DNA of 64,000 nucleotides from Macrostomum lignano (taxonomy: Eukaryota): NCBI GenBank assembly GCA_002269645.1, contig NIVC01001635.1, positions 124,001 to 188,000 on the forward strand, given 5' to 3'. Position 1 is the stretch's first letter; the number at the start of each line of letters is the position of its first letter. The position numbers and the translations under genes are program-made. Shown piece after piece: positions 1 through 64,000 of the stretch. A model generated the notes under the pieces. That model saw only the letters and a list, made by a program, of their open reading frames with translations, made no database searches and had not been told where the DNA came from.

Positions 1-392
1 CATCGAGGAGAACGCCGAAACCTGGGAAATCAGCACTCAGGACACCATGCTAAGTCATTACGAGACTTGCATCATCAGGTTGTCGGAAGAGCTGGAAGAA
101 GCGGCACAGGACGTCGCTCCGGATGACCTGCGCACAGGCTGGAAGGTGGGCTTGCGCTAGGCGGCGAAGGACGCTGGAAGGCGCTTTAACTGCTCGGCGG
201 CCCTACTACGCAACCGGCTGTACAAATTGAGAATTTCTGTGGAGGTCCCCGACTTCATCGAATCTTCGGGTAGGTTCTTTCTCCACGAACAGCCTTCCAC
301 CTAGAAACTCCAGAGACATCCGTGTTTCCGAGCTCGTTTCAATCCCCGAGGAGCCTCCGGGGGCCTTTGAGCGCGACGCTAACAATTCTGTT

Positions 393-1277
393 ATGATTAT
401 TGATGAAGGGGCTGGACCCGTTGAGCCAGTGTCTATGGATGCGTCTTCCGTTTGGGCGACACCGACACTTTATGAGGAGCCAAGCATGTTCAGTCATACC
501 GAAGAGAGGCGCAGAGATGTTTCCACGTCCCCAAGATCCACCACTGAATCTTGCGAGCCGAGGGCTCAAATACGGTGTCTGACTGCCTGTGCTCAGGTGT
601 CAGACACGAAGGGGGTCTGTGATCAGACATCCCCACCTGCAGCTGATCTGGACACCGAAGACGACGGCCAACTCCTTGCCAACATATTTTTGAATTTTCT
701 CGCGGTTGGGTCGGATCTCGCTCAAACAAATGCCTCGACTACTAGGTCTTACATTCACAATTAGCCGAAAAAGAACTGGAAGTTTTCGGCTATCGAGAAG
801 GAGACAGTGATAATTGGTGATGAGAGTTTACCTCAAACTGAAGCGGAGTATACGGACATCCATTTTGAGATCTTCCCGAACTTGAGGGCAGGGAATTTGA
901 TCAAGGTATTACGTGAGAAGACCGACGATCCCTCTACAGGGGTAAAAGCGGTCATTCTGTTCCCTTGGGGACAGGACCTATCAAGAAAGTTCGAGGGTGC
1001 CATCGACAAACAGCTGACAACTATCTTCAATCATTGCCGCAAAGCCTTTCCGTAGGCTAAAATCTACACCTTTGACTCGTTGGTGAACATTGGGGAACCA
1101 GAGGACGTCCGAACAACTGCTGAGAAGGTTAGCCGACATCTTCGAAGACTCAACCTAAAAGAACACGTTGCTCTGTCACCTCGGGAACTGTCATTCCAAC
1201 AGAACCTGGTCTCCTTCACTGAGGAGTCCTCTAGGAGGGTTCTCCAATTAGCACTCGCTAAACTAACAAAAAACTAA
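393..1277 (+). pseudogene. PLE upstream reading frame with SGNH/GDSL esterase-like domain (interrupted by TAG at 762-764 and 1053-1055)
   Basis: ORFs 393-764, 807-1055 and 1080-1277 share one frame. Motifs VIIGDESL, IFPNLRAG, VKAVILFPWGQD and FP*AKIY resemble SGNH blocks I-III as seen in retroelement ORF1 esterases. Confidence 0.55.
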
Positions 1278-1309
1278 ACAGTGCCGGAACTGCGGAGAGC
1301 AGCCCGGTG

Positions 1310-3326
1310 ATTAACCTGTCAACCTCACTCTTTCAAAAAGCGAAATTAAAGTGATCGAGAAGGGAAAGAATTTCGTTCCCGCGCCAACTATTATGAGCTC
1401 CCAAATCCTGACCGATTCCATCACTAGTCTCAAGCAGAGAATCGCTCTCAATTCGCTTCTGCAACGCCGCACGTGCGCGTTCACACCGCGAAAGTTCTTC
1501 TCTCGCCGCTCATCATTGCCCAATTTCAGCTTGGAAAAGTGAAGAACACATGAGGATCTTTTCGAAGCTCTTGACGGTATCAGCACTCCGAATTTCATTT
1601 ACAACAAATCAAATCTTCAGCAACACCAACAGGATGCGCTCCAAAATCTTCGCAACAATAATAGGGACACGTGGCCTATTCCAGGAGTGCCTCCAGAGAC
1701 CAATAGTCTCCGACTGCAGCTCAGAGAGCTACATGAGCGACAAATTCATTGACTGTTTTCTACAACCGATAGCGCAGGAACAAGATTCCTTTATCCGTGA
1801 CACCGATCATTTTCAAGCTTTAATTCAACAAGCTTTAATGACAAGGACAACGAGGTCTTTCTAGTAACAATGGATGTCAAATCTTTGTACACAAACATCC
1901 CAACTGACCAGGGGATGAACGCCGTGAAGAAGGCCTTTATTAATTTTCCTGAACCATCAAGACCTGACACTCAGCTGAGACTCTTGGACATCAACCTGAA
2001 CCAGAATGACTTCATCTTTGAGGAGCACCGATTCTTACAGGTGAAAGGCACCAGTATGGGAAAGGCCTTTGCGCCCGCCTATGCCAACATATTTATGGCT
2101 GAGTGGGAGTCCAGAGCCCTAAGAGTCGCTCCTTTCGCCCCTCACCTCTACAAGCGTTACATTGACGACATCTTTATGATTTTTACTGGTACGGAGGCAC
2201 AGCTAAGAGTTACACTTCCATCTCAACAGCTTTGACAGCAACATTCGTATCTCGATGGAGTATAGCAGAGAAAACATTCACTTTCTGGACTGCTGCATAT
2301 CGCTTACAGTGGAAGGCAATAAAAAGAGGCCAACTTGCTCTATCTACTTCAAACCCACAGACTCTTGCCAACTGTTAAACCCAGACTCTTTTCATCCTAC
2401 GCATACTTTTAAAGGCATTGTCAAATCTCAGTTCCTTCGCTATGCCCGCCGCGGTCTGCTGGGCATCCTCAAAAGACAGGGGTATTCTGTCCGAACTATT
2501 CGAGACGCAAAAACCTCTGCTCTCACTCAACTGGGTTACTACATGGACTGCCGGTGGGAATTTGGCTTTATTAGATGCAAAAATTCGAGCTGCCGCCTGT
2601 GTGAATAGCATGGTCAGTTTGGCCAGGTCTGCCCAGGCTCCAATGCCACTAAAATGGTCTACATAATCAATCAAAAAGTCCGCTGTGACTCCAGAGACGT
2701 GGTCTATGCGATTCTCTGTAGGACTTGTAATGGCCACTGCGTCTACATTGGGGAGACAGGTGGTGCTCTCAAGGTCAGAATACAAGCCCACCTGAGCGAC
2801 ATTAGGTTGGAAAAGACACGCCAGTGTCGAGACATTTTAACTCTGCTAACCACAGCCTTCATGACCTTCGCTTCATGGGCCTATGGTACCTGAGCACTGA
2901 GTGCAAAGCCGACAAGAAAGGAGCCCAGCGCCGTAGAAGGAACATGGAACAAAAATTGATCGGCCTGCTTTGCACCCGTTTCCCAAGTGGCCTAAACACG
3001 GTTGAAACGACCAATCATGCTTGCATTCCCATAGTGATTCCGCACACTGACCACTCTGCCCGCTTTGTACACGGAGTCCGCAGGTGATCGCAGACCGTGC
3101 ACGTGAGCTTGACACTGTGGCGGCGTACACCAGATTGCGCTTGATTCAAGACATTCTCTGTCCGTCTAAGCTGCACACTCAGCATTGCCACGCCGTAACC
3201 CATTTTCAGATCAATAAACTGCAACTACATTGTACACCCTGCTCAATTAGGAGCACGACGTGCGGCAAGGCACCCATCGGACTTTTAAACCTAATCAAAC
3301 TGATTTTTATCTCTCGCATTTATTAG
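1310..3326 (+). pseudogene. PLE reverse transcriptase + GIY-YIG endonuclease, disrupted
   Basis: ORF pieces 1351-1542, 1870-2235, 2255-2608, 2654-2893, 2824-3087 and 3084-3326 carry consecutive RT, thumb, Zn-linker and GIY-YIG motifs. Confidence 0.9.
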
Positions 3327-3384
3327 CTTTCTCGAATTTTTTCTCTGTACAATTTAAATTAAATCGAATTATAAACTTTACTTT

Positions 3385-3425
3385 TCAATCCTGACAAAGG
3401 CCAGGCAATAGGCCGAAATATTGGT
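3385..3425 (+). ncRNA. Hammerhead-ribozyme-like motif in the PLE 3' region (non-canonical core)
   Basis: CTGACAAA-GGCC-aggcaata-GGCC-GAAA-TATT at 3391-3422. Position and stem II/GAAA match PLE minimal hammerheads, but the core is CUGACAA instead of CUGANGA. Confidence 0.4.
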
Positions 3426-3578
3426 CACCTTCGAATTTAATCTGTTAATATAATCTTTGGTGTTTGCTGACTCTGGGTGAGCGCTTTTTACGTTGACGCG
3501 CTCGCTTCGCTCACACGTTAACGTTTTTGTAATTATCTATCTACCTATCTATTAATAAATCAATCAATCCACACCTAC

Positions 3579-6500
3579 CTGAGTGGAATTCCGAGCCAAG
3601 CTAAGATACTCGCTAGCGCGCTGCTGAATTTCCACATTGGAATTGCGCAGATTAGCGTCAGACTCAAGCACAGCGATAATGTCCTCGCGAATCTCCGGGA
3701 ACAGGTTCACTAATTTGATGTAGGCGCTCAACAGCAGGGCGCGGGTTGGCGGACTGCACAGGTGAAACTTGCCGTGCAGCAATTGGAATTGAGTTGAAGG
3801 CGAGCTGCGGGCATCTCCGGCAATGAGGTTGCCAAACTCGCCCAGAATGTAGCCGCCAACCTTCACCATGTTCTCGTGGCAGGCCGGAGCTTCCAGCGCT
3901 TCGAATACCGTCTTGGCCGCGTACGCCTGGCGGATTTGGGTAGGATGAAGACGCCACGTATTCATAGCAACGAAGACTGAAGATCATATATCAGCTTAAA
4001 TCTCTGTGACCTTCACAACCGTAACAATATAGATCAAGATAAACAAAACCCATGTGGCACATAGCAACACAAATCGAGAGCTAATAGACCATAGCAACCA
4101 AGCAACTAGGCTTGATTACTTTTTGCAATCAAGAAGCATGAGTCATAATTTGACTCTAACTGAGCCTTAGCAACTACCACTAGATGACCCGTAGCAACCA
4201 CGCCAACCACCTATCTGACCCTTAGCAACCCGCCTACCTGAGCCTTAGCAACCACTTACCTGAGCCTTAGCAACCACTTACCTGACACTTAGCAACCACT
4301 TACCTAACTCTCAGCAACCAACTATCTGATCCTTAGCAACCACTAAGCCTTAGCAACCAACTACCCGAGCCTTAGCAACTAACTACCTGAGCCTTAGCAA
4401 CTAACTACCTGAGCTTTAGCAACCACTTACCTGAGCCTTAGCAACTAACTATCTGAGCCTTAGCAACAAACTACCTGAGCCTTAGCAACCAATTTTACGT
4501 AACCCCGAGTAAGCAACACTTACCTGCACATCTTCGCGATTAATAACAATCTGGATAACTCGGTACCAAACCTCCTCGGAGACGAAATCACCAGCCAGTC
4601 GAATGAGATTGAGTATGGTGTCCACATACCAGGTATAATCGCTGGCGTATTTCTCGGCTAGGATGGCAATTTTGAGCACTAATTCGCCGCGAATAGAATA
4701 ATCGGCCGTCTCCAAATAGGTGAGCATCTCGCCGACGATCTCTTCGGCGTTGCTGCGATCGCACATTGCGTAGAGCAGATCGACAGCGCGCTGGCGAACT
4801 GACACGTCGCGCTCGCTCTGATTGCGGCAATGGTAGCAAAATTTATTAATTATTAGATGCTTGCTGACGTATCCGCACCATACTACTTATCCCATTCAAA
4901 GTAAGTAGAACGAAATATATATTTCTTAATTTGTTTAACATTTGCTGATTATTTGTAAAATACAGTTTTTACAATAATTAATCAACAAGAGATACGGTTT
5001 ACACTTCAAAATTGAGGCTTAATAAGTGCTTAGAACTCGAACAATTTAGGATGCTTAAAGATTTGATTAAATGATTAATACGGGATCTAGAATCCCAGGA
5101 AGCTGTGGGTTAATGCCTCACCTTCAGCGCCGTGACAACAGTCTCCTGGTGCCTCTTAACCGCATCGTGAGAGAACTCAGACGTGGCCAGTAAGCACATG
5201 CTCTCCAATGCCAGGTAGCGCAGGTTAGTCTCCCTATTGGATAGAAACTGGCCCAGTTGGCTGCAGGCCCTCACCAGAAGGCTCGGATCGCTGTCCATAT
5301 GAATGATCAAGCTGATCGCTTCGAATAATACGGCATTTTTAGCGTTCGAATGCTGCACTTTCTTAGATTTAGGCGGCTCAACCGCTTTGTTAAGAATGGT
5401 CTCCAGGCACTCTGCTAGGCGATTTCGCACCGTAGTGTCCTCTGGCGGCGGGTAGTTCTGCAGCAGCCGGAGCAGCTTCACTGATAGCCACGGCGCCGGC
5501 ACAAAGTAGTAGGTGTAGTCCTGAGGGTTTGCATTGGGTTTATTATTGGTTTATAAATTGATTATATAGTCCATGGACCAGGGGAGGAGGGCGCCACACA
5601 CCCTCATCTACCCCAGCTAATGCTGGCACCCATTTTTATAGTTGGCTGAACTGAAGCAGTGCAGAGTTAAGTGTCTTGCTCAAGGACACAAATTGTTGCA
5701 AGTTGGGTAGAGAATCGAACCCCCGACCTTCCAGTCATGAGTCCAACGCTCTATCTACTAGTCAGTCAGTCAGTCAGTCAGTCAGTCAGTCAGTCAGTCA
5801 GTCAGTCAGTCAGTCAGTCAGTCAGTCAGTCAGTCAGTCAGTCAGTCAGTCAGTCAGTCAGTCATTCAGTCAGTCAGTCAGTCAGTCAGTCTCACCTGCA
5901 GGTCAGTATAGGACGAAGTGACAATCCGAGCCAGCCTGGAGATACTAAGCGACACGCAGCCTTTGAAATCGTCCGGATTCCGTTTAACCAGAGCTTCAAT
6001 CAGAGACACGGCGGCGGTCACAACGCCCATGTGCTGATCGTTGAGCAGGTGGATAACACGCGATGTCCAGTCGCCAATCGGCACCATCTCCGGAGCTGTC
6101 CTGAAGAGCTTCAACAGGCACAGAGCGGCGCTCTGTTTAACAGTATCGCCAGCGTCTCCCATCACTAGGAGCTTGGGAATCTCTGGGGCGAACATTTCCG
6201 CCATCTCTTTGCTGCCAATATTGGCGATGCACTCCAGAGCGAGGTTGACGTGCACCGGATTGCGGGAGGCCAGGTCGTTCTTTAGATTCTGCTGGACCAG
6301 GCGCATGAGCTCGTTGTTCTCGCTTATTAGTACCGAGATGAATAGGTAGCCCTGTCGGGGAAGTGAGGAGGAGTACGGTTTATCTGCAACTCGATACGCG
6401 TAGCTTACCAAGGTGTTCCATGACAAACATTACTTCTATCGATGGCTAACAGAATGCGATGCTATTGCTATTGAAAGTGTCGCTATGACTGCCAAGTGTT

Positions 6501-7446
6501 TATATAACCACATGGTTGTTGCTATGGCCAAGAGGTTTCTACGGTTTACCAGGTGTTGCTATGGCTGCCAAGAGGTTTCTATGGTTACTAGGTGCTGATA
6601 TGGCTACCAAGAGGTTTCTATGGTTACCGGGTGTTGCTATGGCTACCAAGAGGTTTCTACGGTTTACCAGGTGTTGCTATGGCTGCCAAGAGGTTTCTAT
6701 GGTTACTAGGTGTTGTTATGGCTACCAAGAGGTTTCTATGGTTACTAGGTGTTGTTATGGCTACCAAGAGGTTTCTATGGTTACCGGGTGTTGCTATGGC
6801 TACGAAGAGGTTTCTATGGTTGCCAGGCGTTGCTATGGCTACCAAGAGGTTTCTATGGTTATACCGAATTTGGCTATGGCTACCAAGAGGTTTCTATGGC
6901 AACGAAATACTTCTTAATTTCAGAGTGTTGCAATGACTACTATCCATGCCAGCACCTACGAGAATTGTTGCTAGGAATGCAATGTACTTGCATAGGAACA
7001 GTGTATGACAATAAATGATGAACGTAAGGAACTTATAGTCTAGATATAAAACAGACAACAAGCCAATAGTACTTACAATCTGTTTCTCAGTGTACTTGTT
7101 CGAATTCAGCAGATTAACGGCCTCCATGTGACCAAAATCGATGTCATTGCCCAGAAGAAAAATAAACAGCAGTTTGCAAACATATTTCTTCTTCTGGTAG
7201 CCATCTAGAGCTTTGTCGCCTTTGAATTTGGACCGTATATTGGCTAGCTCTTTGTTGATTCGTTTCTCTTCGGCTTCCTTGCTTTTGCCTGCCAAATTTA
7301 AGTTATGCATTATTTGTGTCTTTGAAAAGAGAACTTTAAGAAGCAGTTAACAGAATAAATTAGTAAAAGAATAGTGTAATCTTACAATTTCTGATATCAG
7401 AAATGAAGACTGCAAGTCCGCGCATGGAGTCTTTTACAGCAGGCAT
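3579..7446 (-). CDS. AP2A: AP-2 complex subunit alpha (alpha-adaptin), exons 1-6; gene continues beyond the window start
   Basis: Exons 7446-7386 ([20 protein letters not shown]), 7288-7077 ([47 protein letters not shown]), 6351-5896, 5520-5122, 4817-4524 and 3926-3579, all with GT-AG junctions in frame; near-identical to known alpha-adaptin N-terminal trunk. Confidence 0.97.
4200..4492. repeat. Intronic minisatellite, ~22-bp unit (CCTTAGCAACCACTTACCTGAG)
   Basis: About 13 degenerate tandem copies read directly. Confidence 0.9.
5568..5760 (-). mobile_element. tRNA-derived SINE with CORE-like central domain (copy 1)
   Basis: Reverse strand reads ...GGACTCATGACTGGAAGGTCGGGGGTTCGATTCTC (B box) followed by TGTGTCCTTGAGCAAGACACTTAACTCTGCACTGCTTCAGTT...TAAAATGGG; homologous to the copy at 51841. 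Confidence 0.8.
5760..5890. repeat. (GTCA)n microsatellite
   Basis: About 32 tetramer copies abutting the SINE head. Confidence 0.97.
6505..6905. repeat. Intronic minisatellite, 39-bp unit (ATGGCTACCAAGAGGTTTCTATGGTTACCGGGTGTTGCT)
   Basis: About 10 tandem copies; generates spurious [13 protein letters not shown] ORFs. Confidence 0.92.
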
Positions 7447-8803
7447 GACTGATCCAACTGGTTGAGTAGTTTGGCTGCAAGTGTGAAGGCATTATATAGA
7501 TTAAAAATACCTTAACATTGAATGCATCATTTTGCTTTTGTAGAATAGAGAAAACAAGCACAATTTTATACAAGATTTTACTTGGATTATTTTTGTCAAA
7601 AATAGTTTTAATAAACAGAGTATAACAAATAACTATAACATTTACATTAATTTACATTAACAAAGTATAAAATTTATACTATTGCGCATAGAAACATGTT
7701 TCTTTCAAATGCCTACTCTAGATACATATTAACTAACATACCAAAGAAAATATGTTTTTATTTTCTTTGTCATTAAATATTGTCAAAAATTAAACTATAC
7801 ACATCATGTTGATTGCATTAAAATTTAAACTTATAAGCTTAGCTAGGTTAGCCAGTTGCTGCCTATATATATTCATATCCATAGGCCTTACTCTTATAGA
7901 CCATTTAACTAGAACTATCTACCTTTTATCTAGACTTAAGGATTTAGAAAGTATATTTAGGCTTATACTTTTTCTTAATCTAATGAAAGCATTATTCATT
8001 TTTTTTAAATCGGCACACTTAAAATTTTAGAAAATATTAAGCCTAGTTCATTAAGTTTCATTAACTGTATACAAGGGGTTTTATAAAACAAACATGCTAA
8101 TAAGGCTTAGTCAGCAAAGATAAATGAAGATGAAATCTATTAATAGTAAGCCTTTTGTCATATACTTATATAATAAAAAAGTATTTAAAGTACATCTTTT
8201 ATAATTGTATTTTCTTATTGCATATTGCAAAAGTGCATAATTTATAAGTTTGTTATTCTATATGAAAAATAAATTCAAAAATGATAAAGTATATAACTTT
8301 AACATACATAGTTGAAAAAACTTTATTTAGTCCCAGAATACAAACCTAGTCCTGTGACCTATAATTTTTTCCCCCAACAGACATAGCATATATTAATTAT
8401 ACAATTCAAACTATAGACTTGCACCTATTTTCAAATAGATTTGAATATCATTTTTTGTATGCCAAATAGAACTTTTTAAATTCAAGCATGCCAAATATGC
8501 ATGTCAATAAATTATAAAAGGCTCATGTATGTCACAAAATTCTGGCATATAGGACACCTTCCTAACTATGGTAGGTTAAAAGACATTAAAAGAAAAAATT
8601 GATATAAATATCAAGAAAAAATAAAAACAATCCTTTTGCACTAAAATTTATGTTAATAAATCAAATAGTAGCACAACCAGGGGGCGGGGTAGGGGGGCAG
8701 TTGCCCTCCCTTTAGGTGGAGAAACTTAAAAAAATCAAAGAGGGACCAAGCAAATTTTTGCCAATAACAGAGCCTGAGAAAGAACCATCCCTTTGCCCCC
8801 TCC

Positions 8804-9298
8804 TGGCCACACTCTGGATCATGTAGTATATGCCCAAAAATTCAGGTGTGCATTGGCCTTGCACGCCAAAATTAGGCGTGCACAGTTGGCATGCATCACT
8901 CCTGAGAAAATAGTATGCATGCACACCTGGCATGCACTTTATAGAACCACGCGTAAGAGTTATTGTAAAGTTGAAAAAAGAATAACAAAGTTCAATTTCA
9001 AGTGCAAATTTCAAGCATTCCGATTTTTTCAAGCTTGTAAAAGAGCATTTAAACAAATCTCTGTGTGTATAAATTTTCTGCTGTAAATAATATCGTTGAA
9101 AGAGCATAAAAAGCAACCAAATTATTTGGTAATAAGGCTTTATTATGCATTTTATTGTCACAACATAAAAAAGACCATTTATTGTTGCAACACCAGCGTC
9201 TTTTTGAGAATGGGCATGCACTTAATTTTTTTTGGTGTGCATTTGTGATTATTCAATTTTTGTTTGAGCATGCACCCAGCATGATCTATACTATGGCC
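8804..9298. mobile_element. Old dispersed repeat / probable MITE, homologous to ~60010-60488
   Basis: Collinear diverged matches (e.g. CATCACTCCTGAGAAAATAGTATGCATGCAC vs CATCACTCCTAAGACAATAGTGTGCATGCAT; CATGATCTATACTATGGCC vs CATGATCTAGACTATGGCC); imperfect terminal inverted repeat GGCCA...GATCATG. Confidence 0.55.
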
Positions 9299-9758
9299 TC
9301 CTGGGACTTTAGGCCTACTCTCTAGAACCTATCCCCCCCTCAAAATTGCTGGTTGAACTACTAAAACAAAAAGGTATTTTCATATTTTTAAAGGCACATC
9401 AGCTTAACAAAAAAAATAATATTCAATTTGCTTATTCTTATAAAATAAATATACTAGGCTAGGCCCTATGACCTGGAGTATTTTACTGTTTAGATTAAAA
9501 CCTCATTTCTGTTTTTAATGTCTAATTATAATTTATAACTAAGGCACTAAAAAGCAAACTAGGGTACTTGATAGCACAGATATGGGATACCTTCTCTAGA
9601 ATAATTAGATGTTTTATTGCCTAGCATAGGCCCTATTAATAGCACTATTTTTATAAGTGTACACCAAGTCCCTGTATTACAGAATGATAAAATATTAAAA
9701 TTAAATTATTAAAAAGATTGGATTCTACTCTCAAGTCAAAGCTTGCTGAAGGAAAAAG

Positions 9759-11129
9759 CAAGGACTTCTAGACTAACAGGACGTAAAACTCAAAGATCGT
9801 GCAATTTTTTAGAGGCCACGATTTCCTGGAAAAAATACACTGCGGAGATAGGAAAAAATCAGTTTTTTGTCACAAAAACAGTGATTTTATTTGATCTGGG
9901 GCAGTGAAGACTACCATTCTTTTAATTTAACATGCACAACATGTTACTCTTATATTTTCATATAGCTGTGTATTGAAGTTTTCATTTTCATGTTGTTTTT
10001 ACTTCATTTCATAAGCCCAAAGTTGCAAATACTCACAAGTGGCATTAGCCAAACTTTTTGTGCTGTTCCTTTTTTGAATCAAGTATATTTGTAATGAAAA
10101 CTGTGCATGTAGGTACTCTTAATCTTTTATTGTAGATATAGTTCCATTTCAATGCATATATAAGGCCTAGTAACTATTTAATTCCTAGATATACATTCCA
10201 ATATATAATATGATATAAGAGTTACTATTATAGTTAATAGCTCAATTAGTTTTTATTTACTATAGGAGGTATAGATTTAATAAGTTAAACTATAAGGTCA
10301 ATAAAAGTCCTTCATTTATAAAAATCATAATTGCATATTATTATTATATGAATGATTTAGAGTTTAGACAGATAGATACTACCATTTTTATTTCTCTCTC
10401 TTCTTTCTTCTCTTTAGCTAGAATCATGTTTAAAAGAATTGAAAAACTGAAATAAATTAGGCCTATAAATTGTAAATGTAAGTATGCCCCACTTATTAAG
10501 AAGATTTTGGAATCCATAGATCAAATATCATTATTCATTAGGCAAGAAAATGAATAAGACAAACATGCCTTGTATTCAGTCATTTTAGTTAGGGCCTATT
10601 TTACCAATAAAAGGATGTGTGATTCCATATATAAAGCCTAATTTTCAAGAATCTTTGATAGGTCTTAGACTCATAACTCTTAGACATTATACCTAGTAGT
10701 AATAGTAGACAGGTATAACTAATACTAGTAGGCCTAGTATAGTTACTAACCATACAATAAAAGATTAAGAGTACCTATATGCACAGTTTTATTACAAATA
10801 TACTTGATTCAAAAAAGGAACAGCACAAAAAGTTTGGCTAATGCCACTTGTGAGTATTTGCAACTTTGGGCTTATGAAATGAAGTAAAAACAACATGAAA
10901 ATGAAAACTTCAATACACAGCTATATGAAAATATATTAGAGTAACATGTTGTGCATGTTAAATTAAAAGAATGGTAGTCTTCACTGCCCCAGATCAAATA
11001 CAATCACTGTTTTTGTGACAAAAAACTGATTTTTTTCTATCTCCGCAGTGTATTTTTTCCAGGAAATCGTGGCCTCTAAAAAATTGCACGATCTTTGAGT
11101 TTTACGTCCTGTTAGTCTAGAAGTCCTTG
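9759..11129. mobile_element. Non-autonomous DNA transposon with ~340-bp terminal inverted repeats and 8-bp TSD (hAT- or P-superfamily type)
   Basis: 9759-~10096 is the near-perfect reverse complement of ~10791-11129; ends CAAGG...CCTTG; GGAAAAAG is duplicated at 9751-9758 and 11130-11137. Confidence 0.9.
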
Positions 11130-11694
11130 GGAAAAAGCTGAAATAAAAGGTAAAACATGGCTAAAAAACAAGAATGCTGAAAACAAGAATGGATAAAAAA
11201 TGCACAGAATTGTTAATGTTTACAGAATACTATTTGCACATTGCCATAAAGACTTTTGATCAAAAAACAGTCTACAAATTTTACTATACATTAGGCCCAG
11301 CTATTTATTTTAAACATGTATTATAATTTTCTGATAGTGAGTTAGTTGCGAGTCTCGAAATTTAGTCAGTCTCGCCGTTTATATTACGAAATATTTTTGC
11401 AGGAAATGTCCTATCTTTTAAAAAAAGCTAAACATGTTGTGTTTATCACTTTAAGCAATAAGTTTCTAACACATTTTTTAATTACATGTCAGAATTAAAA
11501 GAGTAAACAATTTACCTCTTTTTTAATAAATGTTTGTGTTCTTTTTTGTTTTACCACCTGTATCCAGAGTCTATATATATGAAATCAAATTAGACATTTT
11601 CGTCATAATAATTTGTTTACCCTCTGGGTATGCAATTTTCTCAAAACCAGCCGACCTCAAGGCAGTCGCGTTGTAGCCTCTACGGGAACCAAAC

Positions 11695-13607
11695 ATGGCG
11701 AAGCTTTCTTTAAGGTAAAATACTCTTTGAACGAGATGGCCACACTACCTTTTGTCTTGTGTAAATGTTGGTTGCAATCAGACATCCCAAAATTATATTA
11801 TTTGCCAGTGTCTGGACTCTGAATTTAATTATAAATTAAATTATGATTACGATTATAAATTTTGCTGCCGCTTCATTGGTACTGTAGAATAAAATTTCTT
11901 CAGATTTTTTATCGCTTTCTTTCCCCAAAAATAATATTTTTATGAGGCTTCGGCTTTTGGTTCTTTAAATCTAATTAGTAATTAATAATTATAAAACCAA
12001 TGGGCATGGCTTCGATAGCCGAACTTAAATGAAATAAGCTTTTTTACTTTAAACTTCACTCCAAAGACTTGCAGCTGTGGAGAAAAATTCAGGGACATAT
12101 GTCGGTTATTCAGCTGTGATCTATTTCTATTAAGTCGAGTGTAATAACTTTGCATTTTTAGATGAATCGACAAAGTCTAACAAATGTTAATTTTTTGCAT
12201 ATTAGATGGTTGGTATATTATTTATTCTAATCTCCCCCTCCCATCAGGAGCACGGAGTTAGAGAACTTCTGCTCGCGAACGTCTGCCGGGCCTGGGTGGC
12301 GTTTTTGATGCTCCCCGGGCCGCCTTAGTTGACAGCGCGGAGTTGTTGACAGAGGGCAGCGGCCTGGGGGAATCAAAACAGCCCCCTGTCACCCATGTTA
12401 GCGGACAGTCGTTTGCTGCCAGAAGATCGGGCAGTCAGCAGCAGCAGCAGCAGCGAGATGAGACTGTGGAGACCAGACCAGAAGACCAGAAGAAGCAGAA
12501 TAAGTTGGCTCATTTCGTCATCGGCAGCGACAATTTCGGCTACAACGATGTTGGAGACTATTACGAGAATGAGAACACCTTCGATGATGACGATTGGGAA
12601 GCTGCAGAGTCGGCGGTTGAGCAGCAAAGCAGCAACCAACAGCCTACTCTGCCTTACAATCTAGTTAGCGACAGTCCGGACGGCTCCGGCCGAGCCATGG
12701 TGCTCCACCTTGGCGAGACTGAGCTGATTGGCGAAAGTCTCAAGCGAGAACTGACCGATATGTTGGAGTTTGCCGAAGAAGAACTGGAATGCCGACGCGT
12801 GCTGCTTGGCATTAGCCGGCAGAGGCAGGACAAAGGTGAGCGGAGCGAATAGTACACTATTAATTTCACAATACTTTTGATCAGCTTACAGTTTTTTCAA
12901 TTGACGCTGATTAAACGCACTAAAATTTTGGTTGAACATCCGTCTGAAGCTTGTTGCTAGGCGGCTATCTAAGATTGGTTGCTAATCTCTGAGCTCTTCT
13001 ACGATGGTCACTGATCATTTTCTAAGATGGTCGCTGAGCAGTCCTCTGATGGTCGCTAAGCAGTCCTCTAAGATGATCACTGAGCAGCCCTCTAAGATGA
13101 TCGCTGAGCAGTCCTCTAAGATGATCGCTGAGCAGCCCTCTAAGATGATCGCTGAGCAGCCCTCTAAGATGATCGCTGAGCAGCCCTCTAAGATGATCGC
13201 TGAGCAGCCCTCTAAGATGATCGCTGAGCAGCCCTCTAAGATGATCGCTGAGCAGCCCTCTAAGATGGTCGCTGAGCAGCCCTCTAAGATGGTCGCTGAG
13301 CAGCCCTCTAAGATGGTCGCTGAGCAGCCCTCTAAGATGATCGCTGAGCAGCCCTCTAAGATGATCGCTGAGCAGCCCTCTAAGATGGTCGCTGAACAAT
13401 TCTTATTTAATTACCAAACTCATTTATTTACGAATTCCAATTTAGTTGCAAAAATTGTCTGCACATTTAACTTTCTCAGACACCCTGATGAGGACGTTGC
13501 CTTTTCTTGGCTTTGCCTGCTACGAGCCTCGCTCCGGTTGCGCTGACCATCTGACCTGTCTGGACACAGACGGCTTCGCTTACATGGCCTACGCCATTTC
13601 CGATTGA
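11695..13607 (+). CDS. OAZ: Ornithine decarboxylase antizyme, expressed by +1 programmed ribosomal frameshifting
   Basis: Exon 1 11695-11714 (aaacATGG context) + exon 2 from 12248 give ORF1 MAKLSLRSTELENFCSRTSAGPGWRF* ending TTT TGA at 12303-12308. The +1 frame (GAT at 12307) runs to 12835 (SLKRELTDMLEFAEEELECRRVLLGISRQRQDK), and exon 3 13480-13607 encodes DTLMRTLPFLGFACYEP...FAYMAYAISD*, matching the antizyme C-terminal domain. Confidence 0.93.
12303..12391 (+). promoter_or_regulatory. +1 frameshift site (UUU UGA) and 3' stimulatory RNA pseudoknot
   Basis: Stem 1: 12312-12323 pairs with 12359-12370 (12 bp including 2 G-U). Stem 2: 12347-12357 pairs with 12381-12391 (10 of 11). Loops 23, 1 and 10 nt. 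Confidence 0.8.
13060..13395. repeat. Intronic minisatellite, 24-bp unit (AAGATGATCGCTGAGCAGCCCTCT), in OAZ intron 2
   Basis: About 14 tandem copies; explains the MIAEQPSK ORF. Confidence 0.95.
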
Positions 13608-15099
13608 TTTTGCTGAACATCCCGCTCGCAGAAGACTGAGTAAAGAACGAATAGAAGTTTGGCTGTAAGAGTGTGAGGAAAAAATCGCCATGTTTTGGTT
13701 AGAATTTTTCTTTAATTGTGTGTTGTGCTCTGTAGTGTCCGACTAATATTTAACATTTTCCTCTCTCATCCCTTTTTATTTCTATTTATGCATCTTTTAC
13801 GAAGTAAGAGCGTAAGTGTATTTTTTTCAAAGTGCGTTTAACTTAAAAAATCAATAATCAACAAAACTTAGCGAATACGAAGTAAAACAAACAACGATTA
13901 AAACAAAACATTTCTACTCAAAAAATTAAACTGTACGTTTCTTTTTGCGTTTAATTTTAACTTATTAATTTTAACATTTTTCACTTTGTAGGTACGCGCT
14001 GTGTATTATGTTGTATTTTTGCTTTAACTTGCAACAACCCAGAGGGTGGGACGCGGAGCTCTCGGGCTGCTTTGATCGTTATCAGATCTGTAAAGATATG
14101 TGGGCGTAAAGGCTCGCTTGTCTTTACCTGTGTACGAGATTAATTAAATTTGGTTTTAGAAAGCTCATAGTTTGCTTTAACCAGTTGTTGCAAAGAACAA
14201 AACGCAGTTCGGGTTTTAAATCTTTAAGCGAAGCATGCCGGAGTTTCATTTTAGTTTTTTTACGTTACTTTATTTTTTGTTACATTTCTATTTTTATTTA
14301 ATAAAAAAGTTCAAATCAATCCTTTGTTTTAACCTGAAACTCTTGTTGGCCTAATTCTGCAATAATTGAATTCAGAGCAAAGCGCGGTTGCGTCATCCGT
14401 TCATTCGTTAATTATATTTTTTGTTTTAATTTTCATTCTATTACATGCACATCACCTTCTGGAATTTATTTACGGAAGACGAAAATTTTGCAGGCTATTT
14501 TTCTTTGCGTCATATAGTGTAATTTCCTAAGTTTTATTATGTTAGCATAGCTGAAGTTGAAGTACACAATTGGCACTAATTGTTGTGACGGTGTAGCGCG
14601 TCACATATTAATTTTAATCAATCATTTTTTAATAATATACTATTTCTGCCACGTGCTTTTGGCGATGCGTCATTGAGTTCATTCAAAATTTATATTCTTT
14701 ATCGGCAATTCTTTGCATTGTTTATTAGTGAAATTTTGCATTACGTATATATACTCAGCAACATTTGACAGCAGTATTGACTTTTGAGTGACTCAACTTG
14801 CGCCACGCGACGCAAAGTTGGGCTGGGTGAGGAGGGATTGGGAAGAGCGGAGGGTGAAGAATGGTTGGATTGAAGCTTCCGCCCGGTTTTCATTGTTTTT
14901 TTTCAAAAAATTTTTATTATCAAAATGGTTGGCCAGTAGATTGATGCTGTCGAAAAACATGCTCACTTGGGCAAAGGGTGGCGTCTTTTCAATGTTGTTC
15001 CGAATACAAAGACAACAACAAAATGCGTTGTCAGCCAATCAGGCGAGTCATGAGAGGCAAAGACAGCGTCGCCACAGGGCGCGTTTCAGCTTCAGTGCC

Positions 15100-15240
15100 T
15101 GCGCGCGAACCTAGGCCGCACCGCCGGTAGCGTCCGGGGCGCCAGCATCGTCGAAACGCCTGCCCTCGCCGGTAGGGTGCCTGCAGCGTCAGCAGCAGCA
15201 CCTCCTGCACCGGATGCGGGCAGTAGGACTCGGCTCGGAT
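15100..15240 (-). mobile_element. 3' fragment of RTE-type non-LTR retrotransposon
   Basis: AESYCPHPVQEVLLLTLQAPYRRG parallels AEQYCPEPLQDVLLVSLQGPRRL at the C-terminus of the RTE copy at 19683-20426. Confidence 0.65.
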
Positions 15241-15424
15241 CAACACACAAAATACATGTAGCACAATCATATTCCATAATGCATGTATGTACGGGTGTAC
15301 ATGGGGGCCAATAGCCTTCCTTATACATGTACATGTACCTTTTGTCTCGTTAATGTACATGTACCTCTTATCTTTCCAATCGATTGAGGTTATTGTCTAA
15401 TTGAAACATTTCGAGTACATAATG

Positions 15425-15763
15425 CAGGGGCGTCTCCCCCTGGATTTTATGGTGGGGCTTGGCCAAAGCCATGCAAGAATTTAACATGTACGCTCGTACA
15501 TGTACATGACTAAATTCCTACATATCCATTATTTTAAAAATCGGTGTTGTCAGCACTCATTTTAGCGCCGCAGGCACTCATTTTGGTGCCGCGGGCACTC
15601 ATTTCGGCACCGCAGGCACTCATTTTAGCGCCGCAGGCACTCATTTTGGCAGGCACTCATTCTGACCCGTTGATGATTACCACAACGGGTCAGAAGATGG
15701 GGTGGGGGGGACAAAAGCATTGGCATGTCCCCCAGCTGTGCCCCCCAGGTAGCGACGCGCCTG
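15425..15763. mobile_element. hAT-type MITE with internal 21-bp tandem repeat
   Basis: Termini CAGGGGCGTC...GACGCGCCTG; flanks ACATAATG / ACATTATG (7 of 8 TSD); internal GCGCCGCAGGCACTCATTTT repeats; related copy inverted at ~37850-38120. Confidence 0.7.
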
Positions 15764-16141
15764 ACATTATGTAATCACTATTACAACCCAGTCATTTCGG
15801 ACCCCGGAACAGGTTAGCAAAAAGGGCAGCTGCCTCCCCCCTACCAGTCATCTAGATCGGGGGCGATGCCCCACTCTTAAAAAATTCTCAACTGCAATGA
15901 GGGAACCTATTTAGTATTTACTATGGCGGAGGTAAAATATTCGCCAAAATAGCAAACTATAAAATCTCGCCTGCGGCTGCTAAAACCTCATCTTCCTGTC
16001 ATGGCAAGTAAAAATCCAGGAATTAAACGATGATGCAATCCTGAAATTTGATAAAAAAAACTTTGGTATTTCGTTAGGTACATAATATAAATCCCACAGC
16101 CCGGATTTAGAGGCCAAATGCCAGGATTTCGGGATCCTCGG

Positions 16142-17359
16142 TGTCGTATCGCGTGACTCAGTCTGGAACAGAAGGCCGGCGGCGCTGTTTCCGCTGCTTG
16201 TCGACCGGCAGCCAAATGTCCCTTCGCAGACAAACACTGTTTTAACTGCAGCAAAGTCGGGCACACCGCGAGGCGGACGCGTTCAGCGCGGCAAAGCAGC
16301 TGCTCACGTAGCTCAGCGTCCTAGTTCACTATAACGCTGCAGAAGAGCTCTACCAAGATGGCGACGCATCGTACAACCGAGTGGACTCGTTATATTCCAC
16401 TGTCGTGTGTCGAGGCCATGGACAAGCCGATCGCCTACGCTTCGTGCAGTCTCAGCTCAGCAGAGAAAAATTACTTCCAGCTGGATAAGGAGGCCTTGGC
16501 GCTGGTTTTCGGTGTCAAAACAAAATGAATCGGGACATTGAGGCCAAGGAAGGGAGCTGCCCGGACTACCAGCGAGCCGGACCAGAAGCTCCGCCTCAGC
16601 TATGGCCGCTAATAGCGCTGTCCACGTCGATTTCGCTGGTCCCGTCCAAGGTTGAATGCTGTTGCTGGTGGTCAACTCCTACTCAAAGTGGCTCGATGTG
16701 TATGTGACGACAGCGACGACAACTTTCGCATCAGTGGAAAAGCTGCGACAGAACTTCAGCACTCATGGACTACTCATCTCAGACAATGGGCCCTGCTTTG
16801 CCAGCTTCGATTTTGACGCCTTTTGTGCCAAGAATGGAATTCGGCACATCTGCACGGCACCCTACCATCCGGTTTCCAATGGTCAAGCTGAGCGAGCGGT
16901 GCAAACCGTTAAGAACTCCCTGAAGAAGCAGGCCAACGACGGCAGCTCCCTGGAGACCCAGCTGGCCAGATTCCTGCTCAGCTACCGTACAACACCGCAT
17001 CCAACGACGCGAGTGGCACCGTGTGAGCTCCTGATGCGGAGCTTGGACGCTGCGTAGCCTGCTCGACGTACCGAGGCCAGACGTCACCAAGCGAGTTCTC
17101 GAGAGCCAGGAAAAGCAGAAGCAGCAGCACGACTCGGGCGCGCAGAGTAGAGTTTTCGAAGAGGGCGAGGCGGTGTTCGTTTAAGACTTTAGCCGCGGGA
17201 ACGAGCGAACCTGGACATCGGCTATCGTGGTCAGCAACTGGTACAAGTGCATTCTGCCGAACAACCGGATGGTGCGGCGGCACGCAGAACAGATGCGGCT
17301 CGACAAGACAAGCCTGGGCCGCTGCAGACGAATCCTGAATCCAGCGGTGAGCTCAGGTT

Positions 17360-17399
<40 letters not shown>

Positions 17400-17880
17400 T
17401 CGCAGCCTCGACCGCTGCCGCAGCTGCAACTACCGGATCAAGGACCAGCACAAATTCTCAGAAGATCAAGCAGAGCTCGATCGATTTCCGTCCACCTAAT
17501 CTACGATGGGAGAGGTGTCGTATCACGTGACTCAGCAAGTGTACACTGAGTACACTCGTATTATTTTTATTGATCGACTGACTATAATTGTTTATTGAGC
17601 GTGTGACTTATTCTCTCTTAGTGTGTGCATTCTTTTAAACCCCTTTTGCTTTTAAGCTTGTCATGCAGTGTACGTGTGTGTTTGTAAGTCTTATAGCGCT
17701 AATGATTTTTTCATACGTTCGTTTTTATTAAATAAATATCGAATGGTAAGCTTCAGAGCTCAAGTTTCTATTTCTCGCACTAAACAGCTATAGAGTTGTC
17801 TCACCCGGGACCAGGGATTGACTTAGAACTAGAAGACCTAGATAATGTACATGTAAAATTAAGTTTCTACTTAATCGACA
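16142..17880 (+). mobile_element. Ty3/Gypsy LTR retrotransposon remnant (RNase H fragment, integrase, PPT, LTR)
   Basis: RT-RNaseH remnant KPIAYASCSLSSAEKNY...LDKEALALVFGVK (~16425-16520); integrase LLISDNGPCFAS...TAPYHPVSNGQAERAVQTVK (16656-17057); polypurine tract GATGGGAGAGG 17505-17515 then TGTCGTATC; same LTR start at 16142; possible LTR end CGACA at 17880. Confidence 0.85.
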
Positions 17881-19624
17881 AGTAACTGTGTATAATTTCA
17901 TCTAGAACGTGTAGATAACTCAGTAGTTGTTACGAGCTAGAGCTACATGTACGAGTACCTACTCTAGTAGCATCTCTAAGGCAAACTAAAACACATTTTC
18001 CCCATACTGATCGAATTGCAAAGCATCGAGGACGAGGACGGATGTTTTAAGGATAGGCCGATTTAGGCCAATCTCTGAAGCATTTACATGTACATGTACA
18101 CGTGCAGCTCTCGTCCTTACCTGCATGTACATGTACCTCTCAGCCCGATTTAATCCCACAGATCACCTCATTGGTATCCCCCTGTAATTGATCCAAGCTG
18201 CTGACCATATTGCCCTATTTGAAGTTGAACGGACGCCTCTTTACTTACGAAGAATACCCTCCAGCAATTTATTCTGAATAGTATTATTAATTTACGAGTC
18301 ATCAATTAACAATGTTTTATTGGTGCTGTCTGCTCTAACGTAATGTAACGCTCATACGAGCGTATTTAGCTACATGTGCGGCTACATTTGCATGTACTGT
18401 ACATCTACGTCTGTAGCATGGGGGCCGCCCCGGGGGGGAGGGTCCGTAGGCCCGTACAGTATACAGAGAAAATCTAAAGCAAACTAAACGGAAAATTCCA
18501 CTCCAACTCCGATAGTGACTGGATGATATGTATATGAGAGAGAGCGAGAGAGCGCGAGGGAGAGAAGAAAACTAAAATCAGGCGATGGAAATTTCCACGC
18601 GGCCTTGTAGAGCAGATAGGAAGGCTCGGTCGGCTGCTGCCGTTTTTATATTGCCTTGTGCCTTTAAGCCTAAGGCCAGCCAGGCAAAAACCTCGTCTCT
18701 CGTTTTTTTTTTCACTTTAATCGCTCTTACACTATTTGGATAATACCAGCTGCCACAGCCAGTTAAAAGCAATTATATCCAATTTAACAGTTTTAATTAA
18801 CTAGTGTGTACTGTGGGTGAAACTTAAAGTATGCTAATTCTTGTTAAACTAGGGGCTCGCATACTTCTCGCATAAAAAAGCTCGCATGGTGCCCTCGATC
18901 TCAGCCGCTGTGGCGCCCCAATTCACCACAGTGGTGGCACCCCAGAAGTACTGTGGACTGGCGCCCCTCGATGTTGGCGCTCCTCGATGCTGGCGCCGCC
19001 ATAATAAATACGCGCGGCTCTCCAATAAATATTCTTGGCTATAAACCCCTGCATGCATGATGCATGATATGTACATGTATGTGTACTTTTATCCACAGTA
19101 GCGTCAGACGATCACGGGACTTCAGAAGGAAAATTCACGCGGGATGGGAACGGGAAATTGAAACTTTCGAAGAGTGCATGAAGACTAATCTCTTCCTAAA
19201 GTGCATTGTTGATGCTGGACTGCAAGACGCCTGTGCCAAGATAATCCAATTTCCGATCTTGTCTGGTGTGGGCAACGTAAAATTCTAGGTTAGGCCCCAA
19301 GAGTTTTATTGATCCAGGGCAGCTAGGGGCCACATCCTGCAGGGAGGGCTTAGGGAGGACGACGCCCGGCCATGCTCATTTTCTCAGTTTTCCACATCAT
19401 ATGACTGCAGTCTGTAGTGAGCTACGTATGCGTGTAATTCTGCCTTGCTTGAGTCGGCTATATACTGCGCGCTAATTAATTGTTTGCTTCTGTATTTTGC
19501 AAAGTATAAAATAATAAGAGTTGCAACAAATTCGTTACCGATTTTTTTATTTTAGATTGAATTAAATGGTTACGAAGATTGGTTTGTAATAATTCGATCA
19601 CTAATACACAACATGTTCATTGTT

Positions 19625-22170
19625 CACAACAACAACAACAAACTGCAGCAACCCTGGGCAAGCCAATTAAGTTGGGTTGCTGTCAAAATGCGCGCGCAAG
19701 CGCAGATTTGCGCAGAATAGCGAGTCCGCGGGGGTCGGAGATTTCAGCGTCTCTTAAAAGCAGGTCGACAAAACGCAGACTTCTCGACTGACAAAGCCGC
19801 CGCGGCCCTTGAAGGGATACCAGCAGTACGTCTTGAAGCGGCTCAGGGCAGTACTGCTCTGCCCGGATGACGTGGCCGGCCAGCTGTAGGCGCCGGATGC
19901 GCAGCAGCTGGCTGGGTCGGGAGAGCTGGGCCCGTCGGTATAACTCGTCATTGCTGGTGTTGGTGGTGGCGATCGGCGAGTAGTGGACACCGAAGGCGGC
20001 TCTCAGGAGTCCAGCGTGAGCGGCGTCGAGTTGCCGCTCCTGTGGGCCGTTCAGTGTCCACGTTTCAGCGTTGTAAAGGAGGACGGTTTCAATGACGGCC
20101 TGGAACAGCCGCCCTCTCAGCCGATCCGGCAGCGCGGGGCTCTGCAGGACAGTCCGCACGGTGCGGAATGCGCCCCAGGCAAGCGCCCTGCACCGTGCCA
20201 TATCCTCCGTGATGCTTGGCACCAGACCACCGAGGTAGACGAACTCTTTGCAGCGGGGCAGCAACGCCACCTGCCCGTTCGTGCAGCGGCAGTAGACCTC
20301 AGCTGGGAGGTCCGTCGGCACGGTCAGCACCATTGTCTTTTTGGTATTCACGGACAGTCCGATCGCAGCGGCCGCCGCCGTCAGCTGGTCTAGCAGGCGC
20401 TGAGCTCCTTCAGCTGTGCTAGACAAGCAGCGCTAGATCGTCCGCCTACGCTAGGATGGAGAGTCGCTTCTCGGGGTGCCGCCTGCTTGTTCTGCGGCAG
20501 AGCAAGATTCCTTTGGAGTTGTCAGGAGGGAGGCCAGTGCGCAGTACCCAGTCCAGGACCAGGATGAACAAAAAAGGAGTCAAGGACCCTTGGAGAACGC
20601 CGGAAGACGTGTCGAAGAGGTCGGAAAGGCCATCCGGTGTCACAACTGCCTCTCTTCGGGCGTGTCACCCTCCAGGTTCAGAGCGTTGCGTCTCTTGCGG
20701 CCTGTCAGCTGATTGACAACCGACCAGACGGCACGCGGTTTCTTGTCGGGATCGGCGTCCGTGATCTCTTGAATAGCGGTCTTTACCGCGGCGCGTTGCC
20801 GGGCTTCAAATGTCTCCGCTAGAGTCTCCTCTTCCTTCTCCGTGGGCTGTCCGCTACTCCGCAGTCCCTCCACTGTCAGCCGATCCTGCCGCAGCACTTC
20901 GTCGTTCTGCCACACTGGCCGACTCCTTTCTGCTGGCTTCACCAGCGGTAGAGTTTTGGTAGCGGCGGCTTGGATTGCCTGCACTGATGTCCGGATACTC
21001 GGCTGGGGTTGTTGTATCTGGCCGTTCTTCGAGCGCCTAGGCAAATGCCAGACAGAAGCGGCCACTTGTAACCGCGGGTCGCGTATGGCGCGGAAGTTCG
21101 CGTTGAAGTTTTGGCTGTTTTTTCGGTGGTCGATATAACGGGTCCTTCAAGTGCAGGTCGCAGTAGAGCAGCCTAGATGGCCTGACCGCATTACCAACGG
21201 AGCCACCGTATCGCAGTTAGTCACTCGTCATCGTTCTCGCTGGCGAAGCAGCACGTGGTCGAGCTGTGCGAGTGTCTTTCCGACGTGGCCGTTTACATGC
21301 AGCCAGCAAATGTTGCCAATCTGTGAAGCGGCTTCCTGAACAGTGCGTTTGCTGAGACCAGGTCGTGGCGGTCCATGAAGTCCATTTGGGCATTAGTATT
21401 GTTGTTTTCGCGTGGCGTTACAAAGCGAGCGCGCTCGGCCTCCGAGTACCAGTACAGTGTCGCGTTGAGCGGTCTTCTCCAGCTGCGCTGACAGGAACTC
21501 CAGAAACTGCCGGTGCTCCTCAGGGCGAGCAGCCGTGGGCGCATAGGCACAGATCGAAGAGACGCATGTTACGCTTGCGGAGTCGGATGTCAACGCGCAG
21601 AAGCCGCGGCGAGAGGCTCTCACAGCGTGTACTTTGCTGAAGCCTCGGCCTGGTAAGTATCCCCGAACCTTTCGAGTCTGCTGATGTGTATTGCAGGAGC
21701 CAGCCGCCGCCTATGTGCTCCTGGTGAAGACGAAGCCCAGGCTCGGCCGTGATGGGGAGCTCCTGCAGAATAATTATATCAAGTTGTAGGTCGCCTGCTA
21801 GCTGGGCCAAAAGATGTTGTCTCCACTTTGCTCGCAAAGTTCGGTAGTTCCAGGTAATAATTATGAGCTGTTGCTGTGCGCATTTTGGTTCGGCTGGGGT
21901 CCGGTGATTTTGAACCCTACGGTCCATGGCGCCACCCAGCAGATCCGCACCACCATTTGGCAGGGGCCGGCTGCCTGTGGCTCGTCGCTCGCGTCCCCGA
22001 AGTCGGCCACGGCGATTTTGCTCACGGCGCCGTTCTTTGCGACGACGCTCACTTCGGCGGCCCCGCCAAGTGGATGGTGTGCCGCTCTTGGCAGCCGCAG
22101 CAGAAGCGCGGCTCTCCGTTGAGGCCTTGGAACGCACTGCTAGCATGTTTGGCGGCGGCAGCGCTAGCTA
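19625..22170 (-). mobile_element. RTE-clade non-LTR retrotransposon, decayed with internal deletion
   Basis: APE endonuclease (IITWNYRTL, ILQEL, SICAYAPT, NTNAQ...FRKP), RT pieces (SGVLQGSLTPFLFILVLDW; GLSVNTKKT...FVYLGG; RLFQAVIETVLLYNAETWTL; LAGHVIR) and a (TTG)n tail near 19625. Confidence 0.9.
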
Positions 22171-23433
22171 TTTAAACGCTCAGCGTTTAAATATAAACTG
22201 CAATAGACTGCAACATACAGAATGCATGTACATGTACATATGATGCAAAATATGCACTTTTCTTATTTTTTTATCGTTTTTTGGCTTTGAAACTTATGTT
22301 TTGCTTATTTTATTCCAGCGTACATAAACATTTTAAAATAATAAAAAGTAATTATATAGTAAAAAAATAAATTAAAAAACCTATCAAGAAGTGGTCGGCC
22401 GCCACCCTTCAAAGGATGTCGCCAGTAGAACTTTTAATTTTAAGGCCATGTCTTTGGAGATTGATTTCATTGTAGAAAGGCAAAATTTCATCGTATCGGA
22501 TGCTAAATTCAGAGCCAGGGGTAAAAGAATTGCTGTGGACGCAGCCAAATTATTTTTTCTAGCGCTAATTCCCTTGCACAAAATCAGTGGCGCAATTACT
22601 GTAGTTAGCCCCAGCTACCACACCGAAGACGACAATTAAAAAGTAAGATTGTGAATTGTATTCCTCCTAGAACGTCTCCTAGATGCTGTTGTCAAATTAT
22701 GTAAACGTAACGACAATTGATAAATAATTATCGCGTCTGAAAGGCACTGTAAACCAGAAATATGGTAACAAAAGAAAGTTTTAAAACACTCTTGTTTCTT
22801 AAAAATTTATGGCAAAAAATGCCCCTAGTTTGTATATTTTGTTTCATCAGAAGCTGTCTTAATTTACGTCTTGGAAAAAAGTCGTAAGCGGCAATTTTAA
22901 ATATATAATATTCATCGAAAGTAGTTTAAAAGGGAGAATTACGATTTACGAGCAGTAGTAGCAGAAAGTAACGAAGAGAAATTGGGCCGACCGGCCGAGT
23001 AAGTCGAAACACAGGATTGATATCTTCTGTTTTCAGTGTCTAAGTCAATATTCTTTTGTTTTACGTGTCTGGGAGTTCAAATAAATACTGGGCCCTAGCT
23101 CAACTCAGCTGTTTTGAAGTCAACAGTCTTGATTCAAGATCAAGGAGTGAAAGCGCAAACCAAGATTTAAACCAAAAATACGTACCATCGCCACCTCAAC
23201 GCAGACGCTGACTGTTGTCAGTTTTTGTTTTTTTACTGCTTTTTTGCAGAAAAGTTCTATATCCAAAGAAGATCCAAAATCCTAAATTTGCACTTTAAAT
23301 CCAATAATACCAAAGAAACAATATCAATTTATAAAATTAAAGCTCCCAATTCCATCTAAAGCAAAACATTTCCTGTTTCCTAAGGACACAAGTTACTAAT
23401 CCAGTTAATTTTATCCTACTTACTTAAAATAAA

Positions 23434-26400
23434 ATGGGGTAAGTGAATATTTTTAATATTATCTTGTGATTCTTGTTAAAGATATATCAATATTAATGGA
23501 CAATATGATAACTATTATTATTTAATTCTTGATATAAGACATTTCCAGCTTTTATCCTTTGACATGAAGACTAGCCTTTAAAATCCAGAAACACCATATT
23601 AATATAAATAAATACATATATAAGTAGTAATATCTATTTAATTAGGGTGAAATCCAAAAATTGGGGCAAGTTTTATGAAAATTCGTTATTTGGCAATTTG
23701 AAAGCAATAAAGCTATAAAATAAATTTTTTCAAGTTTTTAAAAGGTAAAAAAGTCTATTAAAGCACAAATTATTTTCGTATAGCTTTATTTTTAATAAAA
23801 TGATTTGTTAAAATGGTAAGTTTAATTACGACCTAAAATGAGTTGAATGAAAATGATAAAAAAGCTATAATAATATATTTTATTAACTTTAACTATCTTA
23901 TAATGTTACACTCTATAATTCTACAACATATTTAACATTATTTTCAAGGGTTTATTTGTTTATCACTTATATTACTCTTGACAACGTGTGTTTTGTAGAG
24001 TTTGTTTGCAATAAATTGTATTCAACGTAAGTTTATTATTTAAACATACAAATTCCTGTAAGGATCGGAAAATTTCATTTTACTCAGCTTCTACTAAAGC
24101 GATTTGGAAAATTCTTTTTTTCCTGCATACACGCCGCGATGATACATGTTTTAGTGTAAATTCATTGTTCTTCGTTGCTTAATGAGCATACAGTAAGCAT
24201 CTAATTTGGAAGCCGGGTAACACATTGGAATTCCCATAAGGATTAGAAAATTGCATTTTACTCAGCTTCTACTGAAGCAATTTGGAAAATTCTTTTTTCC
24301 TGCATACACGCCGCGATGATACATGTCTTAGTTTAAATTCATTGTTCTTCGTCGCTTAATGAGCATACAGTAAGCATCTGATTTGGAAGCCGGGTAACAC
24401 ATTGGAATTCCCATAAGGATTGGAAAATTGCATTTTACTCAGCTTCTACTGAAGCAATTTGGAAAAATCTTTTTTTCCTGCATACACGCCGCGATGATAC
24501 ATGTTTTAGTTTAAATTCATTGTTCTTCGTTGCTTAATGAGCATACAATAAGCATCTGATTTGGAAGCCGGGTAACACATTGGAATTCCCATAAGGATTG
24601 GAAAATTGCATTTTACTTAGCTTCTACTGAAGTGATTTGGAAAATTCTTTTTTTCCTGCATACACGCCGCGATGATACATGTTTTAGTGTAAATTCATTG
24701 TTCTTCATCGCTTAATGAGCATACAGTAAGCATCTGATTTGGATGCCGGGTTCACATTTTGTGGTACCATTTTTTACCCAAAATTTTGAAGTCTAAATAT
24801 AGGCATATTACAAATACTAATACTATACAAGTTGATATTTAAATGAAAGAAAACAACTTAAAGATTATTTTGCAACAAGGAGTTAGCGATATATTTACTT
24901 TTAGAGAAAGATGTTTGCTGGCAAACTTTGCACTTTATATTAGTATGAATTTTCGCAAGTTTATATGGTTTTAGAAAAACTTTGAAATCCTTACAAATAC
25001 TTCATCTTTTTGAATTGAATAAAAAGTAAAACACAGATTACTTTCTGTTTTGTAAGTATTAAAAAAATTAGCCTTCTCTAAGGTCTACAAGTCTTAAAAT
25101 TAATTGTTTTATAATGAAAAAAGTGAAATAAAAAATTGCAAATTGGTCAACTCGGACTTTCAAAATGCTTTTTGTGGTTTTTTCTTATTTATTCAACAAT
25201 ATAAAGCATGAAAACAATAGTTTTTATCCAGAACTATTTTCTAAAGACTTATCTATCTTTCAAAAACCTTTTTAGATACATTACTTTCCATCGAATGTCC
25301 GCAGATTTGTTTTACCATTTTATCCCACATTTTTGGATTTTGCCTTAGACAAATAACAAATTGGCTATTTGTCTAGTATAATAACCGGATAAATAGTGAA
25401 ATGTCTATTTATCTAATAACTGGACAAATAACCACATTGCTATTTGTCTAGCCACTGGACAAATAACAATTGCTTGTTTTTACATCTCTTCTTTGTTCTT
25501 TTATCTTTCTTATCTCTTATTTTCTTTCATTTTTGTCTTTTATCTAGTCTATACCAATAAGCTAGATTCTTTACCTAGCCTTCAAGATTTAAAGGTTTGC
25601 CAACCTCAAGTCTAAAGTCTCAAAAAGTAGCTAGGTGATATCACCTATTAGCTAGCTAATATAGTGTATATCCTTTAGCTGCTTTAATCTTTTAATTAAA
25701 GGGTTAAAATTTCTATGGTTTGTCTAATTTAATTGGTTTATACTATATCACTTTAAAAAAAACAATTCATAAACTATGCCTCATCTGCTAATAATATTGA
25801 TTGTCATTTTCTTGATTCCCTATTAAACTTGCAATGTTAGGCCTAAGATTATAGATAAGAATTTTCACTAAAGTACTATTGCTATCTATAGCTTTTCTAT
25901 AAAAGGACAAAATATAGTTATTCTAGAACATTGCTATGTAAACTGAGCCCTATCACCTGACCCTTTGGTTTGAGTCTTGAAATTTTAGATGATTTCCAAA
26001 ATAGTTAAATATTATGTCAAATTTGAATAGGATTGGTAAAAAAGAATGCTGCTATAAAGTATTCAGTGAATAAAAGTCCTTGTTATCAGTTTTTTGCATT
26101 TTTAGGTACAAAAACTTAGATTTAGAAAATTTGAAGGTCACTTAAGATATTTTACATAATGAGTTTTAGGTGGATAAAAATGGTATTATTTGATAAAATG
26201 GTTTGGTAGTCTACAGTGAGAAAATTTGTATAAGAGACAGACATATAGTTTTTATTTTTCTAGGTATAGACATGTAATACAATTATTATCTATCAAAAAT
26301 ATTTAATTAGGCTAACAAAGTATATTTTCTATTGGTTGGGCCCCTTGCCAGCTAGCCAGATCAGCTGGGTCAGCTGGGTGTTATGCATGTATGGTTGATA

Positions 26401-29400
26401 TTGTAGCTGAAAAATGACTAGGTTTTCTTTAATTATCTAAATCTGCTATCTTTACACTGTTTGCACATAATTAGCTTTTAAATGTTTTAAAAAAAAACAA
26501 AAATTATTATATTTTTACTTACAGTATCTTTAGTTTAAATGAGATTGATGTGTAACCTATAATTTATATTTATTAAGATTGAATACTTAGATAGTTGCCT
26601 ATTTTCCCCATTAGCATTTTACAAACAGACTAGCAATCTAGTGCCCCCCTTTGGGGCGCATAAAAATTATTCATGCAAATCCAATAAAAAGCACATTTTC
26701 TTAAAAATCTATTCCTGCTTCATTTATTTAAATCACATTATTTGAGTAAAATGTCACAGACAAAGATGTTTGCTAAAAATCTCTTTTTTTCTAAAAGTAA
26801 CGAAAATACAACAAAATAAAGCCTTCACAAAGATAGCAGGCATTCCCCCTAAATAGAAGACATCCCCAAGACAGCAAGTATCCCCACAGATAGAAAGCAT
26901 CCCCCAGATAGCAATGCTAGGAAAATTTGTGCTTTTATAATTATGTAAAATTTTAATAGTTTAGTTATATATTAAAAATGTAGTTATGCGCCATGCATAT
27001 GACATCATACATAACATATCTCTTATCCTCAAACCTGTCCAGGGAGTCGCCAATTTACACATGCACCGCTCACGTTTTCACAATCGACCCCAAGACTAAG
27101 AAAACTTGGCTACCGGCCAGCAATCAGGGTATTAAAGTGTCATTTTTCTTTGACAAATCTCGTGAACAGTATCGCATACTCAGCATAGATGACACAGCCC
27201 AGGATCCAACTCGCAAGATGCCTATCAACAGCATCATGACTGAGAAGATGTCGTTTAAAAAGACTTCTCAAAAATTTGGCCAATGGGCCGACACGAACTC
27301 TGGTACAGTCTATGGCCTGGGCTTCACTAATGAGGCTGAATTGGACAGGTGAGTTTATCCCACCTTTATATTTGGAGTTTTTATCCCATCTTCATATTTA
27401 GAGCTTTAATCCCATCTTGATATGTTGGAATTTTATCTTATTTTCATATGTAGGGATTTTTATCCCATCTTCATATTTTGCGGTTTTATCCCATCTTCAT
27501 AATTAGAGATTTTATCCCATCTTCATATTTAGGGATTTTATCCTATCCCCAAGAATAGGGATTTCTCTCACCCGCCCTCTTCCCCAGATTCGTGGAGCAG
27601 TTCTGTCAAGCTCTGGATCACACGCGCCGTCTGCGTAAGCAACAGCCGCAGCCGTCGCATCAAGTTTTCGGTGGCGGCGGCGGAGGAAGTTTGTCAGCAG
27701 AATACGAGCAGCCAATGCAACAGCAGCACTCGCAGAGTGGAGGTGAAAACTCTCTGGGCAGCAGTGATGATGTCGAGCGGTTGGCTGCCCAGCTTCAGCA
27801 GGCTAATTTGAATATGCAGAAATTAGAGCGAGAGAACCAGGCACTGCGGGCTGGGGCCAGGGCTGTGAGTGTTTGGTTTATCTAGTGCCTCTATTCTCTT
27901 CTTGTCTCTTCTCCCCTGTCTGCCTCTCGCCCCCCCCCCTGTCTCCCTCTCTTCTCCCTCCCTGTCTGCCTCTCTTCTCCCTCCCTGTCTCCCTCTTCTC
28001 CCTCTCTTCTCCCTCCCTGTCACCCTCTTCTCCCTCCCTGTCTCCCTCTCTTCCCCCTCCCTGTCTCCCTCTTCTCCCTCCCTGTCACCCTCTTCTCCCT
28101 CCCTGTCTCCCTCTCTTCTCCCTCCCTGTCTCCCTCTTCTCCCTCTCTTCTCCCTCCCTGTCTCCCTCTTCTCCCTCCCTGTCTCCCTCTTCTCCCTCCC
28201 TGTCTTCCTCTTCTCCCTCCCTGTCTCCCTCTTCTCCCTCCCTGTCTCGCTCTTCTCCCTCCCTGTCTCCCTCTCTTCTCCCTCCCTGTCTCTCTCTTCT
28301 CCCTCCCTGTCTCCCTCTCTTCTCCCTCCCTGTCTCCCTCTCTTCTCCCTCCCTGTCTCCCTCTCTTCTCCCTCCTTGTCTCCCTCTCTTCTCCCTCCCT
28401 GTCTCCCTCTCTTCTCCCTCCCTGTCTCCCTCTTCTCCCTCCCTGTCTCCTTCTCTTCTCCCTCCCTGTCTCCCTCCGTTCTCCCTCCCTGTCTCCCTCT
28501 CTTCTCCACCCCTGTCTGCCTCTCTTCTCTCCCTGTCACCCTCTCCTCCCCTGTCTGCCTGTCTTCTCCTTGTCCACATTTAAATCGTCCTAATTAATGT
28601 TTTTTAAACTGCGAGTAATTGATTTTCCTGTGAAAGAAAAGTTTAACTCAGACAATTTGCTTTGATAAAAATAATTTCAGCCAGAATCCGATGTCAGAGT
28701 GGCCCAGTTAGAAAAGGAGAACTTTATGCTCAAGACTAGGATAAAGGTGAGCATGTGTTATTATTACTGCTCATATTTATCGTACTGTATTTTATCGTGT
28801 TTGCCGCGATGTTGCTTTCAATTGGGTTTTATTCTCAGGCTTAGATTTCCCTTGATACTTTGCTCCCTGGGTGACATTTCCTGTTTTCCCATCAAATCTC
28901 TTTTACTATCAAATCTCTTATTGAGATTTCCATTTTCTCATCAAAATCTTTGTCATCTTTGAAAGTTTTTTCCTTCAAATGATGGTGCAGCGCTCGAAAC
29001 AGATGATAGTCTGTAGGGGCCAAATCGGGGCTGTATGGTGGGTGGGGCAGCACTTCCCAGCCCAGATCTAGCAGCTTTTGCCGGGTCAAATTAGCGGTGT
29101 GCGGCCGCGCGTTGTCGTGAAGGAAGCTTGCTTTTCTTGCCCATGGCAACCTAAGGGTGATACTGTTTAGTTCAAAATATCTGGCCATAAGTGGGTGCTG
29201 AAAAGCAAATGACTTGGTTAGAATGACCACTTTCCTAACAACGTAATATTATTACCAATATATATTACTTGTCTCTGCCAAGACCCCTCTTCACCCCTAC
29301 CGTTGCCATAGCAACTAGAGGACACGGTGACTCAGCTTGATCAGCAGTTAAAAGACGCCCCAGCGCTGGCCTCGGAGCTGCAGCGCCGGCTGCACGAAGC

Positions 29401-29464
29401 AGGCGATTTGGCTGCCCAGCTGGTGAAGTCCACGGCTGCTGGCGGTGGCCACGGGAAATATTGA
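23434..29464 (+). CDS. HOMER: Homer scaffold protein (EVH1 domain + coiled coil)
   Basis: Exons 23434-23438 (ATG GG|gtaagt), 27043-27348 (ESPIYTCTAHVFTIDPKTKKTW...KTSQKFGQWAD...VYGLGF), 27588-27864, 28681-28746 and 29312-29464; phases join correctly. The last-exon end is less certain. Confidence 0.92.
23645..25345. mobile_element. Non-autonomous DNA transposon (imperfect TIRs, TA/TTA flanks) in Homer intron 1
   Basis: GGGTGAAATCCAAAAATTGGGG at the left versus CCCACATTTTTGGATTTTGCCT at the right; both flanked by (T)TA. Confidence 0.55.
24059..24750. repeat. ~178-bp tandem repeat, 4 copies
   Basis: Unit ...CTGCATACACGCCGCGATGATACATG...GGAAGCCGGGTAACACATTGGAATTCCCATAAGG recurs at ~178-bp spacing. 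Confidence 0.93.
27900..28570. repeat. CT-rich low-complexity minisatellite (CTCCCTCCCTGTCTCCCTCTT variants), Homer intron 3
   Basis: Direct reading; the overlapping ORFs are low-complexity artefacts. Confidence 0.95.
28900..29165 (-). mobile_element. Mariner (DD34D) transposase C-terminal fragment in Homer intron 4
   Basis: FLHDNARPHTANLTRQKLLDLGWEVLPHPPYSPDLAPTDYHLFRAL, the hallmark HDNARPH and YSPDLAP-D motifs. Confidence 0.92.
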
Positions 29465-29589
29465 TAATAATTATGTTCCTCATTGGCATTAGAGATTTTG
29501 CTGAGTTGCTAGAAACAGAATTTCTATCCTATTGTGGCAGTTTTTTATACATAAATTACCTGATTGATCGCTTGTTCTGCGCTTCGTAG

Positions 29590-29996
<407 letters not shown>

Positions 29997-30294
29997 TGTC
30001 TGGGTAGTCTGGCTGTATATTCTTCTGTATTACCCGTGACTCTTTCCTTAACGCGTTGTGTCTTAAGGTATATACCAAATAATTTCTCATATTGTACTTA
30101 ATTAAATATGTTTATTTTCTTAAGTGTATCTATTTATCTCTATTGCACGCACATAAAGATATTGATTGAATGCTCGATATTTTACCCCTGTTTTTCTGGG
30201 CTTGGTAACCGTTATTAGTTAAAGTGTTTTATAATCCCTTTAAAAATGCGGCTATCTGTTGTATCTACCGTTCTGCAGTTATCATGGCAGATCG

Positions 30295-30855
30295 TCAGTT
30301 GCTGGGCCAGCCTCCCAGAGTGTCAGTTGCTGGGCCAGCCTCCCAGAGTGTCAGTTGCTGGGCCAGCCTCCCAGAGTGTCAGTTGCTGGGCCAGCCTCCC
30401 AGAGTGTCAGTTGCTGGGCCAGCCTCCCAGATCCTCAGTTGCTGGGCCAGCCTCCCAGATCCTCAATTGCTGGGCCAGCCTCCCAGAGTGTCAGTTGCTG
30501 GGCCAGCCTCCCAGATCCTCAGTTGCTGGGCCAGCCTCCCAGAGTGTCAGTTGCTGGGCCAGCCTCCCAGAGTGTCAGTTGCTGGGCCAGCCTCCCAGAG
30601 TGTCAGTTGCTGGGCCAGCCTCCCAGAGTGTCAGTTGCTGGGCCAGCCTCCCAGAGTGTCAGTTGCTGGGCCAGCCTCCCAGAGTGTCAGTTGCTGGGCC
30701 AGCCTCCCAGATCCTCAGTTGCTGGGCCAGCCTCCCAGATCCTCAATTGCTGGGCCAGCCTCCCAGAGTGTCAGTTGCTGGGCCAGCCTCCCAGAGTGTC
30801 AGTTGCTGGGCCAGCCTCCCAGAGTGTCAGTTGCTGGGCTAGCCTCCCAGATCCC
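30295..30855. repeat. 28-bp minisatellite (GTCAGTTGCTGGGCCAGCCTCCCAGAGT), family A
   Basis: About 20 copies with GAGTGT/GATCCT variants; same family inverted at 50505-51040. Confidence 0.95.
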
Positions 30856-31544
30856 CGAGTCTATGTACTCTCTGTGCAGATGTTTCTCATTTTACTTCTC
30901 TTTTGTCCTATGCTTCTACTAATCAGAAGATATTTAGGAAGGCAGTGACACTCTTCACCTGATATTTATTTTTAAACCCCGAGTAATATTTTGTATTTCC
31001 ATCTGTAGGCAGGTGTGTCTACATGTTTTTATGGTTAAAGCTATTTATAAAGAGAGGTTTCCATTTTAATGTTATAACATGTAGCAGGCATGATTTTCCT
31101 GTTTGCTAGTTGTTTTGTATTCTAGCTAAGTGGGATTGCTTACCTATCCTCTCGTCTGCCCTTGCAATCTTGTGCTGTTCTCCACTGTGCTCTTCATTTT
31201 GCAGTCTATAAATAAACAAATTATCTCTCCTGCTAGCCCTACCATAAATCTATATCGAATATTTTTGCGATTTTCAACTTCTCACTGTTAGTCAATACAA
31301 TTAAAAATTTTAAACCAATAAAAATTGTTTCATTTGTTAATCGCTTTAAACTATGATTTAAAGCCAGTGTCCCTTTAGTAATACATTTTTTATTTTGTAA
31401 TAAATTTTCTGAAATTTGTTTTTGATTGTCTGATTTAAACTTTTGATTGCCCAGACCTTTTCTGCCTTTTGTGTTCTTTTTCGAGTTTATAGTAATTGAA
31501 TAGGAAAAATAGAGTAAATCATGGCACGTCTGTCTTATTGAGCT

Positions 31545-32480
31545 GTCCGGTCCCGATTCCAGGAATCCCAATCCCGACTCAAAGATCCCAATCCCGATTC
31601 TAAGGATCCCAATCCCGACTCAAAGATCCCAATCCCGATTCTAAGGATCCCAATCCCGACTCTAAGAATCCCAATCCCGACTCTAAGGATCCCAATCCCG
31701 ACTCTAAGAATCCCAATCCCGATTTTAAGGATCCCAATTCCGACTCTGAGAATCCCAATCCCGACTCTAAGAATCCCAATCCCGATTTTAAGGATCCCAA
31801 TTCCGACTCTAAGGATCCCAATCCCGACTCTAAGAATTCCAATCCCGACTCTAAGAATCCCAATCCCGATTTTAAGGATCTCAATTCCGACTCTGAGAAT
31901 CCCAATCCCGACTCTAAGAATCCCAATCCCGATTTTAAGGATCCCAATTCCGACTCTAAGGATCCCAATCCCGACTCTAAGAATTCCAATCCCGACTCTA
32001 AGAATCCCAATCCCGATTTTAAGGATCCCAATTCCGACTCTGAGAATCCCAATCCCGACTCTAATAATCCCAATCCCGATTTTAAGGATCCCAATTCCGA
32101 CTCTAAGAATCCCAATCCCGACTCCAAGAATCCCAATCCCGATTATAAGAATCCCAATCCCGACTCTAAGAATCCCAATCCCGACTCTAAGAATCCAAAT
32201 CCCGATTTTAAGAATCCCAATCCCGACTCTAAGAATTCCAATCCCGACTCTAAGAATCCCAATCCCGATTCTAAGAATCCCAATCCCGATTTTAAGAATC
32301 CCAATCCCGACTCTAAGAATCCCAATCCCGATTCTAAGAATCCCAATCCCGATTCTAAGAATCCCAATCCCGATTCTAAGAATCCCAATCCCGATTCTAA
32401 GAATCCCAAGCCCGATTCTAAGAATCCCAATCCCGATTCTAAGAATCCCAATCCCCATTCTAAGAATCCCAATCCCCAAT
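31545..32480. repeat. 21-bp minisatellite (AAGAATCCCAATCCCGACTCT)
   Basis: About 44 copies. Confidence 0.95.
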
Positions 32481-33189
32481 CAGGATATCCATATTCGCAA
32501 ATCCCAAACAAAATTCGCAGAAGCCTCATTTTGATTTTTTAGTAAATCACCATAAATGAAAGTACTTTCAACTTATGTTCAGCACTGATTCACCTGCAGT
32601 TTTCTAATTAACGTAGTAATTACTGTACATATATTCTGTCCATAATGCCCTGTTTTATAGTAACCTAACCAGCAAATTTTTATCACTAAAAGTTATATTA
32701 TACAGTCGATACTAATATTGTACTTTTAAACTTTCTATAAAACTTCATAGTCAGAATTTCAACATCCAGTAATCCTTGAAGGAGCGGGTGGTACTCATAT
32801 TGGTGCTAGGGATATAGCATCAATAATGTTGATGAAATCTTTTGTTAACTTTGATTTTTTTATGTTTGATATTTAAATAAAAATCTTTTTTAAATTCAGA
32901 GTCTGATATTAAACTAATTATATTTCAGATACAATTCAAAGAATCTTCTAATTTTGCTAATTATTCAAGCAAGTCTAAATAATGCGCTGTTATCGGCATT
33001 AGCTAGTAAATAGCAAAGTTTATGTAAATTTATTATTAAGGAGTAATTTTGTTAATTGCTATTATATTTTCATAATGCTGATTGATTCTTTTATTGTTTT
33101 TAAATTTAGTTGAGAACATTTTGTTTAGTTTTTTAAACTGAATTAGAAATAGTTCTGATAATTCCCAATTCTGGAGTCCTAAATCCATG

Positions 33190-33840
33190 TTCTCAAATCC
33201 CATTCTCCCAAATCCAATCGTCCCACATCTCACAGTCTCAAATCCCATTGTTTCGAACCCAATAGTTCCAAATCCCATAATTTTGAATCCCATAGTCCCA
33301 AATCCCATGGTCTCAAATCCCAATGGTCTCAAATCCCAATAGTCCCAAATCCTATGGTCCCAAGTCCCATAGTCCTCGTGACTCGTAGTCACAAATCCAA
33401 TAATCACCAATCCCACAGTCCCAAATCTCAAGTCCCAAATCCCATAGTTTCAACTCCAATAGTCACAAATCCCACAGTCCCAAATCCCACAGTCCCAAAT
33501 CCCAAGTCCGAAATCCAATAGTCACAAATCCCATAGTCACAAATCCCATAGTCCCAAATCCAATAGTCACAAATCCCATAGTCCCAAATCCCATAGTCCC
33601 AAATCACAAATCCCATAGTCCCAAATCCCATAGTCCCAAATCACAAATCCCATAGTCCCAAATCCCATAGTCTCAAATCCCATAGTCCCAAATCACAAAT
33701 CCCATAGTCCCAAATCCCATAGTCTCAAATCCCATAGTCCCAAATCACAAATCCCATAGTCCCAAATCCCATAGTCCCAAATAAAAAATCCCATAGTCCA
33801 AAATCCCATAGTCCCAAATCCCATAGTCCCGAATCCAATA
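33190..33840. repeat. ~15-bp degenerate minisatellite (GTCCCAAATCCCATA)
   Basis: Direct reading. Confidence 0.9.
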
Positions 33841-33926
33841 ATTCCAAATCATTACAAGCCTAACCCCAATCCCAAATCGTGGATCTCAATCGCATTCCAG
33901 CAGCTCAGCTCAAGCAGAGATTCGCT

Positions 33927-34592
33927 ATGAACGGTGGTCCGCCGAATTTTGAGTCGCTTTTCCAACAAATGGACGAGATGATGCGCCAGCTGGATTCGTT
34001 CCTGCTTGGACCGGGCATGGACGACGCCAGGCACGACAACGGCTGGCAGTGGCCTCTGTTTCCTCGCTCGGAGCAGCCGCCTCTGAACAATCCCAACGAA
34101 TCGTCGGGCTCTTCAACCAATCCTCGAGATCGCCTGTTGAAGTCGACACCGGAGCCGAAATCGACGCTGCCGCCGGTTCCGTTGCCAGCTGATCGAAGAG
34201 ACGTCGACTTGGACAGCGAGCCTCGCTGGCGCCTGGGGGACGAGCCGTTCAGAGAGGATGCCGACGAGCCAGTGCTGCCGTCAAGAGACTTCAACAGCGG
34301 CGGCGGCGGCAGCTGGTTCAGCGGCCGGATGGAGCACTCGGTTCGAGAATCAGACGGCACAGTTCGTCGAACTGTCACCACGGTCGGTCCAGACGGACGG
34401 CGGAGTAGCGTCACCACGGTTGAAACTCCCGACGGTCGGGTGACGACTTCGACTACTGACGGGGAGCGCGATGGCGACCCCAGATCAGCTTTGACGCGTA
34501 GAGACGATCAGTGGCTGTTGGACCAGCAGCAGGAAAGCGACAGGCCGTCTATGAAGGGCCTTGGCTCTTGGTTCCGGTCCTGGTTTGGTTGA
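33927..34592 (+). CDS. HAX1: HCLS1-associated protein X-1-like (HAX1-like); start codon uncertain
   Basis: FESLFQQMDEMM, NPRDRLLK, RRDVDLDS, SDGTVRRTVTTVGPDGRRSSVTT and C-terminal LGSWFRSWFG follow the HAX1 motif order (LRDSMLK, DNDLDS, PDG...EERRTV, LGRWFRS). Confidence 0.7.
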   Translation: MNGGPPNFESLFQQMDEMMRQLDSFLLGPGMDDARHDNGWQWPLFPRSEQPPLNNPNESSGSSTNPRDRLLKSTPEPKSTLPPVPLPADRRDVDLDSEPRWRLGDEPFREDADEPVLPSRDFNSGGGGSWFSGRMEHSVRESDGTVRRTVTTVGPDGRRSSVTTVETPDGRVTTSTTDGERDGDPRSALTRRDDQWLLDQQQESDRPSMKGLGSWFRSWFG

Positions 34593-34829
34593 AACTTGAG
34601 AACTGCATTGAATAAATCTGTTAGATTAGATTGGAGGCCCAAGTTCAGAATGAACCCTGTCATTATTCATAGAATCATTTCTATAACTAACGCCATCTTC
34701 CAGGTATCCAGCTCTGTGAAATGGGTTCTGAATTACTTCAAAAGTCTCCGTGATTACCTTCCAGGATGGCCCTTCAATTGTCACATGAATCAGCTTTCAA
34801 GACCCATTAAAGTCGTCTGTAAACACCCT

Positions 34830-35825
34830 CAACGATCGCTGCTTAAACACCCCTCAACAATCACTGCTTAAACACCCCTCAACAATCACTGCTTAAACAC
34901 CCCTCAACAATCGCTGCTTAAACACCCCTCAACAATCACTGCCTTAAGACCCCTCAACAATCGCTGCTTAAACACCCCTCAACAATCACTGCCTTAAGAC
35001 CCCTCAACAATCGCTGTTTAAACACCCTCAACAATCGCTGCTTAAACACCCCTCAACAATCGCTGCTTAAACACCCCTCAACAATCACTGCTTAAACACC
35101 CCTCAACAATCGCTGCTTAAACACCCCTCAACAATCGCTGCTTAAACACCCCTCAACAATCACTGCCTTAAGACCCCTCAACAATCGCTGCTTAAACACC
35201 CTCAACAATCGCTGCTTAAACACCCCTCAACAATCGCTGCTTAAACACCCCTCAACAATCACTGCCTTAAGACCCCTCAACAATCGCCCTGAAACACCCT
35301 CAACAATCGCCCTGAAACACCCTCAACAATCGCCCTGAAACACCCTCAACAATCGCCCTGAAACATCCTCAACAATTGCCCTGAAACACCCTCAACAATC
35401 GCCCTGAAACACCCTCAACAATCGCCCTGAAACACCCTCAACAATCGCCCTGAAACACCCTCAACAATCGCTCTGAAACACCCTCAACAATCGCCCTGAA
35501 ACACCCTCAACAATCGCCCTGAAACACCCTCAACAATAACTGTTTCAACACCCTCAACAATCGCCCTGAAACACCCTCAACAATCGCCCTGAAACACCCT
35601 CAACAATAACTGTTTCAACACCCTCAACAATCGCCCTGAAACACCCTCAACAATCACTGTTTCAACACCCTCAACAATCGCCCTGAAACACCCTCAACAA
35701 TCGCCCTGAAACACCCTCAACAATCGCCCTGAACACCCTAAACAATCACTGTTTCAATATTCTCAACAATCGCCCTGAAACACCCTCAACAATTGCCCTG
35801 AAACACCCTCAACAATCGCCCTGAA
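34830..35825. repeat. 23-25-bp minisatellite (CCCTCAACAATCGCTGCTTAAACA grading into CACCCTCAACAATCGCCCTGAAA)
   Basis: About 40 copies in two sub-arrays. Confidence 0.95.
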
Positions 35826-36519
35826 ACATAAACTTATTAATCAAAGCTTATAACAAAACTTTTGTTAAACGCAAGATTTACAATTTATCCAGACTGAGTT
35901 TTTAGCTCAATTAATTTTGAGTTACTCATATCATTATGTGTCATGCCATCCTCATATCCCGTGTATGAAAGTATTTTGCATTTTATTGTTATCATCATCA
36001 CTGATCATATATGCATGCCAATGTCGTATTTATCACATGACAATGCCTAACTTTGCTGTGTTGCTGTGAAAAGTCAGTTATAACCTCTGTGGGCCGTCAT
36101 TTTCATATTTTAGAATTGCAGTCAAAGTCGAGTGCTATAAATAGAATCGCCTCTAAGTTCTGTTTACATTCTGCTGGATCACTTGCGAACGTATTGCCTT
36201 ATTTGGAGATTAATTTATAATCTAATGCTAATTTAGATTAAATCAATATAAAGTGATACTCAGTAGTGTATTTCAACCTTCCTTTTCTATTCTTCAAGCT
36301 GTACATTTGTACTTGCGGTCAGTTACAGTTTAACAGCCTTTTAGAGTCGAGCTGTCTATTTGCTGTCTATGATGCTGTCTATTTAAGCTACTTAATTCAT
36401 GTATCATCGGTAGTATTGCATAGAATGTGACAGTCTAAATCTAGCTATTTACATTTATAAGAAAAAAGAATGAAAGTGAAACTAGAAAATAGAAGGCAAA
36501 AATAGAGGCGATGATGCAA

Positions 36520-36730
36520 CTACGAGTAAATATACATCACAGGACAGATAAGGCTATGACGCAATCAAATGTACATCACATGGCTGATAAGACTATGGCG
36601 CAACTAAATGTACATCACAGGGCTGATAATACTATGACGCAACAAAATGTACATCACTGGGCTGATAATACTATGACGCAACTAAATGTACATCACAGGG
36701 CAGATAAGGCGATGGAGCAACTGCATGTAC
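36520..36730. repeat. 39-bp tandem repeat, ~5 copies
   Basis: TACATCACAGGGCTGATAATACTATGACGCAACTAAATG variants. Confidence 0.85.
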
Positions 36731-37309
36731 ATCTCTCAAAGCCAAATCGCATGACAAAATGAAAGCAACCAGAAAGAACACAAAGCTATAACTATTTCTA
36801 AGTAACCTGATTAAAAATCTTGTACGAACGAATGTAATACCCGCGATAATTAATGAGAATTTCAGTCTTAACGATCTTCGATCAAGTAAGGCACCGCATA
36901 TGAGCCAGTGGCTCTCTAGTAGTACAGTACCAGCAAGTCAAAGTACAGGTTTTTACCCTCCCGACTGTATCCCACGGCTGAAATACAATTGTGAAGGGAA
37001 AATTTTTTCTCTGCAAGCCTGTTGCATTGTTTGCCGGAACTGAAGAAGAAAACAATAGCCCTGTGAAGAGCTTTGGAGGGGAGAGAGAGCGATGGGAAGA
37101 GATGATGCTGAGCATTGAGACGCGGGGATATGCAGCTTAATGCAAACTGTACACAGCTGGCAGGCGGTTTGCAATGATAGATGCAGCAAGCCACCCATCC
37201 AGTCAGTGTACAGTGTGCAGACCGACCCAGCCACAGTAGTGCCAATTACAGTAAAAAACGATCCCCAGAATTTCTGCTCCTGCTGCCGCTGCTGAAAGCT
37301 GCCTGGACC

Positions 37310-38636
37310 ATGAACAGCAGTAGCAGGGCAGACGATCTGGAGGAGATCTCTGAGAAACTGCGCCAATGCGCGCAGGAAACAACGCGCAGGTTCGCCCGGC
37401 TGCACGAGCAACAAATGGCGCGCCTGGTAGCCGAGAGCGAGCTAGCCGAGCGCCAGCGCGCAGAGGAGCGCGCCAAATCGGATGAAGCTGTCGCCACGAT
37501 CTGTCGGAAAGCGCGCCAACGCGAGGCGTCGATTGAGCAGCTCGCCGAGGCTGCCAGGCGCGGCGCCGAGGCGCTGGCGGGTGCGCGCCAACGATCGGCC
37601 AAGCTGGCATCGGCGCTGACGGTGATTAGCGCCGAGCGAGACGGCGCCAGGCGTCAATTAGCGACGCTGCAGTCGACGACTGACGGTCGAGACGATCGAA
37701 CGCCGGACAGCAGTTCGGGGAGATCTGAGATGGACTCGTTGAAGGACACGGAGGCGGCGCTGGCGGCAGCGTCGGCGAGACGGGAGAAGCTGCAGGTGCG
37801 CCTGCTTGAACTTTATGGAGTTGCGTGGCTCCAGGTGCATATACAGTACCAGAAGCGTCGCCACCGAGGGGGACACTAAGATATATGGGGGGGGGGCATG
37901 CCATGTTTTGTCCCTTGATCCCACTCCACCAATTGTGACCCGGTATGGAGAAAAATTATTTTTCCAGGGCGCTAAAATGAGTGCCTGCGGCGCCAAAATG
38001 AGTGCCTGCGGCGCCAAAATGAGTGCCTGCGGCGCCAAAATGAGTGCCTGCGGCGCCAAAATGAGTGCCTGCGGCGCCAAAATGAGTGCCTGCGGCGCCA
38101 AAATGAGTGCATGCTACCTGTAAATGGAGCCTCCCAACCTACCAATACTCAGCTTAGGCTCCCGACCCCAACCGCCGTCTCTCCATCTCAAACAGACTCA
38201 GGTGGAGCAGCTCGAGTCGGAGCGAGCAGCCGCCGACGCATTTGACGCCGAGCGACAAGTCGAGCTGGACAGCCGCCTTGCCGAGCTGGCATCGGCGCGG
38301 GAACGCGCGACTCAACTCGAGTCCCGACTGGCGCGCTGCGATGGCGCCGAGCTGAGAGAGGCGCGCTGGGCTGCCGCGGCGCTCGAGGCTGCCAAGACCG
38401 ACCTGCTGCTGACTCTGCGCTCGCTGAAATCAGGACGAAGTCGTCCCGACGCTCTCGGCGATGGAAACGACCCCAACGCCGACGCCGACGGGGATGAATT
38501 GTCGGTCAGTTTTCGGGACTTCGTGTCGGCCAGGCGCGAGCTGGCGGCGCTGCGCGAGGAGAATGACCGTCTGCGCAGTCGGGCGGCGTCGGCGGTTGCG
38601 TCAGCCAAGAGTCTGCGGCGGCTGCGGAGGGATTAA
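37310..38636 (+). CDS. Uncharacterised coiled-coil protein (two large exons, ~37310-37834 and ~38196-38636)
   Basis: GC-rich, A/E/R/L-rich heptad-like ORFs separated by a GT-AG intron that contains a MITE; no family recognised; exact ends uncertain. Confidence 0.65.
37850..38120. mobile_element. MITE related to 15425-15763, inverted, intronic
   Basis: AAAATGAGTGCCTGCGGCGCC 21-bp repeats (reverse complement of the 15550-15650 repeats); terminus CAGAAGCGTCGCCACC. Confidence 0.65.
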
Positions 38637-38679
38637 CGACAAGAGGGTTGGGATAAATATGAGGACTAGGGAAGATTCG

Positions 38680-38930
38680 GTGAGGGATTATCTGGGGATT
38701 AGGGAAGTTTTAGTGAGGGATTATCTGGGGATTAGGGAAGTTTTAGTGAGGGATTATCTAAGGATTAGGGAAGTTTTAGTGAGGGATTATCTGGGGATTA
38801 GGGAAGTTTTAGTGAGGGATTATCTAAGGATTAGGGAAGTTTTAGTGAGGGATTATCTGCGGACTAGGGAAGTTTTGTTGAGGGATTATCTGGAGATTAG
38901 GAAAGTTTTGGTGAGGGATTATCTGAGGAT
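38680..38930. repeat. 33-bp minisatellite (GATTAGGGAAGTTTTAGTGAGGGATTATCTGGG)
   Basis: About 7 copies. Confidence 0.9.
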
Positions 38931-39339
38931 TAGTGAATTGCTTAGGGATCCAATTAGGATCTGGAAAGTTCAAGGTATGATTATAGGTGAATTAGTAAAT
39001 TTAAAGCAAGGATTAAATGGTGTATTAATAAAGTTTTAAAGGGGGGTTCTTGAGGATTATTAAAGCTATAAGAAATGCTTATCTGGGTTATTCGCTGGAG
39101 CTTAAAGAGGTTTAAGCGCTGATTACAACTGTAAGCTCTGTCTGGGTCAATCGGGTCATTGAGAAGGATTTTGAGAATGGATTACTCTTATTAAAGAGTC
39201 TGGTCTTCTAACCTGAGCTTAAGCACCTGAGGCTTATAGCTTTCAAATAAATGCATACTCATCTAGGCAGGACTGCTTTTCAGAGAAGCAGACAACATCG
39301 AATTAGCCAACTGCTGGGACTGCTTCGGGTTTGTTCTTT

Positions 39340-39560
39340 TTACAGTTTGCACTATAGAATCTGACACAGTTTGCACTATAGAATCTGACACAGTTTGCAC
39401 TATAGAATCTGACACAGTTTGCACTATAGAATCTGACACAGTTTGCACTATAGAATCTGACACAGTTTGCACTATAGAATCTGACACAGTTTGCACTATA
39501 GAATCTGACACAGTGTGCACTATAGAATCTGACACAGTTTGCACTGTGAATCTGACAATA
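39340..39560. repeat. 24-bp minisatellite (CAGTTTGCACTATAGAATCTGACA)
   Basis: About 9 near-identical copies. Confidence 0.95.
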
Positions 39561-40054
39561 TAAGCAATTTTTGAACATGAAATCTGAATTACGGCGCGTT
39601 ACTCTGCTGTAGCTATCTAGCTCGTATCTCTCTCACACTCTCTGCCTACTTCAGTAGCCCTGCGCATACGTAAGTTCGCACTGGTGAGCCAGATTAAGTA
39701 CGCAGGCAACAGAGGAGCGTAGATGATAAGAATATGCACATTTCAGCCAGTCACGCGCAGATATGACAAGACACAGCGGGAGCCGAATATATGTACATTG
39801 TCAGCCTGTCCTTTTGAAATATAATTATATTTGGTTTGCGATGTGGGCCTGTCACCCAGTGTGAAACACAACTTTCAGGCACTTTCAGTTCAACTCTATT
39901 AATTTGTAGATTTGCTTTAAAAATAATTTACCATATTAAATGGGCAACATTTGCCCCACTTTGAGTCAGGTGAGTTTTCTTAATTAATTTTAGCGCCTTG
40001 GATTTACTAAAGAGACGAAGATGAGACATTGTTTTGAGAATCTAACCTTCAGGG

Positions 40055-40615
40055 GGTGTGAGATGGGTATGAGATACCACTGTGAGATAGGTATGAGATA
40101 ACACTGTGAGATGGGTATGAGATAACACTGTGAGATGGGTATGAGATACCACTGTGAGATAGGTATGAGATAACACTGTGAGATGGGTATGAGATACCAC
40201 TGTGAGATAGGTATGAGATACCACTGTGAGATGGGTATGAGATAACACTGTGAGATAGGTATGAGATACCACTGTGAGATAGGTATGAGATAACACTGTG
40301 AGATGAGTATGAGATACCACTGTGAGATGGGTATGAGATAACACTGTGAGATGGGTATGAGATAACACTGTGAGATAGGTATGAGATACCACTGTGAGAT
40401 AGGTATGAGATAACACTGTGAGATGGGTATGAGATACCACTGTGAGATAGGTATGAGATAACACTGTGAGATGGGTATGAGATACCACTGTGAGATAGGT
40501 ATGAGATACCACTGTGAGATAGGTATGAGATAACACTGTAAGATGGGTATGAGATACCACTGTGAGATAGGTATGAGATACCACTGTGAGATGGGTATGA
40601 GATAACACTGTGACA
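40055..40615. repeat. 24-bp minisatellite (ACTGTGAGATRGGTATGAGATAMC)
   Basis: About 23 copies. Confidence 0.95.
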
Positions 40616-40758
40616 CTGTACATATAGGTATGAAACTAGTGTCGCGGGGTATGAAATAATAGCTGTAATCGAGCCTACACTAAGATAGTAATGAGATAAT
40701 GAACTATATTTATATCATAATTTAATGAACTGTCGAAAATTACTGTTTTACATTCCAG

Positions 40759-41065
40759 CCCAGCTCTGGTCCCACAGAGCGCAGCGGTCTGATTGCCAAC
40801 CAGCACTCAGCTCCGATCAGACCCCAGCAACCGAGGGATCATCAGACTTATCAAGTCCCGGCTAGGCAGAGAGATCCCAGTGAGCACCAGTACACCGCTA
40901 AATCCATTGTTAACCGTAGGTCAAAGATTTCAGGTAAGAGAATGCAGCTTAAGTTTCTTGAAATCTTGCAAAACATTCTAATTTCAAACTGGACATAATT
41001 TTTCAGAAGACTCAGATTTGAATTTTGCAAGAATCGGATTGGAGAACTTGGACAAACGGTTAAAT
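40759..41065 (+). CDS. Two coding exons (40759-40933, 41007-41065) of an unassigned plus-strand gene
   Basis: ttccag|...|gtaag and tttcag|...|gtaagt junctions; joined frame PSSGPTERSGLIANQHS...RRSKISEDSDLNFARIGLENLDKRLN is open. May belong to the 37310 gene. Confidence 0.55.
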
Positions 41066-41179
41066 GTAAGTGCATGTGAGGTGTGGTGTGGATATGTTAA
41101 TTGTGTTTTTGTTAAGAAATATTAGCATGGGCTAAATTCTATGTCAATGTACACTAGCTCCTCGGGGCCTTTTCCTCTG

Positions 41180-41680
41180 GGCAATTAAACACACCCAACA
41201 CACAATCCATGTACACTTGCTCCACAGGCCGACACCGCCAGGCCAATTAAAACTACCACCCCATTCAATCTAGATGTACACTGGCTTTCCAGGCCGTTCC
41301 CTCTGAACCGATTAAAACCCATTAGCACTATATCAATATACACTTCCTCTCCTTTGGCTGAATCCCGCCAGGCCAATTAAAACCACTACCACATTCAATC
41401 TATGTACACTGGCTTTCCAGGCCGTTCCCTCTGAACCGATTAAAACCCATTAGCACTATATCAATATACACTTCCTCTCCTTTGGCTGAATCCCGCCAGG
41501 CCAATTAAAACCACTACCACATTCAATCTATGTACACTGGCTTTCCAGACCGTTCCCTCTGAACCGATTTAAAACCCATAAACACTGTATCAATGTACAC
41601 TTCCTCTCCTTTGACTGAATCCCGCCAAGCCAATTAAAACCACCACCCCATTCAATCTATGTAGACTTGCTTCCCAGGCT
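41180..41680. repeat. ~128-bp tandem repeat, ~4 diverged copies
   Basis: GGCCAATTAAAA...CATTCAATCTATGTACACTGGCTTTCCAGGCCGTTCCCTCTGAACCG recurs at 41371 and 41499, with flanking diverged units. Confidence 0.88.
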
Positions 41681-42072
41681 GACCAAAAACGCCACAAACT
41701 AAAGTACAACCCGAATACGAAAGCTATCCCACTGAATTATTGCTTCAGGACATATCAACCCTATACCACAATCTACTGGAGCGCTATTCAAATCTAAAAA
41801 CTGGTTAAATCCAGCTGGATCAAATCGCCAAAGAGTTGTGCGCCAAGTCTTATTCGCATTTTGACGTTGGATCTGACAATGAGGACCCCATTTGTAGTGC
41901 ATTTTCCTGCTTTGCTCGACAGATGGTACAGACTGGTAAGTGTATTTTTTATTTATGCACGTGGCAGTTTGTTCCTCTTGCAATTTTCATTTCAAGGGGC
42001 TGCATAACTAGCTAGATGGACTAGCGACTCAAAATGGACTTAAGATGACCAAGTTGTAAACGAGTAATCCTA

Positions 42073-42474
42073 ATGAGTAAACCCCATCAAAATGCAGCTG
42101 ACACAGAAAACCCTGTATCGGTGAAGCTGAAGGAGCACGCCAAGCACTGGACTGAGGCCCTATTTGACTCCCGCCATCTCCAATACGACCAAATCAGCTT
42201 CCTAAATCTCTACAATCAGCTCGGCCGCTACGCCTGGGAACTGCGTTCCAAGACTCCGCCGCTAAGGGGAACGGTTGCCATGACAACGCAGGAAGAGGAG
42301 ACATTCAGACGCGATTTGCTAGTTGCGTCGCTTAACTCTGAGTCGAACGCTTTCAGTGCAAATTTTGTCCGACTGAGGAGAGTAGACGGGCAGCTGGGCG
42401 GATTTGAGAGGCTGGGGACCGAGGCGGGTGAGCGCCTGGCTGAGGCCGGGCGGCGGCTGCTGCTTTCGGAATGA
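42073..42474 (+). CDS. Possible coding exon/ORF, unknown product (133 aa)
   Basis: GC-rich, non-repetitive ORF with helical protein-like composition; no family recognised. Confidence 0.4.
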   Translation: MSKPHQNAADTENPVSVKLKEHAKHWTEALFDSRHLQYDQISFLNLYNQLGRYAWELRSKTPPLRGTVAMTTQEEETFRRDLLVASLNSESNAFSANFVRLRRVDGQLGGFERLGTEAGERLAEAGRRLLLSE

Positions 42475-42479
42475 CGATG

Positions 42480-42970
42480 CTTGCGTTGTTGTGTTGCTTG
42501 TGATGCTTGTGTTGCTTTTGATGCTACTGTTGCTTCTGCTGCTTTTGCTGCTTCTGATCTTTCTGCTCTTTCTGATGGCTCTGTTGCTTTTGTTGCTTCT
42601 GCTGCTTCTGCTGCTTCTGTTGCTTCTGCTGTTTCTGTTGCTTCTGCTGCTTCTGTTGCTTCTTCTGCTTCTTTCCTTTGCTTCTGTTGCTTCTGCTGCT
42701 TCTATTACATCTTTCCGCTCTTTCTGTTGCTTCTGCTACTTCTATTACATCTTTCCGCTCTTTCTGTTGCTTCTGCTGCTTCTGTTGCTTCTGCTGCTTC
42801 TGTTGCTTCTTCTGCTTCTTTCCTTTGCTTCTGTTGCTTCTGCTGCTTCTATTACATCTTTCCGCTCTTTCTGTTGCTTCTGCTGCTTCTATTACATCTT
42901 TCCGCTCTTTCTGTTGCTTCTGATGCTTGCTTTTGCTGCTTCTCTTTCTGTTTCTTCTGTTGCTTCTGCT
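42480..42970. repeat. (TGCTTC/TGTTGC)-type low-complexity repeat
   Basis: Direct reading. Confidence 0.9.
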
Positions 42971-43745
42971 AAGCTCTGTTAATTTCAGAAGTTCTGTTGC
43001 ATCTGTTGATTGGTGCTTCTTTTATTCTAAATCGGTTGGAGCTTGAGCATCAGGGCTAGAAGGGAGTGCACGCCCGGGGGTGATTTGCTAATTTTCACAC
43101 CGGCTTTGCTTTACAATTTCCTTTTCACTCGATGCGTGCATCAATATAGATTTTGGTGTATATCAGCGTACACTGTACAATGTACACTCGGGGTAGCTAA
43201 ATTGATTCTTGGTTGATGCAATCAGTACTGTTGAATCAGTCGAAATCGAAAATAATTGCAAAATCAAATAGCAGATGTGTACACATGCAAGTTAAAGCAG
43301 TTTGTTTATGAACGAATCAGAAATATTAAGTTTACATGTGAAGCTATTAAGTGCTTAAAACTCGTATATACCCTTGCTTTGCATAGAGCCAACTAATTCT
43401 TCCTAATTTAACCATTTTTGAATAGTTATAACTCATGATTTACTTCATTTTTATCGATTTTTATACCTGATGAAAACTATTTTATCAATATTTTGTTCAT
43501 GTCTTCACATATTTTCGCAGTTTCGCAATCTGTTGTAACTCTATTTAAACATTCTCTATAATTCTCCTGCTCAAAAAGGACGTTGTGTTTTGTTGTTCTC
43601 ATGGCAGAAAGAAACGACATGCAAAATACATGAAATATATTGTAAAATTGCACATAAGTGCACATACACTATGTGCACTTTGCACTAACTTAACCATTGC
43701 ATCGTTCAAAAACTACCACATGAGCACATTTGTCAGTGATGCACT

Positions 43746-45960
43746 TGTAACTATAATTTATTGTACGCTCATCTGCGCCCCAGCCGCCCCGCCCCCCAAT
43801 CATGTACGTTGCTATCGATTGCTCAGTCCACCTCGCCCCCTCTATATAATATGTTTTTTGACACTCTTGAATAATACACTTTTCTCTCGGTTGCGCGTTC
43901 ATTACATGGCGTCGCAAGCTAGCTAGCCTCAGTGCATGGACCTGAAGCTACCCAAAGAGTTGGAGACGGACTCCAACGAGTCTTGGAAACGCTGGCGACA
44001 AAGATTTTTGATATATCTCAAGGCTACGCTGGCATTGTTGGAGAAGAGCGTCGAATAAATTTGTTTTTGCACCTGATCGGTGACAATGGCCTTGACATTT
44101 AAAACACCCTGGAGACAGAAATAGAAGAGGAAACAGCGGAGGGTGCAACGGCAAGGCGACCAATAGCTTTTGACGAGTTGCTGGAGCTATTCGACGAGCA
44201 CTTCAGTCCGCGTACGAGCGAAGTCTTCGAGCGTTTTAAGTTCTGGGAACGCGACCAGAAGGAGTCTGAGCCAGTCGACCTGTTTGTGACTGATTTGAAA
44301 CGTCTGGCTGGAACGTGCAATTTCGAAACACAAAAAGAGAAAATGATTCGAGACAAGATTGTCCTGAGGTGCAACGACTCACGAATGCGAGAGCGGCTAC
44401 TTCGAGAACCGGACTTGGACCTGAGAACGGCAATTGACATGTGCAGAGCTGCAGAGTCCGCGCGACATCAGCTAAAGGAAGTCGAGAAAGGCCTAAACGT
44501 CGTAAGGTTGTCACCTGCTCCGGCAGCGCCTCGGCAGCAACAAATCCGCAACTCAGGGCGCCCAGTGTCGAGTACAGCGGCCCAGTCGACGGCGCAGGGC
44601 CAACCTGGCCAAAGTTCGAACCCGAGTCAACTTCAGGGACGCCTTCCTGGAGAAAGTCGCTGTCACAACTGCGGTTACAGTCATCGTGATGGCAAGTGTC
44701 CGGCTTTTGGTAAGCGGTGTCTGTCCTGTGGCCGTCTGAACCACTTTCGCAGTCAATGCCGAAGCAACAATAACCGGAGGGTTATGACTGTAACAGCAGC
44801 TGAAGGTGAGGATGCTAGTGCTGGTGAAGAGGTGTAATTTTATCGGAGCGCTGCATGCAGACTGATAACGGTTCCAGTTGGTTAGCAGAAGTTCAGCTTC
44901 CAGATGGTAATAAGCTGCAATGCAAGCTAGACACCGGAGCAGAGGTGAGCGTGTTGCCAGCAGATTATTTCCCAGTCGGTGAGCAGTTGCTAAAAACTCA
45001 CACTGTGCTGACGGCCTTTGGAGGAGCTCGCATTCCTGTCGTTGGAAAGTGTCGTTTGAAGGTCAAGGTGCAGGGTCGGCCGTGCGAGATAGAGTTTATG
45101 GTTTCAGAGGTTGAACAAGCAATCATTGGTTTACCAGCGCTGAAGGATCTGGACCTAATTCGACGAGTTGAAAGCGTTAGACAGCCACCGGTGATTGACG
45201 AAAAGTTCGTGCTAGAGGAATTCAGTGACCTGTTTGACGACAAGCTTGGCTGTTTGCCTTACGTGCACTCGTTTACTCTCGATGAACATGCTGTTCCTGC
45301 CGTCAATGCTCCGAGAAAGATTCCCTTTGCGCTGCAAGGCAAAGTTCAGGAGGAGTTAAAGCGCATGGAGGCCCTCGGAGCCATCGTTAAAGTTTCTGAG
45401 CCAACGGATTGGGTAAACTCTTTGGTTACTGTACACAAGCCAGATGGCAGCCTGCGACTGTGTATCGATCCGACACATCTCAACAAAGCTATCAAGCGCG
45501 CTCACTACCCGATGACAACAGTTGAGCAAGTTGTTGCGCGCATTCCAGGTGCCAAGTACTTCACCGTGCTGGATGCAAAGACTGGTTTTTGGCAGATAAG
45601 ACTTGACGAAGAAAGTACACAGCTCTGCACTTTCAACACTCCGTGGGGCAGATACAAGTTCGTTCGCCTGCACCCAGTAACTATTGATGCACCGGAAGTC
45701 TACCAACGTAAGCTAAGCAAAATTTTCAGCAGCTGGGCTGAGGTAATTGTTGATGATATGCTTGTCTGGGGACGGACCCGCGAAGAGCACGATCAGAAGC
45801 TACTCAAGGTGCTCAGTGAGGCCCGTCAGTCGAATTTAAAGCTAAATCGCAAGAAATTAGAAGTTGGTGTTTCTTCCGTAAACTATGTCGGTCACGTGAT
45901 CTCATCTGATGGTGTTCATCCAGATCCTGCTAAAGTAAAAGCCATTCAAGAGCTTCCGGT
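43746..45960 (+). mobile_element. Ty3/Gypsy LTR retrotransposon, 5' half (LTR, PBS, gag, protease, RT), truncated
   Basis: 161-bp LTR 43746-43906 bounded by TGTAA...TTACA, followed by PBS-like TGGCGTCG; gag SWKRWRQRFLIYLKA...IRDKIV...MRERLLRE with two Zn knuckles (CHNCGYSH...C; CLSCGRLNHFRSQC); protease KLDTGAEVSVL; RT LRLCIDP...LDAKTGFWQI...IVDDMLVWG. Confidence 0.93.
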
Positions 45961-46485
45961 TCCAGGTAAAACTGAAAGGCACCCACACACAAGGGTTAAG
46001 GAGCACTGAACAAGAGCTAGCGCTATGTACGACCGCCTCCTGATGTGCAATCAATGCGCTAAAGTTAGACATGCTGAAAAATTTGAAATTATCGATCGTA
46101 ACCGCCAGAGTATGAAGTTGTCTACTCTTGAGGCGTTGCACATTAAACAGCTAAAGCTCACCATGAACATCCAACTTGGTGGTAGAGGGGCGAGTGTCCA
46201 TCTAGGGGTGTTCTGACCCCATGCGCTTGCCTCTTAGGGCATCTAACTCTGCTACCCATACTTGCATCATTTTGGCCTACTAGACTTTAAAAATTAATTA
46301 CCATCATCTGTCTGCATCTATATTTTGCCTGATGATGCCGATTGTTCGGCGAAACATGTCGCGCGAAGATTAATAAATTGTAGTTTCGTATTATTAAAGA
46401 AAAAATGCGAATGTTCGTTTTTGATTTCGTTTTCCTGGCTTTGCTCAAACGATGTACCTTACCTCGACTCTACATTCACTGATGC
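45961..46485 (+). mobile_element. 5'-truncated Penelope-like element (GIY-YIG C-terminal half, 3' UTR, hammerhead)
   Basis: GKTERHPHTRVKEH...FEIIDRN...KLSTLEALHIKQLK...NIQL is the second half of a PLE GIY-YIG domain, fused directly to the Gypsy RT frame. Confidence 0.8.
46322..46368 (+). ncRNA. Minimal type I hammerhead ribozyme (PLE-type)
   Basis: CUGAUGA 46329-46335, stem II GCCGA/UCGGC 46337-46350, GAAA 46351-46354, palindromic ACAUGU 46354-46359, predicted GUC cleavage after 46360. Confidence 0.82.
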
Positions 46486-47685
46486 CATAGCACACTCACT
46501 GATGCCATAGCACAGTCACTGATGCCATAGCACACTCACTGATGCCATAGCACACTCACTGATGTCATAGCACATTCACTGATGCCATAGCACATTCACA
46601 CTGATGCCATAGCACATTCACTGATGCCATAGCACACTCACTGATGCCATAGCACACTCACTAATGTCATAGCACATTCACTGATGCCATAGCACACTCA
46701 CACTGATGCCATAGCACATTCACTGATGCCATAGCACACTCACACTGATGCCATAGCACATTCACTGATGCCATAGCACACCCAATGATGCCATAGCACA
46801 TTCACTGATGCCATAGCTCACTCACTGATGCCAAAGCACATTCACTGATGCCATAGCACACTCACTGATGCCATAGCACACTCACTGATGCCATAGCACA
46901 CTCACTGATGCCATAGCACACTCACTGATGTCATAGCACATTCACTGATGCCATAGCACATTCACACTGATGCCATAGCACATTCACTGATGCCATAGCA
47001 CACTCACTGATGCCATAGCACACTCACTAATGTCATAGCACATTCACTGATGCCATAGCACACTCACACTGATGCCATAGCACATTCACTGATGCCATAG
47101 CACACTCACACTGATGCCATAGCACATTCACTGATGCCATAGCACACCCAATGATGCCATAGCACATTCACTGATGCCATAGCACACTCACTGATGCCAT
47201 AGCACATTCACTGATGCCATAGCACATTCACACTGATGCCAAAGCACACTGACTGATGCCATAGAACACTCACACTGATGCCATAGCACATTCACTGATG
47301 CCATAGCACACCCAATGATGCCATAGCACATTCACTGATGCCATAGCACACTCACTGATGCCATAGCACAGTCACTGATGCCATAGCACACTCACTGATG
47401 CCATAGCACATTCACACTGATGCCATAGCACATTCACTGATGCCATAGCACATTCACTGATGCCATAGCACACTCACTGATGCCATAGCACACTCACTGA
47501 TGTCATAGCACATTCACTGATGCCATAGCACACTCACACTGATGCCATAGCACATTCACTGATGCCATAGCACACTCACACTGATGCCATAGCACATTCA
47601 CTGATGCCATAGCACACTCACACTGATGCCATAGCACATTCACTGATGCCATAGCACACCCAATGATGCCATAGCACACTCACTG
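46486..47685. repeat. 20-22-bp minisatellite (CACTGATGCCATAGCACAYT)
   Basis: About 58 copies directly after the PLE 3' end; includes a higher-order duplicated block. Confidence 0.96.
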
Positions 47686-48559
47686 ATAAAATCTTCAGTT
47701 TCTGCCTGTGGTGCTAAAGCCCCTGGTGCAACCGCCAACCTCAGCAAAAATTTGTGCACCCCTAATGCAAATTTACTCAATTCAAATATATGCACGTTTG
47801 AAGCTTCCTTTTGGTACTAAAAACATATTTGGTATAACAAAAGCATCGGTTTATAGTTAAATTTAAAATTGTTTTTTTCAACATATTTGACTATTTACCT
47901 ATCACTTGAATATATGTAAAAAACAGTCACAACTGTATAGTACAGCTGAAGTTTGCAAAAGAAAAACATTGCGATTTTTAGAAAAAACATTATTTCATTT
48001 TTTCTGTCGGAAACAGTTCAGAAATTTTATATATATTTAAAGTACTTGGTTCGACTAAAATAACTCACCAATAAGGTTTTTTACGTATGATTAATTCTTG
48101 CGTCTGTGAGAGGCTTTTTTGTAATTGTGAAATCCCATAGAAGCATTGCTAATCGATAATATGCATATGCAGTTGTAGTAGCAGCAGTAAAATTATTGTT
48201 TATAATTTTTTATTACATGTGAAAGTTTCATCAGAAAAAAATAAAGTTCCGTCAGTCAATTAACGATGTGATCGTAGGATTTAGGGAGGTAGGGCAAGGG
48301 GGCAGCGGTTTCTATTTCACACCAGCCAATCAGAATGCTTCTGGTGGTGTAGAGGGCTAGGGCTTGTCTAAAAGGCAATGTACACGCGGAGTGAAGTGGG
48401 GCTGTTCGATTTTTTGCGTACGGGGTGGGGGAATCCTCAGCCAATAGGAATTCTCGCGCGAACAAGTTCTACCTCGCAGCTTCTAAAAAGATCACAGGAG
48501 CCACTTAAAACAAGAAACAATAGGAAAACATCAGTGCCTAAAATCTAATTGTTTTTTCT

Positions 48560-51500
48560 TTACAATCGCTTCCCCATGCGCTTGATGGGCCCATTGAGCA
48601 TTCTGTCGCACACTGTGTCAATATCTAGCGGGCCAGCTTTGCGATAATCTTCCTCCTTGTTGGGCACGTTGAAAATCCATCGCAGATATTCCTCCTGCTT
48701 AGTCGGGTCCAGCGACGGGTCCACAATGCCGAAGGCACGGATGCAATCGTCGGGTGTCAGCTTGTCGGCCCTGTGAACGCAGAGAATCACGTTTTAATGC
48801 TTTCTTGTAATAATTTTCACAAAGCGAGTCTTACGCAGTGACAGTGCTTCACAATTACGTACTCATGCAGAGTAAGATCGACCGGAGCTTTACAACCGTG
48901 CACAAACCCGGTACTGGTGCAAGGGATGCAGGTATAGATAGGAGTACGCAAGCTTACACCAGGTCGAATTTGAAAAATTAGGACACTTACAGTACATATG
49001 CAGACACATGCACAAAAATAGGCAATCGGGGTACAGGTGTGTGCACTTGATTGCTTTAAAGGATATGAATAAATTACAAAACGACACAGGAACACAAAAA
49101 TGACACCAAATATACATTTAGAGTGATGCAGCAGCAGGAGCAACAGTATCAAAAGGACAAGAAACATGCAATATTAATTGAGACAGCATTGCCATTAAAA
49201 TATTGATGCTTATTTGTAAAACATTTTTAAATACTTCATTTATCCATGTCTATAACCATTGACTTATTGGCGGTTGGCGGAGTGAGGTGGTTGGCGGAGG
49301 AGTGAAGTGGTTTGCGGAGTGAGGTAGTTGGCGGAGTGAGGTGGTTGACGGAGGAGTGAAGTGGTTTGCGGAGTGAGGTAGTTGGCGGAGTGAGGTGGTT
49401 GGCGGAGTGAGGTGGTTGGCGGAGTGAGGTAGTTGGCGGAGTGAGGTAGTTGGCGGAGTGAGGTGGTTGGCGGAGGAGTGAAGTGGTTTGCGGAGTGAGG
49501 TAGTTGGCGGAGTGAGGTGGTTGGCGGAATGAGGTGTTTGGCGGAGGGGTGAGGTAGTTGGCGGAGTGAGGTGGTTGGCGGAATGAGGTGTTTGGCGGAG
49601 GAGTGAGGTGGTTGGCGAAGGCGTAAGGTGGTTGGCGGAGGAGTGAGATAGTTGGCGGAGTGAGGTGGTTGGCGGAGTGGGGTGGGTGGCGGAGTGCTGG
49701 GCTACAAGGAAAAGGTTTGCATTAGGGGCTAATTTTGTGCCGCAGTTCAGGCTGGGACATTCGGCATGCGTTGTCCTACACCAGGGCAAAAAAATAACGA
49801 CAATGAGGTGGGACAATGAGGAATTAACAAACCGAGGACTGCCGACAGCTCTGGGCTCGGATAAGGACTCCTCGTCATTGTCGCTGGTATTGCCGCCTCC
49901 TCCGGCACTTGAATAACTGTTGCTACAAACAATAACAAAATCAGTCAATTTGGTTGCAAGCAGCATCTTTTTCACTGAATGACAACACGATTTTTAAAAA
50001 AGAGAATTTCATAATGAGGGTTGACCGCAATTGAATTCAAGCAGCACAGTATTTTACTTGCATAGTTTTTTTACGAGTACATGCAAATTATTCCGTAGGT
50101 TTAATATCGGACATGCCTTCAAGCAAACAAAAAAGGTCGAATTGACATTTATAAAATTAATTTTTTGATTTCCGGATCAAGCGTTTCGTGTTCACCGCTA
50201 CTTATTACCTGAACTCTCTTCGTCTCTTATGGCTGAAGTTGTACCAGAAATAGCGCAAATAAGCAAAACTTTGCTTCAGAAATCCATTCAACTCTACTCA
50301 TAGTAAAACGCACAGTTTCTAAGTAGCAAAATATGTTCATACTTACGAAATATCGACCAGTTCTTTGCGCATCTCGGCGATGTACTTTTCCTTCTCGTCG
50401 TGCAGCAGCTTTTTGACGTCTTTGAGGAAGGCCCCAAATTCGCCTTCGTCATCCTGGACAGGTGAGAATTGAATGCGGCATTAGGCTTACATGGGACTAC
50501 TGGAGGGAGCTGGCAACTGAAACTCTGGGAGGCTGGCCCAGCAACTGACACTCTGGGAGGCTGGCCCAGCAACTGACACTCTGGGAGGCTGGCCCAGCAA
50601 CTGACACTCTGGGAGGCTGGCCCAGCAACTGAGAATTTGGGAGGCTGGCCCAGCAACTGAGAATTTGGGAGGCTGGCCCAGCAACTGACACTCTGAGAGG
50701 CTAGCCCAGCAATTCAGGATCTGGGAGGCTGGCCCAGCAACCGACACTCTGAGAGGCTGGCCCAGCAACTGAGGATCTGGAAGGCTGGCTCAGCAACTGA
50801 AAATTTGGGCGGCTGGCCCAACAACTGACACTCTGAGAGGCTGGCCCAGCAACTGAGGATCTGAGAGGCTGGCCCAGCAACTGAGGATCTGGGAGGCTGG
50901 CCCAGCAACTGACACTCTGGGAGGCTGACGGCCCAGCAATTGAGGATCTGGGAGGCTGGCCCAGAAACTGATGATCTGGCAGGCTGGCCCAGCAACTGAC
51001 ACTCTGGGCGGCTGGCCCAGCAACTGAGGATCTGGGACCGTTTCAATCCACAGAGACGGCTAAGCTAGCAAGGAAGCTCAATAGTAAATCTTATCAAGCG
51101 GAATTCAAAGCGTGCATTGGTGTAAAATTGTCTGTACTGCACAGCTCCGCAGTCTCACAGTCATAAACAGCTTGTCGAACTCCAGTTTCGCAGAGCCGTC
51201 AGTGTCCAGCTCCTGAGCGGCCACGTCCGTCAACTCCTGGAACTTGTCGTCGTTTCTGCCTGGGAAAAACTCGCGCATCACCTCGGCAAACTCGGTCTTG
51301 TCCAGCAGACCGGACCCGCTTGGGTCCTTGGTTTTGAAGGCGTCCAACAGTCGGCCGAGTGTTCGCATGTCGTCCCAGTAGACCTCCTCGGACATGGTGC
51401 CCATCAGCACCGAGAAGAACTGCTGGCAGCGCTCGTCCTGGGCGTAGCGTTGCAAGGCGTCGTAGAAGCTGTAGGCCCACTCCACCCGGATCTGCTCAAT

Positions 51501-54500
51501 GCCGTAGATTTGGCGAAACAGGCTGTCAACAAAGTCGCCCATTGGCGTCAACGGTTTAGCGTCGCCTGTCTCGTACGCGGCCACTTGTTCGTCTTTCTCG
51601 CGTTTTCTTGCGTCCCAAATCTCCCGGATGTGAATTCTGGCGTCGCGTTTCGTCATGCGACGGTTGTTGACGGGCGTGCCGTGCTGGAGGAACTTCGGCA
51701 CCTGAGGGGGTTTGGACGGTTTGACTGTTTGAGCTGAAGCAATTTTTACAAGCTCGAAACTTCATTGATCTGTTTTATCATTCTGTTACGCATTTTGTTA
51801 CGAAGTCATGATAAATAGTCGTAGATTCATAAAGCCAAATGGTCAGTGGTCAGCCTAGTGGTCAGACCGTCGGACTCATGATTTGAAGGTCGGGGGTTCG
51901 ATTCCTGATCCCACTGGACCAATTTGTGTCCTTGAGCAGGAGACTTAACTCTGCATTGCTTCAGTTCACCTATAGATGTAAAATGGGTGCCAGCATTAGC
52001 TGGGGTAATTGAGGCTGTGTGGCGAACGCCAGTCCTTGAACTGAACAGCCAGTCTTCAGATGCGCCGTGCAATCGCTGCGGCTGAGCTGTCGGTTGCACA
52101 TCTGGCCCGATTGATCAGTTGTAATCGATTATTATTATTATTAGGCAAATAACACGTCGAGATGTGCCATTTCTATTATTTTTAGGCACAGTTTATGTAC
52201 GTTGGATATAAGATTAACATAGAATCCTAATATTCTAAACGGAAAGCTTAATGAATATCAATAGATTGGGTCTCCTTTCTATCAAAAGCAATAACAATTT
52301 TTGTGCCGAATAAATGAAAACCTCCATCTCCGTAGTGTATTTTTCAGTAAAAACTGCCTCCTGAGAATACTGACACTAGCAGCTAGCCCACAGGTTCCCC
52401 GATGTGAAATTTCGAATTTTTTAAGTTTCAAGTTACGATACGAAGAAAAGCTCACGGTACAGAGTGCTATTACTTTTGGCTATTAATCAATGAATTTTGA
52501 ATAATTTTACAAGGATACCTTTTCATCATAGCCGAGCCCCTCCAGCATTTGAGCTTCTCCGGTTGTTAGGCCGGACATCTCTTGCAGGATTATGTCCACC
52601 AGCTCGTCGGACCTCTTGCCTTGGCTCAACTCCTTCCATCTGTCGGCGCCGCCAGAAATGTACTCACCGCACCGTTCCCATTCCGGCCTAGGGGTGGAGT
52701 GATTGAGTAGACTCAGTAGATTTGATTGAGTAGACTCAGTAGATTTGATTGAGTAGACTCAGTAGATTCGATTGAGTAGACTCAGTAGATTCGATTGAGT
52801 AGACTCAGTAGATTCGATTGAGTAGACTCAGTAGATTCGATTGAGTAGACTCAGTAGATTTGATTGAGTAGACTCAGTAGATTCGATTGAGTAGACTCAG
52901 TAGATTCGATTGAGTAGACTCAGTAGATTTGATTGAGTAGACTCAGTAGATTTGATTGAGTAGACTCAGTAGATTTGATTGAGTAGAATCAGTAGATCTG
53001 ATTGAGTAGACTCAGTAGATTTGATTGAGTAGACTCAGTAGATTCGATTGAGTAGACTCAGTAGATTTGATTGAGTAGACTCAGTAGATTTGATTGAGTA
53101 GACTCAGTAGATTCGATTGAGTAGACTCAGTAGATTTGATTGAGTAGACTCAGTAGATTCGATTGAGTAGACTCAGTAGATTTGATTGAGTAGACTCAGT
53201 GGATTTGATTAGACTTAGTAGATTTGATTGAGTAGACTCAGTAGATTCGATTGAGTAGACTCAGTAGATTTGATTGAGTAGACTCAGTAGATTCGATTGA
53301 GTTGACTTAGTGGATCAGACAAGGTAAACTCTAATTAATTAGTAAAGCAAGATGATTAAAGTCTTATACCTTGGAGTTGCTGTGCCCTTCAGTTGTTCAG
53401 CTTCAGTGTAGTACTGATCCCGTTGCTTCAAAACTTGTTCGTACAGATCTTGAAGGGCTCTGGAATCAAGGAGATCATGTACAAAATAGACTATACGCTG
53501 GTATAAAAGTTTATTGATTACGAATTTTTAGATTTTTGTATAATTTGGACATGTGAAACAGACGAACAGTTTCATTTGCTAAATCGGGACGATTGAATTT
53601 TTATAAAAGTACAATTGTGAGACAACACATTACCGAAACACATTTTTTTATTATGATAAGTGAGAACTCGCTAGATATTTAGCTAAAGTTCATCCTTAAA
53701 AGGATACAGCAGTTGGACTGAAGAGAGAACAATAACTGGGAAAATTAAACTGGGGTGAGAGGGGTGGGGCTATTAACTGGGGTGAGAGGATAGGGCAATT
53801 AAACTGCGGTGAGATGGGTGGGGCAATTAAACTGCGGTGAGATGGGTGGGGCAATTAAACTGGGGTGAGAGGGGTGAGGCAATTAAGCTGGGGTGAGAGG
53901 GGTGGGACAATTAAACTGGGGTGAGATGGGTAAGGCAATTAAACTGGGGTGGGAGGGGTGAGGCAATTAAACTGGGGTGAGAGGGGTGGGGCAATTAAAC
54001 TAGGGTGAGAGGGGTGGGGGAATTAAACTAGGGATAGACAGTCGACCAATCAGAGTCAAGGAGGAGTTAAATTGAAAACTTGAGGAGATGGAGGGGTAGA
54101 GGTCCTGAATTAACTTAAATGCATTTTAACTTTGTACAGTTGACACGATTCTTCCGTACATACTGGTATGTACACATACATAAAAACACGCGTTACACGA
54201 ATGGAAAAGGGTGAACCCAAAATTTTCTAAGATGGTTTGTGCAGTGCTAAACATATTCCAACGAAGTGATATCTGCAATATTTGTTGTCCTATACTTGAA
54301 GCTCAGCTGTCCATTCGAGTTCGTGCTCTCAGCCTCTCGCTGATCAGAAGAGCAGATTTGATCATCGTATTTGCTGAAGCTCGATTCCGCGTCCTCAGTT
54401 TGAGTTTGACAGTTGCTGAGCTGCCTGAGATTTCCTCTGCGTCTAATTAGTCCGTTAGCATTAATTAATAAGCATAGCGGTTACCACAGCATTATTGCCT

Positions 54501-57177
54501 CATAATCAATTTTCTTATATTACTGATGAGTAGTGCATATATAATACAAACTCCAAATGCTCGTGCGAGCTACATGAGGGCGACAATGCAACAGAATAAG
54601 CTGACCTTATTTGGGCACCGATTCAAATTTAGAGCGCCGTTATAGGCTGACTGATTATACAGTTAATACTGGTCAACGATTTGAGGAAAAATAATTTAAA
54701 CGGTATGGCAATAATCCTGGATTGTTACTTCTTTCTTTTCAGGGGTGTAACAACGGTCCCACCTATCTCATTGTCAGGCATGTGTGCCTCAGGGGGTGGG
54801 CCCTATGAACGAGCCATAGATTAATACGGTTTATTACACCCCTGAGCTACCCTGTACTTTGCATCCTCTCTTAATTAGTTTTACACACCTGTGCTCATCA
54901 ATGAGTTTATCCGTATCTCGCTTATAATTTCCGTACTCCTCCTCCATGCTGGCGAACTGGGCGGACACAGTTTCGAATTGGCGCCGCGGCACCACGTCGG
55001 AATAGTCCGCCTCCATGCGGGTGATCCGGTCGATCAGGTCGGCCTGCGACTTCTTGGCCTGCGGGTTTGGTTTTAACAAATGTAACTATGAGAATTATAT
55101 TCTCTTGTTGTCAAGGGATTTCGGTGAGAAAGATAAATGGGATTAGGGATTAGAAAATTAGGATAATTAGGAGGTAGGGGACTTTAGGGGTAGATTGAAA
55201 AAAACGGTAGATTAGGGAACTCAGGGGAATGGGAAATTTTAGTGTTTGGTTTTGAGAATTTTCTGAGGATTAGAGAAGTTACAGTTTTGAGATGGTAAAT
55301 TTAACGGCAAATTGGGGAATTTAGGAGGAGGTTGGGGAATTTTGGAGGATATTGAGGAATTTAAGAGGAGATCGGGGATCGGAGAACTAATTTCCTCGAA
55401 TTTCGGAGGAGATCGGGGAATTTAGGAGGATATTGGGGAACTTAGGAGGATATTGGGGAATTTAGGAGGAGATCGGGGAATTAAGAGCCTTCCACACCTG
55501 GTTGAGTCCGATTCGCAGCTGCACAGGGTCCTCGCCGCTGTCCTCAGAATCGGCAGCCTTCTTAAAGATGCTCATGTCCTCCTGTTGTGAGCGGAGCTCG
55601 TTCATGTCGGCTACTAGCAGCTTCCTGCTGTCGGCCTCGTCTCGATAGCGTTGCTGCATGTCCGTGAGTTCGGCTTTCAGAGTCTCGACCTGCTGCTCCA
55701 GATCGTGCTGCTGTTCGTGCATTTTGTCGATTTTCTCTCTCAGGCCGAGGTTGAGAGAGCGGAGCTGCCGCATTTCTGGGGGAGAGGGCGGTAAATTGGT
55801 ATGGTTGTGAGCTCAACTGTTGTATTTGTGTCCGAGTTCTCTAGATTTGAGGCAGTGTCCGTGTTCTCTAGATTTGAGGCACTGTCCGAGTTCTCTAGAT
55901 TTGTGGCGGTGTCCAAGTCCTTTATATTTGAGGCGTTGTCCAAGTTCTCTAGATTTGTTCTGTCAGTATTCTCTAGATTTGTGGTGTCAGTATTCTCTAG
56001 ATTTGTGGTGTCAGTATTCTCTAGATTTGTGGTGTCAGTGTTCTCAAGATTTGTGTTGCGAAGTCTATATATCTGTGCTGTCAGTATTTTCTAGATTTGT
56101 ATTGTCAAATCTCTATAGATTAGCGGTGTCAGCGTTCTCTAGATTTGTGTTGTCAAATCTCTATAGATTAGCGGTGTCAGCGTTCTCTAGATTTGTATTG
56201 TCAAATCTCTATAGATTAGCGGTGTCAGCGTTCTCTAGATTTGTGTTGTCAAATCTCTATAGATTAGCGGTGTCCGTGCTCTCTAGATTAGTGGTGGCCA
56301 TCAAGATTTTCTTGTTCTTTAGAAAAGGATTTCTGTATTCTCTAGAGTGATTTCATCTGACGGTCGGTTAAAGAGTTCCATGGCAGGCAGTTTAGTGAAT
56401 AACTTCACAGGGGAGTAAGTCAGGCAGTCATGCCGATCCTGCTGTGACCCCTGAGCACAGGTGCGCACTTATATCGACTAAAAAACTGCTAAGCTCGCTA
56501 ATATGAGATGAGATGTGAATCAGAATCTTTGAGATGAAGCTCCCTAGTACCGCAAATCTCAGTATTAAGAACTGGGCACATGCAAGCCCGTACTGAGTTT
56601 TAGGATTTTTCAGAAGCTCACCGTCCTTCTCCTCGGCCCGGATTGCCATGATCTTCTGGTCGCACTCCTGACTCAGCGTCCACAGCATCTCCTTCATGGG
56701 CTCCAGTCGGCGGATCTCGTCGCGCAGATGAGCGATCATCATCTCGTACTCGCGCTTGATCGCCGCCAACAACGGCTTGTAGGTTTTGAACGCTTCGATG
56801 AGGTATTCGAACACTTCACGGTGAATCTGCAGCCGAATAGTGCTGGCAGCCACCTCCGTGACATTGTGCGACTTCAATTCGCGTTTGAGATAGCCTTCGA
56901 GCTGTTCAAGAAATTTCGGTTTCGGTAGAAGATTCGGCCGACCAGCTGATTCGTCGTCAATGACAACCAGGCGACTGTCTTTGGTGAGCAGCACCTGGCT
57001 GTCGGGCACCGTGTGGCAGGAGGCGTGAGCCGGCCAGGTGTCCAACAGTCCGCTGGCCTCGGCGCCCGAGTTCAATGGTTTGGTTAGCGAAGGCGGAGGT
57101 AAGACGTACTTTTGGCCCTGCACCTCGTAAGTCATGGACTTGTCGGCCGCTGCTGTGGCGTTGCCAGCCGCTGCCAT
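48560..57177 (-). CDS. TSNAXIP1: Translin-associated factor X-interacting protein 1
   Basis: Exons 57177-56622 (LPKPKFLEQLEGYLKREL...RLQIHREVFEYLIEAFKTYKPLLAAIKREYE), 55775-55498, 55058-54889, 53459-53370, 52687-52519 (TPRPEW), 51701-51159, 50453-50347 and 48770-48560; GT-AG junction phases are consistent. Confidence 0.88.
49265..49690. repeat. ~17-bp G-rich minisatellite (TTGGCGGAGTGAGGTRG), intronic
   Basis: Direct reading. Confidence 0.9.
50505..51040. repeat. 28-bp minisatellite family A, inverted copy, in a TSNAXIP1 intron
   Basis: ACTCTGGGAGGCTGGCCCAGCAACTGAC is the reverse complement of the unit at 30295-30855. Confidence 0.93.
51841..52143 (+). mobile_element. tRNA-derived SINE with CORE-like domain (copy 2, near full length)
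   Basis: A-box-like TGGTCAGCCTAGTGG, B box GGTTCGATTCC 51895-51905, CORE-like TGTGTCCTTGAGCAGGAGACTTAACTCTGCATTGCTTCAGTT...GTAAAATGGG, (ATT)n tail. Confidence 0.82.
52700..53310. repeat. 23-bp minisatellite (GATTGAGTAGACTCAGTAGATTY)
   Basis: About 26 copies; each has the internal inverted repeat TGAGT-AG-ACTCA. Confidence 0.95.
53730..54020. repeat. ~27-bp G-rich minisatellite (GGGCAATTAAACTGGGGTGAGAGGGGT)
   Basis: About 10 copies. Confidence 0.9.
55820..56300. repeat. 24-bp / ~45-bp composite minisatellite (TTCTCTAGATTTGTG...)
   Basis: Direct reading. Confidence 0.85.
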
Positions 57178-58427
57178 GGCTGCAGTAGCGTTTTAATGTG
57201 CTTTCAACCGACTTCAAAGTATGGGAAGATAAACGGAGCACAGCTTTTCTTAAAACACTGAAATGAATAAATATTTTAACTATTAAATTCTTTCGGAATT
57301 TTTTCTTCCTAAAACTTTTCTCAAGCAAACAGAAAGAAGTTTAATTTTCAGCAACAATCTAGTTGATGAGATATTAAAAGCATATTTGTTATAAAAATGT
57401 ACACAGAAAAACAATAGACCTATAAAATCCTAAATGTTATCTAATTTATGATGATGACTCAACCTTCCAGAATTTCAAAACATAACTTTGCTAAAAGGTT
57501 CATGATGTACGAAGTACATTTTAAAGCAGTTTGCTATAATTTGAGTTTTGGGTTTTTGGATTTGAGTTTTTGAGTTCTTGGGTTCTCAGTGTCTCTGGTG
57601 TTCACTGAGTTTATTGCACGCAGATGTAATTAAAGTACTGTAAAAAGTAGAAAAGGCCATATAGCTTGTCTAATATGTATTTTACTTATTTCTCTTGTTC
57701 TTATAACTTGACCAAGAATGATTATTTAAATGCACATGTAAATCAGGTAAAATATTCTTAAAAAAACATCTATAAGAATTCGATTCCAAAAATTCCAAAA
57801 AACAATAAGTTTTAATAAATATATTAAAGAAATTAGAAATACCAGTTTCAATGCGAATCCGAATCAGACTAACCATCAAATACTGTTGATGTTGCATTTA
57901 AGAAACTATCTTAATAGGGCTTTAATAGCTTCTAGCCCTAAAATTACAATGGTTAAACTCTAACCTAAAACCCTAATTGTAAAATTTAAGGTGACAGATT
58001 ATTACTTTAGGTAAAACGTAAATCGTAACTCACGTAAAGCTGACTAAAAAGCAAATTTATGCAGTTCGAAATTTACTTTCTTTGTACTAGAAACAATAGT
58101 GTGTGCCTTTTTATTAGTATGAATATTTTTATTTAAATAGCAAAAATTTTATTATGCTTTAAAAGAATAAAAAAATAGTATTTTACCTTACAAAGTTGAA
58201 CGTGCTTTTAGATTTTGTTTTTAATAGTAAACTTACTTTTATCAAACCACTCTATTCTATGCAAAATAATTGTGCTTATACGACTGACGATATTTATTCA
58301 GCTAGCCACGCGCATCCAGAATCATCCGTTCACAGTCCATTTAAAATAAAATTTCACCATAAGTACGTAACGTTGACTTTTGAAGCAACGTTAATTTCAT
58401 ATCATTTTAGCTATATCATTACAAAAA

Positions 58428-61400
58428 ATGTTGTCCACCGACGGTGCTAATAAAAAGCCACTAATGCCACTTGCCCAGTCTGACTACATGACAAATAATA
58501 CCACAACCAATACTAACAGTTCATACTGTGGCACCGGATTTGCTGATTTTCACCCAGTTAACGTTGACTTTGACAATTTTTTGCCCCAAGGTCAAAGTCA
58601 GACGTCGCCATCATCCATGTTTCCAGCTGAGTGGAATGGCCATGCTCAGGAAGGCTCTATCTTCTCAGATGCAGTTTTTAATCATGTTGGTAATGGTAAC
58701 TACCCACAGCCACAGGTCAGCAGCTCAAGTTTCATGATGAGCTCCACTAAGCCAGGTCAATATGGTTGCATAGATTTTGAATCTCTTCAGCAGAAGATTT
58801 CACTAAAGAAGCAATCGTTAGACATTCTTCAGGGTGTTATCCCTGACCCTCTTGGTCTAGAAGCAAATCATGAAAAAAGGGCATATATGACCAACACAGA
58901 GCGCATTCAAGTGCCTTCTTCTGACCATGTAGCAGAAATTGTTGGAAAAAATGGTAATTATTTTTTATTATGATCTCTTTTTGAGCTTTTGATTCCAGAT
59001 TTGTATAAATTTATTAGACCTATTAATATTAAATTAAACTGTTAGGCCTAGTTAATTTGTATTTTGCATTATTGTTCTAAAATAAGCTTTTGTAACTTAT
59101 GCTAAAAATAGACTAATAGGCCTAAGTCTTAAATAAAAATTTTTTATTTACAAATTTAGTTAAATAAATGCTAGCCTGCTATACTTAGGCTTAGCCACCT
59201 AGTTAAGTTTATTACTTTGCTTGCATTTTTTATCATTTAATGAATAAAATATATTATTATTTGTCCATAATTTTATTTTAGGCAATGCTTATCTCCATGG
59301 TACTATAGGAATAATTTCTATCTTATTCCAATGATACTGTGGGAATAATTTTCTGCTTATCTGCATCGTGCATGGCACACTGACAAGATAGCTGCCCTAT
59401 CTTCTACATATGTTGTGGGAATAATTTTCTACTTATCCGCATGGCACACTGACAAAATAGCTGCCATATCTTCTATATATATAATATATATGCTATACGT
59501 TAATAGTTTATAGCTTTTTGAAAGGGAATTTAAATTGAGAATGCTAAAAAGCTATTGATCTGGATCAACACCATGACCAGCATTTTTTTGCATAAAAAAT
59601 CCATTAAATCTTTACTTCTATTAAACAAATTATCAAGCAAAGTTGTTGTTATACTGCACTTAAACTGTAAGTACTAAACTAAATTATTCCCATGGCATAT
59701 GTAGAAGATAGGCCAACTATCTTATTAATGTGCTGTGCGGATAAACAGAAAATTATTCCTATAGTACCGTGGCGATAAGCACTGCCTTATTTTTATTTGA
59801 TCATTTTTTAAATTAGATACCTGATAATGAATCTAATAGAGTTTTACATAATTTATTCTTAAAAAAATCATTCCTTAAAGTTTTAGTAGCAATCTTTCTT
59901 TATACATTTGCATTTTTTTAATTCTAAGAATGTATTCTAATTAAAAATGATTTTTTCAATTAGGCCTATTGAAATCTTATTGGCATTCTTTTGTTTTACA
60001 ATCCCCAAGTAGCCATATTCAAACTGCTCAACTACCAAAAATAGGTATGTACAATTGGTGTACATCACTCCTAAGACAATAGTGTGCATGCATATTTAGC
60101 ATGCACTTCATAGAATCATGCAGAAAAAAATTGTGTGAAGTAAAAAAGGATACAAAAATGTTCATTTTAAGCAAAAAATTCTAGCTTTCTAGGGTTTTTA
60201 ACCTCATAATAAAGCATTTAAACAAATATTTGTGTGTATCAATTTTTAGCAGTGAATAAATAGTATTTTCAAAAAAGCAAAAAATGAACCAAATTATTTT
60301 CCAAAAAAGTTTCATTACGCAATACGAAAAGGTTTTTTTATTGTCACAATGTGAAAAAGGTCATTTATTGTCATAACACTATCATAGTTTTGAAAATGAG
60401 TGTGCACTCAAGTTTTTTAGCATGCATTTGCAATTATTCAATTTGTGTTTAGGCATGCACCTAGCATGATCTAGACTATGGCCAAGTAGGTCCAATTTTG
60501 TATCACAATCCCCATTAAAAGAGTCAACATTGACATAGGACATTGACTCAGTATAACTAAAAATGACATTTCACATTTATTTTCTATGAAACTCACTTCC
60601 AAGTCAATTTAAATTGTCATTACAATCTATTGAAACATAGGCATAGCATAGTTACAGAAGTGTATAGCTTATATTCACTTTTGTTATACAATCATTTAAA
60701 TGGTAAAATTATATGTAGGTGATCGCAAGATGAAGCCGAACTCACTTTCATCTTATGATCACACTTTCATCTTATGATCACCCCACAATGTAAAACATAC
60801 TACTATTTAACTAAGGGATCATAAGACAAAAATGAATAGGGGGCTATCTAGAATTGGTTTGCAATTTTTGCCACTTTTGGTGGCTTTGCAGCTTTCTGTT
60901 TGTGGACATTCTAGAGGCTGAAATGATAGGAAAAGCTGGGATATATAATCTTCTAGCTTAACATAATTAGCCTCAAAGTGTTGATAAGCCAGTGTTGCAT
61001 TTTGTTATTATTCTTATTGCCTTGGTAATTAGTGACTTTAGATGCATGCATTTATTATTTCTTTGTATCTAACACTTCAAAAGTAATATAAATATATACT
61101 AGATTTGGTATTATTACATATGCTAAGTAGATAGCCATCAAATATTTGATGATAAAAGAAATATCATGTAAAAAAATAAGCATTATATAGACAAAAGAAG
61201 AGTCATGTTAAAGTTAAAAGATTCATTTGGGAATTGCTACAATGTCAAGGCCTAGAAGAAATTGCTATAATGCTATGATTCTTAGGGAAAAAGTACTAAA
61301 ATATCAAAGCTTAGGGGAGAAGAATTGCTAAGATGTCAAGGCTTTAGGGTTAGGTTTAAGTCAAGTTTGGGTTAAGGTTAGGATAAGGGTTTTAAGGTTG

Positions 61401-63528
61401 ATAGGGGATTTTTTAGATTTCAAGGTTTATGGGTAACATTACTAAGATGTCAAGGCTTGCAAGGAAAATAGCTAAGATATCAAGGCTAAAGTCAAAAGCT
61501 ATATGTAGTTAATTCAAAACTTTATTAAATTTGTTGGCTCTTCACAAGGAAAGAAAGGTTGCTGATAAACAAAGTGTCATATAAAAAAAGAATAAAGCAT
61601 AATGTCAAAGTTAGAAGATTTATTTAGGAATCACTATGATATCAAGGCTTGGAGGATATCACTATAATGCTATAGTGCTATAATGACTCTTGGGGATAAT
61701 AACTGAAATGTCAATGCTCTAGGGTTAGATTTAGGCTAAGGTTAGGTTTTTGACAGATTTCTTAAATATCAAGGCTTTTAGACGGCCATCACTGAGCTGT
61801 CAAAGGGGAAATTGATATGTTAAGGCTTGTGGGAGGGGAATTGCTGAGATATCAAAGCTTACAAAAGACTACTAAGGTATATTCCAAAGAGACACTATAT
61901 GTAGTTTGTTTAAAAAACTTGTACTGCATTTTTTCTCCCCAATAGGGTGCACTGATTGCTAGTATATGTACTAGATTTGGTACTATTACCTATGCTAAGT
62001 AGATAGCCATCAATTATTTAAACAAATTTACTATAAAATAAACTTATTTAAATATGTAAGATTGTTTATCTAAATTTACTTTAAATTACTTTTTTAGTTT
62101 TAAATACATTTTTTTGATTTTAAGGAGGTATAAAAAGATAGTCCTTTTAGTTTTCCATTGTAGGTTAAGTATACTATTTACAATAGAATAAATTTCCTAT
62201 ATTGTTATATATTGTATGCTATTTATTTTTTTCTTTTGCACTATATACTAATGCTTGGGATTATTATAGCTCAATTTCAAAGTTAAGAAATGGATTGTTC
62301 ATCAATGTATTATTTCTTCTATAATACTATTTATCAATTTTAGACCTAGCATAACTTTGCTTTTGTCCAAGCCTAAATTTGAATTGAAACTTTGAGCAGT
62401 CTTTTGACTTGTATGTTTTTAATAAAATTAATAAGTATTATAAAGATTATTATGCAAAAGCAAACTTATAAATAAAAAGAATAGTATATGCTACAAAAGA
62501 TCAAAATTCTAAGACAAAATATTATAAAGCAGTTAAATGACATTAGTGACCTTGCTATATCTTTTTGTCCTTACTGGTTTCTAATCTAGTGCAATATGGC
62601 AATGTATGTGTGTCAATGTCACTAATGTCATTTAACTGCTTTATAATATTTTGTCTTAGAATTTTGATTTTGATTTTGATTCATAGTCAATATATATATA
62701 TATACCATGTTTTTGTTTGTATTGAAGCATTCATAGAAATAGTACCTTGACTTTTAAATAAAAAAAAATGATGCAAAAGTTATATGATACAATGGCAATG
62801 GCATTTCTACTCCTGTAATCAAAACCAGAGTGTTTAAACTTCTTATTTGCAATTGCCAATTTAAAAAATATTATACTGGGTTTCTTATATAGTCAAAAAT
62901 GGTTTTGTCATGAGCACTATTTGAAAACAACAGAAGTGTATTAATTGATAATAATAGGTATTTTGTTTAAGTTTTAACTACAAATTACTTTGTCTTTAGA
63001 TATGTCATAAGTAATGTCACTGATGTGGAAACAGTTGCACATTAACAAAACTGTAGCAATCATAGTTTCAAAGTGCCCCCCCCCCCAATATCAATCACCC
63101 TCTGGCGTGGCATTGCTGGTACAGCTTCTTCCCACCTAAGCTTGCAGGTTTTTTTCCTCCAGCAGCCAGAACCAGTGCAATCTGCCACAAAATGAATTGG
63201 ATTTGGCCAGAGATCTCAGTGTGCTGGAAAAGTCGTTAAAATTCTGATCATCAACCTTGGTGGTTGGCAAAGTTGGAGACTCAGTACAGATGGAGACTCG
63301 CTTGGTCTCACTAAGTGCAGTGACATTACTTATAACTTATTAAAAAAGTGTCATTTCCTTGGTCATAAAAATCATACAAATCATTATATCCCATAAACTA
63401 AAATCATTTATCTACCAGGCCAGCGCATCAAGCAGCTTCGAGAGCAGCTCAAAGTGTGGGTTAAGACGCCGTCTCGTGATGAGCCGCCTATTTTCGAAGT
63501 GACTGGCCTACCAGAGAAACTTGCCGAA
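58428..63528 (+). CDS. MEX3: MEX3-like KH-domain RNA-binding protein, exons 1-2; gene continues past the window end
   Basis: Exon 58428-58953 ends MTNTERIQVPSSDHVAEIVGKNG|gtaatt; exon 63419-63528 continues GQRIKQLREQLKVWVKTPSRDEPPIFEVTG, matching MEX3 KH1 ([27 protein letters not shown]...IKTPVRGEEPVFMVTG). Confidence 0.88.
59281..59786. mobile_element. PIF/Harbinger-type (Tourist-like) MITE
   Basis: TIRs GGCAATGCTTATCTCCATGGTACTATAGGAATAAT / ATTATTCCTATAGTACCGTGGCGATAAGCACTGCC; TTA on both flanks. Confidence 0.85.
60010..60488. mobile_element. Second copy of the dispersed repeat at 8804-9298
   Basis: Collinear diverged homology in the same orientation. Confidence 0.55.
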
Positions 63529-63544
63529 GTAAGTACCCCAACTA

Positions 63545-63985
63545 ATAGAGAGACTCACTATGGTAATAGATTAATAGAGTGACTCACTGCCAGCATAGAC
63601 TAATAGAGTGACTTATGGCCAGTCAAACTGTCATAGATTAATAGAGTGACTCACTGCCAGTCATAGACTAATAGAGTGACTCACTGCCAGCATAGATTAA
63701 AAGAGTGACTCACTGTCAGTCATAGACTAATAGAGTGACTCACTGCCAGTCATAGATTAAAAGAGTGACTCACTGTCAGTCATAGACTAATAGAGTGACT
63801 CACTGCCAGTCATAGATTAAAAGAGTGACTCACTGTCAGTCATAGACTAATTGAGTGACTCACTGCCAGTCATAGACTAATAGAGTGACTCACTGCCAGT
63901 CATAGACTAATAGAGTGACTCACTGCCAGTCATAGACTAATTGAGTGACTCACTGCCAGTCATAGACTAATAGTGACTCACTGCG
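63545..63985. repeat. 30-bp minisatellite (CATAGACTAATAGAGTGACTCACTGCCAGT)
   Basis: About 14 copies in MEX3 intron 2. Confidence 0.95.
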
Positions 63986-64000
63986 GGCGGTCAGCATTGT

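Follow-up and report, generated by a model that had tools for sequence, protein, structure and literature searches.

Frameshifting in antizyme genes is textbook recoding, and Macrostomum lignano is a regeneration and stem-cell model. Antizyme mRNAs were surveyed by Ivanov & Atkins (NAR 2007), who list UUU-UGA for Platyhelminthes, in Table 1 and in the text, and name M. lignano as a UUU-UGA antizyme (PMC1874602). The same survey reports class II pseudoknots in Platyhelminthes and conservation of UGG-UGC-UCC-UGA from human to S. pombe (PMC1874602). UUU-UGA probably has independent origins in several lineages, and CUU-UGA had never been seen in a natural antizyme gene as of 2007 (PMC1874602). The M. 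lignano UUU-UGA antizyme site is not new; it was catalogued in that year.

We analysed a window of 64,000 nucleotides, corresponding to positions 124001–188000 of M. lignano contig NIVC01001635.1. Coordinates are those of the window and all features lie on the forward strand. The locus is, with high probability, the ornithine decarboxylase antizyme gene of M. lignano, expressed via a +1 shift at UUU-UGA. At least three near-identical copies, this one included, are present in the M. lignano genome; sequence L007 is identical to window positions 6697–19607. Species, gene and UUU-UGA site are all the same as in the 2007 entry, and there is no difference in kind (PMC1874602). Added here are the exon/intron structure, a three-copy comparison, pseudoknot coordinates and the identification of faulty public models.

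Apart from that entry, close described systems include invertebrate antizymes with a class IIa 3' pseudoknot. The type example is Crassostrea gigas (Ivanov et al. 2004, as summarised in PMC1874602). Shared features are a predicted H-type pseudoknot that begins 3–4 nt past the stop of ORF1 and spans 78–90 nt, an extended loop 1 (24 nt in M. lignano and 36 nt in related mRNA L012), a one-nucleotide hinge, an 11-bp G+C-rich stem 1 and a conserved 5' context. The shift codon differs, being UUU in M. lignano and usually UCC in the class. Vertebrate OAZ1 also has a short ORF1, a +1 shift at the codon before UGA, a G-P-x-W/UGG context, a 3' pseudoknot and a C-terminal ODC_AZ domain. However, the OAZ1 shift site is UCC-UGA and its pseudoknot is a compact class I structure of ~60 nt, and the N-terminal two thirds of the M. 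lignano protein are unrelated to it and predicted to be disordered. Antizymes of the C. elegans clade of nematodes share UUU-UGA but are without the 5' module B and have their own module E (PMC1874602). Outside the family, the autoregulatory frameshift of bacterial RF2 (prfB) is similar in that +1 slippage onto UUU/UUx occurs at a NUU codon in the P site, ahead of an in-frame UGA, with a frequency that senses the speed of stop-codon decoding. In prfB the protein family is different, the sensor responds to the level of RF2 rather than polyamines, and stimulation comes from a Shine-Dalgarno-like element located upstream, in place of a 3' pseudoknot. The resemblance to prfB is analogy, not membership.

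Reading frames and the antizyme domain

Exon 2 (12248..12835; GC 0.56) contains the last part of ORF1 with the shift site, as well as the pseudoknot and the bulk of ORF2. It follows an acceptor ending ctccccctcccatcAG, with the AG at 12246–12247. Spliced ORF1 has 26 codons (MAKLSLRSTELENFCSRTSAGPGWRF*) and terminates GGG CCU GGG UGG CGU UUU UGA. The shift site, 12303..12308, consists of UUU (12303–12305) and UGA (12306–12308), with U as the next nucleotide. Reading in the +1 frame from 12307 gives DAPRAALVD and remains open to 12835, where a GT follows at 12836. Intron 2 (12836..13479) has GT and AG boundaries and holds a 24-nt minisatellite, in a tandem array at 13021–13395. The coding part of exon 3 (13480..13607), preceded by tttctcAG, encodes the end of the antizyme domain and closes with a TGA stop at 13605–13607. 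The junction 12835/13480 is confirmed by antizyme 1, which aligns across it without gaps, and by the UniProt model. The shifted product is 244 amino acids in length, and the expected peptide across the shift is GPGWRF-DAPRAALVDSAELLTEGSGLGESK.

This anatomy agrees base for base with the initial annotation, which had described a hidden ORF1, a UUU-UGA site and an antizyme frame of about 244 residues opened by skipping T12306. The open reading frame list had indeed missed the arrangement; it contains no ORF1 and only a TTG-started piece of 169 amino acids (12343–12852). The layout is that of an AUG-started ORF1, with the AUG depending on the putative exon 1, whose stop overlaps a long ORF2 in the +1 frame. 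ORF2 has no start of its own upstream of the domain. Its frame is closed upstream of the shift site by a TAG at 12259..12261, and hence no upstream exon can feed ORF2 via the acceptor at 12246–12247. As had been proposed, no ATG occurs in the ORF2 frame until well inside it; the first is at 12697..12699, codon 157 of 244. ORF2 contains 145 ATG-less codons, for which the probability of being open by chance is ~0.002 at this base composition. UUU-UGA is among the recorded combinations of P-site codon and UGA, so its recognition as an antizyme shift site is borne out by the literature, including for M. lignano itself (PMC1874602). On this layout, the antizyme would be made solely through programmed +1 ribosomal frameshifting at UUU-UGA.

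The identity of the product was assessed by sequence and by predicted fold. Pfam ODC_AZ (PF02100) matches residues 152–241 at 51 bits (gathering cutoff 24.2) and covers profile positions 24–113 of 114. Matches to antizyme 1 structure chains were found using phmmer (~3e-5), with alignments that cross the junction between exons 2 and 3. AlphaFold gives pLDDT values of ~65–83 for the last ~100 residues, except in one low-confidence loop. The best five Foldseek matches in the PDB are all antizyme 1 (target-normalised TM 0.42–0.73), and sequence and predicted-fold matches include 4zgy, 5bwa and 1zo0. UniProt A0A1I8HV15, named "Ornithine decarboxylase antizyme" from Macrostomum lignano, is 100% identical to the ORF2 reading. 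The protein carries a C-terminal ODC_AZ domain with a predicted antizyme fold, and the antizyme identity first assigned from the letters is matched by Pfam, antizyme 1 and the UniProt name.

The putative first exon and the probable start of ORF1

Without splicing, the ORF1 frame is closed by a TAA at 12228 and has no ATG after it. Hence, an upstream exon is needed. We infer that this is a 20-nt first coding exon (11695..11714), comprising an ATG and 17 further nucleotides (ATGGCGAAGCTTTCTTTAAG) and ending in phase 2. The exon is well supported, yet its use is deduced from the sequence. The ATG (11695–11697) has a good initiation context, caaacATGG, and the exon is followed by GTAAAA at 11715, giving the donor AAG|GTAAAA. 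Intron 1 (11715..12247) is 533 nt long, AT-rich and has GT and AG boundaries. When 4.2 kb upstream were scanned, two of 55 phase-compatible ATG..GT candidates had at least 7 of 9 donor matches; this exon is one of them, and the sole one near the gene. An alternative first exon at 8501–8526 was rejected; it has a weak context, lies 3.7 kb upstream and adjoins an alpha-adaptin gene. For the initial proposal, which joined 11695–11714 to 12248 in phase 2, the sequence part stands, since ATG, GT, AG and phase all match, while use of the junction is probable.

The exon is preceded by a putative 5' UTR (11651..11694), about where a local GC island starts. The island has a GC content of 0.5–0.6, compared with ~0.25 in the flanks, and follows ttttctcaaaaccAG. 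An in-frame TAG is located at 11674–11676, 21 nt upstream of the ATG. Comparison with the homeolog L009 identified 19 substitutions and 3 indels in intron 1 but none in flanking exon sequence, including the putative 5' UTR. Exon 1 is identical in all three genomic copies, which also agree over the acceptor, ORF1, shift site and pseudoknot but have diverged in intron 1. Conservation of exon 1 is non-significant by itself (0 substitutions in 64 nt against ~2.3 expected). An exact-protein look-up of the UniProt-type ORF2 reading returned no gene on record.

The frameshift could be real and ORF1 start elsewhere, in another upstream exon or through spliced leader (SL) trans-splicing upstream of the start codon. 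We consider this unlikely, though it is the most credible of the alternatives. In M. lignano, SL trans-splicing affects about 30% of genes, and the 35-nt SL ends in AUG (PMC8629364), so the actual 5' end may lie elsewhere. At 11648–11650, a CAG preceded by a pyrimidine tract is a possible SL acceptor for the 5' UTR. In addition, ORF1 in related mRNAs has 39 codons, compared with 26 here, and shows little N-terminal similarity. However, trans-splicing at 12248 was rejected as the source of the ORF1 AUG; the SL AUG would land in the third frame and open a 27-codon ORF ending at TAG 12326–12328, not ORF1. The unspliced frame offers no start either. Finally, among the nearby candidates only 11695..11714 is in the right phase with both a good donor and a good initiation context, and it sits within the GC island, invariant among the three copies. 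A start at AUG 11695 remains our preferred reading.

Probable stimulatory context and predicted pseudoknot

The conserved 5' context, GCC GGG CCU GGG UGG CGU (12285..12302), encodes A-G-P-G-W-R. It is identical at 14–15 of 18 nt to the related mRNAs L001/L011, which have a CUU-UGA site, and L012, which has UCC-UGA. Identity to L010 is 11 of 18. UGG, in the region of module A, lies two codons before the shift codon, the same position as in UGG-UGC-UCC-UGA (PMC1874602). The GPxW-like context noted upstream in the initial annotation is present here as G-P-G-W.

Downstream, a predicted H-type pseudoknot occupies 12313–12390. It starts 4 nt after the stop, or 3 if U12312 pairs with G12370. The arms of stem 1 (11 bp) are CCCCGGGCCGC (12313..12323) and GCGGCCUGGGG (12359..12369). 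Those of stem 2 (9 bp and a mismatch) are GACAGAGGGC (12348..12357) and GCCCCCUGUC (12381..12390). Loop 1 is 24 nt and the one-nucleotide hinge is A12358. A hairpin in loop 1 competes with stem 2, sharing 3 nt with it.

Covariation in both stems is observed. For stem 1, all 11 pairs hold in 4 of 4 distinct sequences, with two two-sided and four one-sided changes. The minimum-free-energy folds also contain this stem in both species (z = -4.4 and -5.3). For stem 2, 9 of 9 pairs hold in every sequence, with two two-sided changes and a conserved A53/C85 mismatch. In total, 80 of 80 cells are paired across 20 pairs, four of which show compensatory changes; sliding the 3' partners reduces pairing to 39–58%, and these statistics are for four distinct sequences, with 12–17 of 500 shuffles reaching the observed values. 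Covariation is limited to four distinct sequences, as a third search for homologues, using a five-sequence profile, found nothing new. Synonymous third positions are identical at 17 of 18 codons across the pseudoknot, compared with 19 of 44 in the rest of ORF2 (p = 1.6e-4).

The start ~3 nt after the stop, the long loop 1, the single-nucleotide hinge and the covariation are those of class II (IIa). In this layout, the predicted element agrees with what has been published on the class II pseudoknot of invertebrate antizymes (PMC1874602). An Rfam scan of L007 and L001, with E up to 10, gave only chance-level miRNA and snoRNA matches. No Rfam match would be expected for an element of the invertebrate class II rather than of the vertebrate type.

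The proposed route to the protein is as follows. Ribosomes would initiate at AUG 11695 and read the 26-codon ORF1 across the 11714/12248 junction. With tRNA-Phe in the P site on UUU (12303–12305), and with UGA (12306–12308), which is decoded slowly, in the A site, a fraction would shift +1. The tRNA may re-pair, perfectly, on UUU 12304–12306, or U12306 may simply be skipped. Shifted ribosomes would then read GAU and continue through ORF2 to make the 244-residue antizyme. Unshifted ribosomes would terminate, releasing a 26-residue peptide. The 5' context GGG CCU xxx UGG and the H-type pseudoknot 4 nt after the stop are the probable stimulators. If the gene behaves like every antizyme studied so far, shift efficiency would rise with polyamine concentration. 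Domain homology suggests that the product would bind the ornithine decarboxylase monomer and send it to ubiquitin-independent degradation, closing a negative feedback loop.

Related mRNAs and public gene models

Conservation of the two-frame layout was evident in five antizyme mRNAs of other organisms. In each, an AUG-started ORF1 ends with UGA and an AUG-less ORF2 occupies the +1 frame. ORF1 ends GPxWx-NNN-UGA in L001–L006, L010, L011 and L012/13 (GPSLC in L010). In the same contigs, ORF2 is in the +1 frame with an upstream stop and no upstream AUG. The first ORF2 methionine of the related mRNAs is at codon 128–147, and the upstream stop is TAA. The nucleotide after UGA varies, being U, G or A.

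These comparisons bear on whether antizyme could be made without a frameshift. Translation might start at ATG 12697, giving 88 amino acids, or at a near-cognate CUG (12283 or 12292) in the ORF2 frame. The 88-residue product (residues 157–244) would keep most of the Pfam-detectable domain (match 152–241), and the CUG codons do lie between TAG 12259 and the shift site. However, eight other AUGs, in other frames, precede 12697 in the spliced mRNA. The 145 upstream codons are open and partly conserved as protein in the related mRNAs (APRA, LLTEGSG, QPPVT). In addition, the AUG-started ORF1 of every homologous mRNA ends with UGA exactly where ORF2 conservation begins. That precision defines the antizyme family (PMC1874602), and near-cognate initiation leaves it unexplained. 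We regard this alternative as very improbable. It is more improbable still, to the point of being negligible, that the apparent frameshift is an assembly error or pseudogene lesion caused by a 1-nt indel in the five-T run (12302–12306), although sequencing indels arise easily in such runs. All three genomic copies, each assembled separately, have the same sequence at the site, it was reported independently in the 2007 survey (PMC1874602), and related mRNAs from at least eight samples share the +1 arrangement with differing, non-homopolymer P-site codons. An assembly indel was rejected on the agreement of the three copies and the common layout.

Programmed frameshifting at UUU-UGA is thus the reading that we retain for M. 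lignano. The closest homologous mRNAs form two groups: L001–L006 (six RNA-seq runs) with L011 (an ENA assembly), and L010. Both keep the pseudoknot and 5' context but carry CUU-UGA or AUU-UGA, not UUU-UGA. The source accessions of these cassettes are SRR3745347, SRR3745356, SRR26183987-4003, SRR14039982 and ERZ3792527. The CUU-UGA of L001/L011 is literally the RF2 site. We found no report of a CUU-UGA antizyme site in the later open-access papers searched. If the CUU-UGA and AUU-UGA sites are natural and used, a reading to which we give somewhat less than even chances, the P-site codon would drift without constraint among NUU codons within one clade, against an unchanging set of stimulators. 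CUU-UGA, the bacterial RF2 shift site, would then also occur naturally in antizyme genes. The pseudoknot coordinates and the NUU-UGA series provide a small natural comparison set for recoding specialists.

The public M. lignano antizyme models are wrong. NCBI PAA65606.1 is an 88-aa "hypothetical protein" that starts at ATG 12697. UniProt A0A1I8HV15 is a Met-less fragment of 233 amino acids that starts at the codon right after TAG 12259. In NCBI all three gene copies are entered as 88-aa "hypothetical proteins", and the UniProt entries are Met-less fragments of 233 amino acids. These entries are the truncated and mis-started models that automated annotation had been predicted to produce. A corrected model would be join(11695..11714, 12248..12305, 12307..12835, 13480..13607) with a ribosomal-slippage flag, for all three copies. 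With the site in the literature since 2007, the impact on biology at large is small. The practical value is curation: the polyamine feedback regulator of M. lignano is mis-modelled in both NCBI and UniProt.

Structure and identity of the antizyme gene

The exon and frame structure given by the initial annotation for 11695-13607 matches the window sequence exactly. Its claim that the ORF track misses ORF1 also held. The mechanical ORF list contains only a TTG-started 169-aa fragment and ORF1 is missing. On the forward strand, ORF1 would start at ATG 11695, which is embedded in caaacATGG; a TAG in the same frame lies 21 nt 5' of it. The putative exon 1 donor, AAG/GTAAAA, lies 20 nt after the start of this ATG and the exon 2 acceptor (...ctccccctcccatcAG) ends at 12247. 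Conceptual splicing of 11714 to 12248 gives ORF1 as MAKLSLRSTELENFCSRTSAGPGWRF followed by the stop, with GGG CCU GGG UGG CGU UUU UGA as its final codons. The shift site comprises UUU (12303-5) and UGA (12306-8), on the same strand. ORF2 is open from 12307 to a donor at 12836, restarts at 13480 and stops at TGA 13605-7. The conceptual frameshift product is 244 aa.

This product matches Pfam ODC_AZ over residues 152-241 (51 bits; cutoff 24.2). Antizyme 1 PDB chains align to it without gaps over the proposed exon 2/3 junction. In an AlphaFold model, built from an input alignment of five sequences, the N-terminal ~130 residues are disordered and the last ~100 form an alpha/beta domain (pLDDT mostly 65-83). 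Antizyme 1 structures take the first five places among the PDB matches of the model; GNAT-fold acetyltransferases come next. The nearest database protein is a UniProt "Ornithine decarboxylase antizyme" from Macrostomum lignano. The window sequence equals GenBank NIVC01001635.1 (assembly GCA_002269645.1), with window position 1 at contig position 124001.

The prediction that automated annotation would truncate or mis-start the protein proved literally true. UniProt A0A1I8HV15 has 233 aa and no initiator Met; its first residue is the codon directly 3' of TAG 12259. It agrees at 100% of residues with the reading of the ORF2 frame, also over the 12835/13480 junction. At NCBI, PAA65606.1 and PAA91652.1 are entered as "hypothetical proteins" of 88 aa that begin with ATG 12697.

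Much of intron 2 is occupied by a minisatellite (13021-13395; 15.7 copies of the 24-nt unit TCTAAGATGATCGCTGAGCAGCCC, 95% matches), which yields a spurious 180-aa ORF (13004-13546). In L009, a homeologous M. lignano copy of the locus, the array is ~389 nt longer. Hence, copy number varies among gene copies. Upstream and divergent, the minus strand carries alpha-adaptin (AP-2 alpha) exons at 1-7440. The called product has 985 aa with Adaptin_N, Alpha_adaptinC2 and Alpha_adaptin_C domains, and the gene adjoins antizyme at all three copies. Dense minisatellite arrays with 15-40-nt units, some >1 kb, occur throughout 4200-64000 (for example 27914-28552, 31551-32476, 34820-35828, 46472-47687 and 52700-53315). 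These arrays account for the marked GC and AT skews seen locally at 28-36 kb, as well as for many of the long spurious ORFs. The window also holds a retroelement reverse-transcriptase ORF (RVT_1; 44855-46009, plus strand), an EF-hand exon (51105-51701, minus strand) and an exon with a TSNAXIP1_N domain (56428-57177, minus strand).

Initiation and the need for a frameshift

TAG 12259-61 shuts the ORF2 frame on the upstream side. The first ATG of this frame, at 12697, is codon 157. The 145 open codons ahead of that ATG have a chance probability of ~0.002 at this base composition. In the spliced mRNA, eight AUGs in other frames lie 5' of ATG 12697. Read unspliced, the ORF1 frame meets a stop at 12228 without an ATG. 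We compared two further copies in the same assembly: L008, which differs at 1 position in 4 kb, and the homeolog L009 (96%). Neither copy differs from the window in the putative 5' UTR, exon 1, acceptor, ORF1, shift site or the 110 nt beyond; L009 intron 1 differs by 19 substitutions and 3 indels.

The putative exon 1 (11695-11714) is the least secure part of the gene model. The candidate is favoured because an upstream AUG is required. Within 4.2 kb upstream there are 55 phase-compatible ATG..GT combinations, and only two of them have a donor agreeing at 7/9 or more consensus positions; the second of these candidates, rejected here, is 3.7 kb away. The 11695-11714 exon has a strong initiation context, lies inside a GC island and is the same in all three genomic copies, although the absence of substitutions in 64 nt around it is by itself non-significant.

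About 30% of M. lignano genes receive, by trans-splicing, a leader whose last three nucleotides are AUG (PMC8629364). Joined at 12248 as an ORF1 start, the leader AUG would open the third frame instead. Hence, trans-splicing at this acceptor is not a working alternative to exon 1. Such a leader would give a 27-codon third-frame ORF with its stop (TAG 12326-8) within pseudoknot stem 1. Trans-splicing into the antizyme 5' UTR is possible; a leader at a possible acceptor 11650/11651 (site 11648-11651) would give an upstream ORF of 21 codons that overlaps the start of ORF1.

In the proposed mechanism, tRNA-Phe would sit on UUU with UGA in the A site, and slow termination would permit the +1 move. 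Re-pairing on UUU 12304-6 would be perfect. The 5' context and a 3' pseudoknot probably aid the shift. By analogy with established antizyme family knowledge, polyamine dependence and ODC targeting are assumed. The UUU-UGA antizyme gene is confirmed as an observation, and its interpretation is supported.

A predicted 3' pseudoknot and related mRNAs

Using profile searches, we collected fragments of antizyme ORF2 from other organisms, on contigs derived from RNA, and compared their DNA. In all these related mRNAs, ORF1 starts with AUG, has 34 codons or more and ends in UGA exactly at the onset of ORF2 conservation. ORF2 is in the +1 frame, with a stop upstream and no AUG until codon 128-147. The "M" of the database proteins is a GTG picked by a prokaryote-style gene caller.

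Between M. lignano and the related mRNAs, nucleotide identity 3' of the stop is far above what protein conservation explains. In identical-residue codons, third positions agree in 17/18 cases within ORF2 codons 1-29 versus 19/44 elsewhere (Fisher p = 1.6e-4). In an alignment of four distinct sequences, the conserved blocks are predicted to form an H-type pseudoknot on the plus strand. The 11 bp of stem 1 join 12313-12323 to 12359-12369. In stem 2, 12348-12357 and 12381-12390 form 9 bp and leave a conserved A/C mismatch. Loop 1 has 24 nt and the hinge is one nucleotide, A12358. All 80 cells are paired; sliding the partners 1-3 columns reduces this to 39-58%. Nine of 20 pairs vary, four with changes on both sides, and column shuffles reached the observed values in 12-17 of 500 cases. 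The double compensatory changes all come from the L012/L013 mRNA. In nested minimum-free-energy folds of both species stem 1 is the core (z = -4.4 and -5.3). Rfam families gave no match to the region. Ivanov & Atkins 2007 describe class II antizyme pseudoknots, also present in Platyhelminthes, as having a hinge of one nucleotide, a long loop 1 and a length of up to ~90 nt (PMC1874602); the M. lignano topology fits this verbal description.

M. lignano has a predicted hairpin within loop 1 (12328-12350; GUUGACAGC / GUUGUUGAC), which is shorter in flatworm-like related mRNAs and missing in L012. It overlaps the stem 2 5' arm by 3 nt and could be an alternative conformer.

Shift sites differ among the mRNAs. 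ORF1 ends in GPGWRF at UUU-UGA in M. lignano. The closest homologous mRNAs end in GPLWCL at CUU-UGA-G (L001:166-171, also L002-L006, and L011:164-169; seven contigs from seven samples) or GPSLCI at AUU-UGA-A (L010:165-170); all share the M. lignano pseudoknot and 5' context. L012/L013 end in GPLWCS at the canonical UCC-UGA-U. These JGI metatranscriptome contigs (L012:1-640, L013:1-619) carry an AT-rich antizyme mRNA with the same pseudoknot topology and a 36-nt loop 1.

Significance for antizyme genes

The M. lignano UUU-UGA site was recorded earlier (PMC1874602). Hence, the finding is a correct rediscovery of a known antizyme. Our additions are the exon structure in the genome, exact coordinates and covariation for the pseudoknot, proof of the errors in current public models, and the relatives with CUU-UGA. 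A useful outcome would be correction of those models by curation. The 2007 survey listed UUU and AUU as Platyhelminthes antizyme shift codons, and CUU-UGA, the bacterial RF2 shift site, was absent from natural antizyme genes then known (PMC1874602). Among the open-access papers searched we found no later report of it in a natural antizyme. The CUU-UGA relatives are a minor lead on the diversity of shift sites.
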